A DNA stretch of 64,000 bases from positions 352,001 to 416,000 of the forward strand of contig CAXXFL010000005.1 of NCBI GenBank assembly GCA_963674965.2. Reading direction: 5' to 3'. Source of the DNA: a bacterium. Its GTDB lineage: Bacteria > RBG-13-61-14 > DATKZS01. Within the stretch, counting starts at the first letter, position 1, and each line of letters opens with the position of its first letter. The position numbers and the translations under genes were made by a program. Shown in pieces: positions 1 to 64,000 of this stretch. The notes beneath the pieces are model-generated. The model did not search any database. It had not been told where the DNA came from and worked only from the letters and a program-made list of their open reading frames with translations.

Positions 1-347
1 CCCGCGTCCTCATAGAAGGCGGCGTTGGGTCCCGCCGTGAAAAGAAGGGCGAAGCCCACTCCCGGCTGGGAGCTCCGCTCGACCTGGAATCCTCCCTCGT
101 TCCCCGAGGCGTCGGTCCAATCGATCCTGATCGAGGCGCTGGAGGACGCCGCGGCCTTCAGGTTGGCCGGAGGCGACGGGACCGAGGTCGGGCTTTCCGT
201 CTGCCCTCCCGTTTGGCCGCCCGTCTGGCCGCCGGTCTGTCCCCCTTGTCCGGTCAGGTTCTTGATCACGTCGCAACCGGAAAAGACGGACAACGAGAAC
301 GCCAGCGTGATGATGACAAGTATCCCTTTCATTGTTTTTCCATTCAT
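1..347 (-). CDS. Lipoprotein with GGQT-repeat linker and fibronectin type III-like domain (runs off window start)
   Basis: Not in the ORF track. Read manually from ATG 347 after GGAGAGGA RBS: MNGKTMKGILVIITLAFSLSVFSGC (lipobox) DVIKNLTGQGGQTGGQTGGQTGGQTESPTSVPSPPANLKAAASSSASIRIDWTDASGNEGGFQVERS. The P-x-x-P-x-NL-x-A...I-x-W-x-D...F-x-VERS pattern is FN3-like. Confidence 0.8.
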   Translation of the reverse strand, partial: MNGKTMKGILVIITLAFSLSVFSGCDVIKNLTGQGGQTGGQTGGQTGGQTESPTSVPSPPANLKAAASSSASIRIDWTDASGNEGGFQVERSSQPGVGFALLFTAGPNAAFYEDA

Positions 348-646
348 GGTTCCTCTCCAATCGTCAATGGTTGTAACTGCCAAGATACTACAACTTTTCG
401 GATCGAATTTCACGGTTTTTTTATTTTAACTCGACTCGGCCGATTAAGCCACATGCAAGAAGCCATCTCGATTCCCGCGCCATTAGGATATTTTAATCTT
501 CTCTCTTGACCTTTCGGTCCAACCGATTTATCCTATCGTGAAAATAAAATTACGTTCACCCCGGCACATAATTGCTCGACCGGAAAGGGAGGCGATCCTG
601 GACGGCCGTATAGTTCACGTGGAGGTGATATTGTCTGGGATCGAAT

Positions 647-1009
647 ATGAACTCGTCGAGAAAAAGGCGGTATAAAAGGATTCAGTACAATCTTCCAGTA
701 GGGTGCCTCGGCTCTTTCGAGGTGCTCGAGGGACGAACGAGAAACATTTCCGAGGCCGGAGTGTGCCTCGAAATGGACCGATCCCTCATCTCCGACCTGC
801 CCGTGTCGCTGATCTTCAAAATCCCCACCCGGCCCCGTCCCTTCGTGATCCCGGGCAGGATGCTTTGGATCGACAAGGACGACGACTCGGGAAAGTGCCT
901 TTGCGGGTTCGAGTACCTGTGGCTTTCAAAGGACGACCGGGAAGCCCTGCTCAGGTTCATCGGCGTCTTCAAGGACGAAAACGAAGAAACGTTCCATATG
1001 GAACATTGA
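647..1009 (+). CDS. PilZ domain protein (c-di-GMP receptor)
   Basis: RRYKR (RxxxR) and NISEAG (D/NxSxxG) motifs; 120 aa. Confidence 0.85.
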   Translation: MNSSRKRRYKRIQYNLPVGCLGSFEVLEGRTRNISEAGVCLEMDRSLISDLPVSLIFKIPTRPRPFVIPGRMLWIDKDDDSGKCLCGFEYLWLSKDDREALLRFIGVFKDENEETFHMEH

Positions 1010-1113
1010 TTCTTCCCAAGGCTCTCGCGCGCCCCGACGACCAAGCCTTGACTCAATAAAGCCGGCCCCCGGCGGGCCAGGTCGAGGATTACGGTCCTTC
1101 AAGCTGAATAAAA

Positions 1114-2031
1114 ATGAAAAACTCCGTTTTGATCATAGACGACGACGACGGCATACGCCAGGAGGTCAAAAGACGCCTGAAGGAAGCCCGTCTTTTTGAA
1201 AATTTCTACGAGTCCTCCGACGGCATCAACGGCTTCAAGCTCCTGCTCAACAAGCACGTGGACCTCATTCTCTGCGACGTGGTCATGCCCGGCATCGACG
1301 GCTTCAAGTTCCTCAGCATGAAAAGGGCCCGGCCCGAGTTCGACGACATTCCCGTTATCATGCTCACCGGGGAGGAGGACGTGAAGCTCAAGATCAAGGC
1401 CCTCGAGCAGGGGGCCTCCGATTACATCACCAAGCCCTTCCACGTGGGCGAGTTGGTGGCCAGGGTCAAGGTCCACTACAAGATCAAGCAGCTCCAGGAG
1501 GAACTTCGCGACTCGAACCGAAGGCTCGAGGAGTTGTCCAATACCGACGACCTCACCAAGATGTACAACCGAAGATACTTCATGGAGTTGTTCGAGCTCG
1601 AGTTCCAAAGGGCACAAAGATACGACGCCAAGCTAAGCTTCGTCATGATCGACATCGACGACTTCAAGGCCTTTAACGACAACTACGGACATTTAATGGG
1701 AGACCGCATCCTCTACGAGGTGGCCCAGATATTGAAAGCCAGCCTCCGCGTCCACGACATCGTGGGCCGGTACGGCGGCGAGGAGTTCGCCCTCCTCATG
1801 CCCGAGACCGACCTCAAGGGCGGCCTGGTCGTGGCCGAGCGCTACAGGAAACGGGTCGAGGAATACATGTACATCGAGGGCAACAAGGAGTTTCGGCTCA
1901 CCATCAGCCTGGGCGTGGCCGCCTTCCCCCACGAGGACATCCAGACCGTGGACGACCTCATTCGTCTCGCCGACAACGCCATGTACAGGGCTAAAAGAAA
2001 CGGAAAAAACCGGGTCGAGGTGGCCGAGTAA
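1114..2031 (+). CDS. Response regulator diguanylate cyclase (REC-GGDEF, WspR/PleD-like)
   Basis: Receiver domain (LIIDDD, ILCDVVMP, KPF), GGEEF active site and RVHD (RxxD) I-site. Confidence 0.93.
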   Translation: MKNSVLIIDDDDGIRQEVKRRLKEARLFENFYESSDGINGFKLLLNKHVDLILCDVVMPGIDGFKFLSMKRARPEFDDIPVIMLTGEEDVKLKIKALEQGASDYITKPFHVGELVARVKVHYKIKQLQEELRDSNRRLEELSNTDDLTKMYNRRYFMELFELEFQRAQRYDAKLSFVMIDIDDFKAFNDNYGHLMGDRILYEVAQILKASLRVHDIVGRYGGEEFALLMPETDLKGGLVVAERYRKRVEEYMYIEGNKEFRLTISLGVAAFPHEDIQTVDDLIRLADNAMYRAKRNGKNRVEVAE

Positions 2032-2215
2032 GCGCGAGCCCCCTTCCCCCCGCCCATGCCGCCTCGCGGCGATGAGCAATTATGGCGGGGCAATCTTCAA
2101 AAGACAATATCGCCACACAGGGCGCGGGGACCGACGCGATGGGCGCGCCTACGCCCGACCGCTTCCTTTTTGTGTCAGGAAGCGGGCAAGGCGAATGGGC
2201 GGCGTTCAATCCAGG

Positions 2216-2434
2216 CTAAGCCGTGGCCAGAAGGCCTTGGGCCCGTTCGATCTCGTTGGGAAAAAGATTTCCCGGCACGGTGCCCGGCCCCTTTTTTGTC
2301 CGCACCTGGTAGCGGGCGCAAAGGGTTTTGTCCCCCCTGCAATACTTACTTTTGTAGACTTCCGAAATCGCCGGTCTGGCCGCCATCTTGTCGTTGAAAA
2401 AGGGGCAAGCCTTCAAGTATTCGCAATCTGCCAT
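2216..2434 (-). CDS. Small Cys-rich hypothetical protein (72 aa)
   Basis: ATG 2434 with GAGGAGG RBS; MADCEYLKACPFFNDKM...YCRGDKTLCARY...LFPN; four Cys. Confidence 0.75.
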   Translation of the reverse strand: MADCEYLKACPFFNDKMAARPAISEVYKSKYCRGDKTLCARYQVRTKKGPGTVPGNLFPNEIERAQGLLATA

Positions 2435-2696
2435 GGGATTTACCCTCCTCAAAGGTTAGTGTTGCCGCGTATTCAATCAAGAATCAGGCCAAATGTAATG
2501 CCATCTTAAATGGCTGATATTATTATTATTAATCGGCAAAGCTCGGGACCGGCCATATCGTATTATACATATTTGGAACAAGATGGCGCCATTTTCGAGA
2601 AATGCCGCATAAACCGCGAGGAATTTATTTCAAGCCCCATCCATCCAGGCGCCGCCTTTTCATTTATCTTCGATCCGACTATAATTCTTCCTACTT

Positions 2697-4373
2697 ATGG
2701 CAAGCGAAAATTCCCCAAATAAAGCCGCTTCCAAATTGGAGTATGCTCTTTACGTTCCGGCCGCCCTTTTGTGCCTTGCGTTGCTGGGGGGAGGAGTGGT
2801 TTCGCGTTATTCGGCGCATCAGGTTTTCGACGACGCCTATATGTTCCAGCGCTACGCCGACAACCTGATCGAGTACGGCCGTCTTTGCTGGGACCCGGGG
2901 AAAGGACCCGTCTACGGGATGACGTCGGTGTTTCACGCCCTGGTAGTGGCCGCGTTCAGGCTGGTGACGGACGCGGACTCCTGCGCGGGACTTTTATTGT
3001 CGAGCGCCTTTTTGGGCGCGCTGTTTTTTGCGAGTCTTGCGGCTTTATTGGTCAAGCGGCTCGGGTCGCCGGCACGCGTGAACTGGACCGCCGTTATCTT
3101 CGTCTTTTGCGCGGCCGCCATGCAGTACGGCCCTCTTACCCGGCATTTTACGAGCGGCATGGACACCACGGGCGCTCTTGTTTTTCTGACCGTTTATATA
3201 TTCCTCTTGACCGGGATTAACGAGTCGTCCTCTTTGCCCAGGTCCTTCCTGACCGGGGCCTTCGGCGCCTTCGCCCTATGGGTCCGGCCCGAGCTTTGCC
3301 TATACGCCTTCATCACTCCTGTAGCGGCGTTCCTCATCGGGGGCCGAGGTACGCGAGCCAGGTACGCGGCTTTGATTTTAGGCGCCTTCGCGGCCTTGGC
3401 CATGCAAATGGCGGCCGCGAAACTCTACTTCGGATCGCCCTTGCCCCTTTCCTTTTTCTTGAAATCCAGCCGCGATTCGTACGGCCAGGCATTTTTGGCC
3501 ACTTACGCCTATTTGCCCTACCATTTTTTCTTCAAGTTCCTGACCAGTAACGCTCCACTGATATTGCCGATTATCCTGTCCTTGTTTTTATGCGCCCGGT
3601 CCTGTTTTCGCGAAGAGTCCGCCGTCGCCGTCGGTCTATTATTATCTACCTTCGCTTTTCTTTCGTACCAGCTTCTTTTCGTGCTTCAAATCATGGGGTA
3701 TCAAGCGAGGTTTTATTACCCCTGCTTCCCGGCGATAGCCTACCTGGGAGGATTGGGCGTCGTGAGACTGGAGGAGAGGCTGGGCGGCGGCGAGGGAAAA
3801 CTCGCGTCTTTTGTATCCGGAAAATTGAGGCCGATTCTAATTTCAGTGCTCACGCTTGTCATGGCGCTGCAATTAGTCCAGTCATTTCGGGCATATGACG
3901 CCGAGGGAGAACTGGTCCGCGAGTGGGGTCAGATCGATTTTCGCGTCGACTATCGCCGTTACTGGAGCGACTACTGGTTCGCCCTTGAAGAACTGGCCGG
4001 ATTGCCCGACGACGCGGTCATCGCCTCCACCGAGGTGGGCATGCTTGGAGTGATGGCTCCGAAAAAGATCATCGTCGACCTGGCGGGTCTGAATGAAACC
4101 GAGTTCGCCACCAGGGGATTCAGCGCCGATCTCCTTTTCGCCAAGTACAACCCCGATATTATCTACATGCCTCACCGGCATTACGAGGTCCTCAACCGGG
4201 AGCTTCGCGAAAGCGATTATTTCAAGTCCAGCTACGAGCTGTTCACCGCCGAGGAACTTGGGGCCAGGATGGGTATCGCCCTGCGAAAAGACTCTCGCCA
4301 CTTCGCCGCGGCCAGGAGCATAATCCGGATAAAAATGGCTCTGGCCGCTCAGGATCACCCTCCCACGCGGTAG
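2697..4373 (+). CDS. Polytopic membrane protein, probable GT-C-fold glycosyltransferase
   Basis: DDAYMFQRYADNL...GMTS loop after TM1, SGMDT and RPE motifs, many TM helices, C-terminal EVGMLG...IVDLAGLN domain. Confidence 0.65.
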   Translation: MASENSPNKAASKLEYALYVPAALLCLALLGGGVVSRYSAHQVFDDAYMFQRYADNLIEYGRLCWDPGKGPVYGMTSVFHALVVAAFRLVTDADSCAGLLLSSAFLGALFFASLAALLVKRLGSPARVNWTAVIFVFCAAAMQYGPLTRHFTSGMDTTGALVFLTVYIFLLTGINESSSLPRSFLTGAFGAFALWVRPELCLYAFITPVAAFLIGGRGTRARYAALILGAFAALAMQMAAAKLYFGSPLPLSFFLKSSRDSYGQAFLATYAYLPYHFFFKFLTSNAPLILPIILSLFLCARSCFREESAVAVGLLLSTFAFLSYQLLFVLQIMGYQARFYYPCFPAIAYLGGLGVVRLEERLGGGEGKLASFVSGKLRPILISVLTLVMALQLVQSFRAYDAEGELVREWGQIDFRVDYRRYWSDYWFALEELAGLPDDAVIASTEVGMLGVMAPKKIIVDLAGLNETEFATRGFSADLLFAKYNPDIIYMPHRHYEVLNRELRESDYFKSSYELFTAEELGARMGIALRKDSRHFAAARSIIRIKMALAAQDHPPTR

Positions 4374-5677
4374 AGGTAGCCCTCCTCCGTTCCCACCACG
4401 ATCGAGCCGTCGGGACCGATGGCGGGAGAGGAGTAGATCGAGCCGCCGGTGGGGGGCTGCCAGGAGCAGTCGTATCCACCATCGGGAAGGGTCTCGGGAA
4501 ACCGGTCTCCCGCGATGGCCGCCTCGCCAATATAAAGCTTCCAGGCCAAACGGTTGGCCTCGAGGTCCCAGGCGTATAGGCCGCCGTCGTGACGGGGCAG
4601 GATGGCGATATTTCCGGCTATGGCGGGAGAAGGGTAATGAGGGAACATGCAAAGCCCCATCGCCGCCGCGCTTCTTACTTTGCCGTCGATCAAGCCCATC
4701 TGGACCAGGTTGTTCGAGTAAGGCTCGCCGTATACCAGGAGCCCCTTGTAAACGGCCGGAGAACCGCGGAGGTTTCCGTGCGAGTCCATGGCGTCATTGG
4801 GATCGGACGCGGCCCATATAAGCGCGCCCGTGGTTTTGTCCAGCGCGAAAAGGGCGGGCTCGTCATAATAAGTGTCCCGGGCGAAGGGGATGATCAAATA
4901 CCTGGCCGCCACCGTGGGAGCGGGATAGGACTCGGCGGCAAAACCCGCGCCTTCCTGAAGATCGACCTCTCCATACCCGAGATAGGACAGCCTTCTTTTC
5001 CACCTCAGTCCGCCGTCAAGTCCGATGCGCGCCACCTCGCCCTTGGCCGTGACCGCGAAGATGGACTCGCCGTCCGAGGACGCGCCGCCCCTTATGGCTC
5101 CGTTCATCTTGACGGCCCACCTGGATTTCCCGCTCCGAAGGTCGAGGCCGTAAAGGAATCCCTCCGAGTCTCCCGTTACCACCAGGCCATTTATTATAAG
5201 AGGATTGGTGTACATCTTCTGGCCGCGCCCGATCCGCCTCCATCTTATTTTGCCCGTCGGCGCGTCCAGGGCCCAGACGGCCCCCTCGTCTCCCGTTGCC
5301 ACCACCAGGCCGTCCGCGAAGGCGACCCCATTCACGTCGGCCCTGGCCGGGCGGAACCAGACCGCCGAGCCGGAGTCAAAGTCCAGGCAGTACACCCCGT
5401 CTCCCGCGTCCGGCTCGTTCCATTTTTGCCCGCAGGTCCCGACGTAAATTTTGCCGCCCGCGATTACGGGGTTGTTAAGCCAGCTCTGAACGCCGACTTT
5501 CGTCTTCCACAACGCGCGTGGGTTCGAGACGGGACTCGCCTCGGAGGACCCTCTCCGGGCGGCGTCGCCCTGGAAGGTCGGCCAGTCGCCCGCCGCTTTC
5601 CCGGCGATCGGGAGCGTGGCGACCGAGATGAGGAGAACGGAAATTATCGTCAACCCGAGGGTCTTATTAAGCGCCAT
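4355..5677 (-). CDS. Exported PQQ-like/BamB-like beta-propeller repeat protein
   Basis: Signal peptide from MALNK (ATG 5677), WPTFQGDAARRG, repeated xALDxxTGxxxW blades, SSPAIG. Confidence 0.85.
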   Translation of the reverse strand: MALNKTLGLTIISVLLISVATLPIAGKAAGDWPTFQGDAARRGSSEASPVSNPRALWKTKVGVQSWLNNPVIAGGKIYVGTCGQKWNEPDAGDGVYCLDFDSGSAVWFRPARADVNGVAFADGLVVATGDEGAVWALDAPTGKIRWRRIGRGQKMYTNPLIINGLVVTGDSEGFLYGLDLRSGKSRWAVKMNGAIRGGASSDGESIFAVTAKGEVARIGLDGGLRWKRRLSYLGYGEVDLQEGAGFAAESYPAPTVAARYLIIPFARDTYYDEPALFALDKTTGALIWAASDPNDAMDSHGNLRGSPAVYKGLLVYGEPYSNNLVQMGLIDGKVRSAAAMGLCMFPHYPSPAIAGNIAILPRHDGGLYAWDLEANRLAWKLYIGEAAIAGDRFPETLPDGGYDCSWQPPTGGSIYSSPAIGPDGSIVVGTEEGYLYRVGG

Positions 5678-5767
5678 GTCTTTTTCCTCCCGCTGAAGCC
5701 GGCGGTTACGCGGCCACGAGTCGTCAGTGGACCGCAAAGGACAAGTTACGTTTTTCCCGAGAAGATT

Positions 5768-7009
5768 TCAACCGGGATCGGCGGGATTGGTTTCCTTGTG
5801 GTTCGAGGCGTGAGAGCACCGGCATTGTCCGGAACCGCAGGTCGGGGCCGTGTCATCTTTTCCTTGCTCGTCATGGTGGTCGTGATCGTGATGGTCATGC
5901 CCCAGATGGCAATGCCCGTCCGGGCAGGACCCGCTTTCGACCAGGCCCAGCCTGGACCCGAGCGCTCCGCCGATAGGCCTCACGGAAATGGCGATAAGCG
6001 CCGCCGCCGCCGCGACCTTGGCCCAGGCGGGAAGGAACTCCGAGGCATGGCCCGCCGCCGCCGAGGCCTCGATACCCCACGCGGCGTAAACGTAATCCAC
6101 CACCAGGCCCGAGCCCACGGCGAAGACCGCGATGGTCGTGAGATAAATGGCGGTGGCCCTCTTGCCCAACACGCCCACCAGCACCGTCAGCGACGCTAAG
6201 TTGGTGGCGGGGCCGGCGAGCAGGAATACAAGCGCGGCCCCCGGCGAGACGCCCTTTAATATCAGCGCGGCGGCGATGGGCGTCGAGGAGGTGGCGCATA
6301 TGTAAATGGGCACTCCCGCGGCCAGCATGATAAGCATGGACTGGATACCACCGCCCAGGTAGCGGCCAAGAACGTCCTCGGGGATGAGAGCCCCGATTAC
6401 GCCGGACAAAAGGATACCGATAAAAAACCAGCCGGCCAGGTCCCCCCACAACTCGCCAAAGGCGTATCGCAGGCCGGCCCTTACCTTCTCGGCCGGACCA
6501 TGGTGACGCCGATGAACGTCCGCGGGGCAGTCCACCCCGTCGCAGCAGCCGTCAACCGGGCAACTAAGGTCCGGCTTGATCGATGACGTCTCGTCGGGTT
6601 TGGATACGAAGTTCTCGATCAGGCCGGCCGCCGCGGCCGTTGCCATGGCCGCGAGAGGACGGGCAACGGTCATAATGGGATCGAGGAGAGCGTAGGTTAT
6701 CGAGATGGAATCGACCCCCGACTCGGGCGTTGCGATGAGGAAAGCCGCGGTCGCCCCGTTGTTGGCGCCCTGCCGCTTGAGGGAGGCGGCCGCGGGAAGG
6801 GCCCCGCACGAGCAAAGGGGCATGGGCACGCCTAAGAGCGACGCCTTGAGGACGGACGATACCCTTCCTTTTCCCAGGTGCTTGGCCACGGAACCCGGGT
6901 ACACGAAGACCTTGAGAAGGCCGGCCACCACCACGCCGAGGATAACGTAAGGGGCCGAGTCGGAAAGGACCCGCCACGATTCGAGCAATATTTCCCCCAT
7001 GACGTTCAT
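5768..7009 (-). CDS. DUF318/ArsP-type permease (SO_0444-like heavy-metal efflux)
   Basis: PLCSCG, FLIATPESGVDS, YICATSSTP and FLLAGPATN motifs; Cys-rich loop; His-rich C-terminal tail; follows an ArsR/SmtB gene. Confidence 0.88.
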   Translation of the reverse strand: MNVMGEILLESWRVLSDSAPYVILGVVVAGLLKVFVYPGSVAKHLGKGRVSSVLKASLLGVPMPLCSCGALPAAASLKRQGANNGATAAFLIATPESGVDSISITYALLDPIMTVARPLAAMATAAAAGLIENFVSKPDETSSIKPDLSCPVDGCCDGVDCPADVHRRHHGPAEKVRAGLRYAFGELWGDLAGWFFIGILLSGVIGALIPEDVLGRYLGGGIQSMLIMLAAGVPIYICATSSTPIAAALILKGVSPGAALVFLLAGPATNLASLTVLVGVLGKRATAIYLTTIAVFAVGSGLVVDYVYAAWGIEASAAAGHASEFLPAWAKVAAAAALIAISVRPIGGALGSRLGLVESGSCPDGHCHLGHDHHDHDHHDEQGKDDTAPTCGSGQCRCSHASNHKETNPADPG

Positions 7010-7047
7010 TTATGTGCCGCCCGCCCCTATTGATTTATCGTCCCCGT

Positions 7048-7428
7048 TCACTCCTCGTTAACGTGATCGATCCCGATTTTTATAAGTTCCTCCACGTGGT
7101 GGTCGTCCAGAGAATAATAAAGCACCTGCCCGTCCCGCCTGGTCTTGACCAGGTAAAGGTTCCTCAGCTGCCGAAGCTGGTGGCTGGCCGCCGACTCGCC
7201 TATGCCCAGGAAGGCGGCCACGTCGCACACGCACATCTCGCCTTTGGCCAGGGCCATGACGATCTTGAGCCGGCCCGGGTCTCCCAGGGTTTTGAAAACG
7301 AGGGCAAGCCGGCTGACCGTTTTTTCCGGCTCGATGTTTTTTCTCGCCTTCCTGACCCGGCCAAGGTGCACGACCCGGAAGGCGCATCCTTTTTCGTCGG
7401 TAAGGGTCTTGGCTTTTTTCCTGGCCAC
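7048..7428 (-). CDS. ArsR/SmtB family metal-sensing repressor
   Basis: GTG start 7428 after AGGAGG; FKTLGDPGRLKI, EMCVCDVA (alpha3 site), SHQLRQLR, DDHH...DHVNE (alpha5-type site). Confidence 0.92.
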   Translation of the reverse strand: MARKKAKTLTDEKGCAFRVVHLGRVRKARKNIEPEKTVSRLALVFKTLGDPGRLKIVMALAKGEMCVCDVAAFLGIGESAASHQLRQLRNLYLVKTRRDGQVLYYSLDDHHVEELIKIGIDHVNEE

Positions 7429-7440
7429 GATTCCTCCTGT

Positions 7441-7476
7441 ATATGAATATATTATCATATAATAAAATATTGTCAA
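7441..7476 (-). promoter_or_regulatory. SmtB/CzrA-type operator overlapping a sigma70 promoter
   Basis: Inverted repeat ATATGA-ATATATTA-TCATAT (TGA-N8-TCA) at 7441-7460; TTGACA at 7476-7471 with TAATAT 16 nt downstream on the minus strand. Confidence 0.75.
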
Positions 7477-7584
7477 GCGGGACGGCGCCGGCGGACGTTA
7501 AAGGGCGCCGCCCTGGAAGTATAAAAAACGGATTCGGACACAAAAGCGGGCTTTCTCGGGAGAAAGCTAAAGACCGGGGCCGCG

Positions 7585-8613
7585 TTAATCGAAGAGGTCT
7601 CGCTGGCCGGCTCGGGGGGGCTTGAGACCCAGGTGGTGGATGGCCTTGGACGTGACCTGTCTTCCCTTTTTGGTCCGGTTCACGAAGCCGATCTTGAGCA
7701 GGAAGGGCTCGACCACGTCGGCCAGGGTGTCGGGTTCCTCGTTCAGGGTGGCGGCGATGGCCTCGATGCCCACGGGACCTCCCCCGTAGTTGTCGATTAT
7801 CACCCTTAGGAACTTGCGGTCCAGCTCGTCCAGGCCCATTGAGTCCACGCCCTCGATCTCGAGGGCCTTCATGGCCACCTCGACCGTGATGCCGCCGTCG
7901 GCCTTGACCTGGGCGTAGTCGCGAACCCGGCGCAGAAGCCGGTTGGCCGTGCGGGGCGTGCCGCGGGAGCGGCCGGCCACGGGCCACAGGGCCTCGGCCG
8001 CGGCCTCCACCTTGAGGAGTCCGGCCGAGCGGATGAGGATGACGTTAATCTCCTCGGCGGGATAAAAGTCCAGGTGATGGGTGATGCCGAAGCGCTCGCG
8101 AAGAGGGGCCGTCACAAGCCCGGCCCGCGTGGTCGCCCCGATTAATGTAAAGGGCTGGATGGGCACGGGTATGGTCCTCGAGTACATGCCCTTGTCAACC
8201 ACGAAGTCGACCTTGTAGTCCTCCATGGCCGGGTAGATGAACTCCTCGACCGCCGCGTTCAGGCGGTGAATCTCGTCGATAAAAAGCACGTCGCCCCGCT
8301 CGAGGTTCGTCAGTATGCCCATCAGGTCGCCCACGCGCTGGAGGGCGGGGCCGGAGGAGCACACGAGTCTCGAGCCCATTTCCTCGGAGATGATATGGGC
8401 CAGGGTGGTCTTGCCCAGGCCGGGAGGCCCGTGAAAAAGCAGGTGCTCGAGGGGCTCGCTCCTGCCCAGGGCGGCCTCGACGGCTATCTCGAGTTTTTGG
8501 ACCACGGCCTTTTGCCCGATGTACTCGGAGAGCCGCTTGGGCCTAAGGGCCCAGCCGAACCTCTCCTCCTCGGCGCAGCCCGCGTCGCCGGAAACTATCC
8601 TGTCTACGGTCAT
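7585..8613 (-). CDS. ruvB: Holliday junction branch migration helicase RuvB
   Basis: LRPKRLSEYIGQ, GPPGLGKTT, FIDEIHR, GATTRAG, SRGTPR. Confidence 0.98.
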   Translation of the reverse strand: MTVDRIVSGDAGCAEEERFGWALRPKRLSEYIGQKAVVQKLEIAVEAALGRSEPLEHLLFHGPPGLGKTTLAHIISEEMGSRLVCSSGPALQRVGDLMGILTNLERGDVLFIDEIHRLNAAVEEFIYPAMEDYKVDFVVDKGMYSRTIPVPIQPFTLIGATTRAGLVTAPLRERFGITHHLDFYPAEEINVILIRSAGLLKVEAAAEALWPVAGRSRGTPRTANRLLRRVRDYAQVKADGGITVEVAMKALEIEGVDSMGLDELDRKFLRVIIDNYGGGPVGIEAIAATLNEEPDTLADVVEPFLLKIGFVNRTKKGRQVTSKAIHHLGLKPPRAGQRDLFD

Positions 8614-9263
8614 ACCATCCCCTTGCCGGACTCGCGGAAAGCGGCCCTCACCAACTCCTCGGCGCCCTCGATGCCCGGGTTGTTTTTAAGGGCCTTCTTG
8701 ATCATGGCCTCGGCCTCGCCGCGCTTATAACCTACCTGCGAAAGCACCAGCAGCGCCTCTTCCTCCATGTCGGACATGGGCGGCCCATCGGCCTTCGCGG
8801 CCAGGGTATCGCCCGAGGCCAGGGCCGCGAACTCGGAGACCTTCCCCTGCAAACTGGCGATGACCTTGTCAGCCGTCCGCTTGCCCAGGCCGGGAAGCAC
8901 GGAAAGCGCGCTTTTGTCGCCCTTCTCGATGGCCAGGGCCATGTTCTCGGGCCGGGCGGCCATGGCCTTGAGGGTCTTTCTCGCCCCAAGTCCCGGCACC
9001 TTGATAAGCTGGAGAAAAAACTCGCGCTCGGCGTGGCTTAAAAATCCCACCAGGCGTGGAATCATGGCCGAGGCCCCGGCCCCTCCCTCGATGTAATGAT
9101 GGATATACATCTCGAGCTCGTCGCCCACGCTTCCTCGCAGGGGTCCCTCCAGGTACGTGGGGATGAGGACCTCGTAAAATACGTTTCCCGCCTGAAGCTC
9201 GATCCTGTTCTCCGACACCGAGGCGAGCGATCCGGTAATCCTGCTTATCAAGCCGTCCTCCAT
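8610..9263 (-). CDS. ruvA: Holliday junction branch migration protein RuvA
   Basis: ISRITG N-terminus, HhH motifs VPGLGARK and LPGLGKRTA, C-terminal ALLVLSQVGY domain; between ruvC and ruvB. Exact start uncertain. Confidence 0.95.
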   Translation of the reverse strand: MEDGLISRITGSLASVSENRIELQAGNVFYEVLIPTYLEGPLRGSVGDELEMYIHHYIEGGAGASAMIPRLVGFLSHAEREFFLQLIKVPGLGARKTLKAMAARPENMALAIEKGDKSALSVLPGLGKRTADKVIASLQGKVSEFAALASGDTLAAKADGPPMSDMEEEALLVLSQVGYKRGEAEAMIKKALKNNPGIEGAEELVRAAFRESGKGMV

Positions 9264-9269
9264 TATCCG

Positions 9270-9782
9270 CTAGCCGCGCCGGCCCAAGAGGCCGCCAAGG
9301 CCCGACTCGTGGGTCACGGCGTTGGCGTGGCAAAGGGCCACCGCCAGGGCGTCGGCCACGTCGGCCGGCTCGGGCTCGGCCTCGAGGCCGAGGGCCACCT
9401 TGACGGTCCTTTGCACCTGCCGCTTGGCCGCCCGTCCGTTGCCGGTAAGGGCCTTCTTGATCTTGGTGGCCGAGTAATCGATAACGGGCGTTTGGCGAAG
9501 GGCCGCGGTGAGCAGTATGACTCCCCGGGCGTGACCCATCAATATGGCGGTGCGGGGGTGCTTGTAGTGCGAGTAAAGCGACTCGACCACGACCACCTCG
9601 GGATCGAGTCCGGCCATGACCTCGGCAAGGCCCTCGGAGAGCTCGGTCAGGCGGGAGGCCAGCCCGAGCTTTTCGTTGGTCCTTATTACCCCGGCCTCGA
9701 CGAGTCGAGTTTTGGTCCCCTCGAGCTTTATGCCCCCGAAGCCGGTGCGCCTGAGGCCGGGGTCGATTCCAAGGATGAGCAT
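9270..9782 (-). CDS. ruvC: Crossover junction endodeoxyribonuclease RuvC
   Basis: ILGIDPGLRRTG, VVES, GNGRAAKRQV, DVADALAVALCH. Confidence 0.97.
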   Translation of the reverse strand: MLILGIDPGLRRTGFGGIKLEGTKTRLVEAGVIRTNEKLGLASRLTELSEGLAEVMAGLDPEVVVVESLYSHYKHPRTAILMGHARGVILLTAALRQTPVIDYSATKIKKALTGNGRAAKRQVQRTVKVALGLEAEPEPADVADALAVALCHANAVTHESGLGGLLGRRG

Positions 9783-9789
9783 AATCCGG

Positions 9790-10539
9790 TTATTCGGAGA
9801 GCCTTTGCATCTCCTCCTCCGAGATGTCGAAGTTGGCGAAGACGTTCTGCACGTCGTCGCCGTCCTCGAGGGCGTCCATCAGCTTGAGCATCTGCTCGGC
9901 CTTTTTGCCCTCGAGCTTGACCGTGGTTTGAGGGATCATGGAAACCTCGGCCATGGACAAGGCTATGCCCGCTTTCTCGAAGGCCTCCTGCACGTCCTCG
10001 AATTCCGACTGGGAGGTGATTATCTCCCAGAAACTCTTCGAGTCCTTCACGTCGTCCGCCCCCGCCTCGAGGGCCACTTCCATGACCGAGTCCTCGTCGG
10101 CCGACTCCTTCTCGATTACCAGGACGCCCTTCTTGTCGAACATCCAGGAGACGCACCCCGACTCGCCCAGCTTCCCGGCGTACTTGTCGAAAAGGTGCCT
10201 CACCTCGGCCACGGTGCGGTTGCGGTTGTCCGTCATGGTCTCGACCAGGACCGCCACGCCCGCGGGCCCGTAGCCCTCGAAGGTGATCTCCTCGAGGTCG
10301 GCCCCGTCTCCGCCGCCCGCGCCCTTTTTGATGGCCCGGTCGATATTGTCGTTGGGCATGTTGGCCGCCTTGGCCGTGATGACGGCCTGCCTGAGGCGGG
10401 GATTGGCCTCCGGATCGCCGCCCCCCAGGCGGGCCGCGATCGTAAGTTCCCGAATTAACCTGGTAAATATTTTACCCCGCTTGGCGTCTTCCTTCGCCTT
10501 TTTGTGTCTAATGCTGTGCCACTTGCTGTGACCCGACAT
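9790..10539 (-). CDS. yebC: YebC/PmpR family protein
   Basis: [37 protein letters not shown]. Confidence 0.97.
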
Positions 10540-10751
10540 TCATCTAACCTCCAGTGAATGGCAATGGAAAAAATTTTATATCGCCGGCGGCTCCATCCAC
10601 CCCCGGCGAGGCGTTCAAATTGCTCCGGACGGGCCTACCCCGCCCCATGGGATAATACCATTGCCCCAATTTACTGGCAAGTGAAATAGCCGGAACCAAA
10701 GGATACGGCTCTTAGAGAAGCGATATTGTTAGGACTTTTGCAGAAATAGAG

Positions 10752-10937
10752 GAGCTTCTTGCAAAAGTACTTTTCTTTGCGGCATAGCCGCTTTGGAGTG
10801 CGGTCGCTTGAGACCGCTTTCGAGGGCCTTGGCTTGACAAGGCCTATTAATACACCGGCTTGCCTCGCGTCAAGCCGCTCGGAAGAAAAGCGGCGTCGAG
10901 CCGCCGCACTCCAAAGCGGGAATTTTGCAAGAGGCTC
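10752..10937. mobile_element. 186-bp MITE with internal REP-like palindromes (intact copy)
   Basis: Terminal inverted repeats GAGCTTCTTGCAAAA / TTTTGCAAGAGGCTC; AGAG direct repeat on both flanks (10748-10751, 10938-10941); near-identical inverted copy at 49161-50798. Confidence 0.88.
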
Positions 10938-11089
10938 AGAGATTATTATTTTTCTATGAAATAATCTTCATCTTGAAGGAAAAATATAACGCCATATTTG
11001 TAAAAAAATGAACGGCAAAAGACATAAATTTGATAAGACAGATATCCTCCCCCAATAAAGACTCCTGATAGTAAAGAATTATTTTGTCT

Positions 11090-13513
11090 TCACCAAGGGT
11101 TAAGCCTCACGCTCGTAACGGCCCTGTTCAACTTCACCACCGCCTTGCCCTTTTCCGTCTTTATTTCCTCGAGGTCCCTCTCCCGGCCGTCGCAGAGGTG
11201 GGCCTGTTCGATCCTGACTCCGGGCAGGGAGATTTCGACCTGGGTCCCCCCGGGCGCGAGGGAGAGGAGACGGGCGATGAGGCCCCCGCCGTAATGGGCC
11301 TCCTTGAGAGCCACTAGAAAAACGTCGTCCCTGGAGAGGCGGACGGCGCGGGCGGCAAGCGCCGAGAGGTCCGGCGCCGAGGGGTCTATAAAGGAGTCGT
11401 CAAGCGAGCGTTGCGCCATGGCGTGAAGGCGGGATGCGCCAAGCTCGGGACCGGGACCCACGAGGAAGGCGTAATCGAGCGTCTGCGGTCCGGGGACCGG
11501 CCCACTCGCGGGATGGGCCAGCATGGGCAGGAAGCCGAAGGCTATCTCGTTTGGCGCGTTTCGGGCCGCGACCCACTCGAGGACCCCGTTCGAGTTGGCG
11601 CCCACGGCGGCCGGTCCGGACATAAGCGAGGCCACGCCGAGGTCCCCGTCCCAGAAGGCGGCGTAACTTTTGGCGGGCCAGAAGGTGGGGTTGTAAATTT
11701 TGGCCAAGGGCCGCCGGACGCTTCCGCCGGGGGCGTCGGTCAGAAGGTCAAAGGGACGGATGGAGGTCGTGAAGCGGCAAGTGGCGGTCCTTCTTTTCCT
11801 CAGGGCCAGGGTGGTCCGGGCGCGGATGACTTCCGAGTCCCCTCTCAGCCAGACCTTGCGCTCAAGCGGCCGGCCCTCCAGTTTCGACTCGATGGTTACC
11901 TCGAGGAGGCCCTCCTTTTCCTCGGCCCCGATCGAGGCCGCGTCGTCGCTCGCGGCGGATATCCTTTTAAACTTGCCGCCCGGGTACTCGTGACCCATGC
12001 GCCACAATCCGCCCGTGTCCAGATAGAGGACCACGTCGTTGCCCAGTCCCAGCATGGCCTCGCGGCCGGATTTTTTGTCCAGCCATGATGTAATGCATCC
12101 TCCCTTTTTGCCGTCCATGACTATCGCGTAATCCTTCGACTCGGCCGTGAGGAGGCCGTCCTTCAACTCCCACTCGACGGGGCTTGGCCCTGGCCCGGCA
12201 GGAGGAGCGGAAAGGCCGTCAAGCGCGGCCTCGAGGGCCCGCTCGGCCTTTTGGGCCGCGTCCTCCAGCCAGGGAAGCTGCTCGGAAATAAAGACGCGGT
12301 TGGGCGACGTGCCGGTTATGAAGTCGTGGTGGTTGGCCACCGCGGCCACGCGCCAGGCGTCGGCCAGGTCCTTTTTTACCAGTTCGCTATTAGCTTTTGG
12401 GTTCATGGTCAGGAGCTTTTCGGCAAGGATCAGTCTATCGGCCAGGCGGTTGCACCTTTGTTTCATCTCGGGGCGGGAGGAATAATAACCCATCCAATAA
12501 GGCGTGGCCTCGAGCGCGAGTCGGGGCAGCTTGTCCGCGTGGGCGGCGACCAGGTCCATGTAGTCCTCGGCCGAGGCGTTCACTGCGTAGACGCCCGTTT
12601 CCGCGTAGGCCGAGCGGTTGTAGGCGTCTAAAAGACCCACCAGGCCGGGTATAGGCTCGACAAAGTCGCACCCGATGGGGCAAAACAAATAGGGCACGCG
12701 GGACAGGCGGGACAGGGACTTCACGTACCCGGCGATTTTTTTGGCAACTTTTTCCGGGCTTCTGGCGGGAAAGCCGAAGGTGAGACCCATCCAGCGCGCC
12801 GCCCCCGCGCTCGCGATCATGTCGCCCTGAAAATAAGTGAAGGCGTTCCAGTGGCAAAGGGTCTTGGCCCCGTCGGGACCCAGCCAGATGAAGTCGGCCG
12901 TTTTCAGGTCTTTGGCCAGAAGCTCGGCGCTCGAGCCCGGCAAAGGATAGGCGGCGGGTCCGCGGTATTCGGTACCGGGAAAGTACATGCCGTCGATCCT
13001 GGTGATGACCGAGTAATCGAACCCGAGGGCCGCCAATACGCTGGGGGTAGTGGGTGAATATCCGAAGTCGTCGGGCAGATAGGCCACTCGCGGCTCGGCG
13101 TTCATGCCGTTGTCTCGCAGCCAATTCTGGCCGTTAAGGTAATCGCGAAAGATGGACTCGAGGTGAGGCAGGACCGTGTCGGGGGTGGTGACTCCGCTCC
13201 CGGTCAGCCGGATTCTTCCCTCGTTTACCAGGCGCCGAATGAGGTCTCGTTTTTCCGGGTTACGGTCCCAGTACATCTCGAGGAAGAAAACGCACTCGAC
13301 CGAGTAAACCCGGCGCGGCTCCCTTTCCAACTCCGCCAGGGCCGCGTCCAAAAGTTTCCCGATCCGCAGCCGATAATACTTCTCGCTGGTTAAAAGCCAG
13401 TTAGGGTCCCAATGGCTCGACTCCCCGAAGACTATCGCCCGCTCGGCCTCGGCCGGGATTCCCAGCCTTTCCCGGAGTCCTTTCTCGATTTCCTCGTTCA
13501 TTCCCGCCTCCAT
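11090..13513 (-). CDS. Glycoside hydrolase family 38 (alpha-mannosidase-like)
   Basis: SHWDPNW (HxDxxW zinc site), YLPDDFGYS (nucleophile region), NHHDFITGTS. Confidence 0.88.
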   Translation of the reverse strand: MEAGMNEEIEKGLRERLGIPAEAERAIVFGESSHWDPNWLLTSEKYYRLRIGKLLDAALAELEREPRRVYSVECVFFLEMYWDRNPEKRDLIRRLVNEGRIRLTGSGVTTPDTVLPHLESIFRDYLNGQNWLRDNGMNAEPRVAYLPDDFGYSPTTPSVLAALGFDYSVITRIDGMYFPGTEYRGPAAYPLPGSSAELLAKDLKTADFIWLGPDGAKTLCHWNAFTYFQGDMIASAGAARWMGLTFGFPARSPEKVAKKIAGYVKSLSRLSRVPYLFCPIGCDFVEPIPGLVGLLDAYNRSAYAETGVYAVNASAEDYMDLVAAHADKLPRLALEATPYWMGYYSSRPEMKQRCNRLADRLILAEKLLTMNPKANSELVKKDLADAWRVAAVANHHDFITGTSPNRVFISEQLPWLEDAAQKAERALEAALDGLSAPPAGPGPSPVEWELKDGLLTAESKDYAIVMDGKKGGCITSWLDKKSGREAMLGLGNDVVLYLDTGGLWRMGHEYPGGKFKRISAASDDAASIGAEEKEGLLEVTIESKLEGRPLERKVWLRGDSEVIRARTTLALRKRRTATCRFTTSIRPFDLLTDAPGGSVRRPLAKIYNPTFWPAKSYAAFWDGDLGVASLMSGPAAVGANSNGVLEWVAARNAPNEIAFGFLPMLAHPASGPVPGPQTLDYAFLVGPGPELGASRLHAMAQRSLDDSFIDPSAPDLSALAARAVRLSRDDVFLVALKEAHYGGGLIARLLSLAPGGTQVEISLPGVRIEQAHLCDGRERDLEEIKTEKGKAVVKLNRAVTSVRLNPW

Positions 13514-13803
13514 CGAGGTAATGCGCCCATGGTATGTTAGCGGCGGGGCGCAGTCAACGGAAAAAATCGGGAAAGGCGAGCGCTCGAATCGACTCGCCGA
13601 TGCCGGCGCCCATGGGGGATGGATTTTTGGGGCCGCGTGGCAAGCGATGGCGGCCCTGGCCGGCGGACGGAATAAGACCCCGATATTTTGACAAAATCAT
13701 CCACAGTGGCTATGCTTTGCTCGTCTGTATTATCCGGGTGCAATTCTTATTTCGGGAATGGATGGACGATTATTCCTTTCTTCCCGAGTCCGGAAGGCGC
13801 GGC

Positions 13804-16197
13804 ATGGAAATATCTTCACCTCAGCGGGGCCAAATATTCTCGATTTTTATAAAAGCCCTGGCGATAATATTTCCCTTTGCCCTGATATTCCATCCTTTTA
13901 TAAGCGCCGTGCCGGCCTGGCGTGACACCTTCATGTATTTCGCGCCAGCCAAGTCGTTGCTTTTCGAGGAATTGAGGAAAGGCTCGCCGCCGCTTTGGAA
14001 CCCGTGGCATTTTTTCGGCTCGCCAGCTTTTTCGGACTTTCAGGTCGGATGGTTTTATCCGCCCAACCTTTTGGCGCTGTTTTTTTCCTTTCCCGCGGCC
14101 TTTAAAATACTCGTGCTGATCCATTATCCCATCGCCTTTTTTTCAACGTATCTTTTTCTTCGAGGCCGGGGACTGGACCGTCCGTCGTGCTATTGGGGCG
14201 GCATGATATTCTGTCTTTGCGGGCACATGACCCACGTTTCAGGCTATCTGACCATGCTCGTGGGTCTTGGCCTTGCCCCTCTCGCGCTTTTCTTCGCCGA
14301 TCGGGCCTTGAAGCCCCTTCCCATGGGACCGGCAATTCGCGCCCGAAACGCCTTTTGCTCCGGCGCCGTGATCGCGCTTCAAGTGCTGGGAGGCGATCCT
14401 CAAAACGCCCTGGTCACGTCTCTTATGGTCTTTTGCATGGGCCTTTTCCGCTTTTCATTCAAACCACGTTTTCGCCCTGCTCCTTTCATGGTGGCCATAA
14501 TCGGGATCGCGGCGGCGCTCATGAGCCTGGTCCAGACCCTTCCGACCCTGGAGTTCTTCAATATTAGCGAGCGAGGCCGCGGGCTGACCGCGGCCGAGAG
14601 CGGCGTGTTTTCCTTCCATCCGGCGCGACTTATCGAGCTCGTCTGGCCCAATCCCTTCATGACGGACGATTATTTTTACTGGGCCAAAAACCTGCTTGAC
14701 TGGCGGGACGGGCAGAGTCTTTTGCCATACGCGCTCTCGAATTATCTTGGGCTTTCGGCCATTGGTCTGGCCCTGTTCGGGCTGGCGCGCGGCCGCCGCC
14801 GCTCGAGAGCCTTGATCGGGATGGCCGCGGCCTTTTGCCTGGCCGTCTCCTGGGGAAGGCACTTCCCGCTTTACGGACTTTTGCGCGCCCTCGTCCCTTT
14901 TTCCGATCTGTTCAGGTTCCCGGAAAAAGCCATGGGGTGGTTTTCCTTTTTCATCGCGGTCCTGGCCGCCTTCGGTTTCCATGAACTGCGTAAAGCCCTA
15001 TACGCGCCGTCCCGGAGCGCCTCCGCCATTGCCGCCGGTTTGCTCGGATTCTCTCTCGTCGCGGCGGTGGCGGGAACGGCCTTGCTTCGCTTTTTCCTTC
15101 TCGGTCTGTCCCAAAAGGGATTGGTTTCGCCCAACGAGATCGAGCCATACATTTACCTTGGAGGTTTGAAGCTTTTTCTTGTCGCCTGCGCTTTCCTCGT
15201 TCCCATAATCCTTTGCGCCCGGCGCCGGCTCAAGCCGTCCCGGGCAACGGCAATCATAATCGCCGTCATCATTCTCGATTTATGGAGCGCCAACGCGAGG
15301 CTTATGGTTCGCGTGCCCGACGACGTCTTCGAGTCGAGGTCTCCCGTCGCCGAGGCGATCATCAAGGACGGAGGTCCATCCATGGGCAATTACAGGGTGG
15401 CTCGCGTCGCCTCGGATTTTCCGTCCCGCCAGGCCGATGAATCGCCAAGCTATCTCATCAGGCGGACCATATGGCATCGGTCGGTCCTGGGAGACAACTT
15501 TTCCTCCTTCGACCGCCTCGAGTCCTGCCTGGGCTACAACCCTCTTAGGCCTCAGGATGAAACCGATCATGGCGAGCTATTGTCCGATCCTCATTACCTC
15601 AGGCTCTATAACGCCAGATATCTTATTCACCCTTACCTGGACTCCCCCGCCAATAATATCGGCGAGACCATTTACAACGATAAGCCGCTAAACGTGGGCG
15701 TAACCAGAATCAGGGACGCCTTTGCCCGTTCCTATTTTGTCCCGAGGGCCATATTCGCGTCCGGCGACCGTGAAGCCTTGTCGATGATGGCAAAGGCCGA
15801 TTTTACCAGGGAGGTGGTACTCACGGCCGAGCGGCCCATAAGCATGCCGGCGATGGAGTCGAATAAACCTCCCGTCCTTAAGACCCTTGCATACGGCGCG
15901 GACGACATAGTCCTGGAAACATCGAGCGACTCATACTCATGGCTCGTGCTTTCCAACCGATTCCACCCCGGTTGGAGGTGCACGGTGGACGGCGAGAAGG
16001 TCAGTATCTACCCGGCCAACCTTATGGTAATGGCCGTGCAGGCGCCGCCGGGAAAACACCGGATTGAGTTTCGCTTCGTTTCCAGGACGTTTTCCATCTG
16101 CGCCGCGGTCTCGATCATGGCCTGGCTCGCGTTTATTGTCTGGCTGGGGGCCGGACTTATGCGAAATGGAAGGGGATTAAGTAAAAAGAGAACATAA
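13804..16197 (+). CDS. YfhO-like membrane protein (GT-C-type glycosyltransferase)
   Basis: PLWNPWHFFGSPAFSD...FYPP, RFPEK, C-terminal HPGWRCTVDG...APPGKHRIEFRF; many TMs. Start taken at MEISS; the ORF is open from 13534. Confidence 0.82.
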   Translation: MEISSPQRGQIFSIFIKALAIIFPFALIFHPFISAVPAWRDTFMYFAPAKSLLFEELRKGSPPLWNPWHFFGSPAFSDFQVGWFYPPNLLALFFSFPAAFKILVLIHYPIAFFSTYLFLRGRGLDRPSCYWGGMIFCLCGHMTHVSGYLTMLVGLGLAPLALFFADRALKPLPMGPAIRARNAFCSGAVIALQVLGGDPQNALVTSLMVFCMGLFRFSFKPRFRPAPFMVAIIGIAAALMSLVQTLPTLEFFNISERGRGLTAAESGVFSFHPARLIELVWPNPFMTDDYFYWAKNLLDWRDGQSLLPYALSNYLGLSAIGLALFGLARGRRRSRALIGMAAAFCLAVSWGRHFPLYGLLRALVPFSDLFRFPEKAMGWFSFFIAVLAAFGFHELRKALYAPSRSASAIAAGLLGFSLVAAVAGTALLRFFLLGLSQKGLVSPNEIEPYIYLGGLKLFLVACAFLVPIILCARRRLKPSRATAIIIAVIILDLWSANARLMVRVPDDVFESRSPVAEAIIKDGGPSMGNYRVARVASDFPSRQADESPSYLIRRTIWHRSVLGDNFSSFDRLESCLGYNPLRPQDETDHGELLSDPHYLRLYNARYLIHPYLDSPANNIGETIYNDKPLNVGVTRIRDAFARSYFVPRAIFASGDREALSMMAKADFTREVVLTAERPISMPAMESNKPPVLKTLAYGADDIVLETSSDSYSWLVLSNRFHPGWRCTVDGEKVSIYPANLMVMAVQAPPGKHRIEFRFVSRTFSICAAVSIMAWLAFIVWLGAGLMRNGRGLSKKRT

Positions 16198-16313
16198 CCA
16201 TGGTCATGGCATCGCCGGCGCGGCCCTGATATGCCATGGCGCGAAAAAGGCGGTCAAAAGGGGCGAGGCACTCTCGGCCCATTCCCGGCCACGATTAAAC
16301 AAGGAGACGTAAT

Positions 16314-17333
16314 ATGCCTTTTCATGAGAAATTGAAGGGTTACGCCGAGCGGCTCGGCTACGGCGAGTCCGAAACCATGGCCCGCATTTTCGAGATACTC
16401 TACGACGATAAGGACGTGATCGACCTGGTCGCGGCCCTCCCCGGCACGGCCCAGGAGATTTCCGAGAAGACGGGCATGCCCGCCGCCAGGGTGGTCGAGT
16501 TGGGGACCAGACTGCTGACTCGGGGAAGGATCATTGTCGACTTCAAAAAGAACAACGTGTTCAGGCGCTTTCCCGCCATGATCGAGCTTCGCGACTCGTC
16601 GGTGCTCGACCCGGAAACCACGCAGGAGCTTTACGAGCTTTGGGAGAGGATCGTGCTCGAGGAGTCGGCGGACATGGTGAATGCCCTGAAAAAACGAGAC
16701 GTGGCGCCCATGGTGCGGGTGCTTCCCATCGAGCGGTCGGTCCAGGCGCAAAACTCGGTCCTTGACGTGGACAGCGCGAGAAAGATTTTCCAGGAGGCGG
16801 GCCTTATTACGGTCCTTCCCTGCGTGTGCCGGACCATCGCCAGGAAAAACGGGAGGGGCCGGGACTGCCCGGCGCCCGAGACCTCGGTGTGCATGCAGAC
16901 CAATTTTTTCGCCGCGGGTGTCCTTGCCCGCAAGGTTGGCGAGAAGATCGGCAGGGAGGAGGCCCTAAAAAGAGTGGGGGACGCCGAGGACGCCGGGCTG
17001 GTTCACATGGTGCGCAATAACGTGCAAAAGGACATGTTCATGTGCAACTGCTGCTCGTGCTGCTGCACCGGGCTTCATATGTACCACCAATACGATTATC
17101 CGGGGGTCTTGGCGCCTTCCCGTTTCCGGGTCAAGATCGACCCGGACCTTTGCACGGCCTGCGGTATTTGTGAAGACCGGTGCCAGTTCCACGCCGTCAA
17201 GGTGGAAGCCTCCGGCGCGGTTATCGACCTGACGCATTGTATGGGCTGCGGTAACTGCGTGATAACCTGTCCTGAAAAGGCCCTTACCCTGGAGGAGTTA
17301 AGGCCGGTCGATCACATCCGGGTAAAGAAATAA
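16314..17333 (+). CDS. 4Fe-4S ferredoxin-domain protein
   Basis: AGGAG RBS; CVCR, CNCCSCCC, two CxxCxxCxxxC motifs at the C-terminus. Confidence 0.88.
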   Translation: MPFHEKLKGYAERLGYGESETMARIFEILYDDKDVIDLVAALPGTAQEISEKTGMPAARVVELGTRLLTRGRIIVDFKKNNVFRRFPAMIELRDSSVLDPETTQELYELWERIVLEESADMVNALKKRDVAPMVRVLPIERSVQAQNSVLDVDSARKIFQEAGLITVLPCVCRTIARKNGRGRDCPAPETSVCMQTNFFAAGVLARKVGEKIGREEALKRVGDAEDAGLVHMVRNNVQKDMFMCNCCSCCCTGLHMYHQYDYPGVLAPSRFRVKIDPDLCTACGICEDRCQFHAVKVEASGAVIDLTHCMGCGNCVITCPEKALTLEELRPVDHIRVKK

Positions 17334-17449
17334 TGGCCCGAGCCCTTTGCCGCTCGCCGGCCGTGAAAATCCGGGCGAAAAGGCCCCATGATTTTTTAAA
17401 CCCACGAAGAATCAAGGGGAATTTTTTTTCCTCTCCATGGGAAAACGGC

Positions 17450-17477
17450 TTGACAACGTGGCATGGATGCTTAAATT
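17450..17477 (+). promoter_or_regulatory. Candidate sigma70-type promoter for dnaK
   Basis: TTGACA-16nt-TAAATT upstream of dnaK; no CIRCE element seen. Confidence 0.45.
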
Positions 17478-17542
17478 TTTAACAGCGCGTTGGGGAAAAA
17501 GACGTAATATCGCGCGGTAAGTTTTGATTAGGAGGGTCTAAC

Positions 17543-19456
<1,914 letters not shown>

Positions 19457-19476
19457 CGCGGCAAGCGGAGGAAGCC

Positions 19477-19911
19477 ATGCCTTACGGGAAATGGGACCCC
19501 TTTCAAGACCTTCTACTGCTCCACCGGGAAATCTTCGGTGAAGGGTCCGAGTTCGATCTCGCCGGCGAAAGCGAGTCGGCTTGGACCCCGCCGGTGGACG
19601 TGTTCGAGACCAGGGACAACTACGTCCTCAAGGCCGAGCTTCCGGGAATAAATCCCGACGATATCAAACTCGAATACTTGAACAAGAAACTGGTGCTCTC
19701 CGGCAAAAGAGAACCCCTTTCAGCGGGCGCCAAAAAGAAATATCACCAGGTCGAAAGAATCTACGGGCCTTTCAAGCGGACCTTGTGGCTGCCAGAGGGA
19801 CTTTGCTGCGAGGAAATCCAGGCGCTTTACGAGGAAGGCGTGCTCGAGATAACCATTCCCAAAAAGGCCTCGACCCCCCCTAAAAACATCGTGGTTAGAA
19901 GCGAAGACTGA
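19477..19911 (+). CDS. Small heat shock protein (Hsp20/alpha-crystallin)
   Basis: WDPF, WTPPVDVFET, AELPG, ERIYGPFKR, YEEGVLEITIPK. Confidence 0.93.
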   Translation: MPYGKWDPFQDLLLLHREIFGEGSEFDLAGESESAWTPPVDVFETRDNYVLKAELPGINPDDIKLEYLNKKLVLSGKREPLSAGAKKKYHQVERIYGPFKRTLWLPEGLCCEEIQALYEEGVLEITIPKKASTPPKNIVVRSED

Positions 19912-19926
19912 TAACATTCAAAATGG

Positions 19927-19952
19927 AAGGGGCGACCCGCGGCCGCCCCTTA
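19927..19952. terminator. Hairpin between convergent genes (probable terminator)
   Basis: AAGGGGCG-acccgcggc-CGCCCCTT with A/T-rich flanks. Confidence 0.6.
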
Positions 19953-19957
19953 TTTAA

Positions 19958-21559
19958 TTACTTGTCCATTTTCAATATCTTTTCCGCGGCCGTCCGGCCC
20001 GACTCCATCACCGCCGCCTGTCCGTGGCCCGGCTGAGTCCAGGCGCTCGCCAAAAATAAATTGGGGATAGGCGTCTCCTGCTCGAGCCGGTTCTTATCGA
20101 AATGATCGAGGTCTATGGCCCACCCGTACACCGCGCCTTTCGGGTTCCCGGTGAAGTGCTCCATCGTCCGCGGCGACCCGACCTCCATGACCTCGACGTG
20201 GCTCGAGAGGCCGGGCAGGTGCTTCTCGGCCCGCCTGGTAAAGGTCTTCCCCACCTCGTCCTTAAGGGCCGCGTAGGCGGCGTAGCTTTCTTCCTCGCGC
20301 CATCCGTTATTCCAGTCGTAGGGCATATAGGTGGTGATGACGATCACGTTCTTGCCCTCGGGCGCGGCGGCTTTGTCTATCTCCGAATAGTTGACGATGA
20401 AGTAGCCCATCTTCTCCGGATCGGTCCCGCTCAGCAGGGTATCGACGTCGTAACTCTCGTAGACCGAGATGGTATGGTTGCCGCTGAAAGCGTCGCGGTA
20501 GTCGTGATCGACTCCCAGGAATACCTGGAGGATCGTCGGGCCTATCTTCATCTTTTCCACCCTGGCGACGTAATCGGCCGGAAGGTTATCACGGCCGACC
20601 ATCTTAAACAGCGTGTCCGGAGCGTTGGCGTTGCTCACCACGCAGCCGCAGGAAAACCTCTGCCCGTCCTCCGTCTCGACGGCGACGGCCCGTCCATCCT
20701 CGATAACTATCTTGGACGCCGCGGTCGAAACCATTATCTCCCCGCCGTTTTCCTCGATTACTTCCGCCAGGGCGTCGGACACGGCCTGGGAACCGCCCTC
20801 GAAATAATAGAACCCGCTGTAGTGGTAACTGGCCCACATGCCGATGAAAAGGTTGGCCGGCATCGCGTCCGGAGGCGCGCCCGCGTACCCGCACATCCAA
20901 CTGAGCACGGCTCGGAGCTTCTTGTCTTGAGTATAGTCGTCCAGGAACTGGGACAGGGTCCGGCCGGCGTTTTTCTTGAACAGAAGCTGAAATCTTGGGT
21001 CCGTTAAAAGAAGGCCAAGGGCTTTCATTCTTTTTCCCTCGTTCAAATTCTTAAGCGCGACCAGAGCGTTTTGCATTTCATGCATGGTCTTGAAGAAGTC
21101 GTTGACGCCTTTTTCTTCCCCGGGGAATTTCTCGAGGAGGCGGTTTTTATATTCCTCCGGGTCGGCGGGCACGTCCATTTCGAAGTCGGGGAAGGCCACG
21201 CGGTAGGCGGGGTCGAGCCTTATGGGCTTCACCTTGTCCATGATCCCCAGTTGCTCGAACAGGACCCTGGTGGTCCCGTCGTCTTCATCCAGCCCATTGA
21301 TGGAGTGGAGGGACACCTCGAAGGTGTAATCCTCGCGCTCGAAGTTGGTCATGTATCCGCCGACCTTGTAGTGCCGCTCGATAAGGAGGACCTTTTTCCC
21401 GTTCTTAGCGAGGGTCGCCGCCGCCGCCAGTCCTCCGCCGCCGGCCCCTATCACGACCGCGTCGTAGGATGAGCTCCCGGCGTCCGACCTCAGCGAGAGG
21501 CTGACGATTAAAAAAGTCGCCGCCGTAATTGCCGCCATAAGCCTTGCATGGGTTTTCAT
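19958..21559 (-). CDS. FAD-dependent oxidoreductase, phytoene desaturase/retinol reductase family, with signal-like N-terminus
   Basis: YDAVVIGAGGGG, ERHYKVGG, GGSQAVSDAL, VVSNA, GSPRTMEHFTGNPKGAVYG. Confidence 0.85.
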   Translation of the reverse strand: MKTHARLMAAITAATFLIVSLSLRSDAGSSSYDAVVIGAGGGGLAAAATLAKNGKKVLLIERHYKVGGYMTNFEREDYTFEVSLHSINGLDEDDGTTRVLFEQLGIMDKVKPIRLDPAYRVAFPDFEMDVPADPEEYKNRLLEKFPGEEKGVNDFFKTMHEMQNALVALKNLNEGKRMKALGLLLTDPRFQLLFKKNAGRTLSQFLDDYTQDKKLRAVLSWMCGYAGAPPDAMPANLFIGMWASYHYSGFYYFEGGSQAVSDALAEVIEENGGEIMVSTAASKIVIEDGRAVAVETEDGQRFSCGCVVSNANAPDTLFKMVGRDNLPADYVARVEKMKIGPTILQVFLGVDHDYRDAFSGNHTISVYESYDVDTLLSGTDPEKMGYFIVNYSEIDKAAAPEGKNVIVITTYMPYDWNNGWREEESYAAYAALKDEVGKTFTRRAEKHLPGLSSHVEVMEVGSPRTMEHFTGNPKGAVYGWAIDLDHFDKNRLEQETPIPNLFLASAWTQPGHGQAAVMESGRTAAEKILKMDK

Positions 21560-21794
21560 GTAATGCCTCCGTGGATTTTGGTCCCGGCCGGGTGAGCGTT
21601 ATGAAGGGGGAAATCCGCCGGGAGCGCCGGCGGCCGGGTTCGATTTGATAGATTATATACGTGCTTGATCGCCCCGGCAATGGCCGCGCCAAATCCAGCG
21701 CCTCCTGGCCGTTGTATCTTTTCCACTTCGTGATAATCTGGAAGCATCCGGCAAAGGAAAAACGGCGCTCGGCGCCATGAAAGGAAGGTGCAAA

Positions 21795-22991
21795 ATGGCG
21801 GACAAAATGAAATGCGTTACCCTGCACGCGAAATGGGACCCCAAACCCGGCTTCAAGCTGGGACCCAAGGATATCGATAATAAACAGACCTATCTGGGAA
21901 GCCTGGTATGGCGCCACCCGGAACTAAAGATCGAGGAAAAAAACGTTCCCAAACCCGGAAGGGACGAGGTCCTTATCGAGGTCAAGGCCACCGGCATCTG
22001 CGGCTCCGACGTGCATATGGCCCAGGCCGACAAGGACGGATACATCTGGTACCCCGGGCTCACCGGCTTTCCCTGCATTCTTGGCCACGAGACCGCCGGG
22101 GTGGTGGTGGACGCAGGCAAGGAGGCCTTTGACAAGATTACCTTAAAGCCCTTCAAGGGCGGCGAGAAGGTCTGCGTCGAGGAAATGGTCTGGTGCGGCA
22201 TGTGCCGGCCCTGCGCGGACGGATGGCCCAATCACTGCGAGAAGCTAGACGAGATAGGCTTTAACGTGGACGGCGCCTTCGCCAAATACCTCACCGTTCC
22301 CAGCCGCCTGTTATGGAGCCTGGACGCGCTGGCGGACAGGTACAAGGGCGACGAGCTTTTCGTGGCCGGCAGCCTGGTCGAGCCCACCAGCGTGGCCTAT
22401 AACGCCGTGATCGAGCGCGGCGGCGGCATCCGTCCCGGCGACAACGCGCTCATCCTGGGCGGCGGCCCCATCGGCGCGGCGGCCTGCGCCATACTGAAGC
22501 GGGCCGGAGCGGCCAAGGTGCTTATAAGCGAGCCCGAGGCCTCGAGGCGGAAGCTGGCCAGGAAGCTGGGCGCCGACGTTCTCATCAACCCGGCCAAGGA
22601 AAAGCTGAGCGAGGCGGTTCTGGACCACACCCGGGGGGAGGGCGCGGCCTTGATCCTCGAGGCGACGGGCCTTCCCACCGTGGTCTGGCCGGACGTGGAG
22701 GACGTCATCTGGAGCGGACGGACGCTGAACACGACCGTGGTTATCGTGGCTCGGGCCGAGGCCAAGGTCCCCCTTACCGGCGAGGTCTTCCAGGTAAGGC
22801 GCGCCCGCGTGATCGGGGCCCAGGGACACTCGGGACACGGGACTTTTCCCCGCGTCATAAGCTGCATGTCCGACGGCATGGACATGACGCCCATGGTGAC
22901 CAAGCGGGTCAAGCTCGAGGAGGTCCCCGAAAATATCGTGAAGCTACGCGACGACCGCGAGAACTGCAAGATAACCTGGATCGCGAAATAA
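21795..22991 (+). CDS. iolM: Zinc-dependent dehydrogenase, scyllo-inosose 3-dehydrogenase (IolM)-like
   Basis: GICGSDVH, GHE, CxxCxxCx7C and GGGPIG motifs; LHAKWDPKPGFKLGPKDI N-terminus and QGHSGHGTFPRVIS C-terminus resemble Thermotoga IolM as recalled. Confidence 0.8.
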   Translation: MADKMKCVTLHAKWDPKPGFKLGPKDIDNKQTYLGSLVWRHPELKIEEKNVPKPGRDEVLIEVKATGICGSDVHMAQADKDGYIWYPGLTGFPCILGHETAGVVVDAGKEAFDKITLKPFKGGEKVCVEEMVWCGMCRPCADGWPNHCEKLDEIGFNVDGAFAKYLTVPSRLLWSLDALADRYKGDELFVAGSLVEPTSVAYNAVIERGGGIRPGDNALILGGGPIGAAACAILKRAGAAKVLISEPEASRRKLARKLGADVLINPAKEKLSEAVLDHTRGEGAALILEATGLPTVVWPDVEDVIWSGRTLNTTVVIVARAEAKVPLTGEVFQVRRARVIGAQGHSGHGTFPRVISCMSDGMDMTPMVTKRVKLEEVPENIVKLRDDRENCKITWIAK

Positions 22992-23004
22992 CCGGGGGGA
23001 AGCC

Positions 23005-24189
23005 ATGAGACTCCGATTAGCCTGGCTGGCGGCGGCCGCCGCCCTGACCTTCTCGGCCGCCGCCCCCGCCCAGATCAGAACGGCAAAGGACCCGGCGGTA
23101 AAGAAATACCTGAAGGACTACGGCCGCGAGGAAAAGGAGCAAAAGAAGGAGGAGCGAAAGGCCCGGCGGGAAGACCCTCACCGTTTCCTGCGGCCCTATT
23201 TCAGCCTCGAGGAAATATACGCCGCCATGGACAAGGCCCGGGAGGATTTCCCCGACCTCGTCCGCGTTATCGACTACGGACAAAGCGTCGAGGGCAGGCC
23301 GCTCAGAATGATCGAGATTAGCAAGGGACCCGGCGACAAGGCCAAGGTCCTTTACTCGGCCAACATCCACGGCAACGAGATGGCCGGGAACATGATCTGC
23401 CTGGCGCTGATGGATTATTTCCTCGAGGAAAGCCAAAAAGACCGGGACGTCGAATATCTTCTCCAGCGCCTTAACGTTTATATCATTCCCGTCCTCAATC
23501 CCGACGGCATGGCCCGGACGGTGAGGCAACAGTCGGGTGTGGGAACGCTCTACTCGATCACGCGCAAGAACGCGAACGGGGTGGACCTGAACCGTAATTA
23601 TCCATATCCCGCCGAGGCGCTCGATCGTCTTCGCGACTCGGCCGGCTCGAGCCATAAATGGTCCGTCAACTATCGGGGGCCCGGGCCGCTTTCCGAGCCG
23701 GAAAGCCGAGCCATCGACGCTCTCTTCGCGGAGCATAAGTTCACCTTGCACTGCAACTGGCACACCACCGGCGGGCTGGTCATGAGTCCTCCCGCCACGC
23801 TGCCCGAGCCCCTTCCCGACGACGAGCTGCATGACGCGCTAAGGAAGGCCTACCGCGACGCCATGTTCGACAAGTACAAGCAGCACACGGAGCTTCAGTT
23901 CTACCCGACCATCGGCTCGCTCGACGATTACCTGTATCACCGCTACGGCGCGCTTTGCATTACCATGGAAGTGGGAAAAAAGCCGGTCAGGCGGGCCCTG
24001 CTCGGCTGTCATAACGGGACTTGCTCGCCTCTTTTCTGGGCGTCCAACGTTTATTGTCTCGAGCGGGAAATCGCCAACAACCTGCCGGGAGCCATCGAGC
24101 TCGCGTGGCGCGCCCTGGCTATCCATGAGGACCCCGCGGCCCGGAAATGGACGCCGCCCGAGAGCGTCTGGGTGGGAGAGCCGAATTGA
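23005..24189 (+). CDS. Exported M14 zinc carboxypeptidase
   Basis: Signal peptide; IHGNE, PVLNPDG, RKNANGVDLNRNY, SEPES, NWH, TME. Confidence 0.9.
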   Translation: MRLRLAWLAAAAALTFSAAAPAQIRTAKDPAVKKYLKDYGREEKEQKKEERKARREDPHRFLRPYFSLEEIYAAMDKAREDFPDLVRVIDYGQSVEGRPLRMIEISKGPGDKAKVLYSANIHGNEMAGNMICLALMDYFLEESQKDRDVEYLLQRLNVYIIPVLNPDGMARTVRQQSGVGTLYSITRKNANGVDLNRNYPYPAEALDRLRDSAGSSHKWSVNYRGPGPLSEPESRAIDALFAEHKFTLHCNWHTTGGLVMSPPATLPEPLPDDELHDALRKAYRDAMFDKYKQHTELQFYPTIGSLDDYLYHRYGALCITMEVGKKPVRRALLGCHNGTCSPLFWASNVYCLEREIANNLPGAIELAWRALAIHEDPAARKWTPPESVWVGEPN

Positions 24190-25682
24190 GGCGCGCTCGG
24201 CGCTCGAGAATCGTTTTGGCGTTTAATGCCGCCGACGCCCGGCTTCTTATGGCGGCCGCCTTCTCCATCGTCCTCCTCGTGACGGGCTGCTCCCCCTCGC
24301 CGAGGCAAGTAAAGGAAGCGGCGGGCGAGGAATTTCGCGTGTCCTCCCGGGAGATGATGGAATGGATCGAGACCATCGTCGGGTTCGGCGACCGCCTGCC
24401 CGGCCAGCCCGGGCTCGAGAAAACGCGCTACTTTATCGTGGACAAGCTCGGCGAATTCGGCGTCTCCAACGTTATCCTGGACCCGGTCAATATCGAAAAA
24501 TGGGCGCCCCAAAAGGCCGAGCTTCGGTTCCTCAGCAAGGGAAAAATAATCGACGTGCCCTGCCAATGGATGAGCCTTTCACCGGGGACCTCACCCGCCG
24601 GGCTGCGGACGCCGGCCGTTTACGTGGGCGACGGCTCGCGTATCGAGCTTTACGACCTGGCCGGCAAGGCGGTCGTCTATCAGCAGCGCATGGGCAATTT
24701 CCCCGCGGGCAAGATGAAGTCCCTCTTTTACGACCCGGACGATACCATTGACAAGGACCTGACCTTAACCTCGATAGCCTCGCTTAAATTCCGGGACCAT
24801 ATCTGGGAGACGTGCAAGGAAAAAAAGGCCGCGGCCCTGATCGGTCTTTTGGTGGATTTTCCCTACGAGACCGACACTTTTTATATGCAGCCGGAGCCGG
24901 GGGGAGAACGCCCACCCCTTCCGGGGGTATGGGTCAGCCGCGAGCGCTCGCGAGAGGTCGTCGATCTGCTTAAAGACGACTCGACCGTCCTGGCGTCCAT
25001 CGTCAACCCGGTTGACGAGGGCGTTTACGAGGACTATAACGTGGTGGCCATCATCCACGGGAAATCTCCCCGTTACTTCGTTGTTCATACTCATTACGAC
25101 TCCGGTTTTAACGGCGCGGTGCAGGACGCCTCGGGCGTGGCCGAGGTCCTGGCCCTGGCCAAACACCTGACGCTCCCCGAGACCGAGCCGATGGACCACG
25201 GGCTTATCTTTCTTTTCACGGCCGCTCACATGCACGGCCGCCTGGGGGCCAGGGACTTCGTGACCGACTATAAGGATTATCTGGACCTGATCGACCTGGA
25301 TTTCACCATCGAGCACGTTGGCCTCGATTGCGAGGACGCGGGAGGGAACAAGGGCCTGGTCTGCTCGGACCTGCCGGCGCCGAGGTTTATCCTGACCTCG
25401 TCGGACTGGGGGCTGATAAGGACTATCCGGGCGGCGGCCGAGGAAAACGATTTAAAGCGCTGCGCCGTGGTCCCCCACAAGGCGCTTATCGTCATGTCCG
25501 ACGAGAAATACGCCAGGGGAGACGGAGGCGAAAACTACGCGGCCGGAGTACCCTGCGCCGGCTACATATCCGCCCCGCCCTACTTCATGTCCAGGGAGGA
25601 CGCGCCGGACAAGGTGGCGAAAGACGAGCTTAAACGCGTGGCCAAGACCGTACTTACGACCTTCAGGCTGCTGGATAAATAA
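24186..25682 (+). CDS. M28-family metallopeptidase with PA-like insert, probable lipoprotein
   Basis: LLVTGC lipobox; HTHYDS, GAVQDASG, FTAAH, IEHVG. Start uncertain (TTG 24186 or ATG 24249). Confidence 0.75.
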   Translation: MRRARRSRIVLAFNAADARLLMAAAFSIVLLVTGCSPSPRQVKEAAGEEFRVSSREMMEWIETIVGFGDRLPGQPGLEKTRYFIVDKLGEFGVSNVILDPVNIEKWAPQKAELRFLSKGKIIDVPCQWMSLSPGTSPAGLRTPAVYVGDGSRIELYDLAGKAVVYQQRMGNFPAGKMKSLFYDPDDTIDKDLTLTSIASLKFRDHIWETCKEKKAAALIGLLVDFPYETDTFYMQPEPGGERPPLPGVWVSRERSREVVDLLKDDSTVLASIVNPVDEGVYEDYNVVAIIHGKSPRYFVVHTHYDSGFNGAVQDASGVAEVLALAKHLTLPETEPMDHGLIFLFTAAHMHGRLGARDFVTDYKDYLDLIDLDFTIEHVGLDCEDAGGNKGLVCSDLPAPRFILTSSDWGLIRTIRAAAEENDLKRCAVVPHKALIVMSDEKYARGDGGENYAAGVPCAGYISAPPYFMSREDAPDKVAKDELKRVAKTVLTTFRLLDK

Positions 25683-25698
25683 CTTCGTCTCGCGTCGC

Positions 25699-26253
25699 CT
25701 ACTTTAAGAACAGGCCCATCAGCGCCTCGTCCGCGTACTGGCCGGGACCGAGCTTGTACTGCCTCTCCCGCAGACCCTCCCGCTTGAACCCGAGACTCTC
25801 GTAAAGATGGATGGCGCGTGGGTTGTCGGCGAAAACGGCGAGGCATATCTTCTCCAGCCTCGGATGAGACCGGGCCCAGTCAAGGGCAGCCAGGATAAGG
25901 GCCCGGCCCACGCCCTGGTCGCGAAATGACCTATGCACGCTGAGATGGATGACGCCGCAATGCTCGAGCCTTTGTCTCGACTCCGTGTCCAGGTGAAGGA
26001 ACCCGGCCAGGCGGCCTTCCACCGCGGCCGCCAGCGCGAGCCAGGACGGGTGGTCAAGGCGCATGCCCAGCCAGCGCTTTTCCTCCTCCTCGGAAAAGGT
26101 ATACTCCTCGGGAAGGGTCACGGTGAACTCGAGCTCGGATAAAACGCTGAAGGCAAGCTCGAGGACCGCGCTCGCGTCCTCGGGAACGGCCGAGCGGACC
26201 ACAACTTCTCGGCCGTCCTTTAACGCGCTCCTCCGCGTCCGGATATCGCCCAT
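25699..26253 (-). CDS. GNAT family N-acetyltransferase
   Basis: VHRSFRDQGVGRAL motif A, NPRAIHLYESLGF; ATG overlaps the mobB stop (TAATG). Confidence 0.9.
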   Translation of the reverse strand: MGDIRTRRSALKDGREVVVRSAVPEDASAVLELAFSVLSELEFTVTLPEEYTFSEEEEKRWLGMRLDHPSWLALAAAVEGRLAGFLHLDTESRQRLEHCGVIHLSVHRSFRDQGVGRALILAALDWARSHPRLEKICLAVFADNPRAIHLYESLGFKREGLRERQYKLGPGQYADEALMGLFLK

Positions 26254-26747
26254 TACCCGACGAACCTCTCGATTAAAAAGTCCGCCAGGCCCTCGACGTC
26301 CGCCAACCCGAAGACCGGGCAGTCCAAAGCGACCTCGTCGTCCGTGACCATGGCCACCCGGTTGTCGCCCGGCCCGCAAAGCGGCTCCACGTGCGCCGCC
26401 CGCCGAAAAACCTCTATCTTGGGCTTGTCCGCCGACTTGTAGCCCTCGGTCAAGATAAGGTCGGCGTCGCTCATGTACGTCTCTAAAAGGTCGTCCAGCG
26501 GCATGGGAGCCTCCAGCCTCTTCACCAAAGCCAGCTTGGTGGGTGAGGCTATAAGCACCGAGCGGGCCCCCGCCTGAAAATGACGGTACGTGTCCTTGCC
26601 CGGATGGTCGATGTCGAAGCGGTGAGCGTCGTGCTTGATGGTGGCCACCCGGACGCCCTTTCTCTCGAGAGCGGGAATGAGCTTCTCGATCAGCGTGGTC
26701 TTGCCGCTGTCGCTCTTGCCGACGATGGATACAACTCGAGCGGACAT
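26253..26747 (-). CDS. mobB: Molybdopterin-guanine dinucleotide biosynthesis protein B
   Basis: GKSDSGKTT, IKHDAHRFDIDHPGKDT, LTEGYK, PKIEV. Confidence 0.93.
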   Translation of the reverse strand: MSARVVSIVGKSDSGKTTLIEKLIPALERKGVRVATIKHDAHRFDIDHPGKDTYRHFQAGARSVLIASPTKLALVKRLEAPMPLDDLLETYMSDADLILTEGYKSADKPKIEVFRRAAHVEPLCGPGDNRVAMVTDDEVALDCPVFGLADVEGLADFLIERFVG

Positions 26748-26766
26748 GGCCGCCTCCTTGTCTTCC

Positions 26767-27216
26767 CTAAAATGTCCTGGCCCCGTCCAGCAGAAGCGTC
26801 ACCGGGCCCCGGTTAACCAGACGTACGTCCATCATGGCGCGGAAGCGGCCCGACTCGACCTTGATCCCCCGCTCCCTGACCTTATCGATAAACCGCAAAT
26901 AGAAATCCTCGGCCTTGGCCGGGGCCGCCGCGTGAGAAAAGCTGGGCCGCCGTCCCTTGCGGCAGTCCCCGTGGAGGGTGAACTGGCTCACCACCAGCAT
27001 CTGGCCGCCCACGTCCAAAAGGGACAGGTTCAGCTTGCCCTCCCCGTCCTCGAAGACGCGAAGGTTCACTATCTTGTCGGCCAGGTAGTCGATCTCCTCC
27101 TCGGCGTCCGATTCCGACACCCCGAGAAGCACCAGGAAGCCCGGCCCGATCCGGCCGACCTCTTCCCCCTCGACCGACACGCCGGCCTCGCTCACGCGCT
27201 GGACCACCGCCCTCAT
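26767..27216 (-). CDS. dtd: D-aminoacyl-tRNA deacylase
   Basis: [26 protein letters not shown]. Confidence 0.96.
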
Positions 27217-27220
27217 GGCC

Positions 27221-27529
27221 CTACTTCTTAAGCTCGCGGCCAAGATGGGCCTCGACCGACTCGACCTTGGCCTTGAGCCGCCCGGCCTTGCCCTTGCGGT
27301 CGTCCAGCTTGACGCTCGAGAGCACCCGGCTGGACATGGCCGCCATCTTCTTGTGGCACTTGCCCACCAGTTCCCACACCTCGTCGAACTCGCCCTCCAC
27401 GATGGTGGCCATGGGCGTAAGCTGGTACTCGAGGCCGCTTTGGTCGATAATATCCAGAAGCTCGGCCACGTATTTGGAAACGCTCTCCCCCTTGTCGAGG
27501 GGAGCTATCGAGAACATCGCTAAAACCAT
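27221..27529 (-). CDS. MTH1187/YqgV (thiamine-binding-like) family protein
   Basis: FSIAPL...SVSKYVA...[12 protein letters not shown]...KLDDR...KVESVE. Confidence 0.88.
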
Positions 27530-27791
27530 TATTGCCTCCTCCAAACGGCCGGCGGCGCCCGACCCGATTTTACGCGATATAGTTTATAGGGCAACCCGCC
27601 GTCTTCCAAATACGTCCGAAACAAGCGCTCGAGATAAGCCTCCAGCCCCCACGGGGAGGGTGGCGCAAATGAGAGGAGCGGGAGGCGAGGTGGCGCACAA
27701 GGTTTTGAAAAAACCGCCGGGGCCTGACTTGGATCATGGGTGGCGCGGATAGATATCCGCGCCACCCGCGATTTTCCTCATTGCCGTTTTA

Positions 27792-27820
27792 TTGACAACC
27801 CATATTTGCATTGGTATAGT
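27792..27820 (+). promoter_or_regulatory. Sigma70-type promoter
   Basis: TTGACA-17nt-TATAGT. Confidence 0.75.
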
Positions 27821-27970
27821 CGATAGCCGATCGGCGTCGAAATGAAAAGCGCGTTTTTATCTTGTAAGCACTACGGTGATGGCCCGCGGCCGAATATGCT
27901 CGTTTGGCCTTACGCAAGTGGGGGAACTTAGGGCCATTGTGGTTTTTTATTCAACAAAGCGAGGTGAAAA

Positions 27971-28777
27971 ATGGCAAAGGCTTTTTCCATGGCGAGTTGG
28001 AACGTCGAGCATTTCAAGGGCGACCCGGCCCGGGTCAAGCGCGTGGTGCAATTTTTAAAGGACCAGAATCCGGACGTTTTCGCGCTCTATGAAGTGGAAG
28101 GAAAAACCGTGTTCGGCGACCTGACCCGGATGATGCCCAGGTATACCTTCCACGTCACCGAGGGGCCGCAGACGCAGGAAATACTGGTGGGACTCAAGTC
28201 ATCGTTCACGGGTTTCTTCACTCAAAAGCTCGAGTTTAAAAAGGGCAACCAATACCTTCGGCCCGGGGCCCTTCTTACCGTGGTCGCGGGGGGCGCCACC
28301 TATCCGATTTTATTCCTTCACACCAAATCCAGCGCCTTGCCGGAGGGACTGGGCCTGAGGGATTCCATGTTCGAGCGGGCCTTCAAATTCAAGAGCACCC
28401 TCGATAAGCAGGCCGGCGGAAACGGCAAGTCGAACTTCATTTTCCTGGGCGACCTGAACACCATGGGCATGAAGTATCCTTTCAAGCTCGATATACCGGC
28501 GGGAAAGGAAATCGAGAAGATCGACAAGGACGCCAAGAAGAAAAAGATGAGGCGGCTGGGCAAAAACGCGGCCGCCACCTGGTGGAACGGGAGCGGGCGC
28601 CTCAAGCCGTCGGACCTGGACCACGTGGTGGCCTCGGACCAGGTGAAGTTCAAGGCCATTAAAGGGTCCCCCATCGACGTCCGGGGATGGCCCAACCAGA
28701 CAACGGACGCGGCCAGGCAAAAATGGATCAAGGAATACTCGGACCACGCCCTCCTTTACATGGAAGTGCAAAAATAG
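27971..28777 (+). CDS. Endonuclease/exonuclease/phosphatase (DNase I-like) family protein
   Basis: SWNVE, PDVFALYEV, HTKS, GDLN, LDHVV, SDH. Confidence 0.88.
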   Translation: MAKAFSMASWNVEHFKGDPARVKRVVQFLKDQNPDVFALYEVEGKTVFGDLTRMMPRYTFHVTEGPQTQEILVGLKSSFTGFFTQKLEFKKGNQYLRPGALLTVVAGGATYPILFLHTKSSALPEGLGLRDSMFERAFKFKSTLDKQAGGNGKSNFIFLGDLNTMGMKYPFKLDIPAGKEIEKIDKDAKKKKMRRLGKNAAATWWNGSGRLKPSDLDHVVASDQVKFKAIKGSPIDVRGWPNQTTDAARQKWIKEYSDHALLYMEVQK

Positions 28778-28875
28778 ACCTGAAAGGCGCGCGGAAATTT
28801 AAAGCCGCCCACCCGCGGTGGCCCGCCCGGTTTCGTAAAAGCCGCGCGGGTCATCACCACTTTTATTGCTTTCTT

Positions 28876-29121
28876 AAAGCCCCGAACGGGGCTGAGGGAT
28901 AAAGCCCAGGCGTGGAGGACGCGATCCGTGTCCGTAACCCTGGGTATGAAATAGAGAAAGGGTTCGAGCGCTGAAGGCGCGGCTTAATTTTTCCATCCAG
29001 GAAGAGGGCCGTATTTTCCCGGGCCTTTCCTCGTTTGCGCCGTCCCTTCAGGACTCATTTGTTTATCACCATCTTTTCCCAGGGTTTCGGCCGCCAATCG
29101 CGGCCTCCTTGAAACCATGGA
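28876..29121. repeat. Palindromic intergenic repeat cluster (REP/REPIN-like)
   Basis: AGCCCC-GAAC-GGGGCT hairpin, CCCAGG...AACCCTGGG...CCCAGGGTT and CTGAAGG...CCTTCAG inverted segments; 22-mer at 29035-29056 repeated at 30121-30142 with one mismatch. Confidence 0.6.
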
Positions 29122-29167
29122 TGTCCCCTGATACTCTTGGACGCGGGGTAAGGGAATAGGAGGAAAA

Positions 29168-30040
29168 ATGAACAAGGCATTTCGGTTGACCTGGTTGATT
29201 ATAATGGCGGCGCTTTGGTGCTTCATCCTGGACGGATGTGCAAAGGATAAAAGCCCCGGACCGTCCGAGGATACACCCCCAGCCAAGACGCCCCTCGCCC
29301 AGACAGAAACAAAACTCCCGGCTCCACCCGCGGACAAGCCGGTCCCCAAGTCGCTGAATCCTGATTTTAAAAAGTTACTCGATCTGGATTTCGCCGAATG
29401 CAGGCGAGTGAAGGACAAAGAGAGCCTGGAACAATGCACGAACATTATTGTCCAGGAAGCCTATAAGATCATGATGATCAGTGACCCGGCCCTGGTCCCC
29501 GATCTGATCTTCATGGCCACTCCCCGGAGCATCCCGGCTCCTCCGGGCTATGAGATGGGAGACGGAATCGAACCGATCATTTATAAACAGGGCTACTGCC
29601 ATGTCCGGTATTTCTCGATCGTCGCCCTGGGCAAAATCAAGGACCCACAAGCGACCGATCCCCTCATCGAGATCATGGGTCAGCCATACACCCCCGAGAC
29701 CGCGTGCGACTTTTTCTGGGACGACGGCGACAAGTCCATGCAGTGCAATTACGTGGCGGACGCCCTAATCAAGATATCTCCGCCGGGCCTGGCCGGGCGC
29801 ATGATGGAGGGCTTTAAAAAGAGCATACCCGCCTATTCCAAGATTCAGAGCCAGATGAACGATATGGATTCTTCAAGCTTATACGACGTAAACCGGTTCC
29901 TCCATGATTTCGAACTTCCGGGCTGCTACCTCAAGGTCCTTAAGGCGATCGGCCCGGAAGGAACGGATGTGATCGCGGCGAAACTCCGGGACGAAACCAT
30001 CTCCGAGGATGAGCGGAAATTGCTGCAATGGGGTCCTTGA
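29168..30040 (+). CDS. Lipoprotein with HEAT/PBS-like repeat, unknown function
   Basis: AGGAGG RBS; ILDGC lipobox; Pro-rich linker; VRYFSIVALGKIKDPQATDPLIEIM. Confidence 0.75.
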   Translation: MNKAFRLTWLIIMAALWCFILDGCAKDKSPGPSEDTPPAKTPLAQTETKLPAPPADKPVPKSLNPDFKKLLDLDFAECRRVKDKESLEQCTNIIVQEAYKIMMISDPALVPDLIFMATPRSIPAPPGYEMGDGIEPIIYKQGYCHVRYFSIVALGKIKDPQATDPLIEIMGQPYTPETACDFFWDDGDKSMQCNYVADALIKISPPGLAGRMMEGFKKSIPAYSKIQSQMNDMDSSSLYDVNRFLHDFELPGCYLKVLKAIGPEGTDVIAAKLRDETISEDERKLLQWGP

Positions 30041-30437
30041 TGAACGCGGATAAGGGAGCCGAACGGGTATCCTATGGATATGTTTGTTACCTATTACCCG
30101 TATAAGTGTCCCCATCTTTATTGCGCCGTCCTTTCAGGACTCCTTGTCGTTTTGAGATCTGTGGAGATCTGGGGACAGAAGATCTGAGATCTGGAGCGTA
30201 GCGAACCAGCAGAGAGCCTCTAATTCTATCTCATGTTTCTATATTCACCCGGTGGCGGTGGAAGGGAAAAGTTGAAACCCTGAAGCGGGGGAGGAATTCA
30301 TCCCGCGGCTACGCCGCCCATGCATGACGGGCGACCCAGGCCCAAGATTTTACTCAAATTTTCCGGGATGATATCATCGGTCGGAAGCGCCGTTTATATC
30401 TATAAGAAATCCCAAGGGCGCGAGAGAAAACCGATTC

Positions 30438-31220
30438 ATGGAAGATGACTTCATAAAAACCCGGTTCGTGGCCATTGCCGACGGCGTGAAGATCGACGGG
30501 TTTTACGTGGCGCCTAGCGGGGACGGGCCGCTCCCGGTCATCATACTTTTGCACGGCATCCCCCGGGCAAAGCATACATCGAGCGACGGCTCGTACCGGG
30601 ACATCGCAGCGTCCTACGCGGAGCGGGGCTTTCTGGCGGCGACCTTCAACTTCAGGGGCACGGGAGAGTCGGGCGGGAACATCGGCCTCGGGGGCTGGAC
30701 CCGCGACCTGGCCGCGGTGATCGGCTACCTAAAGGACCTGCCCGAGGCGGACCCCTCGAGGATCGCCCTGCTCGGGTTCAGCGCGGGCGGGACCGCCGCC
30801 ATCCACGCCGCCGCCGTCAACCCGTCCGTGGCGGCCGCGGCCTCGGTCGGTTCTCCGGCCGAGTATTCCTTCCTCGAGGACACCATGTCCCCGGCGGAGT
30901 GGATCGGGCTGTTCCGCGAGATCGGCCTGATCAGGGACCCGGAATATCCGGCGTCCATCGAGGAATGGCTGGCCGAGTTCGACGAGTACAAGCCCGCCAA
31001 CTGGGTGGCCCGCGTGTCGCCCAAGCCCCTTTTAATCATGCACGGGGAGGAGGACGAGCTGATTCCGCTCGAGCACGCCCGGGCCATTTTCGAGGCGGCG
31101 GGCGACCCGAAGGACTTCCTCGTCGTTCCCGGCGGGGCCCATCGTCTCCGGGTGGACAGGCGGGCCTTGGACATGGCCATGGACTGGATATTAAAATGGA
31201 GAGATAGCTCGGGTCGATAA
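30438..31220 (+). CDS. Alpha/beta hydrolase
   Basis: LHG, FRGTGES, GFSAGG nucleophile elbow, HGEEDELIP, GGAH. Confidence 0.9.
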   Translation: MEDDFIKTRFVAIADGVKIDGFYVAPSGDGPLPVIILLHGIPRAKHTSSDGSYRDIAASYAERGFLAATFNFRGTGESGGNIGLGGWTRDLAAVIGYLKDLPEADPSRIALLGFSAGGTAAIHAAAVNPSVAAAASVGSPAEYSFLEDTMSPAEWIGLFREIGLIRDPEYPASIEEWLAEFDEYKPANWVARVSPKPLLIMHGEEDELIPLEHARAIFEAAGDPKDFLVVPGGAHRLRVDRRALDMAMDWILKWRDSSGR

Positions 31221-31235
31221 AAGGAGGCGGCAACC

Positions 31236-32453
31236 ATGACGGAGCGCGGTTTTTTCAAGGAGGACAAATGCACCAGGTGCGGCGAGTGCTTTACGCGCTG
31301 CCAATACATGGACCTCACTCGCAAGGAGGCCATTCTCGAGATTCAAAGGCTCATTGACGGCAAGCCCACCCGCGTGGTCGAGAACAAGTGCATAAGCTGC
31401 TACGCCTGCGACGCCTTCTGCCCGGAGGACGCCCATCCTTACGAGCTGATCCTGGAGAGGTGGAACAAGCGCTACGAGCAAAAGGGGCTTCCGGTCCGGG
31501 CTGCTTACGTCATGCCCCACCACGCGCCCAACTACAGGGAGGACGTTATACCCTCGATGTCCTCGCGGGAAAAGGAGCTGCTTTCCAAGTGGCGCGAGAC
31601 GCCCTCGTCGGGAGAGTTCCTCTATCCCGGCTGCAACCTTCTCACCGTGCCGTATCTTTTCGACATGGCCGCCTTAAGCGAGCTTCCCGTCTCGGGCGAC
31701 TGGTCCCTTTGCTGCGGCGAGCCCCTGTTCAGGTCGGGCATGTTCGGCGAGGTGGAAAAGGTGGCCAAGGGCATCGAGGCCTACTACGCGGACAAGAAGG
31801 TGGACAAGATGGTCTTCGTGTGTCCCGCCTGCCTCAACATGTTCAGGAACGTCTTTCCCAGGCAGTTCGGCGCCAAGCTGGACTTCGAGTGCGAGTACAT
31901 CGCCACATGGCTCCTGCGCCGGATGGACGAGGGAAAGCTCAAGATCGACAAACCGCTTAACCGGGAGATCACCATCCACGACTCCTGCCACGCCCGCGTC
32001 CTGGGCGACGAGATCATGGAGCAAACGAGGGAGCTTTACCGGAGGCTGGGCCTTAAAATCATCGAGACCAGGCGCCATCACGAGGAGGGGCTATGCTGCG
32101 GGATCGCCGCCGGATGCAACCGCCAAATGCCGCAGGACATCACCCTCGCGGCTTGGAGGCAGCTCCGGGAGGGCGAGAAAACCGGGGCCGCGGAAATGGC
32201 CGTCTACTGCACGGGCTGCTACCTGATGCTTAACATCGCCCGCGTCGGGGTCCGGACCAGGCAGAAGCTGGTCCATTCCCTCGAGTACCTGGGCGAGGCA
32301 TCGGGAGAGCCTCGGGAAAGAACGGTCGAGCCCCGCTCGGCCCGCATCCTGGCCAACGTGATCGTGAAAGCCCTGCCCAAGCTCCTCTCCCCCCGCCGCT
32401 ATAAAATGGGCGAACTGGAAATAGGGGCGGGAATGAAACAAAATAATAAGTGA
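31236..32453 (+). CDS. Fe-S/CCG-domain protein (HdrD/GlpC-like)
   Basis: CxxCxxCxxxC x2, YPGC, CCG x2, HDSCH. Confidence 0.88.
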   Translation: MTERGFFKEDKCTRCGECFTRCQYMDLTRKEAILEIQRLIDGKPTRVVENKCISCYACDAFCPEDAHPYELILERWNKRYEQKGLPVRAAYVMPHHAPNYREDVIPSMSSREKELLSKWRETPSSGEFLYPGCNLLTVPYLFDMAALSELPVSGDWSLCCGEPLFRSGMFGEVEKVAKGIEAYYADKKVDKMVFVCPACLNMFRNVFPRQFGAKLDFECEYIATWLLRRMDEGKLKIDKPLNREITIHDSCHARVLGDEIMEQTRELYRRLGLKIIETRRHHEEGLCCGIAAGCNRQMPQDITLAAWRQLREGEKTGAAEMAVYCTGCYLMLNIARVGVRTRQKLVHSLEYLGEASGEPRERTVEPRSARILANVIVKALPKLLSPRRYKMGELEIGAGMKQNNK

Positions 32454-32557
32454 GCGGTCATAACACCGGGACCGCGTTCAAGAAAAATTATATTCGCCGG
32501 CCTTTGCTTTCCGCGGGCGGCGGATCGAAATATAAAAGCAGTGGAGGTTTATAATCG

Positions 32558-33748
32558 ATGGGCGCGAAAGGCAAGTGGTTCAAGGCCGCGTTCATAGCGC
32601 TTGTACTTTTCGGGCTGGGCCTGGCCGCCGACTTGACTCGGGTGTACGTCATGGTCAGGATCGACCCGTCCTTTCACAGCATCTGCGCCGTTAACGAGCA
32701 GCTCAACTGCCTGACCGTGGCCGAGAGCAAATACGCGGCGGTCCTGGGCATTCCCGTTTCCATCTGGGGCATGGGCGGATACGGCGCCATGCTGATCGTG
32801 GCCCTCGCCTCCTTCTCCAGGCGGGAAAACTTAAGGGACGTCGCGGCCCTGTCCCTTTTAGGCATGTGTATTTTCTCGGCCATGACCGGCGCATATCTTT
32901 TTTATATCTCCGAGTTCGTCATCAAGGTCCTTTGTCCCTTTTGCGCGGCCACCTACGTTACCAACGCGCTCCTGTTGATTTTGGCCGTCCTGATTGTCAG
33001 GGCGGAGGGCGGCATGGGAGTAATAGCCAGGACGGGTCTTTGGCCCGCGGACTTGAAAAAACAGGTTGGCCCGGCGACGGTTTTCATTCCCGCGGCCTCG
33101 ATCGTTCCTCTTGCCCTGGCGGTTATGGTCTTCAAGTTCATGTACCCGTCGCTCGAGGTCGAGCTTCCCAAGGGGCCGGGCGGTCTTCCCATCGGACTGA
33201 CCGAGGACAAGGACCCCTGGATAGGGTCCCGCAAGCCCATCTTGACCATCACCGAGTTTTCCGACTACCAGTGTCCTCACTGCCGCAGGATTCACGCCCT
33301 GATGAGGCAGACCATCGAGAAATACGCCGACCAGGTCCGGCTGATCCATCGCAACCTTCCCCTCGATCATCACTGCAATCGAATGTTAAACAGGAAGTTT
33401 CACCTGTGCTCGTGCCAGTACGCCTCCTACGCGGTGTGCGCCGCGGATATGGGCAAGTTCTGGGAGATGAGCGACTACCTTTTCAGCCTGCAGGACCAGG
33501 ACGAGAACGAGTGCGTCTCGGCGCTCGAGGCGGCCAACGCCGTTTCCATCGACCGGGAGGCCTTCGAGCAATGCCTCGCCTCCGACCTTCCCGAGAAGTG
33601 CATCGAGAGGGACGTCGAGTGCTGCATCAAACTCGGCATCCACGCCACCCCCACCTTCCTTTGCGACGGCGACACCTTCGTGGGAGGAATCGACGATAAA
33701 ACGATAGTGGAAAAGCTGGAGAAGGCCAAAAAGCATGGGCCGTCGTGA
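32558..33748 (+). CDS. VKOR-thioredoxin/DsbA fusion
   Basis: VKOR loop C-x7-C..S, TM CPFC, then EFSDYQCPHC and ATPTF cis-Pro motif. Confidence 0.9.
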   Translation: MGAKGKWFKAAFIALVLFGLGLAADLTRVYVMVRIDPSFHSICAVNEQLNCLTVAESKYAAVLGIPVSIWGMGGYGAMLIVALASFSRRENLRDVAALSLLGMCIFSAMTGAYLFYISEFVIKVLCPFCAATYVTNALLLILAVLIVRAEGGMGVIARTGLWPADLKKQVGPATVFIPAASIVPLALAVMVFKFMYPSLEVELPKGPGGLPIGLTEDKDPWIGSRKPILTITEFSDYQCPHCRRIHALMRQTIEKYADQVRLIHRNLPLDHHCNRMLNRKFHLCSCQYASYAVCAADMGKFWEMSDYLFSLQDQDENECVSALEAANAVSIDREAFEQCLASDLPEKCIERDVECCIKLGIHATPTFLCDGDTFVGGIDDKTIVEKLEKAKKHGPS

Positions 33749-33839
33749 ATCGAATACTGGCCGCGGGAATATTTCGATAGGCCGTATCATTGGCCGATCA
33801 AGTATGAACGCGTCTGAAAGGCCGTGACGGCTGAACTGC

Positions 33840-34916
33840 CTATTCCACGATCTCTCCTCTTTCCATCTTCTTCCACTTTTTTACGTACTCGTCCACGTTG
33901 TCCCGGGTGACCAGGTCAACGCCAGAGTCGACGAAAACGCGCTCGGGAAGCTTGCCATCGGCCACGATCTCGTGAAGGATTTTTACCGACTGCGACCCCC
34001 AGCCGAAGTACTTCTGCCCCACGGCCAGCTGGATTTTTCCCCGCTTGATCAGCTCGGGCGCGGGAGGGATCGCGTCGAAGGTGACGACGAAGGTTTTTTT
34101 CGGGTCCACCGAGGAGATGATCGACTTGGAATAGCCCGGCCAGCCGCCCACCGAGAGCCAGGCCCGAAGCTCGGGATAGGTCTTGGTCGCGCTTTGAATG
34201 ACCTTTTCCGCCTTGATGGCCTGGTCCTCGACGTCGAAGGTCTCGACCACCTTGATTTTAGGGTGTTGCCGGATCACGCTCATGGCCCCCTCCAGCCTTT
34301 TGGCCAGGTTGTCGGCGCCCAGGGTGGTGAGGACCGCCACTTCTCCGCCTTCCTCACCCAGGAGCCGGGCTATCTCCTTGCCCATGACCACTCCGGCCTC
34401 GAAGTCGTTCACGCCGTAATAGGCCAGGCGCCTCGAGGTCGGGGCGTCCGAGTCCCAGGTGATGACGGGTATGCCCTTGTCAATGGCCGCGTCGATGGCG
34501 GGGGCCAGGTACTCGCCGTTCAGACAGGAAACGGCGATCCCGTGCACGCCCTCGCCGGCGTATTTCTCGATCAGCTCCTTTTGCTTGGCCTGGTCGTTCT
34601 CGGCCGGGGCGTCCCAGATAATCTCGACGTCCCCGTACTCCTCGGCCTTGCGATTGGCCCCTTTTTTGGCGTAGTTGAAAACGGGTATGTGAAGGGCCTT
34701 GGGAATGAAAACGAACCTCAGTTTCTCGCCGGGGGCAAGTTCCTTCTTAAAGGCGTCCGCCGCCGGGGGGGTATCCTTTACCGTCGAAGCCGCGAGAGGC
34801 GCCGCCTCTTCGCCGCCGCTTGATCCCGTCGCGCCGTCCTGGGCCGCGACGCCGCTTAAAAGGACCGATGCCAGGGCGAAGGCCAGTACCGCCGCGTATT
34901 TCATATTGAATCTCAA
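33840..34916 (-). CDS. Sugar-binding periplasmic protein (RbsB/LacI-type fold), orphan
   Basis: Signal peptide, GIPVITWDSD, YGVNDFEAG, QKYFGWG; no ABC permease or ATPase adjacent. Confidence 0.88.
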   Translation of the reverse strand: MRFNMKYAAVLAFALASVLLSGVAAQDGATGSSGGEEAAPLAASTVKDTPPAADAFKKELAPGEKLRFVFIPKALHIPVFNYAKKGANRKAEEYGDVEIIWDAPAENDQAKQKELIEKYAGEGVHGIAVSCLNGEYLAPAIDAAIDKGIPVITWDSDAPTSRRLAYYGVNDFEAGVVMGKEIARLLGEEGGEVAVLTTLGADNLAKRLEGAMSVIRQHPKIKVVETFDVEDQAIKAEKVIQSATKTYPELRAWLSVGGWPGYSKSIISSVDPKKTFVVTFDAIPPAPELIKRGKIQLAVGQKYFGWGSQSVKILHEIVADGKLPERVFVDSGVDLVTRDNVDEYVKKWKKMERGEIVE

Positions 34917-35009
34917 AATTAATTATCTCCTTGAAGGTTTCTGGCGGCTTAATATATCACATCCGAAGAGTGGTAGAAAGAGACTTTGGCCCGGCTTGGG
35001 CGCGGTGGG

Positions 35010-36083
35010 TTATCTAGCTTTAAAATCAAGTATTTCCCGAGCCATCTCGCTCAGGGGAACCAGCTTGTCCACGAAACCAGCCACGCTCGCGGCCCTGGGC
35101 ATGCCAAAGACCACGCAGGTCGCCTCGTCCTGGGCGATGACCCTGCCCCCGGCCTCCTTGATGGCCCTGGCCCCGGCGGTACCGTCGTCTCCCATGCCGG
35201 TCAAGATGACGCCAAGTATTTTGCCCGGCCACTTCCGGGCGACCGAGGTCATCATTTCATCGGCCGAGGGGATATGGGCGGAATCGCGGGGGGTCCGGCT
35301 CAGGAAAGCGTGGAAAGTCTCGTTCTTTCGCTGGAGATGGAGGTGGTAGCCGCCGGGCGCGATATAGACTCGTCCCGGCAGTATGGGCATGCCTTCCTCG
35401 GCCTCGCTGACGGCCATGGGGCACAGCTTGTCGAAGCGCTCGGCCAGGGAGCGGGTAAAGCCGATGGGCATATGTTGAACCACGAGTATGGCCCCCGGGA
35501 AATCGGACGGAATGGCGGTGAGGACCTTCTCGAGGGTCATGGGACCTCCGGTCGAGGCCGCCATGGCCACGATGTGGGAGGGAACGCCGCTTCCCTCTGG
35601 AACGACCTGAGCGGGCGCGGCCTGGGCCTCCTGGGACGCGCGGGCCGTCTCGGCGACCTTGGCAAGGTCCACGCCGGCGATGATCTTGACCTTCTCGATC
35701 AGGGACTCGGCTATCTCGAGGATGTCCATGGTGGTGTGGCAGGAGGACTTGTCGATAAAGTCCACCGCCCCCAACTCGAGAGCCTTCAGCGTAATTTCGC
35801 CCCCGTCGCTGGTAAGGGAGCTGACCATAAGGGCCGGCGTGGGCGTCTCGGCCATTATTCGCTTCAAGGCCTCGAGGCCGTCCATGCCCGTCATCTTCAC
35901 GTCGAGGGTTACCACGTCGGGCCGGTGGAGCTTTACCTTCTCGACCGCCTCCTCGCCGTCGCGGGCGTCGGCCACCACCCGGATCGAGGAGTCCGAGGAC
36001 AGCATCCGCTTTAACGCCTTGCGCATGAAGGCCGAGTCGTCCACGACCACGACCTTGATTTTTTTAGGGCCTTTTTCCATCAT
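35010..36083 (-). CDS. cheB: Chemotaxis methylesterase/response regulator CheB
   Basis: REC domain plus ASTGGP, QHMP, APGG and LTGMGDDG motifs. Confidence 0.96.
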   Translation of the reverse strand: MMEKGPKKIKVVVVDDSAFMRKALKRMLSSDSSIRVVADARDGEEAVEKVKLHRPDVVTLDVKMTGMDGLEALKRIMAETPTPALMVSSLTSDGGEITLKALELGAVDFIDKSSCHTTMDILEIAESLIEKVKIIAGVDLAKVAETARASQEAQAAPAQVVPEGSGVPSHIVAMAASTGGPMTLEKVLTAIPSDFPGAILVVQHMPIGFTRSLAERFDKLCPMAVSEAEEGMPILPGRVYIAPGGYHLHLQRKNETFHAFLSRTPRDSAHIPSADEMMTSVARKWPGKILGVILTGMGDDGTAGARAIKEAGGRVIAQDEATCVVFGMPRAASVAGFVDKLVPLSEMAREILDFKAR

Positions 36084-36158
36084 TCCAACTATTACGTTTT
36101 CACCCAGCTTAAATATAATGATAGGTCAATAAATTCCTCTTTGCTTTTTTTTGTCCAC

Positions 36159-37010
36159 TCATCCCGGGGCTTTGCGATAGAGGATGGTCTGGGGTCTCCT
36201 GTCAGCCGCGAAATCCGTGACCATGGCGCCGAGGCTTTCCGAGTGTCCAAGCAATAGGCGGCCGCCCTCGCCCAGGGCCTCGTGGAAATAATCCAGGACC
36301 CGACTTATTTTCTCCTCCGAGAAATAGATTAGAACGTTACGGCAGAAGATGGCGTCGAAGCGTCCCAGCCTTTCCCATGCTTTCCCGTCAAGAAGGTTGG
36401 CCGGCTCGAAGGTTACGTTCTTTTTTATTTTTTCCTCCACCCGATAGAGGTCTCCATTTTTCTTGAAGAACTTATCCTTGATTTCCGGCCGGGCCGAGCG
36501 GAAACTCCGCTCGGAGTATAATCCTTTTTGGGCCGCCTCCAGGGCCCTTTGGCTTACGTCTATTCCCACTACCTGAACGTCCCAGTTCCAGAAGAAGGCC
36601 CCCGAGGCGTAAATCAGCATGGCTATGGTATAGGCCTCCTCTCCGGTGGAGCACCCGGCCGACAGCACGCGAAGCGACCTTTCCCCCCCCGAATCGAGTT
36701 TTTCCTTTTTGATCTCCTCGAGGACCTCATCCTGGAAGGTCCGCAATTGGGCCTCCTCCCTGAAAAAATAGGTCTCGTTGTTGGTCAAAAGACCGATCAC
36801 GCGGGCGAGTTCCGAATCCTTTTCCTCGCCTTCCTTCACGCTTTTAAGGTAGGCCCCGAAGGAGGAGAAGCCCCGTGAGGCCACGCGGTTATAAAGCTTC
36901 ATCCGGACGAAAGCGCGCTTTTCTTCCTTGAGGTATATTCCGTACCTTTCGTGTATAAAGTCGCGCAGGAGGCGGAACTCCACCTCGGTAAGGTCGAAAT
37001 CATAGCTCAT
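36159..37010 (-). CDS. cheR: Chemotaxis methyltransferase CheR
   Basis: TNNETYFFRE, SAGCSTGEE, IFCRNVLIYF, GHSESL. Confidence 0.95.
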   Translation of the reverse strand: MSYDFDLTEVEFRLLRDFIHERYGIYLKEEKRAFVRMKLYNRVASRGFSSFGAYLKSVKEGEEKDSELARVIGLLTNNETYFFREEAQLRTFQDEVLEEIKKEKLDSGGERSLRVLSAGCSTGEEAYTIAMLIYASGAFFWNWDVQVVGIDVSQRALEAAQKGLYSERSFRSARPEIKDKFFKKNGDLYRVEEKIKKNVTFEPANLLDGKAWERLGRFDAIFCRNVLIYFSEEKISRVLDYFHEALGEGGRLLLGHSESLGAMVTDFAADRRPQTILYRKAPG

Positions 37011-39400
37011 CTGGTCTCGCCCAGTTTCTTAAGCGACCTGGCGGCCTCCTTTCTAACCTCCTCGCTGGGGTCGTCCTTTTGGGAGCGGATAAGATGCGCT
37101 ATGGCCCGGGAATCGCCAATCAAAGATAAAGCGTGGGCGGCCTTGGCGCGGACCGTAAAAAACTCGTCCTCCAAGACCCGGATGAGGAAGGGAACGAAAG
37201 AGGGGTCCCCCACGCGGCCGAGAACGTCGACCATGAGGCCCTTGATCGCGCCGCCCGACTTGGAGAAGTAATCGGCGAAGGTTTCCATGTCCGGGGCCCC
37301 GAGACGCTCGATGGCCTCCATAACCTCGAGACGGAGGTCCTCCTCGTGGAGCAGTGGTAAAAGGCTGGTCGCCGTATCCCGATCGCCCATCTTGGAAAGG
37401 GCGGCCACGATCTCCTTCTTGATAACGTTGTCGCGCTCCTCCCCCAGGCGATCGATCAGCGCGGCGCGATGGCGCTTGTCCCTCGAGGCGCTCAGGGCCC
37501 GGATGGCGGCCACTCTCACCCCCCAGTCGGCGTCGTCAAGCGCGACGATCACCCCCGGGGCCGCCCTTCCCTCATGGTTGGCGGCCATGGACTCGAGCAC
37601 GGCCGTTCTTATTTCCGGGTTGGGGTCCTTCAGGGTCTCGCTGAGGAAATGTTTGACTTCCTTGTCCGCGAATGACCCGAGTGATCTTATAATGGCCCGT
37701 CTCAGCCTGGGTCCCGCCTCGGCGAAGCGGTCCATCAGGACGGCCGCGCTCTCCGGCCCGCCAACCCTGGCCAGGGACTCGGCGGCCGCCGCCCCCACCG
37801 ACTGGTCCTTGTCCCGGATAAGGCGCTCGAGATGGGAGACGGGGCCGGGCGATCCCGCGGCGCCCAGACAAACGGCGGCGGCGGCCCTTACCAGGGGGTT
37901 GCCGTCGTTAATAGCCGCCAAAAGGGACTCGCTCTCCAGAAGTCCGGACCTTTTCTTGCCCAGGGCCCGGATAGCCTCGGCCCGGATGGCCGTGTCCGGG
38001 CTGGAGGCCAGTTCCATCAGGGTCTGGAAGGGACCGTCCCCCTCGAGGTCGCCCAGGACGTGGACCGCGGCGGCCTTGGCTTCGCCCCGCAGACTGGGCA
38101 TGGCCGACCTGATCTTTTCCTCCAAGGAGGCCGAGCGCGATTTTCCAAGCGCCTCGGCCGCGGCCGAGCGAAGGTCGGGGTCGTCGTCGGCCAAGACGCC
38201 TATCAGGGCGTCCTCAACCGCGGGCGAAGAAGAGGCCCCCCCCAGGGCCATGACCGACTGGAGACGGACCTCGGCGTCGGGGTCCTGAAGAAGGCCAAGG
38301 CAGGCCAGGAGGCCTCGCTCGTCGCCTATCCAGTCCAGGCACCGCACGAGCGCGCATTTAATTTCCGCCTCCGGGTCCATCTCGAGGGCGGCCACCAACT
38401 GGGGGACGGCCTCGGGCCCGAAGCCGGTTATGGCCCCGGCCACGTATTCCTCGATCTCGAAGTCCCCGAGCAGCTCGATCAGGCCGGGCAGGGACTGGAC
38501 TTTCTTCAGCCAGCCCAGGGCCACCACGGCGTTTTTCCTTACCTCGAGGTCGGGGTCGGACAGCGACCCGGTCAGGTGCCGGACCACGTCGTCGCGGCCG
38601 AGAACGCCGGCGATCTCTCCCAGTCCGTCGCCTCCCTCCTGGCCGATGGAATCGATTTTCGACTGCACTTTGACCAGGGCCGCTATCACGTCGTTCCTGG
38701 TCAGAGGGTCGTCGCGGGCAAGAAGCCGAGCCAGGGCCGGAGCGGCCGAGGGGTCGCCGATGTTGCCCAGGGCCTCGATCACGGCCCCCTGCAGCATGTC
38801 GTCCCCGATAAGATCGAGAAGCGGCGGAACCGCGCGGGGGTCTCCTATTTGGCCCAGAGCCGTCGCGGCCGGGTACCTTATCCAGAATTCCTTTTTCAGG
38901 GCCTCGATCAAGGGCTCGACGGCCCCGTCGTCCGCGATCATGCCCAGGGCCTCGGCCGCGGCGTGAGCCACGTTCTCGTCCACGTCGTCAAGCGCCGCGA
39001 TAAGGTCGGCGACCGAGTCGGGGTCTCCTATCGCCCCCAGCATGACGCCGCTGAAGGTCCTGATTTCCTCGTCCGGGTCCCGAAGAAGAGCGAGAAGATA
39101 GGACGTGGCGCGCTTGCCGTAGCGGGGAAAGGCCTCCATGGCCGCCGTGCGCACGTTGGCGTCGTCGCCGTCGCGAAGGTATTTCTCGAGCTCCGGGAAA
39201 ACCAGCTCGGCCGGGTAGCCGCAAACGCCCCGGAGAGATTCCTCCCTCACCCGAAAGCTCTCGTCGCCCATGGCCGCCAGAAGAGGCCGGACGGCCCCGA
39301 TCGAGCCGCTTTTTACCAGGTCCCTTACCGCCTTGTAACGCTCTTCCTCGGTCCCACCCCCGAGCACGGACTCGAGGGCCGAATAATCGATTTCAACCAT
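37007..39400 (-). CDS. HEAT/PBS-lyase-like repeat protein
   Basis: Many DxDxxVRxAAxxALGxIGD repeats over 797 aa; overlaps cheR by 4 nt and directly abuts the second cheR. Confidence 0.93.
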   Translation of the reverse strand: MVEIDYSALESVLGGGTEEERYKAVRDLVKSGSIGAVRPLLAAMGDESFRVREESLRGVCGYPAELVFPELEKYLRDGDDANVRTAAMEAFPRYGKRATSYLLALLRDPDEEIRTFSGVMLGAIGDPDSVADLIAALDDVDENVAHAAAEALGMIADDGAVEPLIEALKKEFWIRYPAATALGQIGDPRAVPPLLDLIGDDMLQGAVIEALGNIGDPSAAPALARLLARDDPLTRNDVIAALVKVQSKIDSIGQEGGDGLGEIAGVLGRDDVVRHLTGSLSDPDLEVRKNAVVALGWLKKVQSLPGLIELLGDFEIEEYVAGAITGFGPEAVPQLVAALEMDPEAEIKCALVRCLDWIGDERGLLACLGLLQDPDAEVRLQSVMALGGASSSPAVEDALIGVLADDDPDLRSAAAEALGKSRSASLEEKIRSAMPSLRGEAKAAAVHVLGDLEGDGPFQTLMELASSPDTAIRAEAIRALGKKRSGLLESESLLAAINDGNPLVRAAAAVCLGAAGSPGPVSHLERLIRDKDQSVGAAAAESLARVGGPESAAVLMDRFAEAGPRLRRAIIRSLGSFADKEVKHFLSETLKDPNPEIRTAVLESMAANHEGRAAPGVIVALDDADWGVRVAAIRALSASRDKRHRAALIDRLGEERDNVIKKEIVAALSKMGDRDTATSLLPLLHEEDLRLEVMEAIERLGAPDMETFADYFSKSGGAIKGLMVDVLGRVGDPSFVPFLIRVLEDEFFTVRAKAAHALSLIGDSRAIAHLIRSQKDDPSEEVRKEAARSLKKLGETR

Positions 39401-40339
39401 CTACGATTCCCTTCCCCAAGGACCCGACCCGGGCTTCCGATAAAAATAGGCGTCCTTGTAATCCGCGGTCTCGAACGAATGTTTATAAACGTGAAGAAGC
39501 TCCGCGTCGCCAGTGAAAAGATACCCTCCCGGCTTCAGGCGCTTGTAAAGCTCGTTCACCAGCCGCTCCTGGGCCGCGAAGTCGAAATATATCATCACGT
39601 TTCGGCAGAATATAACGTCGAAGCGTTCCATAAGAGATATTTCCTCGACCCTATCGTCCATGAACTCGACGCGGCTTGACGGGCCCGCGTCCCCCCACAG
39701 CCGGCTGAGGTTGAACAAACCGAACCTGACGGCCGACGCGATTTCATCGCTGACGATTATCTCGCCGCCGAGTTCCTTGACGCGTTTTTCCAGCGCCCAG
39801 GCGGGAAGGTCCGAGGCCTCCGAGGCCGGGTACCTTCCCAAGCGGGCTTTCTTCAGGGCGTCCCTGCTGACGTCGGTCGCCAGTATCTCGATCTCCCAGG
39901 CCCTCGGGTATTTCAGATTCTCAAAAACGGTCATGGCCGCGCTATAGGGTTCCTCCCCGCTGGCGCAGCCGGCGCTCCAGATGGAAAGCCGGGGCTTGGG
40001 CGACGGCCGGCCCGAGGTCCAAAGGGAAATATCGAGTTCCTCCTGAAGCCGCTTCTCGATCTCGGGCAGGACTTTCTCGCCGAGCGCCAGAAAATGTTCC
40101 GGCGAGCGGAAGAACCCGGTCTTCCTCGTGGTCAGGTGCTCGAGGAGAAGCTGAATTTCTCGAGAGTCGGTTTTAAGCATCTCCAGGTAGCCCTGGTGGG
40201 AACGGCAATCGACGGCTTCCATCCTGAGGCATATCCCGGCCTCGAGGTTGTGAAGCCTGGCCCGGGAAAAGCAAAGGGAGCTTTCCGCGTAGATCAGGCG
40301 CTTGAACTCCTCCAGCGCGCGGCCGGGCAGGGGCGTCAC
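39401..40339 (-). CDS. cheR: Second CheR-type methyltransferase
   Basis: IWSAGCASGEEPYS, ATDVS, IFCRNVMIYFD; TTRKTGFFR replaces the usual TTNETxFFR. Confidence 0.9.
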   Translation of the reverse strand: MTPLPGRALEEFKRLIYAESSLCFSRARLHNLEAGICLRMEAVDCRSHQGYLEMLKTDSREIQLLLEHLTTRKTGFFRSPEHFLALGEKVLPEIEKRLQEELDISLWTSGRPSPKPRLSIWSAGCASGEEPYSAAMTVFENLKYPRAWEIEILATDVSRDALKKARLGRYPASEASDLPAWALEKRVKELGGEIIVSDEIASAVRFGLFNLSRLWGDAGPSSRVEFMDDRVEEISLMERFDVIFCRNVMIYFDFAAQERLVNELYKRLKPGGYLFTGDAELLHVYKHSFETADYKDAYFYRKPGSGPWGRES

Positions 40340-40824
40340 GACGCGGCCTCCGGGTCGTCGATAATGATTTCGGAAAGGGACTCGATTTCCTCGCCCGTCA
40401 GCATCTTTTCCGGGGCAAGGACCAGTACCAGCCCCTCCTCCGTTTTGACCATGCCCACCACGCAGCCGGGGTTTTTGCCGTCAAGCACGGCCTGGGGCAC
40501 GGGCATGTACTTGCTCTTGTCCTCCGTGACGACGGTCTTGACGTCGTCCACGACGGCGCCAAGGGACGCGGTCTCCATTTCCAGGACGATTATCCGGCTC
40601 TTTCTCTTGGCGGACGGCGCGCCGGCCCCGAGCTTTTTGCGAAGGTCCAGTATGGGCACCACCTTCTCCCGGACCTCGATTACCCCCTCGATGAACTCGG
40701 GCGAGTTGGGGACCGCCACGACCTTCTCGAGGTTCATCACCTCCCTTACCCGGGAGACCTCGACGGCGTAGACCTCGTCGCCCATGAAGAAAGTGACCAG
40801 GCGAAGCTTTTCCGACCGTTCCAT
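40336..40824 (-). CDS. cheW: CheW
   Basis: LVTFFMGDEVYAV, VPNSPEFIEGVIEVR, GAVVDDV. Confidence 0.93.
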   Translation of the reverse strand: MERSEKLRLVTFFMGDEVYAVEVSRVREVMNLEKVVAVPNSPEFIEGVIEVREKVVPILDLRKKLGAGAPSAKRKSRIIVLEMETASLGAVVDDVKTVVTEDKSKYMPVPQAVLDGKNPGCVVGMVKTEEGLVLVLAPEKMLTGEEIESLSEIIIDDPEAAS

Positions 40825-40846
40825 CTCGACGTTCCCTTGGCGGCCG

Positions 40847-40883
40847 CGGCGGGAGAAGGGGATTTCACGTTGCCCCTTCTCCC
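40847..40883. other. Strong intercistronic stem-loop
   Basis: GCGGGAGAAGGGG-11nt-CCCCTTCTCCCGC between the barrel gene and cheW; no U-tract on the coding strand. Confidence 0.6.
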
Positions 40884-40893
40884 GCGGAGGCGC

Positions 40894-41706
40894 TTACTCT
40901 CCGCCGGCCCATCCCAGGCTGACGGTAAATACTCCGTTTTCCGGCTCCCTGTCCCAGGCCAGCTCGACCTCGTCGCGCAGGTCCTCGTCTATCAGAGAGG
41001 AGTAGGCGAAGGCGGGCGTGACGTAGAAGCCCCCGCTTAAGTTCACGGGCAAGGAGACCGAGGCGCTCCAGTCGTGCCACTTGTCCTCGTCCGTTCCCAG
41101 GTCCTCGGGCCCGGCGTAGTACTGGTTCAGGTAGGCTCGGGAGGCGTATCCCACGTGTCCTCCCAGCCCCAGCTCGAGGGAGAAGCCGTCCGTCTCGTAG
41201 AGGGGAAAGGAATGGGAAAGGTCGAAACCAAGATACCCGGCCGACTCGCTTCCCTCGACGTCCACGTCCATGTTGTAGGTCAAGGTGGGCGAGGCGGGCA
41301 CGTCGACTCCAATGGCCGCGAAGACCTCGGTGGTCGAGAGCCACCCGGTGTTGGGGAAGGTATAGGCGGCGAAGCCCCCGGTCAAAGCCACCGGTCCCAG
41401 CTCGTGGGTATAGGAGGCCACGTAGTCGACCTCGGTCAGGTTGCCCGTCTCGTCGCCGTATCCTCCCTCCGTCTCGCCCCAGTCGGTGGCGTCCACGTTG
41501 CCCCACACCACCAGCTCGAGTCCGCCGTCGGTTATGGTCACCGACGGCTGAACCACGCCCTCGTCGTTCAAGGGCATGCCCCTCCAAACGTACTGGGTGG
41601 CGTAGGTCACGTCCACCCCCACGCCGGTGTTTTCGCCCGCCGCCGACAAGCTCGCGAAAAGCAAAACGCAAAGCCCCATGACGCATGTGATCGAACCACG
41701 CTTCAT
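40894..41706 (-). CDS. Putative outer-membrane beta-barrel/porin (TorF/Gcw_chp-like)
   Basis: Signal peptide; TQYVWRG, VVQPSV, WGN, TEVDY pattern; alternating beta-strands; acidic composition. Confidence 0.7.
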   Translation of the reverse strand: MKRGSITCVMGLCVLLFASLSAAGENTGVGVDVTYATQYVWRGMPLNDEGVVQPSVTITDGGLELVVWGNVDATDWGETEGGYGDETGNLTEVDYVASYTHELGPVALTGGFAAYTFPNTGWLSTTEVFAAIGVDVPASPTLTYNMDVDVEGSESAGYLGFDLSHSFPLYETDGFSLELGLGGHVGYASRAYLNQYYAGPEDLGTDEDKWHDWSASVSLPVNLSGGFYVTPAFAYSSLIDEDLRDEVELAWDREPENGVFTVSLGWAGGE

Positions 41707-41759
41707 TTTTTTTCCTCCCTCGATGCCAGGTTGCAGTTATTGAGGACCCGACGGTCCCG

Positions 41760-44216
41760 TTACGCCTCTTCCTTGATTTTAAATTCCCTGACCAGCTCCT
41801 GCAGGTTTTCCGACTGGGTGGCCAGGTCCTTGGCCGATTTGGACAATTGCTGGACCGAGCTCAGGTTGGTCCTGGCGATCGAGCTTATGTTCTCGACCGC
41901 CCGCAGCACGTTGTCTCCTCCGGCCTTCTGCTCGATGGTCGCGTTCTTGACCTGCTGGGTCATCTGGGCCATGGACTCGGAGGCCCTTACCACCTGTTTC
42001 ACTCCTCCGGCCTGTTCCTTGGTGGCCATGGAAACGTCCTGGGTAAGCCGGTTCATCTCCTCGATGGCCTTCATGACCATCTCGGCGGCCTTGGACTGTT
42101 CCTGCACGGCGATGCCAGTTTCCTCGAGGTAGGTCTGGACTTTTTCCGCGCTGGCCTTGGTTTTTTCCATGGCGCTTCTGGACACGCCGGCCAAGGAGGA
42201 CCATTGTTTAGCTCCTCTTGTTCCCTCCTCGACGGTCCTTATGGCGGAGGCGGTGCTTTTCTGCACCTCCTTTATGACCTCGCCGATCTCCTTGGTGGCC
42301 TTGATGGACCGCTCGGCCAGTTTGCGCACCTCGTCGGCCACCACGGCGAACCCCCTGCCCGCGTCGCCGGCCCGGGCCGCCTCGATGGCGGCGTTCAGGG
42401 CCAGGAGGTTGGTCTGGTCGGCGATTTCCTCGATGACCTCGACGATGCCTCCGATGTCCTCCGATCTTTTACCCAGGGACTGTATTTCCTCGGAGACGCC
42501 CTCCATCATGGCGCTGACGTCGGTAATGGCGTCCAGGGTCTCGATGACGGCCTTGGAGGACGACTCGCTTTCGCGGGCGCCCACGTCGGCGTACTCGGAC
42601 ACCTGGAGCACGTTCTTTCCCACCCTCTCGACGTTGGCCACCATCTGCTCGATGGTGGTGATGGTCTCGGTCACGTTGGCGGCCATGGTCTCGGCGTTCC
42701 TGTTCACCCGGTCGGAGGTCACGCCCATCTGCTGAATGGAGGCGGTGGTCTCGTCCACGTTGGTGGCCAGCCCCTCGGCGTTGCGGGCCACGTTCTGGAT
42801 GCTGACGGCCATTTCCTCCATGGACGAGCCCGTCTGGTCGGCGGCGGTGGCCTGGTTCTGGGCTCCCCTGGTGATCTGCTCGGAGGCGGCGGCTATTTCG
42901 TCGGCGGCGGCGGCCACGGAGGCCGACGACCTTCTTATTCTGCCGACCATGGTCGACAGGTTGTCGGCCATGGAGTTGATGGAGGAGGCCAGGACCCCGA
43001 TCTCGTCTCCCCCCTTGGCCTCGACCCTTCTGGTAATGTTGCCCTGCCGGATGGAGTCGGCTATGTCCGCCATTTCCTTGATGGGAGAAGATATGGTGCC
43101 GGCCACGAACCAGATAAAGGCTATGGCGACGAGGGCCACCAGCAGTCCCACCACCACCTGCCAGAAGCTCTCCGAACGGCCCGAATCCTTGAGACGCGCC
43201 ACTATTTCCTCCGACTCGGCGGTGATGGCCTGCTTGGGCAGCAGCACCGACACGGACCAGGGGGTCTGGGAGTTGCCCAGGTGGATGGGAACGAATATGG
43301 CCAGATTATCGTCAATTTCACGAGTTACCTGTTCGCCCGCCCGAACGGCGGATACGGTAATTTCCGCCTCCTCGGGCCGGAGGTCGGCGAACTTTTTGCC
43401 CACGTACTCGGGGTTGTCGCTGGCCGCGGCGAATATGCCGTTATAGGAGACCACGGACACCGATCCTTTTCCCCCGTATATGGAGCCGTCCGCCTTTTCC
43501 GCCAAGGACTGGAGAAAGTCAAGCCTCAGGTCCACGCCGATCATGCCGTAGAAGTTTTCCTTGAACAAGATGGGAGAGATGGCCGTGGTCATCCAAACCA
43601 CCTCGTCGCCCACCGGATAAGGATATGGGTCTATCACGCATTCCCGGAGCGTCTCCTTGGGCCGAAGATAGTACTCGCCGACCCTCTGTCCGTTCTCGTC
43701 CTTTTCCTCGCTTTCGTATCCCTGGAGCGGCTCCATGGATATGGTCCCGTCGGGAGAGCGGAACCAATAGGGGACCATCCTGCCCGTGTGATCGTAACCG
43801 GGAGTGCCGGCGTAGATGTCGTCGAGCCCGTCCACGGCGTTGGGTTCCCAGCCGTTGCCGATCCCGACGAAGTCGGGGTTCTTCTCGAGCGCGCTTCTGA
43901 GAATCCCGTTGATACGGTCGCGGCCGATGTTGAGGTTTATCACGGGGTCCTTGATTCCCGAGAGGACCTGGGCCAGGGTGCGGGCCGAGTCAAGGGCGAC
44001 CTCGATGTTGGCCTTGATCTTGAACGCCTCGGCGTTGGCCTTGCCCATCACCTCTTCCCGGGCCCGGGCCTCGGCCGACTTGGTCAGGTCGTCCTGAAAC
44101 CTTTGCTGCCGTCCCGAGGAATAGGCCAGGCCGTAAACCACCAGCGAGGCCACGACCAGCACCAGGCAGATGGTCACGAGAAAAGCGATCCTAAACTGTA
44201 AAGACTGTATTTTCAT
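41760..44216 (-). CDS. Methyl-accepting chemotaxis protein (periplasmic Cache-type sensor, HAMP, extended signalling domain)
   Basis: Two TMs; PYWFR, EYYLRPK and IDPYPY Cache-like motifs; [45 protein letters not shown]. Confidence 0.96.
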
Positions 44217-44258
44217 AACGCCATTCCCTTCAGGGCCCCCGATCGGCGGCCGCTAAAA

Positions 44259-45269
44259 TCAGTTCCCCAGCGCTTTGGTCAGCGCTCCCGTATCCACGAG
44301 AGTTTTGCCGTCGAAGTCTTTCTTGAGCATGCCGTTCGACGCGAGAAACGCCTTGAGGCCGGTAAGGTATTGATCGAGTCCTCCCCCCTGCTTGTTGCGC
44401 TCGAGCAGCTCGGCCGAGCCGTGAATCTTCACGGAATCCAGCATCTCTTTCAAGTCCTTTTCCGAGTAGTCCGCGTCATTGGAGAAGGTCTTCTCGTTGA
44501 GGACCTTTTGATACTCGCCCCAGTTGGCCGATTGATTGAGCCACTCGGCGGCCTTGACGTACCCTTTGATTATCTTTACCAGGTCCTCGGGCGGAATTTC
44601 CGCGAGCACGTCGGTCCTGGCGAACATGCCCTCGGGAATGCATCCCGGATAAGTGGCGCTGGTGGCGGCGACCTCTCCGTCTCCCTCTCTTTCGGCGCGC
44701 AGGGCCTGGGGATCGTAGTTGACGATGACCGGAAGCCTGCCCGCGATAAAATTGTCCGAGAGAATTTCAGGGTCCATCTCGGCGACCTTGAAGTCGGAAA
44801 TCTTTTGGCCATGCTGGGAAAGGTAGAGGTTCAGAAAATACTCGATGGAGGGGGCCTGAATATAGACGCCCATGGCCGAGCCCTTCTTGGCCCCGAGGTC
44901 AACGCCCTTTTTGACGATGATCTTGTCCCCGCCGTGGGACCAGTCCGTCTCGGCCAGGATTTTTACCGGCTCGCCATTCATGTAAAGACCCACGATGGTG
45001 CCTATCATGTCGAAGCCAAGGTCGATGCGCTTTCCCTTGATCGCGGCGTGGACTTCCTGGTTGCTGTTGAAATTGAAAACCTTGACGTCCACGCCGGCCT
45101 CCTTGAAAAAGCCCTTGGCCTCGGCCACGTGGGCGGCGGACCAGCCGATCCACTGCACGGTCCCGACTTTATAAACCCGGCCCTCCTGGGCTTTGCCGAC
45201 CTCGGAAATACCCCCGAAAACAACCGCGACCAACGCCAGGGCCAGTAACGCGTACCCGAATTTCTTCAT
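44259..45269 (-). CDS. Periplasmic solute-binding protein (NMT1/SsuA-like class II), orphan
   Basis: Signal peptide, WIGWSAAHVAEAKGFF, TDWSHGGDKI, YDP; no permease or ATPase nearby. Confidence 0.85.
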   Translation of the reverse strand: MKKFGYALLALALVAVVFGGISEVGKAQEGRVYKVGTVQWIGWSAAHVAEAKGFFKEAGVDVKVFNFNSNQEVHAAIKGKRIDLGFDMIGTIVGLYMNGEPVKILAETDWSHGGDKIIVKKGVDLGAKKGSAMGVYIQAPSIEYFLNLYLSQHGQKISDFKVAEMDPEILSDNFIAGRLPVIVNYDPQALRAEREGDGEVAATSATYPGCIPEGMFARTDVLAEIPPEDLVKIIKGYVKAAEWLNQSANWGEYQKVLNEKTFSNDADYSEKDLKEMLDSVKIHGSAELLERNKQGGGLDQYLTGLKAFLASNGMLKKDFDGKTLVDTGALTKALGN

Positions 45270-45304
45270 GTCCGTCTCCTCTTTTTTTTTCCGATCCAGA
45301 GGGA

Positions 45305-45859
45305 TCAGCTTTTTAGAATCCCGTCAAGATCGATCAGGATTATTATCCTTTCCTCCAGTTTGACCACGCCTTTGATAAAGCTCTTTTCATCCTCGACCAG
45401 GTCCTCCGAGACCATCTCGATTTCCTCGGATCGAACGTTCATTACCTCCGAGACGGAATCGACCAGAAGCCCCATCAGCTTCTGTCCCGTCTCCGCCACC
45501 ACGATCCTGCTCGCCTTGTCCAGGACCGACGGCCCGAGGCCCAGTCTCTTTTTCAGCTCGATGGCGGGAATGATCTTTCCCCGCAGGTTGATGACGCCCA
45601 GAACGTGCCGGGCGGAGTTGGGCACCCTGGTAATCTCGCCCACCCTGTTTATTTCCCTGACCCTGTCGATGGGAAGCCCGTATTCCTCCCGGTCCATGAA
45701 AAAGGTCACGATCTTGATCTCGGCCGAGCTTTTTTCCTCCTCCATCTCGATCGGGTCCGGTCCCTCGCCAAGGGACTCGAGTATGTCCTCGGCCAGGCCG
45801 TAGGGCGGCAAGACGATTTTCTTCTTGCCCTCTCCCGGTCTTTTCCCTTTTTCGTCCAT
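45305..45859 (-). CDS. cheW: CheW
   Basis: EEYGLPIDRVREI, VPNS...GVINLRGKIIP, GLLVDSVSEV. Confidence 0.95.
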   Translation of the reverse strand: MDEKGKRPGEGKKKIVLPPYGLAEDILESLGEGPDPIEMEEEKSSAEIKIVTFFMDREEYGLPIDRVREINRVGEITRVPNSARHVLGVINLRGKIIPAIELKKRLGLGPSVLDKASRIVVAETGQKLMGLLVDSVSEVMNVRSEEIEMVSEDLVEDEKSFIKGVVKLEERIIILIDLDGILKS

Positions 45860-45880
45860 GGACTTTTTACCTCCGGCCGC

Positions 45881-46255
45881 TCAGTCCCGACCGACCAGTT
45901 TTTCCACCAGTTCCCGGATTTGTTCCGGTTTCCAGGGTTTCTTGACGTAGGCGTCGGCGCCCAGTTTGAGGGCCTTCATGATGTCCTCGTCCTTGCCCTC
46001 GGTGCTTATCACGATGGTGGGAATATGGCCGAACCCGCCTTTTTCTCTCTCCTCGAGAAAGGCCAAACCGTTCATCTTCGGCATGTTTATATCGAGCAGG
46101 ATAAGCTCGACGTCGCCCTCGAGGGAGAGCTTGTCCATGGCCTCGAGCCCGTTTCCCGCCGTTACCAGCTTGCAACCGGCGTAGCCGGCGAAAATAGGGC
46201 GGTACATTTTCGCCTGCAGGGCCGAGTCCTCGACTATCAATACTTTTTTAAGCAT
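45881..46255 (-). CDS. cheY: CheY-like response regulator
   Basis: MLKKVLIVEDS, LLDINMPKMNG, KKPW; start overlaps the cheA stop. Confidence 0.9.
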   Translation of the reverse strand: MLKKVLIVEDSALQAKMYRPIFAGYAGCKLVTAGNGLEAMDKLSLEGDVELILLDINMPKMNGLAFLEEREKGGFGHIPTIVISTEGKDEDIMKALKLGADAYVKKPWKPEQIRELVEKLVGRD

Positions 46256-47927
46256 TTCGTATCTCCGCGACTCCTTCCTTGTCAATTCCGCGCCTGCCCA
46301 TCTCGATAAGCCTGGGCACGTCAACTATCAGTATCACCTTGCCGTCTCCCAGCACCGTGGCCCCCGCCACTCCCAGCGACTCGCCCAGGTACTCGTCAAG
46401 GGCCTTTATGACTATCTCCTGCTGGCCGACGAGGGAGTCCACCACCAGGCCGGCCCGGCCCTTGGCGCTCTCGACCACCACCACGTACTTGTTCTCCCCG
46501 AAGGCCGAGACCATGCCCAGGGCCTCGTCCATCCTAACCAGGGGCAGGACGCCCTCGCGCAAAGTGACGACCTCGCGATGGTTGACGTAGTGTATCTTCT
46601 CGGACTCGAGTCGGAAGCTCTCGATTACACCGGTAAGGGGGACCGCGTACAATTCCTCCTGGACCCGCACCAGGAGGGCGTTGACGATGGCGAGGGTAAG
46701 GGGAAGCTTGATCACGAACCTGGTACCGAAGCCTTTCTCGCTTTGCACCTCGATCTGGCCGTTGATCGAGGCCAGGCTGTTCTTCACCACGTCCATGCCC
46801 ACGCCGCGGCCGGAGATTTCCGTGACCCCGGCCGAGCTCGAGAGTCCGGGAATGAAAATTAGGTCGGAGTTGGATTTGCGCTCGAGTTCCTCGGCCGTCA
46901 GAATCCCGGCCTCCAGGGCCTTTCTGGCCAGGGCCTCGTAATCGACTCCCTTTCCGTCGTCCTCCACGGAGATGATGATGTGGTTGGACTCCTGGAAGGC
47001 CTTGATGCCCAAAAGGCCCCGCTCGGGCTTGCCCGCCTGCAGCCTCTCCTCGGGGGTCTCGATCCCGTGATCGACCGCGTTCCGGACAAGATGGAGGAGG
47101 GGGTCGCCGATCTCGTCTATCACGGACTTGTCAAGCTCGGTGTCCTCCCCCTCGATCTTGAGGGAGATATCCTTGCCCGAGTCCTGGGAAAGGTCCCGCA
47201 CGAAGCGGGGAAAACGAGTGAACACCTGCCGGATGGGAAGCATCCTCGCCTTCATAACCGCCTCGTGGAGCTCGGTGGTTACCTTGCCTATCCTCTCCAC
47301 CGCGTCGCCGAGTTCAAGGACAAGGCCTTTTTCGCCGAGCGTTTCCTTGATCTCGTGGTCGATCCTGCCCAGACGAGTGCGATGGATAACGAGTTCCCCC
47401 ACCAGGTCCAGTATGCCGTCGAGTCTTTTAAAGTCCACGCGCAGGACGTCGCTTTTGCGGGAAAAAAGGCCGGCGTCCCGGCCGCGTCCGGGTCCTTTTC
47501 CGGTTTTCGCGGGTGAAGGCGACTCCGCGGCGTTCAGGATGAATTCGTCCAGCGCCCCGTACTCCTCGTCCATGGGGGGAGAGGCGGGGGACTCCGGCAA
47601 TATGGAATCCACGGCGCGCCTGATGGCGTCCACCGCGTGGAACAGGAAATCGGCCACCTCGCTCTCGGGGTATATCTGGCCGGATTGAACGTGCTTGAAA
47701 AGGTCCTCGAGGCGATGGACGTAGGTCTGGATGGTCTTGAAGCCCATCATGCCCGAGTTGCCCTTGAAGGTGTGAAGAACGCCCAGGGCGTCCGCCACGG
47801 ATTCCTGATCGAAACCCTGGTCCAGGTCCCGCTCGATCCGGATAATCAGGTCCTCGAAAATCTCGAGGAATTCCCTCGAGTCCTCAAGGTATTCGCGTAC
47901 AAGTTCCTCGTGCCCGCTGAAGGTCAT
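46248..47927 (-). CDS. cheA: CheA histidine kinase (Hpt-dimerisation-HATPase-CheW; no obvious P2 domain)
   Basis: HTFKGNSG, HLVRNAVDHGIE, DDGKG, SGRGVGMDVV, LPLTLAI; 559 aa. Confidence 0.96.
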   Translation of the reverse strand: MTFSGHEELVREYLEDSREFLEIFEDLIIRIERDLDQGFDQESVADALGVLHTFKGNSGMMGFKTIQTYVHRLEDLFKHVQSGQIYPESEVADFLFHAVDAIRRAVDSILPESPASPPMDEEYGALDEFILNAAESPSPAKTGKGPGRGRDAGLFSRKSDVLRVDFKRLDGILDLVGELVIHRTRLGRIDHEIKETLGEKGLVLELGDAVERIGKVTTELHEAVMKARMLPIRQVFTRFPRFVRDLSQDSGKDISLKIEGEDTELDKSVIDEIGDPLLHLVRNAVDHGIETPEERLQAGKPERGLLGIKAFQESNHIIISVEDDGKGVDYEALARKALEAGILTAEELERKSNSDLIFIPGLSSSAGVTEISGRGVGMDVVKNSLASINGQIEVQSEKGFGTRFVIKLPLTLAIVNALLVRVQEELYAVPLTGVIESFRLESEKIHYVNHREVVTLREGVLPLVRMDEALGMVSAFGENKYVVVVESAKGRAGLVVDSLVGQQEIVIKALDEYLGESLGVAGATVLGDGKVILIVDVPRLIEMGRRGIDKEGVAEIRNA

Positions 47928-47936
47928 GGGGATGCC

Positions 47937-48329
47937 TTAAATCGCTTGGGCCGTCTTTTTCTCGAATATTTTCTCGATCAGCTCGTGAAGCCGGGAGGAC
48001 TGAAAGGGCTTCACGATATAGCCGCTGGCCCCTATTTTTATCGCCCGCAGAGTGTCCTCCTCCTTGCCTTCCGTGCTTATGACGATCACGGGTATTTGGA
48101 CGCTCTCCTTCTTTTTTCTGAATTTTCTCAGGAACTCGAGTCCGTTCATTATTGGCATGTTGATGTCCAGGAGAACGAGGTCGAAATCGGTCTCGCGCTC
48201 GAAAACGTCGAGCGCTTCCCTCCCGTTCATGGCCGAGGTCATGCAGCATCCGGCGTATTTCCTGAGCATGATTCGATACATATTGTGAATAAGCTCGGAA
48301 TCGTCAACTACCAATACTTTCTTCAACAT
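47937..48329 (-). CDS. cheY: CheY-like response regulator
   Basis: MLKKVLVVDDS, LLDINMPIMNG, VKPF; GGAGAGG RBS. Confidence 0.9.
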   Translation of the reverse strand: MLKKVLVVDDSELIHNMYRIMLRKYAGCCMTSAMNGREALDVFERETDFDLVLLDINMPIMNGLEFLRKFRKKKESVQIPVIVISTEGKEEDTLRAIKIGASGYIVKPFQSSRLHELIEKIFEKKTAQAI

Positions 48330-48484
48330 GGTTTCCTCTCCAGTTGGCGCCCTTTGCGGCGGGCCGCCCAGAATCGTCTCGTTACAAACTATTTGCCAAG
48401 TTGTGGTTTGAAGGCTTTGGGGTCTATCGCGATGGCGGGTCGTCTCGAACCCTTGATCAGCCGAAGGGCCTTTTTATGGACGCG

Positions 48485-48856
48485 TTACAACTCGATCCCC
48501 AACTCCGATATCTTATCTTTGAGGACGCGAAGATCGATAGGCTTGTCAAAATAATAATACGCGCCTTTTTCGTAGGCCTCTTTTTTGATTTCGGGAGACC
48601 CATAACCGGTCATCAATATGACCTCGGTTTCCGGACTGTGGTCCTTGACGAAGGGCAAAAGCTCGAGACCCTCCATGCCCAGGACCCCAGTCAGCCGAAG
48701 ATCGGCCAATACCAAGTCGAACCTGGTATTTTTAACGGCATACTCGGCTTCCTCGATCCTGCTCGCGGTAATCACCTCATTGTCGCCTCCGCGAAAAAAT
48801 TTACCCAGCATGGTAAGTATGCTTTGCTCATCGTCCACAATCAGGATGCGTTTCAT
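48485..48856 (-). CDS. Single-domain response regulator
   Basis: ILIVDDE, LADLRL, MTGYG, FDKP. Confidence 0.92.
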   Translation of the reverse strand: MKRILIVDDEQSILTMLGKFFRGGDNEVITASRIEEAEYAVKNTRFDLVLADLRLTGVLGMEGLELLPFVKDHSPETEVILMTGYGSPEIKKEAYEKGAYYYFDKPIDLRVLKDKISELGIEL

Positions 48857-48929
48857 GGCGATTTTATTCCCCTTTTTTCCAAAACGTTGCTTTCTATAAA
48901 GCTTCCGTCGTCTCTCGAAATATTAGTAA

Positions 48930-48945
48930 AGCAACTATCGGGCCA
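48930..48945 (-). promoter_or_regulatory. Candidate sigma54 (-24/-12) promoter for the chemosensory operon
   Basis: Minus strand TGGCCC-GATAG-TTGCT versus consensus TGGCAC-N5-TTGC(A/T), with exact GG-N10-GC spacing, about 75 nt upstream of the first gene. Confidence 0.65.
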
Positions 48946-49201
48946 TGAAGAAAGAAAGATTAATTTGCAATCTTATCGGGCCGTTGCGGGCAAGCAGTAA
49001 AAAGCGGATAAAAAAATCGTCGCGAAAAGCGACGGCTCTCATGCAAAAAGCATATTCACATTTGCCATCTTTATTGGCAAAATAGTATTAGATTGCCCGC
49101 TACCGAGGAAATATTCGCGTCCTCAATGAGATTATTATTGAGATTCAAAAGCTTATGATATAGCCTCTTGCAAAATTCCCGCTTTGGAGTGCGGCGGCTC
49201 G

Positions 49202-50649
49202 TGTACAGACCGGAGACATGCTTCACAAGTGTTCGGGCACATAGGTAACATATTTCCTCGCTTGCTCGCGCTCCTGCTATTGACCTATTTTTCCTCGACC
49301 TAAGTTTATCTATGCATCGATCACGTGGCCAGTCAAGGGCGGCGCAGCCGTCCCGCAGGGATTTACCCTTGACGGGCCTCGTGGAGATGCTATCGTCCTC
49401 ATGGTCGAGAAAACCTTTTATCACGTTTGCCTCCAGCTATGGTCTCGCAGATCGACGACCATGATCCGTTGGCGGCAGTAATAAACCTCGATCACGCCGT
49501 CCACTTGTGTATTTCGCAAGCCGACCTTTTCACCAACGAAGGCCCGCCCCACCGGATAAAACTCGCCTTTGATTCTAACCGCCCCGCCCGGGTTCACCTT
49601 GCAAGTCGGCCAATCATCCCGATACCAGACTTCGGGCAGAGTCTCGGGATAGGCAAAGGGGCTCATCGCGTAACGGCTGGCCGGCGTGTTCATGTCCAGG
49701 GCCTCGTGGGGACGTTCATGGTTATAGCAGTCGCGAAAACGGTCGAAGGCTTTCTGACAGTCGTTCAGGTCGCCGAAGTTGCGTCCCCTTATCGCCTCCT
49801 CCTTAAGGGTCCGGTTGAACCGCTCGTTCTTGCCCTGGGTCTGGGGATGAAAGGGACGGCCGTGGCTGATGCCGACGCCGAGCCTGATCAGCCAGGCGCT
49901 CATGTAGTTGTAACGCGAGTTCGGCGCGCAGAAGCTCGATCCGTTGTCGGTAAGTATGCGGCTGGGCAGGCCGTAGCGCATGAAGACCGGCGCCAGGCTT
50001 GCCCGCACGGTGTCCGCCCGTTCGTTGGAGCAGGCGGTGACCGTCAACGCGAACCTGGAGTGGTCGTCCACCACGGTGAGAGGGTGACAGGAACCGGCCG
50101 CCGTCGGAAAATGTCCCTTGAAATCCATCTGCCACAACTGGTTGGGAGCCTCTCGTTCGAAACGCTTCATGGGACCGCGAGCCTTGCGCTGGGCGTCCCG
50201 CAGCCTGCCGTTGCGGTCGAGGATCGCCGTGATCGTGCTCGGCCTTGGCACTTCGTCGTGACCAAGATCGATCAGCCGCCGCTCGATTTTGCGCCCTCCC
50301 CAGGTCGGATGCTCGTCGCGAACCGAAAGCACCAACTGCTCGACCTCCGGGCAAACACGCTGGGGAGATCGCCTGGGACGGCGGGACCTGTCACATGCCC
50401 AGTCCTCTTCACCGCTTTGCCCACGGCTGATCCACTTGTAGCCGGTGCGGCGACTGATACCGAATCGACGGCATAACTCGCTTATGTTGGAACCTGGCTG
50501 CATCGCTAAATAAACAAAATCCTTCCTCTGAGACACTTCGGTAACCTCATTCCATGGCATCTTTCTTCTCCTGTATTGACATACAGAAGAATGTACCAAC
50601 TGTTACCCATGTCTCCGAACACCTGTTACCCATGTCTCCGGTCTGTACA
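49202..50649 (-). mobile_element. IS481-family insertion sequence (1448 bp)
   Basis: Perfect 19-bp terminal IR TGTACAGACCGGAGACATG; second internal binding repeat 23 bp in at both ends; CTCG duplicated at 49198-49201 and 50650-50653. Confidence 0.93.
49421..50560 (-). CDS. IS481-family transposase (HTH + rve DDE)
   Basis: MPWNEV, CRRFGISRRTGYKW, WQMDFKG, DDHSR, TDNG, PQTQGKNERFNRTLK. Confidence 0.95.
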   Translation of the reverse strand: MPWNEVTEVSQRKDFVYLAMQPGSNISELCRRFGISRRTGYKWISRGQSGEEDWACDRSRRPRRSPQRVCPEVEQLVLSVRDEHPTWGGRKIERRLIDLGHDEVPRPSTITAILDRNGRLRDAQRKARGPMKRFEREAPNQLWQMDFKGHFPTAAGSCHPLTVVDDHSRFALTVTACSNERADTVRASLAPVFMRYGLPSRILTDNGSSFCAPNSRYNYMSAWLIRLGVGISHGRPFHPQTQGKNERFNRTLKEEAIRGRNFGDLNDCQKAFDRFRDCYNHERPHEALDMNTPASRYAMSPFAYPETLPEVWYRDDWPTCKVNPGGAVRIKGEFYPVGRAFVGEKVGLRNTQVDGVIEVYYCRQRIMVVDLRDHSWRQT

Positions 50650-50898
50650 CTCGACGCCGCTTTTCTTCCGAGCGGCTTGACGCGAGGCAAGCCGGTGTAT
50701 TAATAGGCCTTGTCAAGCCAAGGCCATCGAAAGCGGTCTCAAGCGACCGCACTCCAAAGCGGCTATGCCGCAAAGAAAAGTACTTTTGCAAGAAGCTCGA
50801 TATTCTTCGCCGGACCGTTTATGAGCGCCGGCCACGTTGTTTGAAAATGATCGCGTTGGCTACCGTCGTTTTTCGCGACGGCCGCATACCGAGCAAAA

Positions 50899-52245
50899 TC
50901 AATCAAGACCGTGCCTTTGAATTTTCTTGATGAGCGTGGACCTGTGAATCCCCAGCATTTCCGAGGCCCTGGTCCTGTTGCCTTTGCACATCCCCAGGAC
51001 CTTTATAATATGCGACTTCTCGACGGCCTCCAGGGTCATGTCCTCATGGTTCGATTTTTCATCTCCCGTCCCTCCCGAAACCACGCTCGAGGGAAGATGG
51101 CGGGGCAAAACGCGGCCCTCCTCGCAGACCATGGCCGCGCGCTCGATAACGTTGCGAAGCTCTCTTATATTGCCCGGCCACGGGTAATAATGGAGTATGG
51201 TCTCCGCCTCTTTGCCGAACCCTTGGATTTTTTTGTTCGCTCGCCCGGCGAAGGTTTCCAGGAAGTACTCGGCCAGGTAGGGAATATCGTCTTTTCTTTT
51301 CCTGAGAGGCGGAATATGAATGGGCATGACGTTGATCCGAAAGAAAAGGTCCTCCCTGAACTTCCCATTTTGCACGGCTTCCCTAAGGTCGGAGTTGGTG
51401 GCGGCCATTATCCTTACGTCGGCCCTCCGGCTTTTCGTTCCTCCCAGGACCCGGAACTTCCGGGTCTCGATCACGCCCAGTATCTTGGCCTGGGAGGTAA
51501 GAGGCATCTCACCGATCTCATCCAGGAACAGAGTGCCGCCCTGGGCCACCTCGATAAGGCCTTTTTTCCTGGAGTTGGCCCCGGTAAAGGCCCCGGGCTC
51601 GTGCCCGAACAGCTCCGACTCGAACAGCTCGGCCCCCAGCCCGGCGCAGTTTATATCCACGAGCTGACTCTCGCGGCGGGCGCTCATCTCATGTATCATC
51701 CGGGCCACCAAGCTTTTCCCCGAGCCGGTCTCGCCGGTAATGAGGACGGTGGTATCGGGGTTGTCGGCCAGGAGACGGACGGCGTGGAAAATCTCCCGAG
51801 GCAGGCGCGGCATTTGGGAGTCCTCGAACCCCTCGAGCCTGGAGACCCGCGTCCGCAAATAATCCCTTTGCTCCCTGACCCTGTAAGCGTCGATGGTCTT
51901 TTTCACCATCTCGGACAAAAGCTCGGGCTCGATGGGCTTCTCGAGGAAATAATCGGCCTTGAGCTTCATGGCCTCGATCACGGACTTGACGCTGCCGTAA
52001 CCGGTGAGGATTAAAGCGCCGGCGCCGGGGGATATCTCCTTGAGCTCCTTGAGTACCTCCAGGCCGGACATTCCCGGCAGCCGAAGGTCGATGATGGCGA
52101 GGCTGACGCGGTTGTTCCTGATATACTCGAGGGCCTCGGGGCCCTGGCCAAAGGAAACGGCCTGGTATCCCTCGGAGGCGAGAAAACTCTCCAAAAAGGA
52201 GCGCACTACCGGCTCGTCGTCGACTATGACTATAACGTCGTGCAT
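50899..52245 (-). CDS. Sigma54-dependent response regulator (NtrC family)
   Basis: REC, GETGSGKS, ESELFGHEPGAFTGA, WPGNIREL, Fis-type HTH. Confidence 0.96.
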   Translation of the reverse strand: MHDVIVIVDDEPVVRSFLESFLASEGYQAVSFGQGPEALEYIRNNRVSLAIIDLRLPGMSGLEVLKELKEISPGAGALILTGYGSVKSVIEAMKLKADYFLEKPIEPELLSEMVKKTIDAYRVREQRDYLRTRVSRLEGFEDSQMPRLPREIFHAVRLLADNPDTTVLITGETGSGKSLVARMIHEMSARRESQLVDINCAGLGAELFESELFGHEPGAFTGANSRKKGLIEVAQGGTLFLDEIGEMPLTSQAKILGVIETRKFRVLGGTKSRRADVRIMAATNSDLREAVQNGKFREDLFFRINVMPIHIPPLRKRKDDIPYLAEYFLETFAGRANKKIQGFGKEAETILHYYPWPGNIRELRNVIERAAMVCEEGRVLPRHLPSSVVSGGTGDEKSNHEDMTLEAVEKSHIIKVLGMCKGNRTRASEMLGIHRSTLIKKIQRHGLD

Positions 52246-52246
52246 G

Positions 52247-53689
52247 TCACGATTTGGGAAGGGTCAGGACCATCTCGGCTCCCTTTTCACGAGGCTTGAA
52301 AACAAGCGTCCCGCCGTGCTCGTGGGCGATCCTTCTCGAGAGGGCCAGTCCCATCCCGGAGTTGCCCTTTTTGGTGGTATAGAAAAGATCGAAGACCTTT
52401 TCCGCGTCCTCCTCGCTTATGCCCGGTCCCTCGTCCGCTATCGAGCAGACAACCCGGTCATCCGCGCTCGAGCAGGAGGCGGTAATGGTCCCGCCCTCGG
52501 GCGAGGCCTCGATGGCGTTCTGGATGAGATTGAGAAGGACCTGACTCATTTTGTCCTTGTCCGCGGCGACGGTCACTTCATTTTCGCGGCCGGTCCTTTT
52601 AGTCTTTATTCCCTTCTCCTTAATAAGGCCCTGGTTGAGGTAGACGACCTCGTCGATCAGCCTGCAAAGGTCAAAGGGTTTTTTGTTCAACGACTTCTGG
52701 GCGGAAAAGCTTAGAAGCTCGCGGATCAGACGGTCCATTCTCATGATTTCCCTGGTCATGATATCGAAGGTTTCGCGCTGGTCCTCGTTGAGGTCCAGGT
52801 CCAGCTCGAGAAGCTGGAGACCGCTGGAAACGGCGAAAAGAGGGTTCTTGATCTCGTGGGCTATGCCGCCCGCCAACTGGCCGATGGCCGCCAGTTTCTC
52901 CTTGGCCTCGAGTTCCCTGCGCATCCGCTTGATCTCGGTAAGGTCCTTGAAAACCGCAACCACACCGATAGTCTTGCCCCTCGAGTCGCGAAGATAGTTG
53001 TTGTTGAAACCAAGTGGTATTTCATCGCCCGAGGCGAGAGTAACGGATATCTCCCTCGAGCGGCCCAGGGGCTCGAGCACCTCGAACATGGGAGTCAAAC
53101 CAAGGCATATCCTGGAAACGTCAGCGCCGGAATAATCAGCGTCACCCGCCCGAAGTATCTCCCGGGCCATCCGGTTGATGGTGATCACCTCGCCGTCAAG
53201 GGCCAGCACCAGAAGACCCGTTAACATGCCGTCCATCACGTCCTGAAGAAGCGCCTTGATCCGGGCCGATTCCTCACGCTTGAGGCGAAAGTCCGCCTCG
53301 GAACCCTCGAGCGCCGTGGTGTCGAAGCAGGAAAAAAAGGCGCCCGCCGGCCCATCGACCCCTTCCGGCTTGGGATACAATCTCGAGGCGATAAGCCGGG
53401 TCCGGCCGTCCTTGTCCTTAAGACGGTACAGCCTTTGCCTTACCTTGCCCTCCCTGTGCACGGACTCGAGGTCACGGACAAAGTTCTCGCGCTCATCCTT
53501 CCTTTCAAGGAAATCGACCAGGCCCTTCCCCTGAGGGGCATCCAGGGCTAGAAGAGATTTGAAGCCCGGGGAAAGGGCGATGAAGCCGCCGTCTTTGGAA
53601 ACGAGCGCGGCAAGGTCGGCCGCCAATTGAAGGGCCGTTTCCACGCTGACAAAGTTCGCGGGGGAGGGCGGATGTTTGGAAGTCTTCAC
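52247..53689 (-). CDS. Cytoplasmic PAS-domain sensor histidine kinase
   Basis: PAS-like segments, AHEIKNPL, NLIQNA, DEGPG, FYTTK, GMGL; no TM seen. Start codon uncertain. Confidence 0.92.
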   Translation of the reverse strand: MKTSKHPPSPANFVSVETALQLAADLAALVSKDGGFIALSPGFKSLLALDAPQGKGLVDFLERKDERENFVRDLESVHREGKVRQRLYRLKDKDGRTRLIASRLYPKPEGVDGPAGAFFSCFDTTALEGSEADFRLKREESARIKALLQDVMDGMLTGLLVLALDGEVITINRMAREILRAGDADYSGADVSRICLGLTPMFEVLEPLGRSREISVTLASGDEIPLGFNNNYLRDSRGKTIGVVAVFKDLTEIKRMRRELEAKEKLAAIGQLAGGIAHEIKNPLFAVSSGLQLLELDLDLNEDQRETFDIMTREIMRMDRLIRELLSFSAQKSLNKKPFDLCRLIDEVVYLNQGLIKEKGIKTKRTGRENEVTVAADKDKMSQVLLNLIQNAIEASPEGGTITASCSSADDRVVCSIADEGPGISEEDAEKVFDLFYTTKKGNSGMGLALSRRIAHEHGGTLVFKPREKGAEMVLTLPKS

Positions 53690-53851
53690 TTATTCCCTCG
53701 AAACGAGCGCAAGACGCTGACGCCAAGACCCCGCCAGATGGGACCAGCCCGGCGTCGAAAGGCGCGTCCACGCTAATATTTATTGTACTATATTGTACTT
53801 GAAAAACGGGCCGGCGCCCGCGAAAACTTTTAAGGGTCGGGAAAAGCGATT

Positions 53852-54652
53852 TCACCCTCTCGGGTATGGCCGCACAATGACGGTAGTGCCCCTGGTCACG
53901 AACTCGCGGTTCAGCCACTGGGCGTCATCGTAAAAGACCCTGATGCAGCCGTGGCTGGCGTTCTTGCCGGGCAGGTAACCCGCGTGGATGGCGTAGCCGC
54001 TCCTGAAGAACATGGCGTAGGGCATGCGGGCGCAGCTTTTGCCGCGGCAGCCGATGGGGTACTTGCCCGAGCGGTAGCTGGCCCCATATTCCTTGTATAC
54101 CTTGAAGGTCCCGACCGGGGTGCGGCATCTTCTCCTTATATCTCCGCAATAATTCTTTCCTCCCGCGGCCGGTCCCCACCTCACCAGGTTGCCCCCCGAG
54201 TCGTAGGCGGCGAAGGCCAAAAGGCCCGGATCGAAGACCACGTGTTTGCCCCTGGCGTACTTGGCCTTTTCCGGAAAGGGCGAGAAGTCCATCAGCGTGC
54301 TTCCCTCGAGGTTTTTAGGCACGGCGATCTGATATCCTTCCCTTAGCCGGTAATTCATGCGGTTGATTTTTTGAATTATCTCCCGCTGCCCCTCGTCGGG
54401 CCACATATCCTCCCAGGTGGGGGCCTCCCTCTTCTCGACCGTCTGAGTTCCCCGCCGGGTCTTCACTTCCTTCTCGACCGTGGTCGCGCCGATGGTCACG
54501 CAGTCGAAATTGACGGTGTCCGCGCAAAGTATGGCCGCGCCGTACCATCCGTTCGGCTCGGCCCAGGCATTTTCCGGCGCCAATACCGCCGCCGAAACCG
54601 CGGCAAAAAAAGTTATCGCGCCAAGCGTTAATCGGCGTTTTGACCCGAACAT
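53852..54652 (-). CDS. L,D-transpeptidase (YkuD family)
   Basis: Signal peptide; TPVGTF, MPYAMFF, AIHAG...SHGCIR. Confidence 0.9.
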   Translation of the reverse strand: MFGSKRRLTLGAITFFAAVSAAVLAPENAWAEPNGWYGAAILCADTVNFDCVTIGATTVEKEVKTRRGTQTVEKREAPTWEDMWPDEGQREIIQKINRMNYRLREGYQIAVPKNLEGSTLMDFSPFPEKAKYARGKHVVFDPGLLAFAAYDSGGNLVRWGPAAGGKNYCGDIRRRCRTPVGTFKVYKEYGASYRSGKYPIGCRGKSCARMPYAMFFRSGYAIHAGYLPGKNASHGCIRVFYDDAQWLNREFVTRGTTVIVRPYPRG

Positions 54653-54802
54653 GCCATCATCCCCCTTTTTAACAATAATCTCTGATAGTTACCACGCCGA
54701 GGCGGCGCTAAGATAATATACTCGATTGGGGATTTACGCAACGCCTTTTCGTCAAAAAATAAGGGCGCCGCTTGGACGCCCTTATTACGCGAGGATTTTC
54801 CC

Positions 54803-56116
54803 TTACATTTTAAGCCGCTTCTTGGCCTCTTCCAGCAGCTCGTCGCGGAACTTGGGATGGGCAATTTCGATCAACGCCAGCGCCCTCTCCCTCTCGTCCC
54901 TGGCGGTCAGGTTGGCAATGCCGTACTCGGTGACCACGTACTGGGCGTAATGGCGGGGAACCGTAACGCGGGCCCCCTGCTTCGGATAAGGCACTATCCT
55001 GGAAATCTCGCCGCCCTTGGCCGTGCTGGGAAGGATGTTGATGGCCCGGCCGCCCTCCGACAGGTAGGCCCCGATCACGAAGTCGAGTTGGCCGCCAGTG
55101 CCCGAGCGCATGACGTCGCCGAAGCTCTCCGAGCAGATTGTGCCCACCAGGTCCACCTCGATGGACCCGTTAATGGCCACCAGGTTCTTTTCCTGGGCCA
55201 GAAGGGGGATCGAGTTGCAGTAGCTGGCGCAGTAGAACTCGACCATGGGGTTGTTGCCGAGAAAGTCGTACAAATTCTGGTCGCCGAAGGCGAAGGCCAT
55301 GATCATTTTGTTTTTATGGGTCTGCTTGTAGCGGCCGGTCACGATGCCGGCCTCGACCAGTTCCTTGGTGCCCATGGGGGCCATCTCCGTGTGGATGCCA
55401 AGGTCCTTAAGGTCGCTCTCGGCGATGAGCTTGGATATCTGGCCCGGCACCGCGCCTATGCCCACCTGGAGGCAGTCGCGGTCCTTGAGGAGACTGACCA
55501 CGTTCTCGGCGATCTTCTTGTGAACGTCCGAGGGCGCGGGCATGGGCGGCACGAAAAGGGGCGCGTCCTGCTCGACGAACTTGTCGAACCTGCTGATATG
55601 GTAATGGGAGTTGCCGTGGGTCATGGGCATGTTCTTGTTTACCTGTCCCACCACCCAGTCGGCCTGGTCCACCAGGTCGGGCGTGCAAAAAAGGTCAAGA
55701 CCAAGCGAGACGTACCCGTGCTCGTCGGGAGGGCTGACCACGGTGATGACGCCCTGGCGCCTGGGGTCTACCTCCTGCCTTTTCTGGGCAACGTATCCAA
55801 CGTTCGAGCTTTGGGCGGGAATAAAGCTCGAGGCCCCGGCCGCGTGCATTCCCATGGTAAGCTGGGAGTAGAAGCCGACGATGAGCCGGAAGGTCTCGCG
55901 GTACTCGGGCTGGAAAATCTTGTAAAGGTTGAAGCTGAGCATCGAGACGTATTGCACGTCCTTTAACTCGTCCTTACGGTCGGCGATGGCGTCCATGATC
56001 TCCATGCTGGGCTCGCCCAGGCCAAGGGGAGTATAGAAGCGGTCGCCGCTCTCGATGATTTTAGCCGCCTCCGCGGGCGAACAAAGTTTAGACTGATACT
56101 CTTTTTTCCAGGACAT
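54803..56116 (-). CDS. Acetyl-CoA hydrolase/4-hydroxybutyrate CoA-transferase family protein
   Basis: LQVGIGAVP, GIHTEM, GTGGQLDF, VVTEYG, IAHPKFR. Confidence 0.92.
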   Translation of the reverse strand: MSWKKEYQSKLCSPAEAAKIIESGDRFYTPLGLGEPSMEIMDAIADRKDELKDVQYVSMLSFNLYKIFQPEYRETFRLIVGFYSQLTMGMHAAGASSFIPAQSSNVGYVAQKRQEVDPRRQGVITVVSPPDEHGYVSLGLDLFCTPDLVDQADWVVGQVNKNMPMTHGNSHYHISRFDKFVEQDAPLFVPPMPAPSDVHKKIAENVVSLLKDRDCLQVGIGAVPGQISKLIAESDLKDLGIHTEMAPMGTKELVEAGIVTGRYKQTHKNKMIMAFAFGDQNLYDFLGNNPMVEFYCASYCNSIPLLAQEKNLVAINGSIEVDLVGTICSESFGDVMRSGTGGQLDFVIGAYLSEGGRAINILPSTAKGGEISRIVPYPKQGARVTVPRHYAQYVVTEYGIANLTARDERERALALIEIAHPKFRDELLEEAKKRLKM

Positions 56117-56431
56117 GAATACACCTCACTTCTTTTTATATAGGCCGGGCTAAAGCGGCCTTGGTATACAATGGTAGATATATTTCCGGAAACTTCACGG
56201 GAGTGATTATTATAATCCTTTTTCCCGGGATATTAAGCGTTATCCGAAATCGCGGCCTCCCACCTGATAAGAAAATGGGCTTTCGGATGCCTTGAAGCGA
56301 GTCCTGGCGCCGCTCGGCGCCCGGGTTTGATTGACCTTCCAGTTTCGATGGAGTATAGTCGGCATAGACCGCTTGGAAAGCGAGAAAAATTATCGGCGCG
56401 TTCATGGCGCCGGAAAGAAGTAGGATATCCA

Positions 56432-57190
56432 ATGAAGAAGTTTGTCTTTTTCGCGGCGTTGTTTTTTTCGCTCGTCTTTTCACTGGACTCGAACGCCCAG
56501 ATCAACTCGGACCGGATAAGCTTCGAGCTCGGCTTCGGCTCGGCCTTGAACGTGCCCACTCCTCTTCATATTCATATGAACGGCCAAGAGGACATCGATA
56601 TCGACTCGGCCGAGTACGACGACAAGCCCCTTTACGACGCGCCCTATTACAACTGGCGGGTGGGTCTGTGGAAAGAGAACAAAGCCTGGGAAATCGAGCT
56701 TATCCACCACAAGCTATACCTCATGAACCCCACGCCCGAGATCGATTACTTTAATATCTCTCACGGTTATAACCTTGTCACCCTCAACCGGGCCTGGGAC
56801 GCCAAGGGCGCCATCTGGAGATTGGGGGGAGGGTTCGTGCTGGCCCATCCCGAAAGCCGGATTTACGGCAAGGAACTGGACTGGAGCAACGATTACCTGG
56901 ACGGCTTTTACGCCGCCGGTCCCACCATGCAGGCCACCGCCGGCAAGAGGTGGTACGGATGGGGCGACACCTTCGTGGCCCTCGAGGCCAAGTTCACGGC
57001 CTCCTACGCCGAGGTCCCGGTTTTCGACGGCAAGGCCTACGTTCCCAACTTGGCCTTCCACGCCATCTTCATGATCGGCTTCGACTGGGTCAACAAGAAG
57101 GCCGAGGTGGGAACCTCCTCCTATTACGGGAAGGACCCTTATCCGGCGGTGATCGATCCTCTTTATCTCGCCCGAAGCTCGAGTATCTGA
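56432..57190 (+). CDS. Exported, probably outer-membrane beta-barrel protein
   Basis: MKKFVFF signal peptide; aromatic/Gly-rich alternating strands (PYYNWRVG, ELIHHKLY, SHGYN). Confidence 0.65.
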   Translation: MKKFVFFAALFFSLVFSLDSNAQINSDRISFELGFGSALNVPTPLHIHMNGQEDIDIDSAEYDDKPLYDAPYYNWRVGLWKENKAWEIELIHHKLYLMNPTPEIDYFNISHGYNLVTLNRAWDAKGAIWRLGGGFVLAHPESRIYGKELDWSNDYLDGFYAAGPTMQATAGKRWYGWGDTFVALEAKFTASYAEVPVFDGKAYVPNLAFHAIFMIGFDWVNKKAEVGTSSYYGKDPYPAVIDPLYLARSSSI

Positions 57191-57199
57191 GACTTTCCT

Positions 57200-58201
57200 T
57201 TAGACCGAGTTGGCGTTTCTCAGGGCCTCGGCCGCGTCCTCCGGCGGGGTGGGGTTTATGTAGAAACCCGAGCCCCACTCGAAGCCCGCCACCTGGGTCA
57301 GCTTGGGCATGACCTCGATGTGCCAGTGGTAATGGGGCGGACTGGTGTGAAGAGGCGCCGTGTGCAGAATGTAGTTGTAAGGCGGATCGCTCAGTATGTC
57401 GGCCATTTTCTTCATCAGGACATGGAGAATCTCGGCCAGCTTGGGTATCTGGTGGGCCTCGATGTTCTCGAAGCAGGCCTGGTGCCTTTTCGGAAGTATC
57501 CAGGTCTCGAAGGGCGACTTGGGGGCGTAGGGAGATAAAAGCACGAACTCCTCGTTCTCCGCCACCACCCGGATGCCGTCGTTCAACTCCTGCCGGATGA
57601 TATCGCAGAACACGCACCTTTCCTTGAACTTCCAGTGGGCCTCGGCCCCGGCCAGCTCCTCGGCCACCCGCTTGGGAACGATGGGAAGGGCGATAAGCTG
57701 GGAGTGAGTGTGATCGAGGCTCGCGCCCGCGTCGCGGCCCTTGTTCTTGAAGATCAGGATGTAGTGAAGACGAGGGTCCTTTTTCAGGTCGACCATGCGG
57801 TCACGGTAGGCCCAGATGGCGTTCTCGACCTCCTTTACGCTCATGCCGTTGAAATTGCACTCGTGACGAGGCGTCTCGATAATGACCTCGTGGGCCCCCA
57901 CCCCCGCCATCTTGTCGAACATGCCCTCGCCTTCCCGGTCCATGTCGCCCTCGATGGCCAGGGCGGGAAACTTGTTGGGCACGACCCGAACTTCCCAGCC
58001 GGGCCCGTTGGCCTGGCCGTGGGGTCGGTAGGCCAGTATCTCGGGAGGGGTCTTGCCCTCGTTGCCCTGGCAAAAGGGGCAGGAGGAGGTGTCTAATAGA
58101 CAGGTCTCCCCCTTGGTGACGAAGTCGGAAGGACGCCTTCTTCTTTCCGTGGCGATGATGACCCACCTTCCTATGACGGGGTCTTTCCTGAGTTCAGGCA
58201 T
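57200..58201 (-). CDS. galT: Galactose-1-phosphate uridylyltransferase
   Basis: MPELRKDP, CPFC, NKFPAL, GASLDHTHSQ (HxHxQ), YHWHIE, GFEWGSG. Confidence 0.93.
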   Translation of the reverse strand: MPELRKDPVIGRWVIIATERRRRPSDFVTKGETCLLDTSSCPFCQGNEGKTPPEILAYRPHGQANGPGWEVRVVPNKFPALAIEGDMDREGEGMFDKMAGVGAHEVIIETPRHECNFNGMSVKEVENAIWAYRDRMVDLKKDPRLHYILIFKNKGRDAGASLDHTHSQLIALPIVPKRVAEELAGAEAHWKFKERCVFCDIIRQELNDGIRVVAENEEFVLLSPYAPKSPFETWILPKRHQACFENIEAHQIPKLAEILHVLMKKMADILSDPPYNYILHTAPLHTSPPHYHWHIEVMPKLTQVAGFEWGSGFYINPTPPEDAAEALRNANSV

Positions 58202-58426
58202 GACGTAATCTCCTTGTACGCGGCTCGCGGTCTTTTGGGCCGCGTTCCAACCGGGTTTCACTTCTGGAAATTTTCGCTTACCGCGCGCGTATACCGCTTG
58301 TGCGCCTTGGATAGATAAGGCCCTCGGGCATAGGTTCTGACTATTCACCGAAGGCCGATGGAGCGGCGGTTAGTGGTATAGTTATTGTAAGCGACCGCCC
58401 GGAATAGTCAAGTCCCTTTTTTCCGC

Positions 58427-58990
58427 TCACCGCCAGGTAAGGTCGAAATAAAGGACCAGGTCTCCGCCTTTTTCCTCGCCCCTGGTCATGAGCTTGACCA
58501 TTTCGCCGCCGTTAAGCTGAACCAGCTTTTTGAAATGGGCCCCCGTCAGGACCAGGAACATGTCAACGCCGTCCTTGAGCTCACCCAGTTCCCAGACCTT
58601 GACCTGCATGCTTTTATCGCCCGTGCCCGCGGCCTCCATGCGGGAGAAATTGAAAAGAGACCTTCTCAGGTCCAGAAATTTCTCCACCGACGTCAGGGGG
58701 TCTCCCTTGTCCAGGAAGGGCTTGTAAGGGCCGTTGAAAAGCTCCTGCATGGCCAGTTCCCCGAACTGGGATACCACTCTTTTATCCGCCTTGGCCACCA
58801 GGTAATAAACGGCCACGCCTATCCGCTGGTAGTTCTCCACCGGATACCAGGCCGTGGGTATGACCATGCCGTCGATTATGTTCCAGTCGTCCGGCTTAAG
58901 GTAGTCGTCCCAGGGCAGGTCACGGAAAGCCCTTACCACCTTGACCATGTCAAGGAGAACGCTTCCCTTTACCATTCTAGCGGCGCTCAT
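58427..58990 (-). CDS. Hypothetical protein (DUF2378/TIGR02265-like)
   Basis: VKGSVL...AWYPVE pattern; GGGGAAGAGG upstream of ATG 58990. Confidence 0.6.
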   Translation of the reverse strand: MSAARMVKGSVLLDMVKVVRAFRDLPWDDYLKPDDWNIIDGMVIPTAWYPVENYQRIGVAVYYLVAKADKRVVSQFGELAMQELFNGPYKPFLDKGDPLTSVEKFLDLRRSLFNFSRMEAAGTGDKSMQVKVWELGELKDGVDMFLVLTGAHFKKLVQLNGGEMVKLMTRGEEKGGDLVLYFDLTWR

Positions 58991-59178
58991 TCCTGGCCTC
59001 TTCCCCCATTCGGAGTGACGCGGGTTTTTTAACCCCGTTCCCCGCCCTCCCTTTTCCCGCAAATAATAAACTCCGGCTTTTTTGCAGTCAAGTTAACGCC
59101 CGAGCTCGTCCGCCGCCCGAGGCCGGACAAGCGGCGGCCCAGTTTGCCCGCGTTCGCGGTTTTTGCTAATGTATCCGC

Positions 59179-59487
59179 ATGAGCGGATGGTTCGATGTGG
59201 GCTCCCGGCGCTACTTTGTCTCGCGGGCGCTGGCGTTCCTTTTTCTCGCCGTCGTCTTTCGGCTTCATATCGGCTCCATATTCACCCTCGCCGCTCTGTT
59301 GACGCTCGCCGACCGGTGGATTCTGGAGGAGTTGGATACCTCGGCCGACCGCGACGCGGGACGTAACTTCGCCTTGGCCATCCAGCACGGACTCTATATC
59401 GCGGGAGCGACGTTTATCTTCATGGCCGCGGTGAACGCCGGTCTTAGGACCGTTTCCAACGACTGGCGCTGGCTTGCGCCGCCTTGA
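59179..59487 (+). CDS. Small membrane protein
   Basis: 102 aa with 2-3 hydrophobic segments; upstream of pgi. Confidence 0.5.
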   Translation: MSGWFDVGSRRYFVSRALAFLFLAVVFRLHIGSIFTLAALLTLADRWILEELDTSADRDAGRNFALAIQHGLYIAGATFIFMAAVNAGLRTVSNDWRWLAPP

Positions 59488-59567
59488 TAAGTCCCGGCCT
59501 TCAGGCAAGGATTCGCATTATAGTTTAAGGTTCTGAAATCGCGCCGTCCGCGCGAGGGAGGGTTAAA

Positions 59568-60965
59568 ATGACGCTGGAAATCGATTACTCGAACGCGATG
59601 CTGGACAACGTCGGCGAGATGGGGCTTAAGCTCTCGGACATAAAGGACTTGCAGGGGAGGGCCGGAGAAATCCACCAGGACCTGACCCGGAGACGAAAAG
59701 AGGGCAAGCTGCCCTTTTACGACCTTCCTTACCAGAACATCACCAGGATCATGAAGGTGTCCTGCAAGTGCGAGGACCAGCCCATCGAGAACGTGGTCGT
59801 TCTCGGCATCGGCGGCAGCGCCCTCGGCGCCCGGGCCCTGGCCAAGGCCCTGCTGCCGCCTTACCACGAGGTGGGAGACGCGGCCTATCGGGCCGGACTG
59901 CCCCGCCTGTTCGTGGCCGACAACGTGGACCCCGATTACTTCACCGGACTCCTGTCCGTGCTCGACCTTGGCCGGACCAGGTTCGTGGCCATATCCAAAT
60001 CGGGAGGCACCGCCGAGGTCATGAGCCAGTTCCTCATCGCCCGCGACAAGCTCATCCGCAAGTTCGGCGAAGAGGGCTACAGACAAAGAATGGTGGCAAT
60101 CACGGACCAGGAAAAAGGGTACCTCCGCGATATCGTCCAAAGAGACGGGCTCGAGTCCTATCCCGTGCCCCCGGGAGTGGGCGGAAGGTTTTCGGTCATG
60201 ACCCCCGTCGGGCTCATCCCCGCCTACATGGCCGGCGTGGACGTGGTCGCCCTCCTCCGCGGCGCCGCCAATATGGATAAAGCCTGCTCCGAGCCGGATA
60301 TCCTGGCCAACCCCGCTTACCTTCTCGCCGCCATCCTCTACCTGGCCGACGTCAAGCTGAAAAGGAACGTGCTCGTCATGATGCCCTACGCCTCGAGCCT
60401 CCTCGAGTTCGCCGAGTGGTTCCAGCAGCTGTGGGCCGAGAGCCTGGGAAAGGCCATCGACCTGAACGGCGGCCCCGCCAACGTCTGCGCCACGCCCGTT
60501 CGCTCGCTGGGGGCCACGGACCAGCATTCCCAGCTCCAGCTTTACATGGAGGGGCCGCGCGACAAGCTGATCGTTTTCATCAAGCCCAATGAGTTCATCG
60601 AGCGGGGGACCATACCCGAGGCCTTCGGTGACGTCGAGGGCGTGGGCTACCTGGGCGGCCACAGCCTGTCCGAGCTGATCCGGGCCGAGGCCAAGGCCAG
60701 CGAGACGGCATTGGCCAAGGCGGGCAGGCCCAACATAAGGCTCGACGTGACCCGGGTGGACGGCGATAACCTGGGCCGGCTCATGTATATGTGCGAGGTG
60801 GCCACCCTCTTCGCCGGCGGACTCTACAACGTCAATCCCCTCGACCAGCCCGGAGTCGAGATGGGAAAGAAGTTCGCCTTCTCCATGATGGGAAGAAAGG
60901 GCTACGACGCGGAAAAAACGGAAGTCGAGGAGTGGGACAAGAAAAAGGTGAAGTACATACTTTAA
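59568..60965 (+). CDS. pgi: Glucose-6-phosphate isomerase
   Basis: GIGGSALG, SKSGGTAE, VGGRFSV, QLWAESLGK, DQHSQLQ, DQPGVEMGK. Confidence 0.97.
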   Translation: MTLEIDYSNAMLDNVGEMGLKLSDIKDLQGRAGEIHQDLTRRRKEGKLPFYDLPYQNITRIMKVSCKCEDQPIENVVVLGIGGSALGARALAKALLPPYHEVGDAAYRAGLPRLFVADNVDPDYFTGLLSVLDLGRTRFVAISKSGGTAEVMSQFLIARDKLIRKFGEEGYRQRMVAITDQEKGYLRDIVQRDGLESYPVPPGVGGRFSVMTPVGLIPAYMAGVDVVALLRGAANMDKACSEPDILANPAYLLAAILYLADVKLKRNVLVMMPYASSLLEFAEWFQQLWAESLGKAIDLNGGPANVCATPVRSLGATDQHSQLQLYMEGPRDKLIVFIKPNEFIERGTIPEAFGDVEGVGYLGGHSLSELIRAEAKASETALAKAGRPNIRLDVTRVDGDNLGRLMYMCEVATLFAGGLYNVNPLDQPGVEMGKKFAFSMMGRKGYDAEKTEVEEWDKKKVKYIL

Positions 60966-61001
60966 TCGCGGCCCGGCAAGGAGGCCGGGAAGGGGGGCCA
61001 A

Positions 61002-61454
61002 ATGGACAAGACCTCGGGAGGCCATTCAAGTAAAAGAAAAATCGCGGCGACCTCGCTCCTGGTCCTGGCCGTATTGCTCCCCGCCATCATGGCCGCTCCC
61101 GCGGCCGGCGGCCAGACCGGCCAGGCCCTCGTCCTTAAAGCGAGGGTCGACGACAAATGCGTTCCTCTTCCCGCCACCCTGACCGTTCCCGCGGGCAAGA
61201 CGGCCTATAACTTTTCCATGGGCGAGTTCAAGCCGGGCAAGTCCTGTAAGGACGGGTCGGTACCCGACCAGAAGGGAATCACCATCAAGAACGCCAAAGG
61301 CGACGCCATCTACATCTGGAGCCAATACAAGCAGGCCAAGCCCTACGAGAAAAACGGGCCCCTCGGCTCCCTCGAGTTGGCCCCCGGCGACTACGCCCTC
61401 ACCGCCGCCGGCGGGGCCGGGGCCGAGGTCGAGGTTTCATACGCCCTGAAGTAA
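61002..61454 (+). CDS. Exported hypothetical protein
   Basis: Signal peptide; beta-rich domain ending LAPGDYALT...EVSYALK. Confidence 0.7.
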   Translation: MDKTSGGHSSKRKIAATSLLVLAVLLPAIMAAPAAGGQTGQALVLKARVDDKCVPLPATLTVPAGKTAYNFSMGEFKPGKSCKDGSVPDQKGITIKNAKGDAIYIWSQYKQAKPYEKNGPLGSLELAPGDYALTAAGGAGAEVEVSYALK

Positions 61455-61663
61455 GGGCGATTTGCAAATGAGAACCTTCTTCTTGAATAACATCAACCAT
61501 ATGAATATCCGCGGGTGGGCCATACGGTTTTGCAAGAAAACGTGTGTCTCTCGCGACGCGAGACGGGTATACCGGTATCAGCCTCTCACGGTTCTTTGAA
61601 AAATCAATTTGACCATTTAACTGCATATAGGTGGAGCCGTACACTCCGACATGCCCCGAGGCG

Positions 61664-62052
61664 CTAGGGCACTTTACGATTGTAATGTCGTATAACCGCG
61701 CGAAAAAAATAGCCCTTAGCATCGCTGGCCGTAATGGAAGATAATGCCTCGCTTATTACCGCGATTAATCGAGGATGCGTTCGCGCCTTGGCGGAGCGTA
61801 AATGATTCTTCACCTTGCTCCACGTCTTTTCGATCGGATTGAAATCGGGAATGTACGGAGGCAGGAACACCAAGCGGGCGCCGAGGGCCTCGATAATCTC
61901 CCGACTTTGGGCGTCCTTATGCACCGAGAAATTATCGGCGACCACCACGTCGCCCGGCCGCAAGGTCGGGCCAGGGACGTGCTTGACAAATGTCTTTTGA
62001 TGAAATAAGAGTAGACCAAGAATCCATTGACGGGGGCGTCAATAATTTCCAT
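61664..62052 (-). pseudogene. IS630-family transposase remnant
   Basis: PGDVVVADNFSVHK and LPPYIPDFNPIEKTWSKVK DDE motifs; upstream IIDAPVNG part is in another frame; N-terminus missing. Confidence 0.85.
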
Positions 62053-62088
62053 TCACATTCACCATATCTCTAATGGAGGAACGTTAAA

Positions 62089-63141
<1,053 letters not shown>

Positions 63142-63161
63142 TCATATATCGACTTTTCCCG

Positions 63162-63201
63162 AAGCCGAGATCGGATAAACCGGTCTCGGCTTTGGCTTTT
63201 T
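63162..63201 (+). terminator. Rho-independent terminator after fbaB
   Basis: AAGCCGAGATCGG-ATAAA-CCGGTCTCGGCTT followed by a T-rich tract. Confidence 0.75.
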
Positions 63202-63238
63202 GACTTCTTCAATGGGCGCGTCAATGTATACAATATCC

Positions 63239-63268
63239 TTGACAAATATTTGTCCGCATGTCTATAAT
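63239..63268 (+). promoter_or_regulatory. Consensus sigma70 promoter with overlapping 14-bp palindrome
   Basis: TTGACA-18nt-TATAAT; GACAAATATTTGTC at 63241-63254. Confidence 0.7.
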
Positions 63269-63624
63269 TCGAGCAGATGAAGATAATAAAGCCGACCCGG
63301 GGAGGAAAATCGATAATTGACGCCGAGCGCGGCTATTTTTCCCAAATTAGCGCTCTCAACAAAATGCATTCTCACCACGAGGGGACCTTGTCGCTAAAAC
63401 CATAACCAACGCCGGCGGGAGGCGGAAATTTCGGATATGAACCGAGCCAGCGGCAAAAAACGCCATGGAGGCGCTTGACCGAAAGAAAGATCGTAAATCG
63501 GGCAGGAAAATAACATAATATAAGGCGGGCGAAAGGCAGGGCCAAAAGACCCCGGGAACTCGCAACCGCCGCTCATCAAAAGACTTAGCGCCGGATTTGA
63601 AATGGAAATCAAGGAGTATTAACC

Positions 63625-64000
63625 ATGCAGAGCAAAGTCACTTTAACAACTATACTGGCCGCGGCCATCACATCCCTTTTCATTCTCGCCGCGCCATGCC
63701 CCGCGCCGGCTCAGTTGAATCCATCGCTGGTGGGAACGTACAACACGCCGGGGGTGGCATATGACGTGCATGTTTCCGGTGATTACGCCTACGTCGCGGA
63801 TAGCGGCCAAGGTCTCCGGATCATCGACGTCTCCGTACCGCAAACCCCGACTCTTGTTGGTTTCTACGGCACGAGCGACGTATCCTACGGGATTTTCGTC
63901 TCCGGTAGTTACGCCTACGTTGCCGACGGTTACGACGGGCTTCGCGTGCTTGACGTCTCCAATCCGACGAGTCCGACGCTCGTGGGCACATACGAAACCA
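63625..64000 (+). CDS. Exported LVIVD-repeat protein (runs off window end)
   Basis: Not in the ORF track. [39 protein letters not shown] signal, then repeats [28 protein letters not shown] and [28 protein letters not shown]. Confidence 0.9.

Follow-up and report, generated by a model that had tools for sequence, protein, structure and literature searches.

The 64,000-nucleotide stretch of bacterial DNA analysed here (the window) carries a chemosensory (che) operon of 14 co-oriented minus-strand genes (33840-48856), and it is rather likely that this operon consists of a che core with a captured binding protein (SBP)-MCP gene cassette as its input, a HEAT-repeat protein as its output, and an outer-membrane barrel and a second SBP as additions. 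The system falls within the known class of binding-protein-assisted chemoreceptors. The gene content and order given in a preliminary description of this region, with all 14 genes on the minus strand, are borne out by open reading frames, Pfam and NCBIfam matches and translations, and one receiver without a separate entry there (CheY-b) is added.

The operon begins with two single-domain receivers that match Pfam Response_reg, RR1 (48485-48856) and CheY-a (47937-48329; E 3e-29), the latter having CheY as its best NCBIfam match, under the cut-off of that model. CheA (46248-47927), with Hpt, dimerisation, HATPase and CheW domains by Pfam, is followed by the third single-domain receiver, CheY-b (46255-45881), an open frame of 124 aa found by tblastn, whose first 8 nt overlap the end of CheA and which is 53% identical to CheY-a (tblastn). 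Next come CheW1 (45305-45859; Pfam CheW, E 2.4e-37), an NMT1_2-family SBP (44259-45269), the transmembrane MCP (41760-44216; Pfam MCPsignal and HAMP), the barrel (40894-41706), CheW2 (40336-40824; Pfam CheW), CheR1 (39401-40339; Pfam CheR), the HEAT-repeat protein of 797 aa (37007-39400; Pfam HEAT_2 in 11 stretches), CheR2 (36159-37010; Pfam CheR), CheB (35010-36083; receiver and methylesterase domains by Pfam) and, at the operon edge, a Peripla_BP_4-family SBP (33840-34916). The coordinates give 42 nt between the first SBP gene and the MCP gene, not the 52 nt originally reported, and agree with the reported 53 nt between the MCP and barrel genes; the barrel-CheW2 and CheB-second SBP gaps are 69 and 93 nt, none of these four gaps contains a terminator-like site, and the remaining junctions are at most 155 nt or overlapping. 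The CheA is among six H-kinase_dim matches genome-wide, and the operon would be one of six chemosensory systems in a flagellated bacterium.

A collinear che operon, with 45-70% identity gene by gene, is present in a related genome (G005), and the core common to both comprises RR1, CheY, CheA, CheY, CheW, MCP, CheW, CheR, HEAT, CheR and CheB. Identity to the G005 orthologue is 54% for CheA, 70% for CheY-b (at the same position) and 62% for CheB, the final che gene of that operon. The HEAT protein has full-length homologues in G005, at the same position, and in a receiver-containing paralogous locus; at 242-248 kb of contig C1, RR1, CheY and HEAT homologues stand together behind a histidine kinase/sigma-54 regulator pair, without CheA. 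Because the HEAT protein is conserved together with receivers, the earlier suggestion of an output other than motility is plausible, and the window Pfam scans, like that description, place no flagellar or pilus family beside the operon. The Che7 system of Myxococcus xanthus also contains a desaturase gene, a family absent from the window Pfam scans. Like the window, Che7 has a HEAT-repeat protein within a che operon (Cpc7, likened by its description), whereas the HEAT protein of the window is flanked by two CheR genes. Passages of two papers state that Cpc7 binds the single-domain receiver CheY7 (review PMC11514114) and tabulate the Che7 genes (PMC3945109). By analogy with CheY7-Cpc7, the core most likely uses the single-domain receivers to signal to the HEAT protein rather than to the flagellar motor.

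The G005 operon lacks the NMT1_2 SBP, the barrel and the Peripla_BP_4 protein, which speaks against the three genes being integral che parts, and its receptor input is different. The G005 MCP has a poly-HAMP N-terminus, is without an SBP gene, and aligns only to residues 375-816 of the window MCP; the C-terminal part of the latter is 55% identical to it, its N-terminal part being without a match there. The window MCP is of chimeric ancestry, and the input end of the core would have been replaced in this genome by a widespread cassette of an SBP and an MCP with a PctD-like dCache sensor.

The NMT1_2 SBP (PF13379, 53.6 bits against a cut-off of 24.7), the sole match to this family in the genome, belongs to the SsuA/TauA/NrtA superfamily, and its translation has the hydrophobic N-terminal leader of a putatively secreted protein. 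A profile of its clade retrieved 70 cassette loci, 55 with at least 1500 nt downstream; in counts that are not independent, because a single peptide pattern was used to collect the loci and many are from related Desulfobacterota MAGs, the next same-strand gene after the SBP encodes a membrane sensor in 36 of these 55 (23 MCPs and 13 histidine kinases). In 16 of the 55 loci the downstream MCP shares a homologous sensor domain with the window MCP. Pfam classified 44 genes downstream of the SBP as 20 MCP-type, 13 histidine kinases and 11 others, with no ABC permease, and a sensor or kinase lies directly upstream in five further loci. By the test used, 19 of the 55 have no sensor downstream; among these, CysZ, a sigma-54 activator or unrelated enzymes come after the SBP. 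Seven of the 70 loci have the SBP-MCP pair within a che operon, and the order CheA-CheY-CheW-SBP-MCP of the window recurs in L037, L039 and L051; in the one further genome of the phylum with an SBP homologue (G009), the short contigs carry no che gene. The link between SBP and MCP in the preliminary description is thus upheld as a recurrent transporter-less pair across many lineages, often inside che operons, but the barrel included in the proposed neighbourhood search is found in 0/70 loci (barrel-family HMM; controls recovered). Judged by these gene neighbourhoods, the SBP and MCP genes form a widespread conserved two-gene cassette that the che operon appears to have picked up. Divergence of SBP and sensor domain is modestly correlated over 16 pairs (Pearson 0.46, a value reached in 39 of 5000 permutations), and could reflect shared ancestry.

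In the cassette, the NMT1/SsuA-like SBP would act as a periplasmic co-receptor that captures a small solute, probably nitrogen- or sulphur-containing, and docks on the sensor domain. Parts of the review PMC8050422 describe similar pairs in Halobacterium salinarum, BasB/BasT and CosB/CosT, in which the SBP gene is immediately upstream of that for a dCache-like transducer with no transporter in the locus; CosB/CosT senses quaternary amines, and the sensor of the window MCP falls in the amine/quaternary-amine dCache group. BasB and CosB belong to Peripla_BP_6 and OpuAC, unlike the NMT1_2 SBP, and the archaeal pairs are described as lipoprotein-type and as feeding motility, whereas the putative SBP-MCP pair of the window lies in a bacterial HEAT-type che operon.

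The dCache sensor (residues about 33-350; AF2 pLDDT 89.2, with a long helix and two alpha/beta modules) matches PctD of Pseudomonas aeruginosa (PDB 7PRQ) with E 1.9e-41 and similarity in the 38% range. Compared with PctD (7PRQ/7PRR), TlpQ, McpU and PacA, it keeps the equivalents of Tyr206 and Asp235, which PctD and PacA share, as well as most of the aromatic cage, whereas the PctD acetylcholine-tail residues A168, M169, D171 and S172 and also F124 are not kept in the alignment. It is by these residues a PctD-like amine-type dCache domain that may bind a ligand directly, and such binding might be enough with no SBP involved. The passages of PMC9040839 on PctD describe no SBP partner for it, in contrast to the window MCP with its adjoining SBP gene. 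Domains of the PctD, TlpQ and McpU type bind ligands directly according to PDB titles and the same passages, and an explanation in which the MCP pocket binds an amine, the NMT1-type SBP being only co-regulated as a scavenger or as the transport protein of an importer on contig C1, has to be weighed. This explanation is unlikely, although it agrees with the retained pocket, with the complete NitT/TauT-type SBP-permease-ATPase set at C1:366-369 kb, and with the statement in parts of PMC8050422 that the SBPs which engage bacterial chemoreceptors are as a rule transport proteins. Against it, a permease-ATPase importer was found in 1/70 cassette loci, 4-6 kb from the SBP (home-made ABC HMMs, 10-kb flanks, controls recovered), whereas a sensor is so often the very next gene; tblastn does not pair the SBP with that of the C1 importer at E 1e-8 or better; and the one SBP clade is partnered with dCache MCPs as well as with four-helix-bundle hybrid kinases, whose sensor folds are unrelated, so that a shared direct ligand pocket is a poor explanation. 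Because the C1 importer exists, the NMT1_2 SBP may also serve in transport through it.

The co-receptor reading does not require the strict chain proposed earlier, with the SBP as primary receptor, because the MCP sensor keeps its PctD-like pocket; of that proposal, the conserved SBP-MCP pairing stands. An amine may still bind in the dCache pocket without the help of the SBP, and the receptor would then have two inputs, much like Tar, which has aspartate and MBP-maltose. In Escherichia coli MBP-Tar, RBP/GBP-Trg and DppA-Tap, parts of PMC8050422 indicate that the SBP adds an indirect input beside direct binding, a likeness proposed here; the E. coli SBPs are encoded within ABC transporter operons and work with receptors whose sensors are four-helix bundles (TarH), whereas the window SBP is receptor-linked without a nearby transporter and its MCP has a dCache sensor. 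The earlier statement that the window holds no ABC permease or ATPase withstood four separate checks: Pfam on 13 + 42 window ORFs gave none; the nearest of 43 genomic PF00005 matches on contig C5 are at 270999 and 734845, both outside the window (352001-416000); none of 14 PF00528 matches is on C5, where PF02653 matches are confined to 45-47 kb; and home-made ABC and permease HMMs had no match in the six-frame window, the positive controls being recovered.

The barrel has a signal peptide in its translation, an all-beta AF2 model (pLDDT 86.1) and PcoB, Tsx, NanC and OmpG as top Foldseek matches, so that, as modelled, it is a genuine 12-strand-type outer-membrane channel fold. It has no Pfam match at E 10 or better and matches TIGR02001 with E 1.1e-7 at a score of 31.6, below the cut-off of 47.15; several of its 16 homologues bear PF09694 or a TIGR02001 name. 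Like TorF/Gcw_chp putative porins (TIGR02001, PF09694), of which it is a divergent relative, it combines a signal peptide, about 250-270 aa and a beta-barrel model, whereas its relatives in this lineage precede amtB-glnK, behind a NifA-like activator, and not tor genes. Among ten barrel loci in relatives, 7 are beside a sigma-54 activator and none is beside che genes. The barrel predicted in the preliminary description is therefore real as a channel fold but not a conserved link of a chain; it looks like a local addition, perhaps a lineage-specific duplicate of the channel that normally precedes amtB-glnK, and it may ease ligand entry.

The Peripla_BP_4 protein (PF13407, 183.7 bits) comes from a family whose loci are mostly ABC-linked (43/55). 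None of these 55 loci contains che genes, and none of the 70 cassette loci contains a Peripla_BP_4 homologue; the sole match, by a CheB probe in two family loci (L125, L126), was rejected as a che gene, as it overlaps a sigma-54 regulator gene. In 4/4 relatives examined the orthologues are not near che genes, nor are they near ABC genes. The protein is probably a sugar-ABC-family orphan at the operon edge, unrelated to the system, contrary to the dedicated sensing role first suggested for it.

These results make it quite improbable that the full chain first proposed, in which the barrel admits the ligand, both SBPs feed the Cache MCP and all three are dedicated che genes, is correct. The three genes are co-oriented with short, terminator-free gaps, the barrel has a channel fold, and there is a thematic fit between ammonium-transporter-linked barrel relatives and an amine-group sensor; in addition, a TonB-dependent receptor immediately precedes the SBP in cassette locus L073, and elsewhere in the genome an MCP signalling domain is fused to a Peripla_BP_4 domain. 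However, barrel and Peripla_BP_4 genes are absent from the cassette loci and lie away from che genes in relatives, and the G005 operon manages without any of the three.

Upstream of the operon, an IS481-family insertion sequence (49162-50798, minus strand; Pfam rve and HTH on ORF 49421-50599) separates the promoter region from a regulator gene. The 1637-bp unit has 99% identical copies in at least nine genome places, and it is conceivable that IS activity or insertion placed the cassette, the barrel and the second SBP in a loose recent mosaic, some of them decaying or not expressed with the operon. The absence of all three from the G005 operon and the barrel paralogue, 44-47% identical and in a different functional context, are in keeping with this idea. 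It is nevertheless very improbable, as every ORF is intact with plausible leaders, the MCP fusion keeps the reading frame and a full HAMP domain, its signalling domain being 55% identical to the G005 orthologue, and cassettes embedded in che operons elsewhere occupy the same place, after CheW and before the MCP signalling part.

Beyond the IS481 element, minus-strand genes encode a sigma-54-dependent response regulator of NtrC/AtoC-like type (50899-52245; REC-AAA-HTH_8 by Pfam), which matches the NCBIfam AtoC and NtrC models, both below cut-offs, and its upstream partner, a PAS histidine kinase (52247-53689; Pfam PAS, HisKA and HATPase_c). The regulator has a 44% identical orthologue at the same position in G005, copies of RR1 with 64-65% identity follow a sigma-54 regulator in L109 and G005, and the order kinase, regulator, RR1 recurs in G005 and in the paralogous locus of this genome. 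A -24/-12-like element on the minus strand (48930-48945), a candidate operon promoter 74 nt upstream of RR1, has one mismatch to the sigma-54 consensus; only its position is suggestive, because each scan as a whole gives about as many pattern matches as expected by chance. Each of the three loci examined (the window, G005 and the paralogous locus) has such an element 45-75 nt upstream of RR1, and the che operon is probably transcribed from this putative sigma-54 promoter under the adjacent PAS-kinase/NtrC-like regulator.

The chemosensory operon at positions 33840-48856 comprises 14 co-oriented genes on the minus strand, in the order RR1, CheY-a, CheA, CheY-b, CheW1, an NMT1_2-type binding protein (SBP; P0001), an MCP (P0003, 818 aa), a barrel ORF (270 aa), CheW2, CheR1, a HEAT-repeat protein (797 aa), CheR2, CheB and a second SBP of the Peripla_BP_4 type (P0002), RR1, CheY-a and CheY-b being single-domain receivers. 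Gene content and arrangement, as judged from ORFs, Pfam, NCBIfam and translations, agree with the preliminary description, as does the 53-nt gap between the MCP and barrel genes; the gap between the SBP and MCP genes, which lie on the same strand, is 42 nt and not the 52 nt given there. Several genes of the operon abut or overlap, and the junctions are short (69 nt between barrel and CheW2, 93 nt between CheB and P0002). A terminator scan, run together with a sigma-70 promoter scan, returned 22 terminator-like sites against 22.9 expected by chance, none of them inside the che intergenic gaps, and is uninformative on operon breaks. The reported absence of an ABC permease or ATPase from the window was confirmed by Pfam on 55 ORFs, by genome-wide Pfam positions and by HMMs made from the window genome's own Pfam-defined ABC domains, with which the positive controls were detected.

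P0001 is the only protein of the genome that matches NMT1_2 (PF13379, 53.6 bits against a gathering score of 24.7), and a basic-hydrophobic N-terminal leader, read from the translation, predicts its export. It belongs to none of the named specificity groups compared (SsuA_fam, urea-type and SaoX), as it reaches 66.5 bits for SsuA_fam against a cut-off of 163.5 and less for the others. A search at E 1e-10 gave 166 homologues, with a top identity of 57%. A profile scan of species-representative genomes for this clade yielded 70 loci, in 55 of which at least 1500 nt follow the SBP gene; the sample was fetched with a single peptide pattern, contains many related Desulfobacterota MAGs and has its ORFs picked by length. 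With the window proteins as tblastn probes, the next gene on the same strand encodes a sensor in 36 of these 55 loci (23 MCPs and 13 histidine kinases) and neither an MCP nor a kinase in 19; 16 loci have an MCP whose periplasmic domain shares homology with that of the window MCP. In five more loci the sensor, namely a dCache MCP, a dCache_2 protein, a hybrid kinase or a Ser/Thr kinase, lies directly upstream of the SBP. Pfam assigned 44 downstream genes to 20 proteins of the MCP type, whose sensors are either dCache/PDC domains or short four-helix bundles, to 13 kinases, mostly hybrid, with an N-terminal periplasmic part of roughly 200 aa and PAS domains, and to 11 other proteins, with no ABC permease among the 44. 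The neighborhood search proposed earlier for co-occurrence of SBP, MCP and barrel placed the SBP-MCP pair inside a che operon in 7 of the 70 loci, three of them in the window order CheA-CheY-CheW-SBP-MCP; the barrel was not found in any of the 70. The preliminary description had proposed a dedicated sensing chain running from porin through SBP, Cache MCP and CheA to several receivers, and its SBP-MCP step has good comparative support from these gene neighborhoods.

P0001 could in principle also dock on an importer encoded elsewhere, the genome having a single NitT/TauT-type importer at 366-369 kb of contig C1, besides molybdate and tungstate systems. This importer has an SBP of its own, and of the 70 loci found with the profile of the SBP clade (here called cassette loci, after the two-gene cassette of NMT1_2 SBP and MCP) just one has an importer with permease and ATPase in its flanks, 4-6 kb off. 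Some neighbors of SBP homologues may hint at other partners or ligands: one homologue directly follows a TonB-dependent receptor (L073, 7623-9980), possibly an outer-membrane partner, and two directly precede a CysZ-type sulfate transporter gene (L027, 2594-3334; L036, 1204-1938), possibly pointing to a sulphur-containing ligand. Tandem arrays of the SBP also occur, with four copies followed by MCP genes in L041 (about 7791-12231) and two copies in L027 (454-2489).

Binding-protein-assisted sensing is known from a few model systems. The closest to the pair described here are BasB/BasT and CosB/CosT of Halobacterium, in which the SBP genes lie just upstream of those for dCache-like transducers, and the SBP-Tar and SBP-Trg pairs of E. 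coli are the other reference systems (available text of PMC8050422). P0001 and its MCP share with pairs of the BasB/CosB type adjacency, co-orientation, a locus free of ABC genes and predicted export of the SBP, which makes P0001 a candidate receptor-linked binding protein. The same 2021 review counts 13 SBP families acting on receptors, and the NMT1 type appears to stand outside them, because neither 'NMT1' nor 'PF13379' occurs in the available text, where TauA figures in an expression table only (PMC8050422). Literature searches covering papers outside subscription returned no NMT1/TauA-type SBP with a chemoreceptor. Next to a sensor in about two of every three sampled loci and almost never next to a transporter, the clade would be a widespread and easily testable co-receptor family, which could aid the assignment of ligands to numerous orphan MCPs and kinases of sulphate reducers and other anaerobes.

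The periplasmic part of the MCP (residues 33-350) matches solved dCache domains, with E-values of 1.9e-41 for PctD (7PRQ), 1.5e-34 for 9HEH and 5.6e-32 for TlpQ (6FU4), and further matches to McpU (6F9G) and PacA (7PSG); a profile search gave E 1e-64, and the sensor was modeled with a pLDDT of 89.2. No Pfam dCache_1 or PDC_1 domain exceeds its gathering score in the MCP, the sole match of this kind being MCP-like_PDC_1 at 23.8 bits against 27. When the ligand residues of PctD are read onto the alignment (PMC9040839, available text), with the numbering offset inferred from the AMADS motif, Tyr206 and Asp235 of the membrane-distal module correspond to Y200 and D229 of the window MCP and are invariant across the 16-sequence alignment. 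Met215 is also kept and aromatic residues occupy the positions of Trp155 and Phe188, whereas Phe124 and the residues around the acetylcholine tail are not kept. With these residues retained, the dCache pocket seems to be functional and may plausibly bind an amine-like ligand directly, in which case the SBP would provide a second input and would not be the sole primary receptor. The role of the SBP is probably independent of the dCache pocket, since the same clade also pairs with four-helix-bundle kinases.

Across 16 pairs, the distances among SBPs and among their sensor domains are modestly correlated (r 0.46, a value reached by 39 of 5000 permutations). The correlation could be due to the shared ancestry of the host genomes. 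The predicted complex of the SBP (28-336) with the MCP sensor (33-350), both supplied as alignments, scored 0.01 with the mark at 0.32 and speaks neither for nor against contact.

The lineage is thinly sampled, with 13 genomes of the phylum in the search set, one of which, G005 of the same order, carries a collinear che operon with gene-by-gene identities of 38-70%. The genes there run PAS kinase, sigma-54 regulator, RR1, GAF protein, DUF4388 protein, CheY, CheA, CheY, CheW, short CheR, ParA-like ATPase, MCP, CheW, CheR, HEAT, CheR and CheB, without an NMT1-type SBP, a barrel or a Peripla_BP_4 gene. The G005 MCP aligns with residues 375-816 of the window MCP only (55% identity) and has five HAMP_2 units as its N-terminal input in place of a periplasmic sensor; for this reason the window MCP is a chimera of a vertically inherited signalling part and a different input domain. 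The same operon with and without the cassette forms a natural before-and-after pair, in which input exchange at the HAMP boundary can be seen. In G005, RR1 and CheY are separated by the GAF and DUF4388 genes, and the ParA-like ATPase gene is directly upstream of that for the 978-aa MCP (8057-11760 of locus L111, G005:C10:1-20000).

A paralogous mini-locus of the window genome, at 242-248 kb of contig C1 (about 7536-14409 of L109, G000:C1:234000-253999), contains a PAS histidine kinase and a sigma-54 regulator together with RR1, CheY and a HEAT homologue, but neither CheA nor CheW nor an MCP is encoded nearby. RR1, CheY and HEAT co-occur in three loci, and because the mini-locus keeps them without CheA, the receivers appear to be tied to the HEAT protein. 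In the operon, the HEAT-repeat gene (Pfam HEAT_2, 11 stretches) has a 0-nt gap to CheR1 and a 4-nt overlap with CheR2. This arrangement resembles that of Myxococcus Che7, where Cpc7 binds CheY7 (PMC11514114, available text), whereas the link between receiver and HEAT protein in the window is one of gene co-occurrence. On HEAT repeats in Geobacter che clusters, a search of literature outside subscription found nothing relevant, and 'HEAT repeat' occurs 0 times in a 2008 Geobacter paper. Motility is possible in principle as an output of the operon, since FlhA and four genes of the flagellin type are present elsewhere in the genome, which has six kinases of the CheA type.

All three loci (window, G005 and mini-locus) have a sigma-54-like -24/-12 element 45-75 nt upstream of RR1; since such matches are overall as frequent as expected by chance, weight is given only to the recurrence of the position. 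Between the sigma-54 regulator gene and the -24/-12 element of the window sits an IS481-family element of 1637 bp (49162-50798). It has at least nine near-identical copies in the genome, and 149 bp at one end of it (50650-50798) are also found alone, with a MITE-like look, roughly 70 times across all 7 contigs (85-99% identity).

The barrel ORF has a signal peptide in its translation and no Pfam hit; PF09694 does not exceed its cut-off, nor does TIGR02001 (TorF; 31.6 bits against 47.15). Its AF2 model is all-beta (pLDDT 86.1, pTM 0.80), and Foldseek matched it to PcoB (2.6e-8) and then to Tsx, NanC and OmpG, which are small outer-membrane channels. Fold and matches uphold the earlier prediction of an outer-membrane barrel, and the modeled protein is taken as a genuine channel-type barrel. 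It has only 16 homologues, some with PF09694. Among ten barrel loci in relatives, seven place the gene after a sigma-54 activator and none beside che genes. The order GAF-sigma-54 activator, barrel, AmtB, GlnK recurs in three of five Pfam-scanned loci, including that of the window genome's own paralogue, whose neighboring activator passes the NifA model. In the amtB-glnK-linked loci L012 (G000:C1:1490500-1510499), L016 (G001) and L018 (G011), the barrel comes first after the NifA-like activator; amtB-glnK is present twice in tandem in the window genome. These neighborhoods suggest that the TorF-like family may be under nitrogen control and let ammonium or small amines pass the outer membrane, and because the relatives adjoin such activators and amtB-glnK, the che-embedded barrel is a duplicate, specific to this lineage, of a channel regulated by nitrogen. 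A literature search outside subscription papers returned nothing relevant on porin function of TorF/Gcw_chp proteins. Its placement beside an amine-type receptor, a single instance, is suggestive. As a part of the sensing system the porin has no comparative support, since the barrel-family HMM, with both controls detected, found it in 0 of the 70 cassette loci. Joint arrival of barrel and cassette was likewise rejected, given this count and nearest relatives within the barrel's own lineage.

In a broader reading, which we consider unlikely as a whole, the NMT1/SsuA-like clade would be a transport-independent family of signalling co-receptors in at least six phyla, serving two kinds of sensor, PctD-like dCache chemoreceptors on the one hand and hybrid kinases with a four-helix bundle on the other. 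Here it would be joined by a duplicate of the NifA-controlled, amtB-linked channel, to give an envelope-spanning chain from channel to SBP to an amine-type dCache MCP for a small nitrogenous solute, feeding a sigma-54-controlled chemosensory pathway with the HEAT-repeat protein, not the flagellar motor, as its output.

The second SBP, P0002, is a clear Peripla_BP_4 protein (PF13407, 183.7 bits against a cut-off of 35.1) whose nearest paralogue in the genome shares 25% identity; two other Peripla_BP_4 genes of the genome are in ABC operons. No BPD_transp_2 permease or ABC ATPase lies near P0002 or near its orthologues in four related genomes (48-71% identity), which are not near che genes either, and in G005, where the che operon is present, no copy of the gene was found at E 1e-30 or better. 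Homologue loci in metagenomes were scanned with a closer alignment (A5), the first (A4) being too diverse: flanks were usable in 55, of which 43 encode a BPD_transp_2 permease or an ABC ATPase no more than 2.5 kb away, and the 12 without ABC genes, the closest homologues (55-71% identity) included, lie among unrelated housekeeping genes. None of the 55 loci has che genes, so that comparative support for this SBP as part of the system is absent, and we read P0002 as an orphan that resides at the edge of the operon. Elsewhere in the genome, on contig C6, an 881-aa ORF (L112, 4146-6791) shows an unusual domain order, its MCP signalling domain (293-447) being fused to a Peripla_BP_4 domain at the C-terminal side (586-832); this fusion keeps alive the earlier idea of a sensing role for the second SBP.
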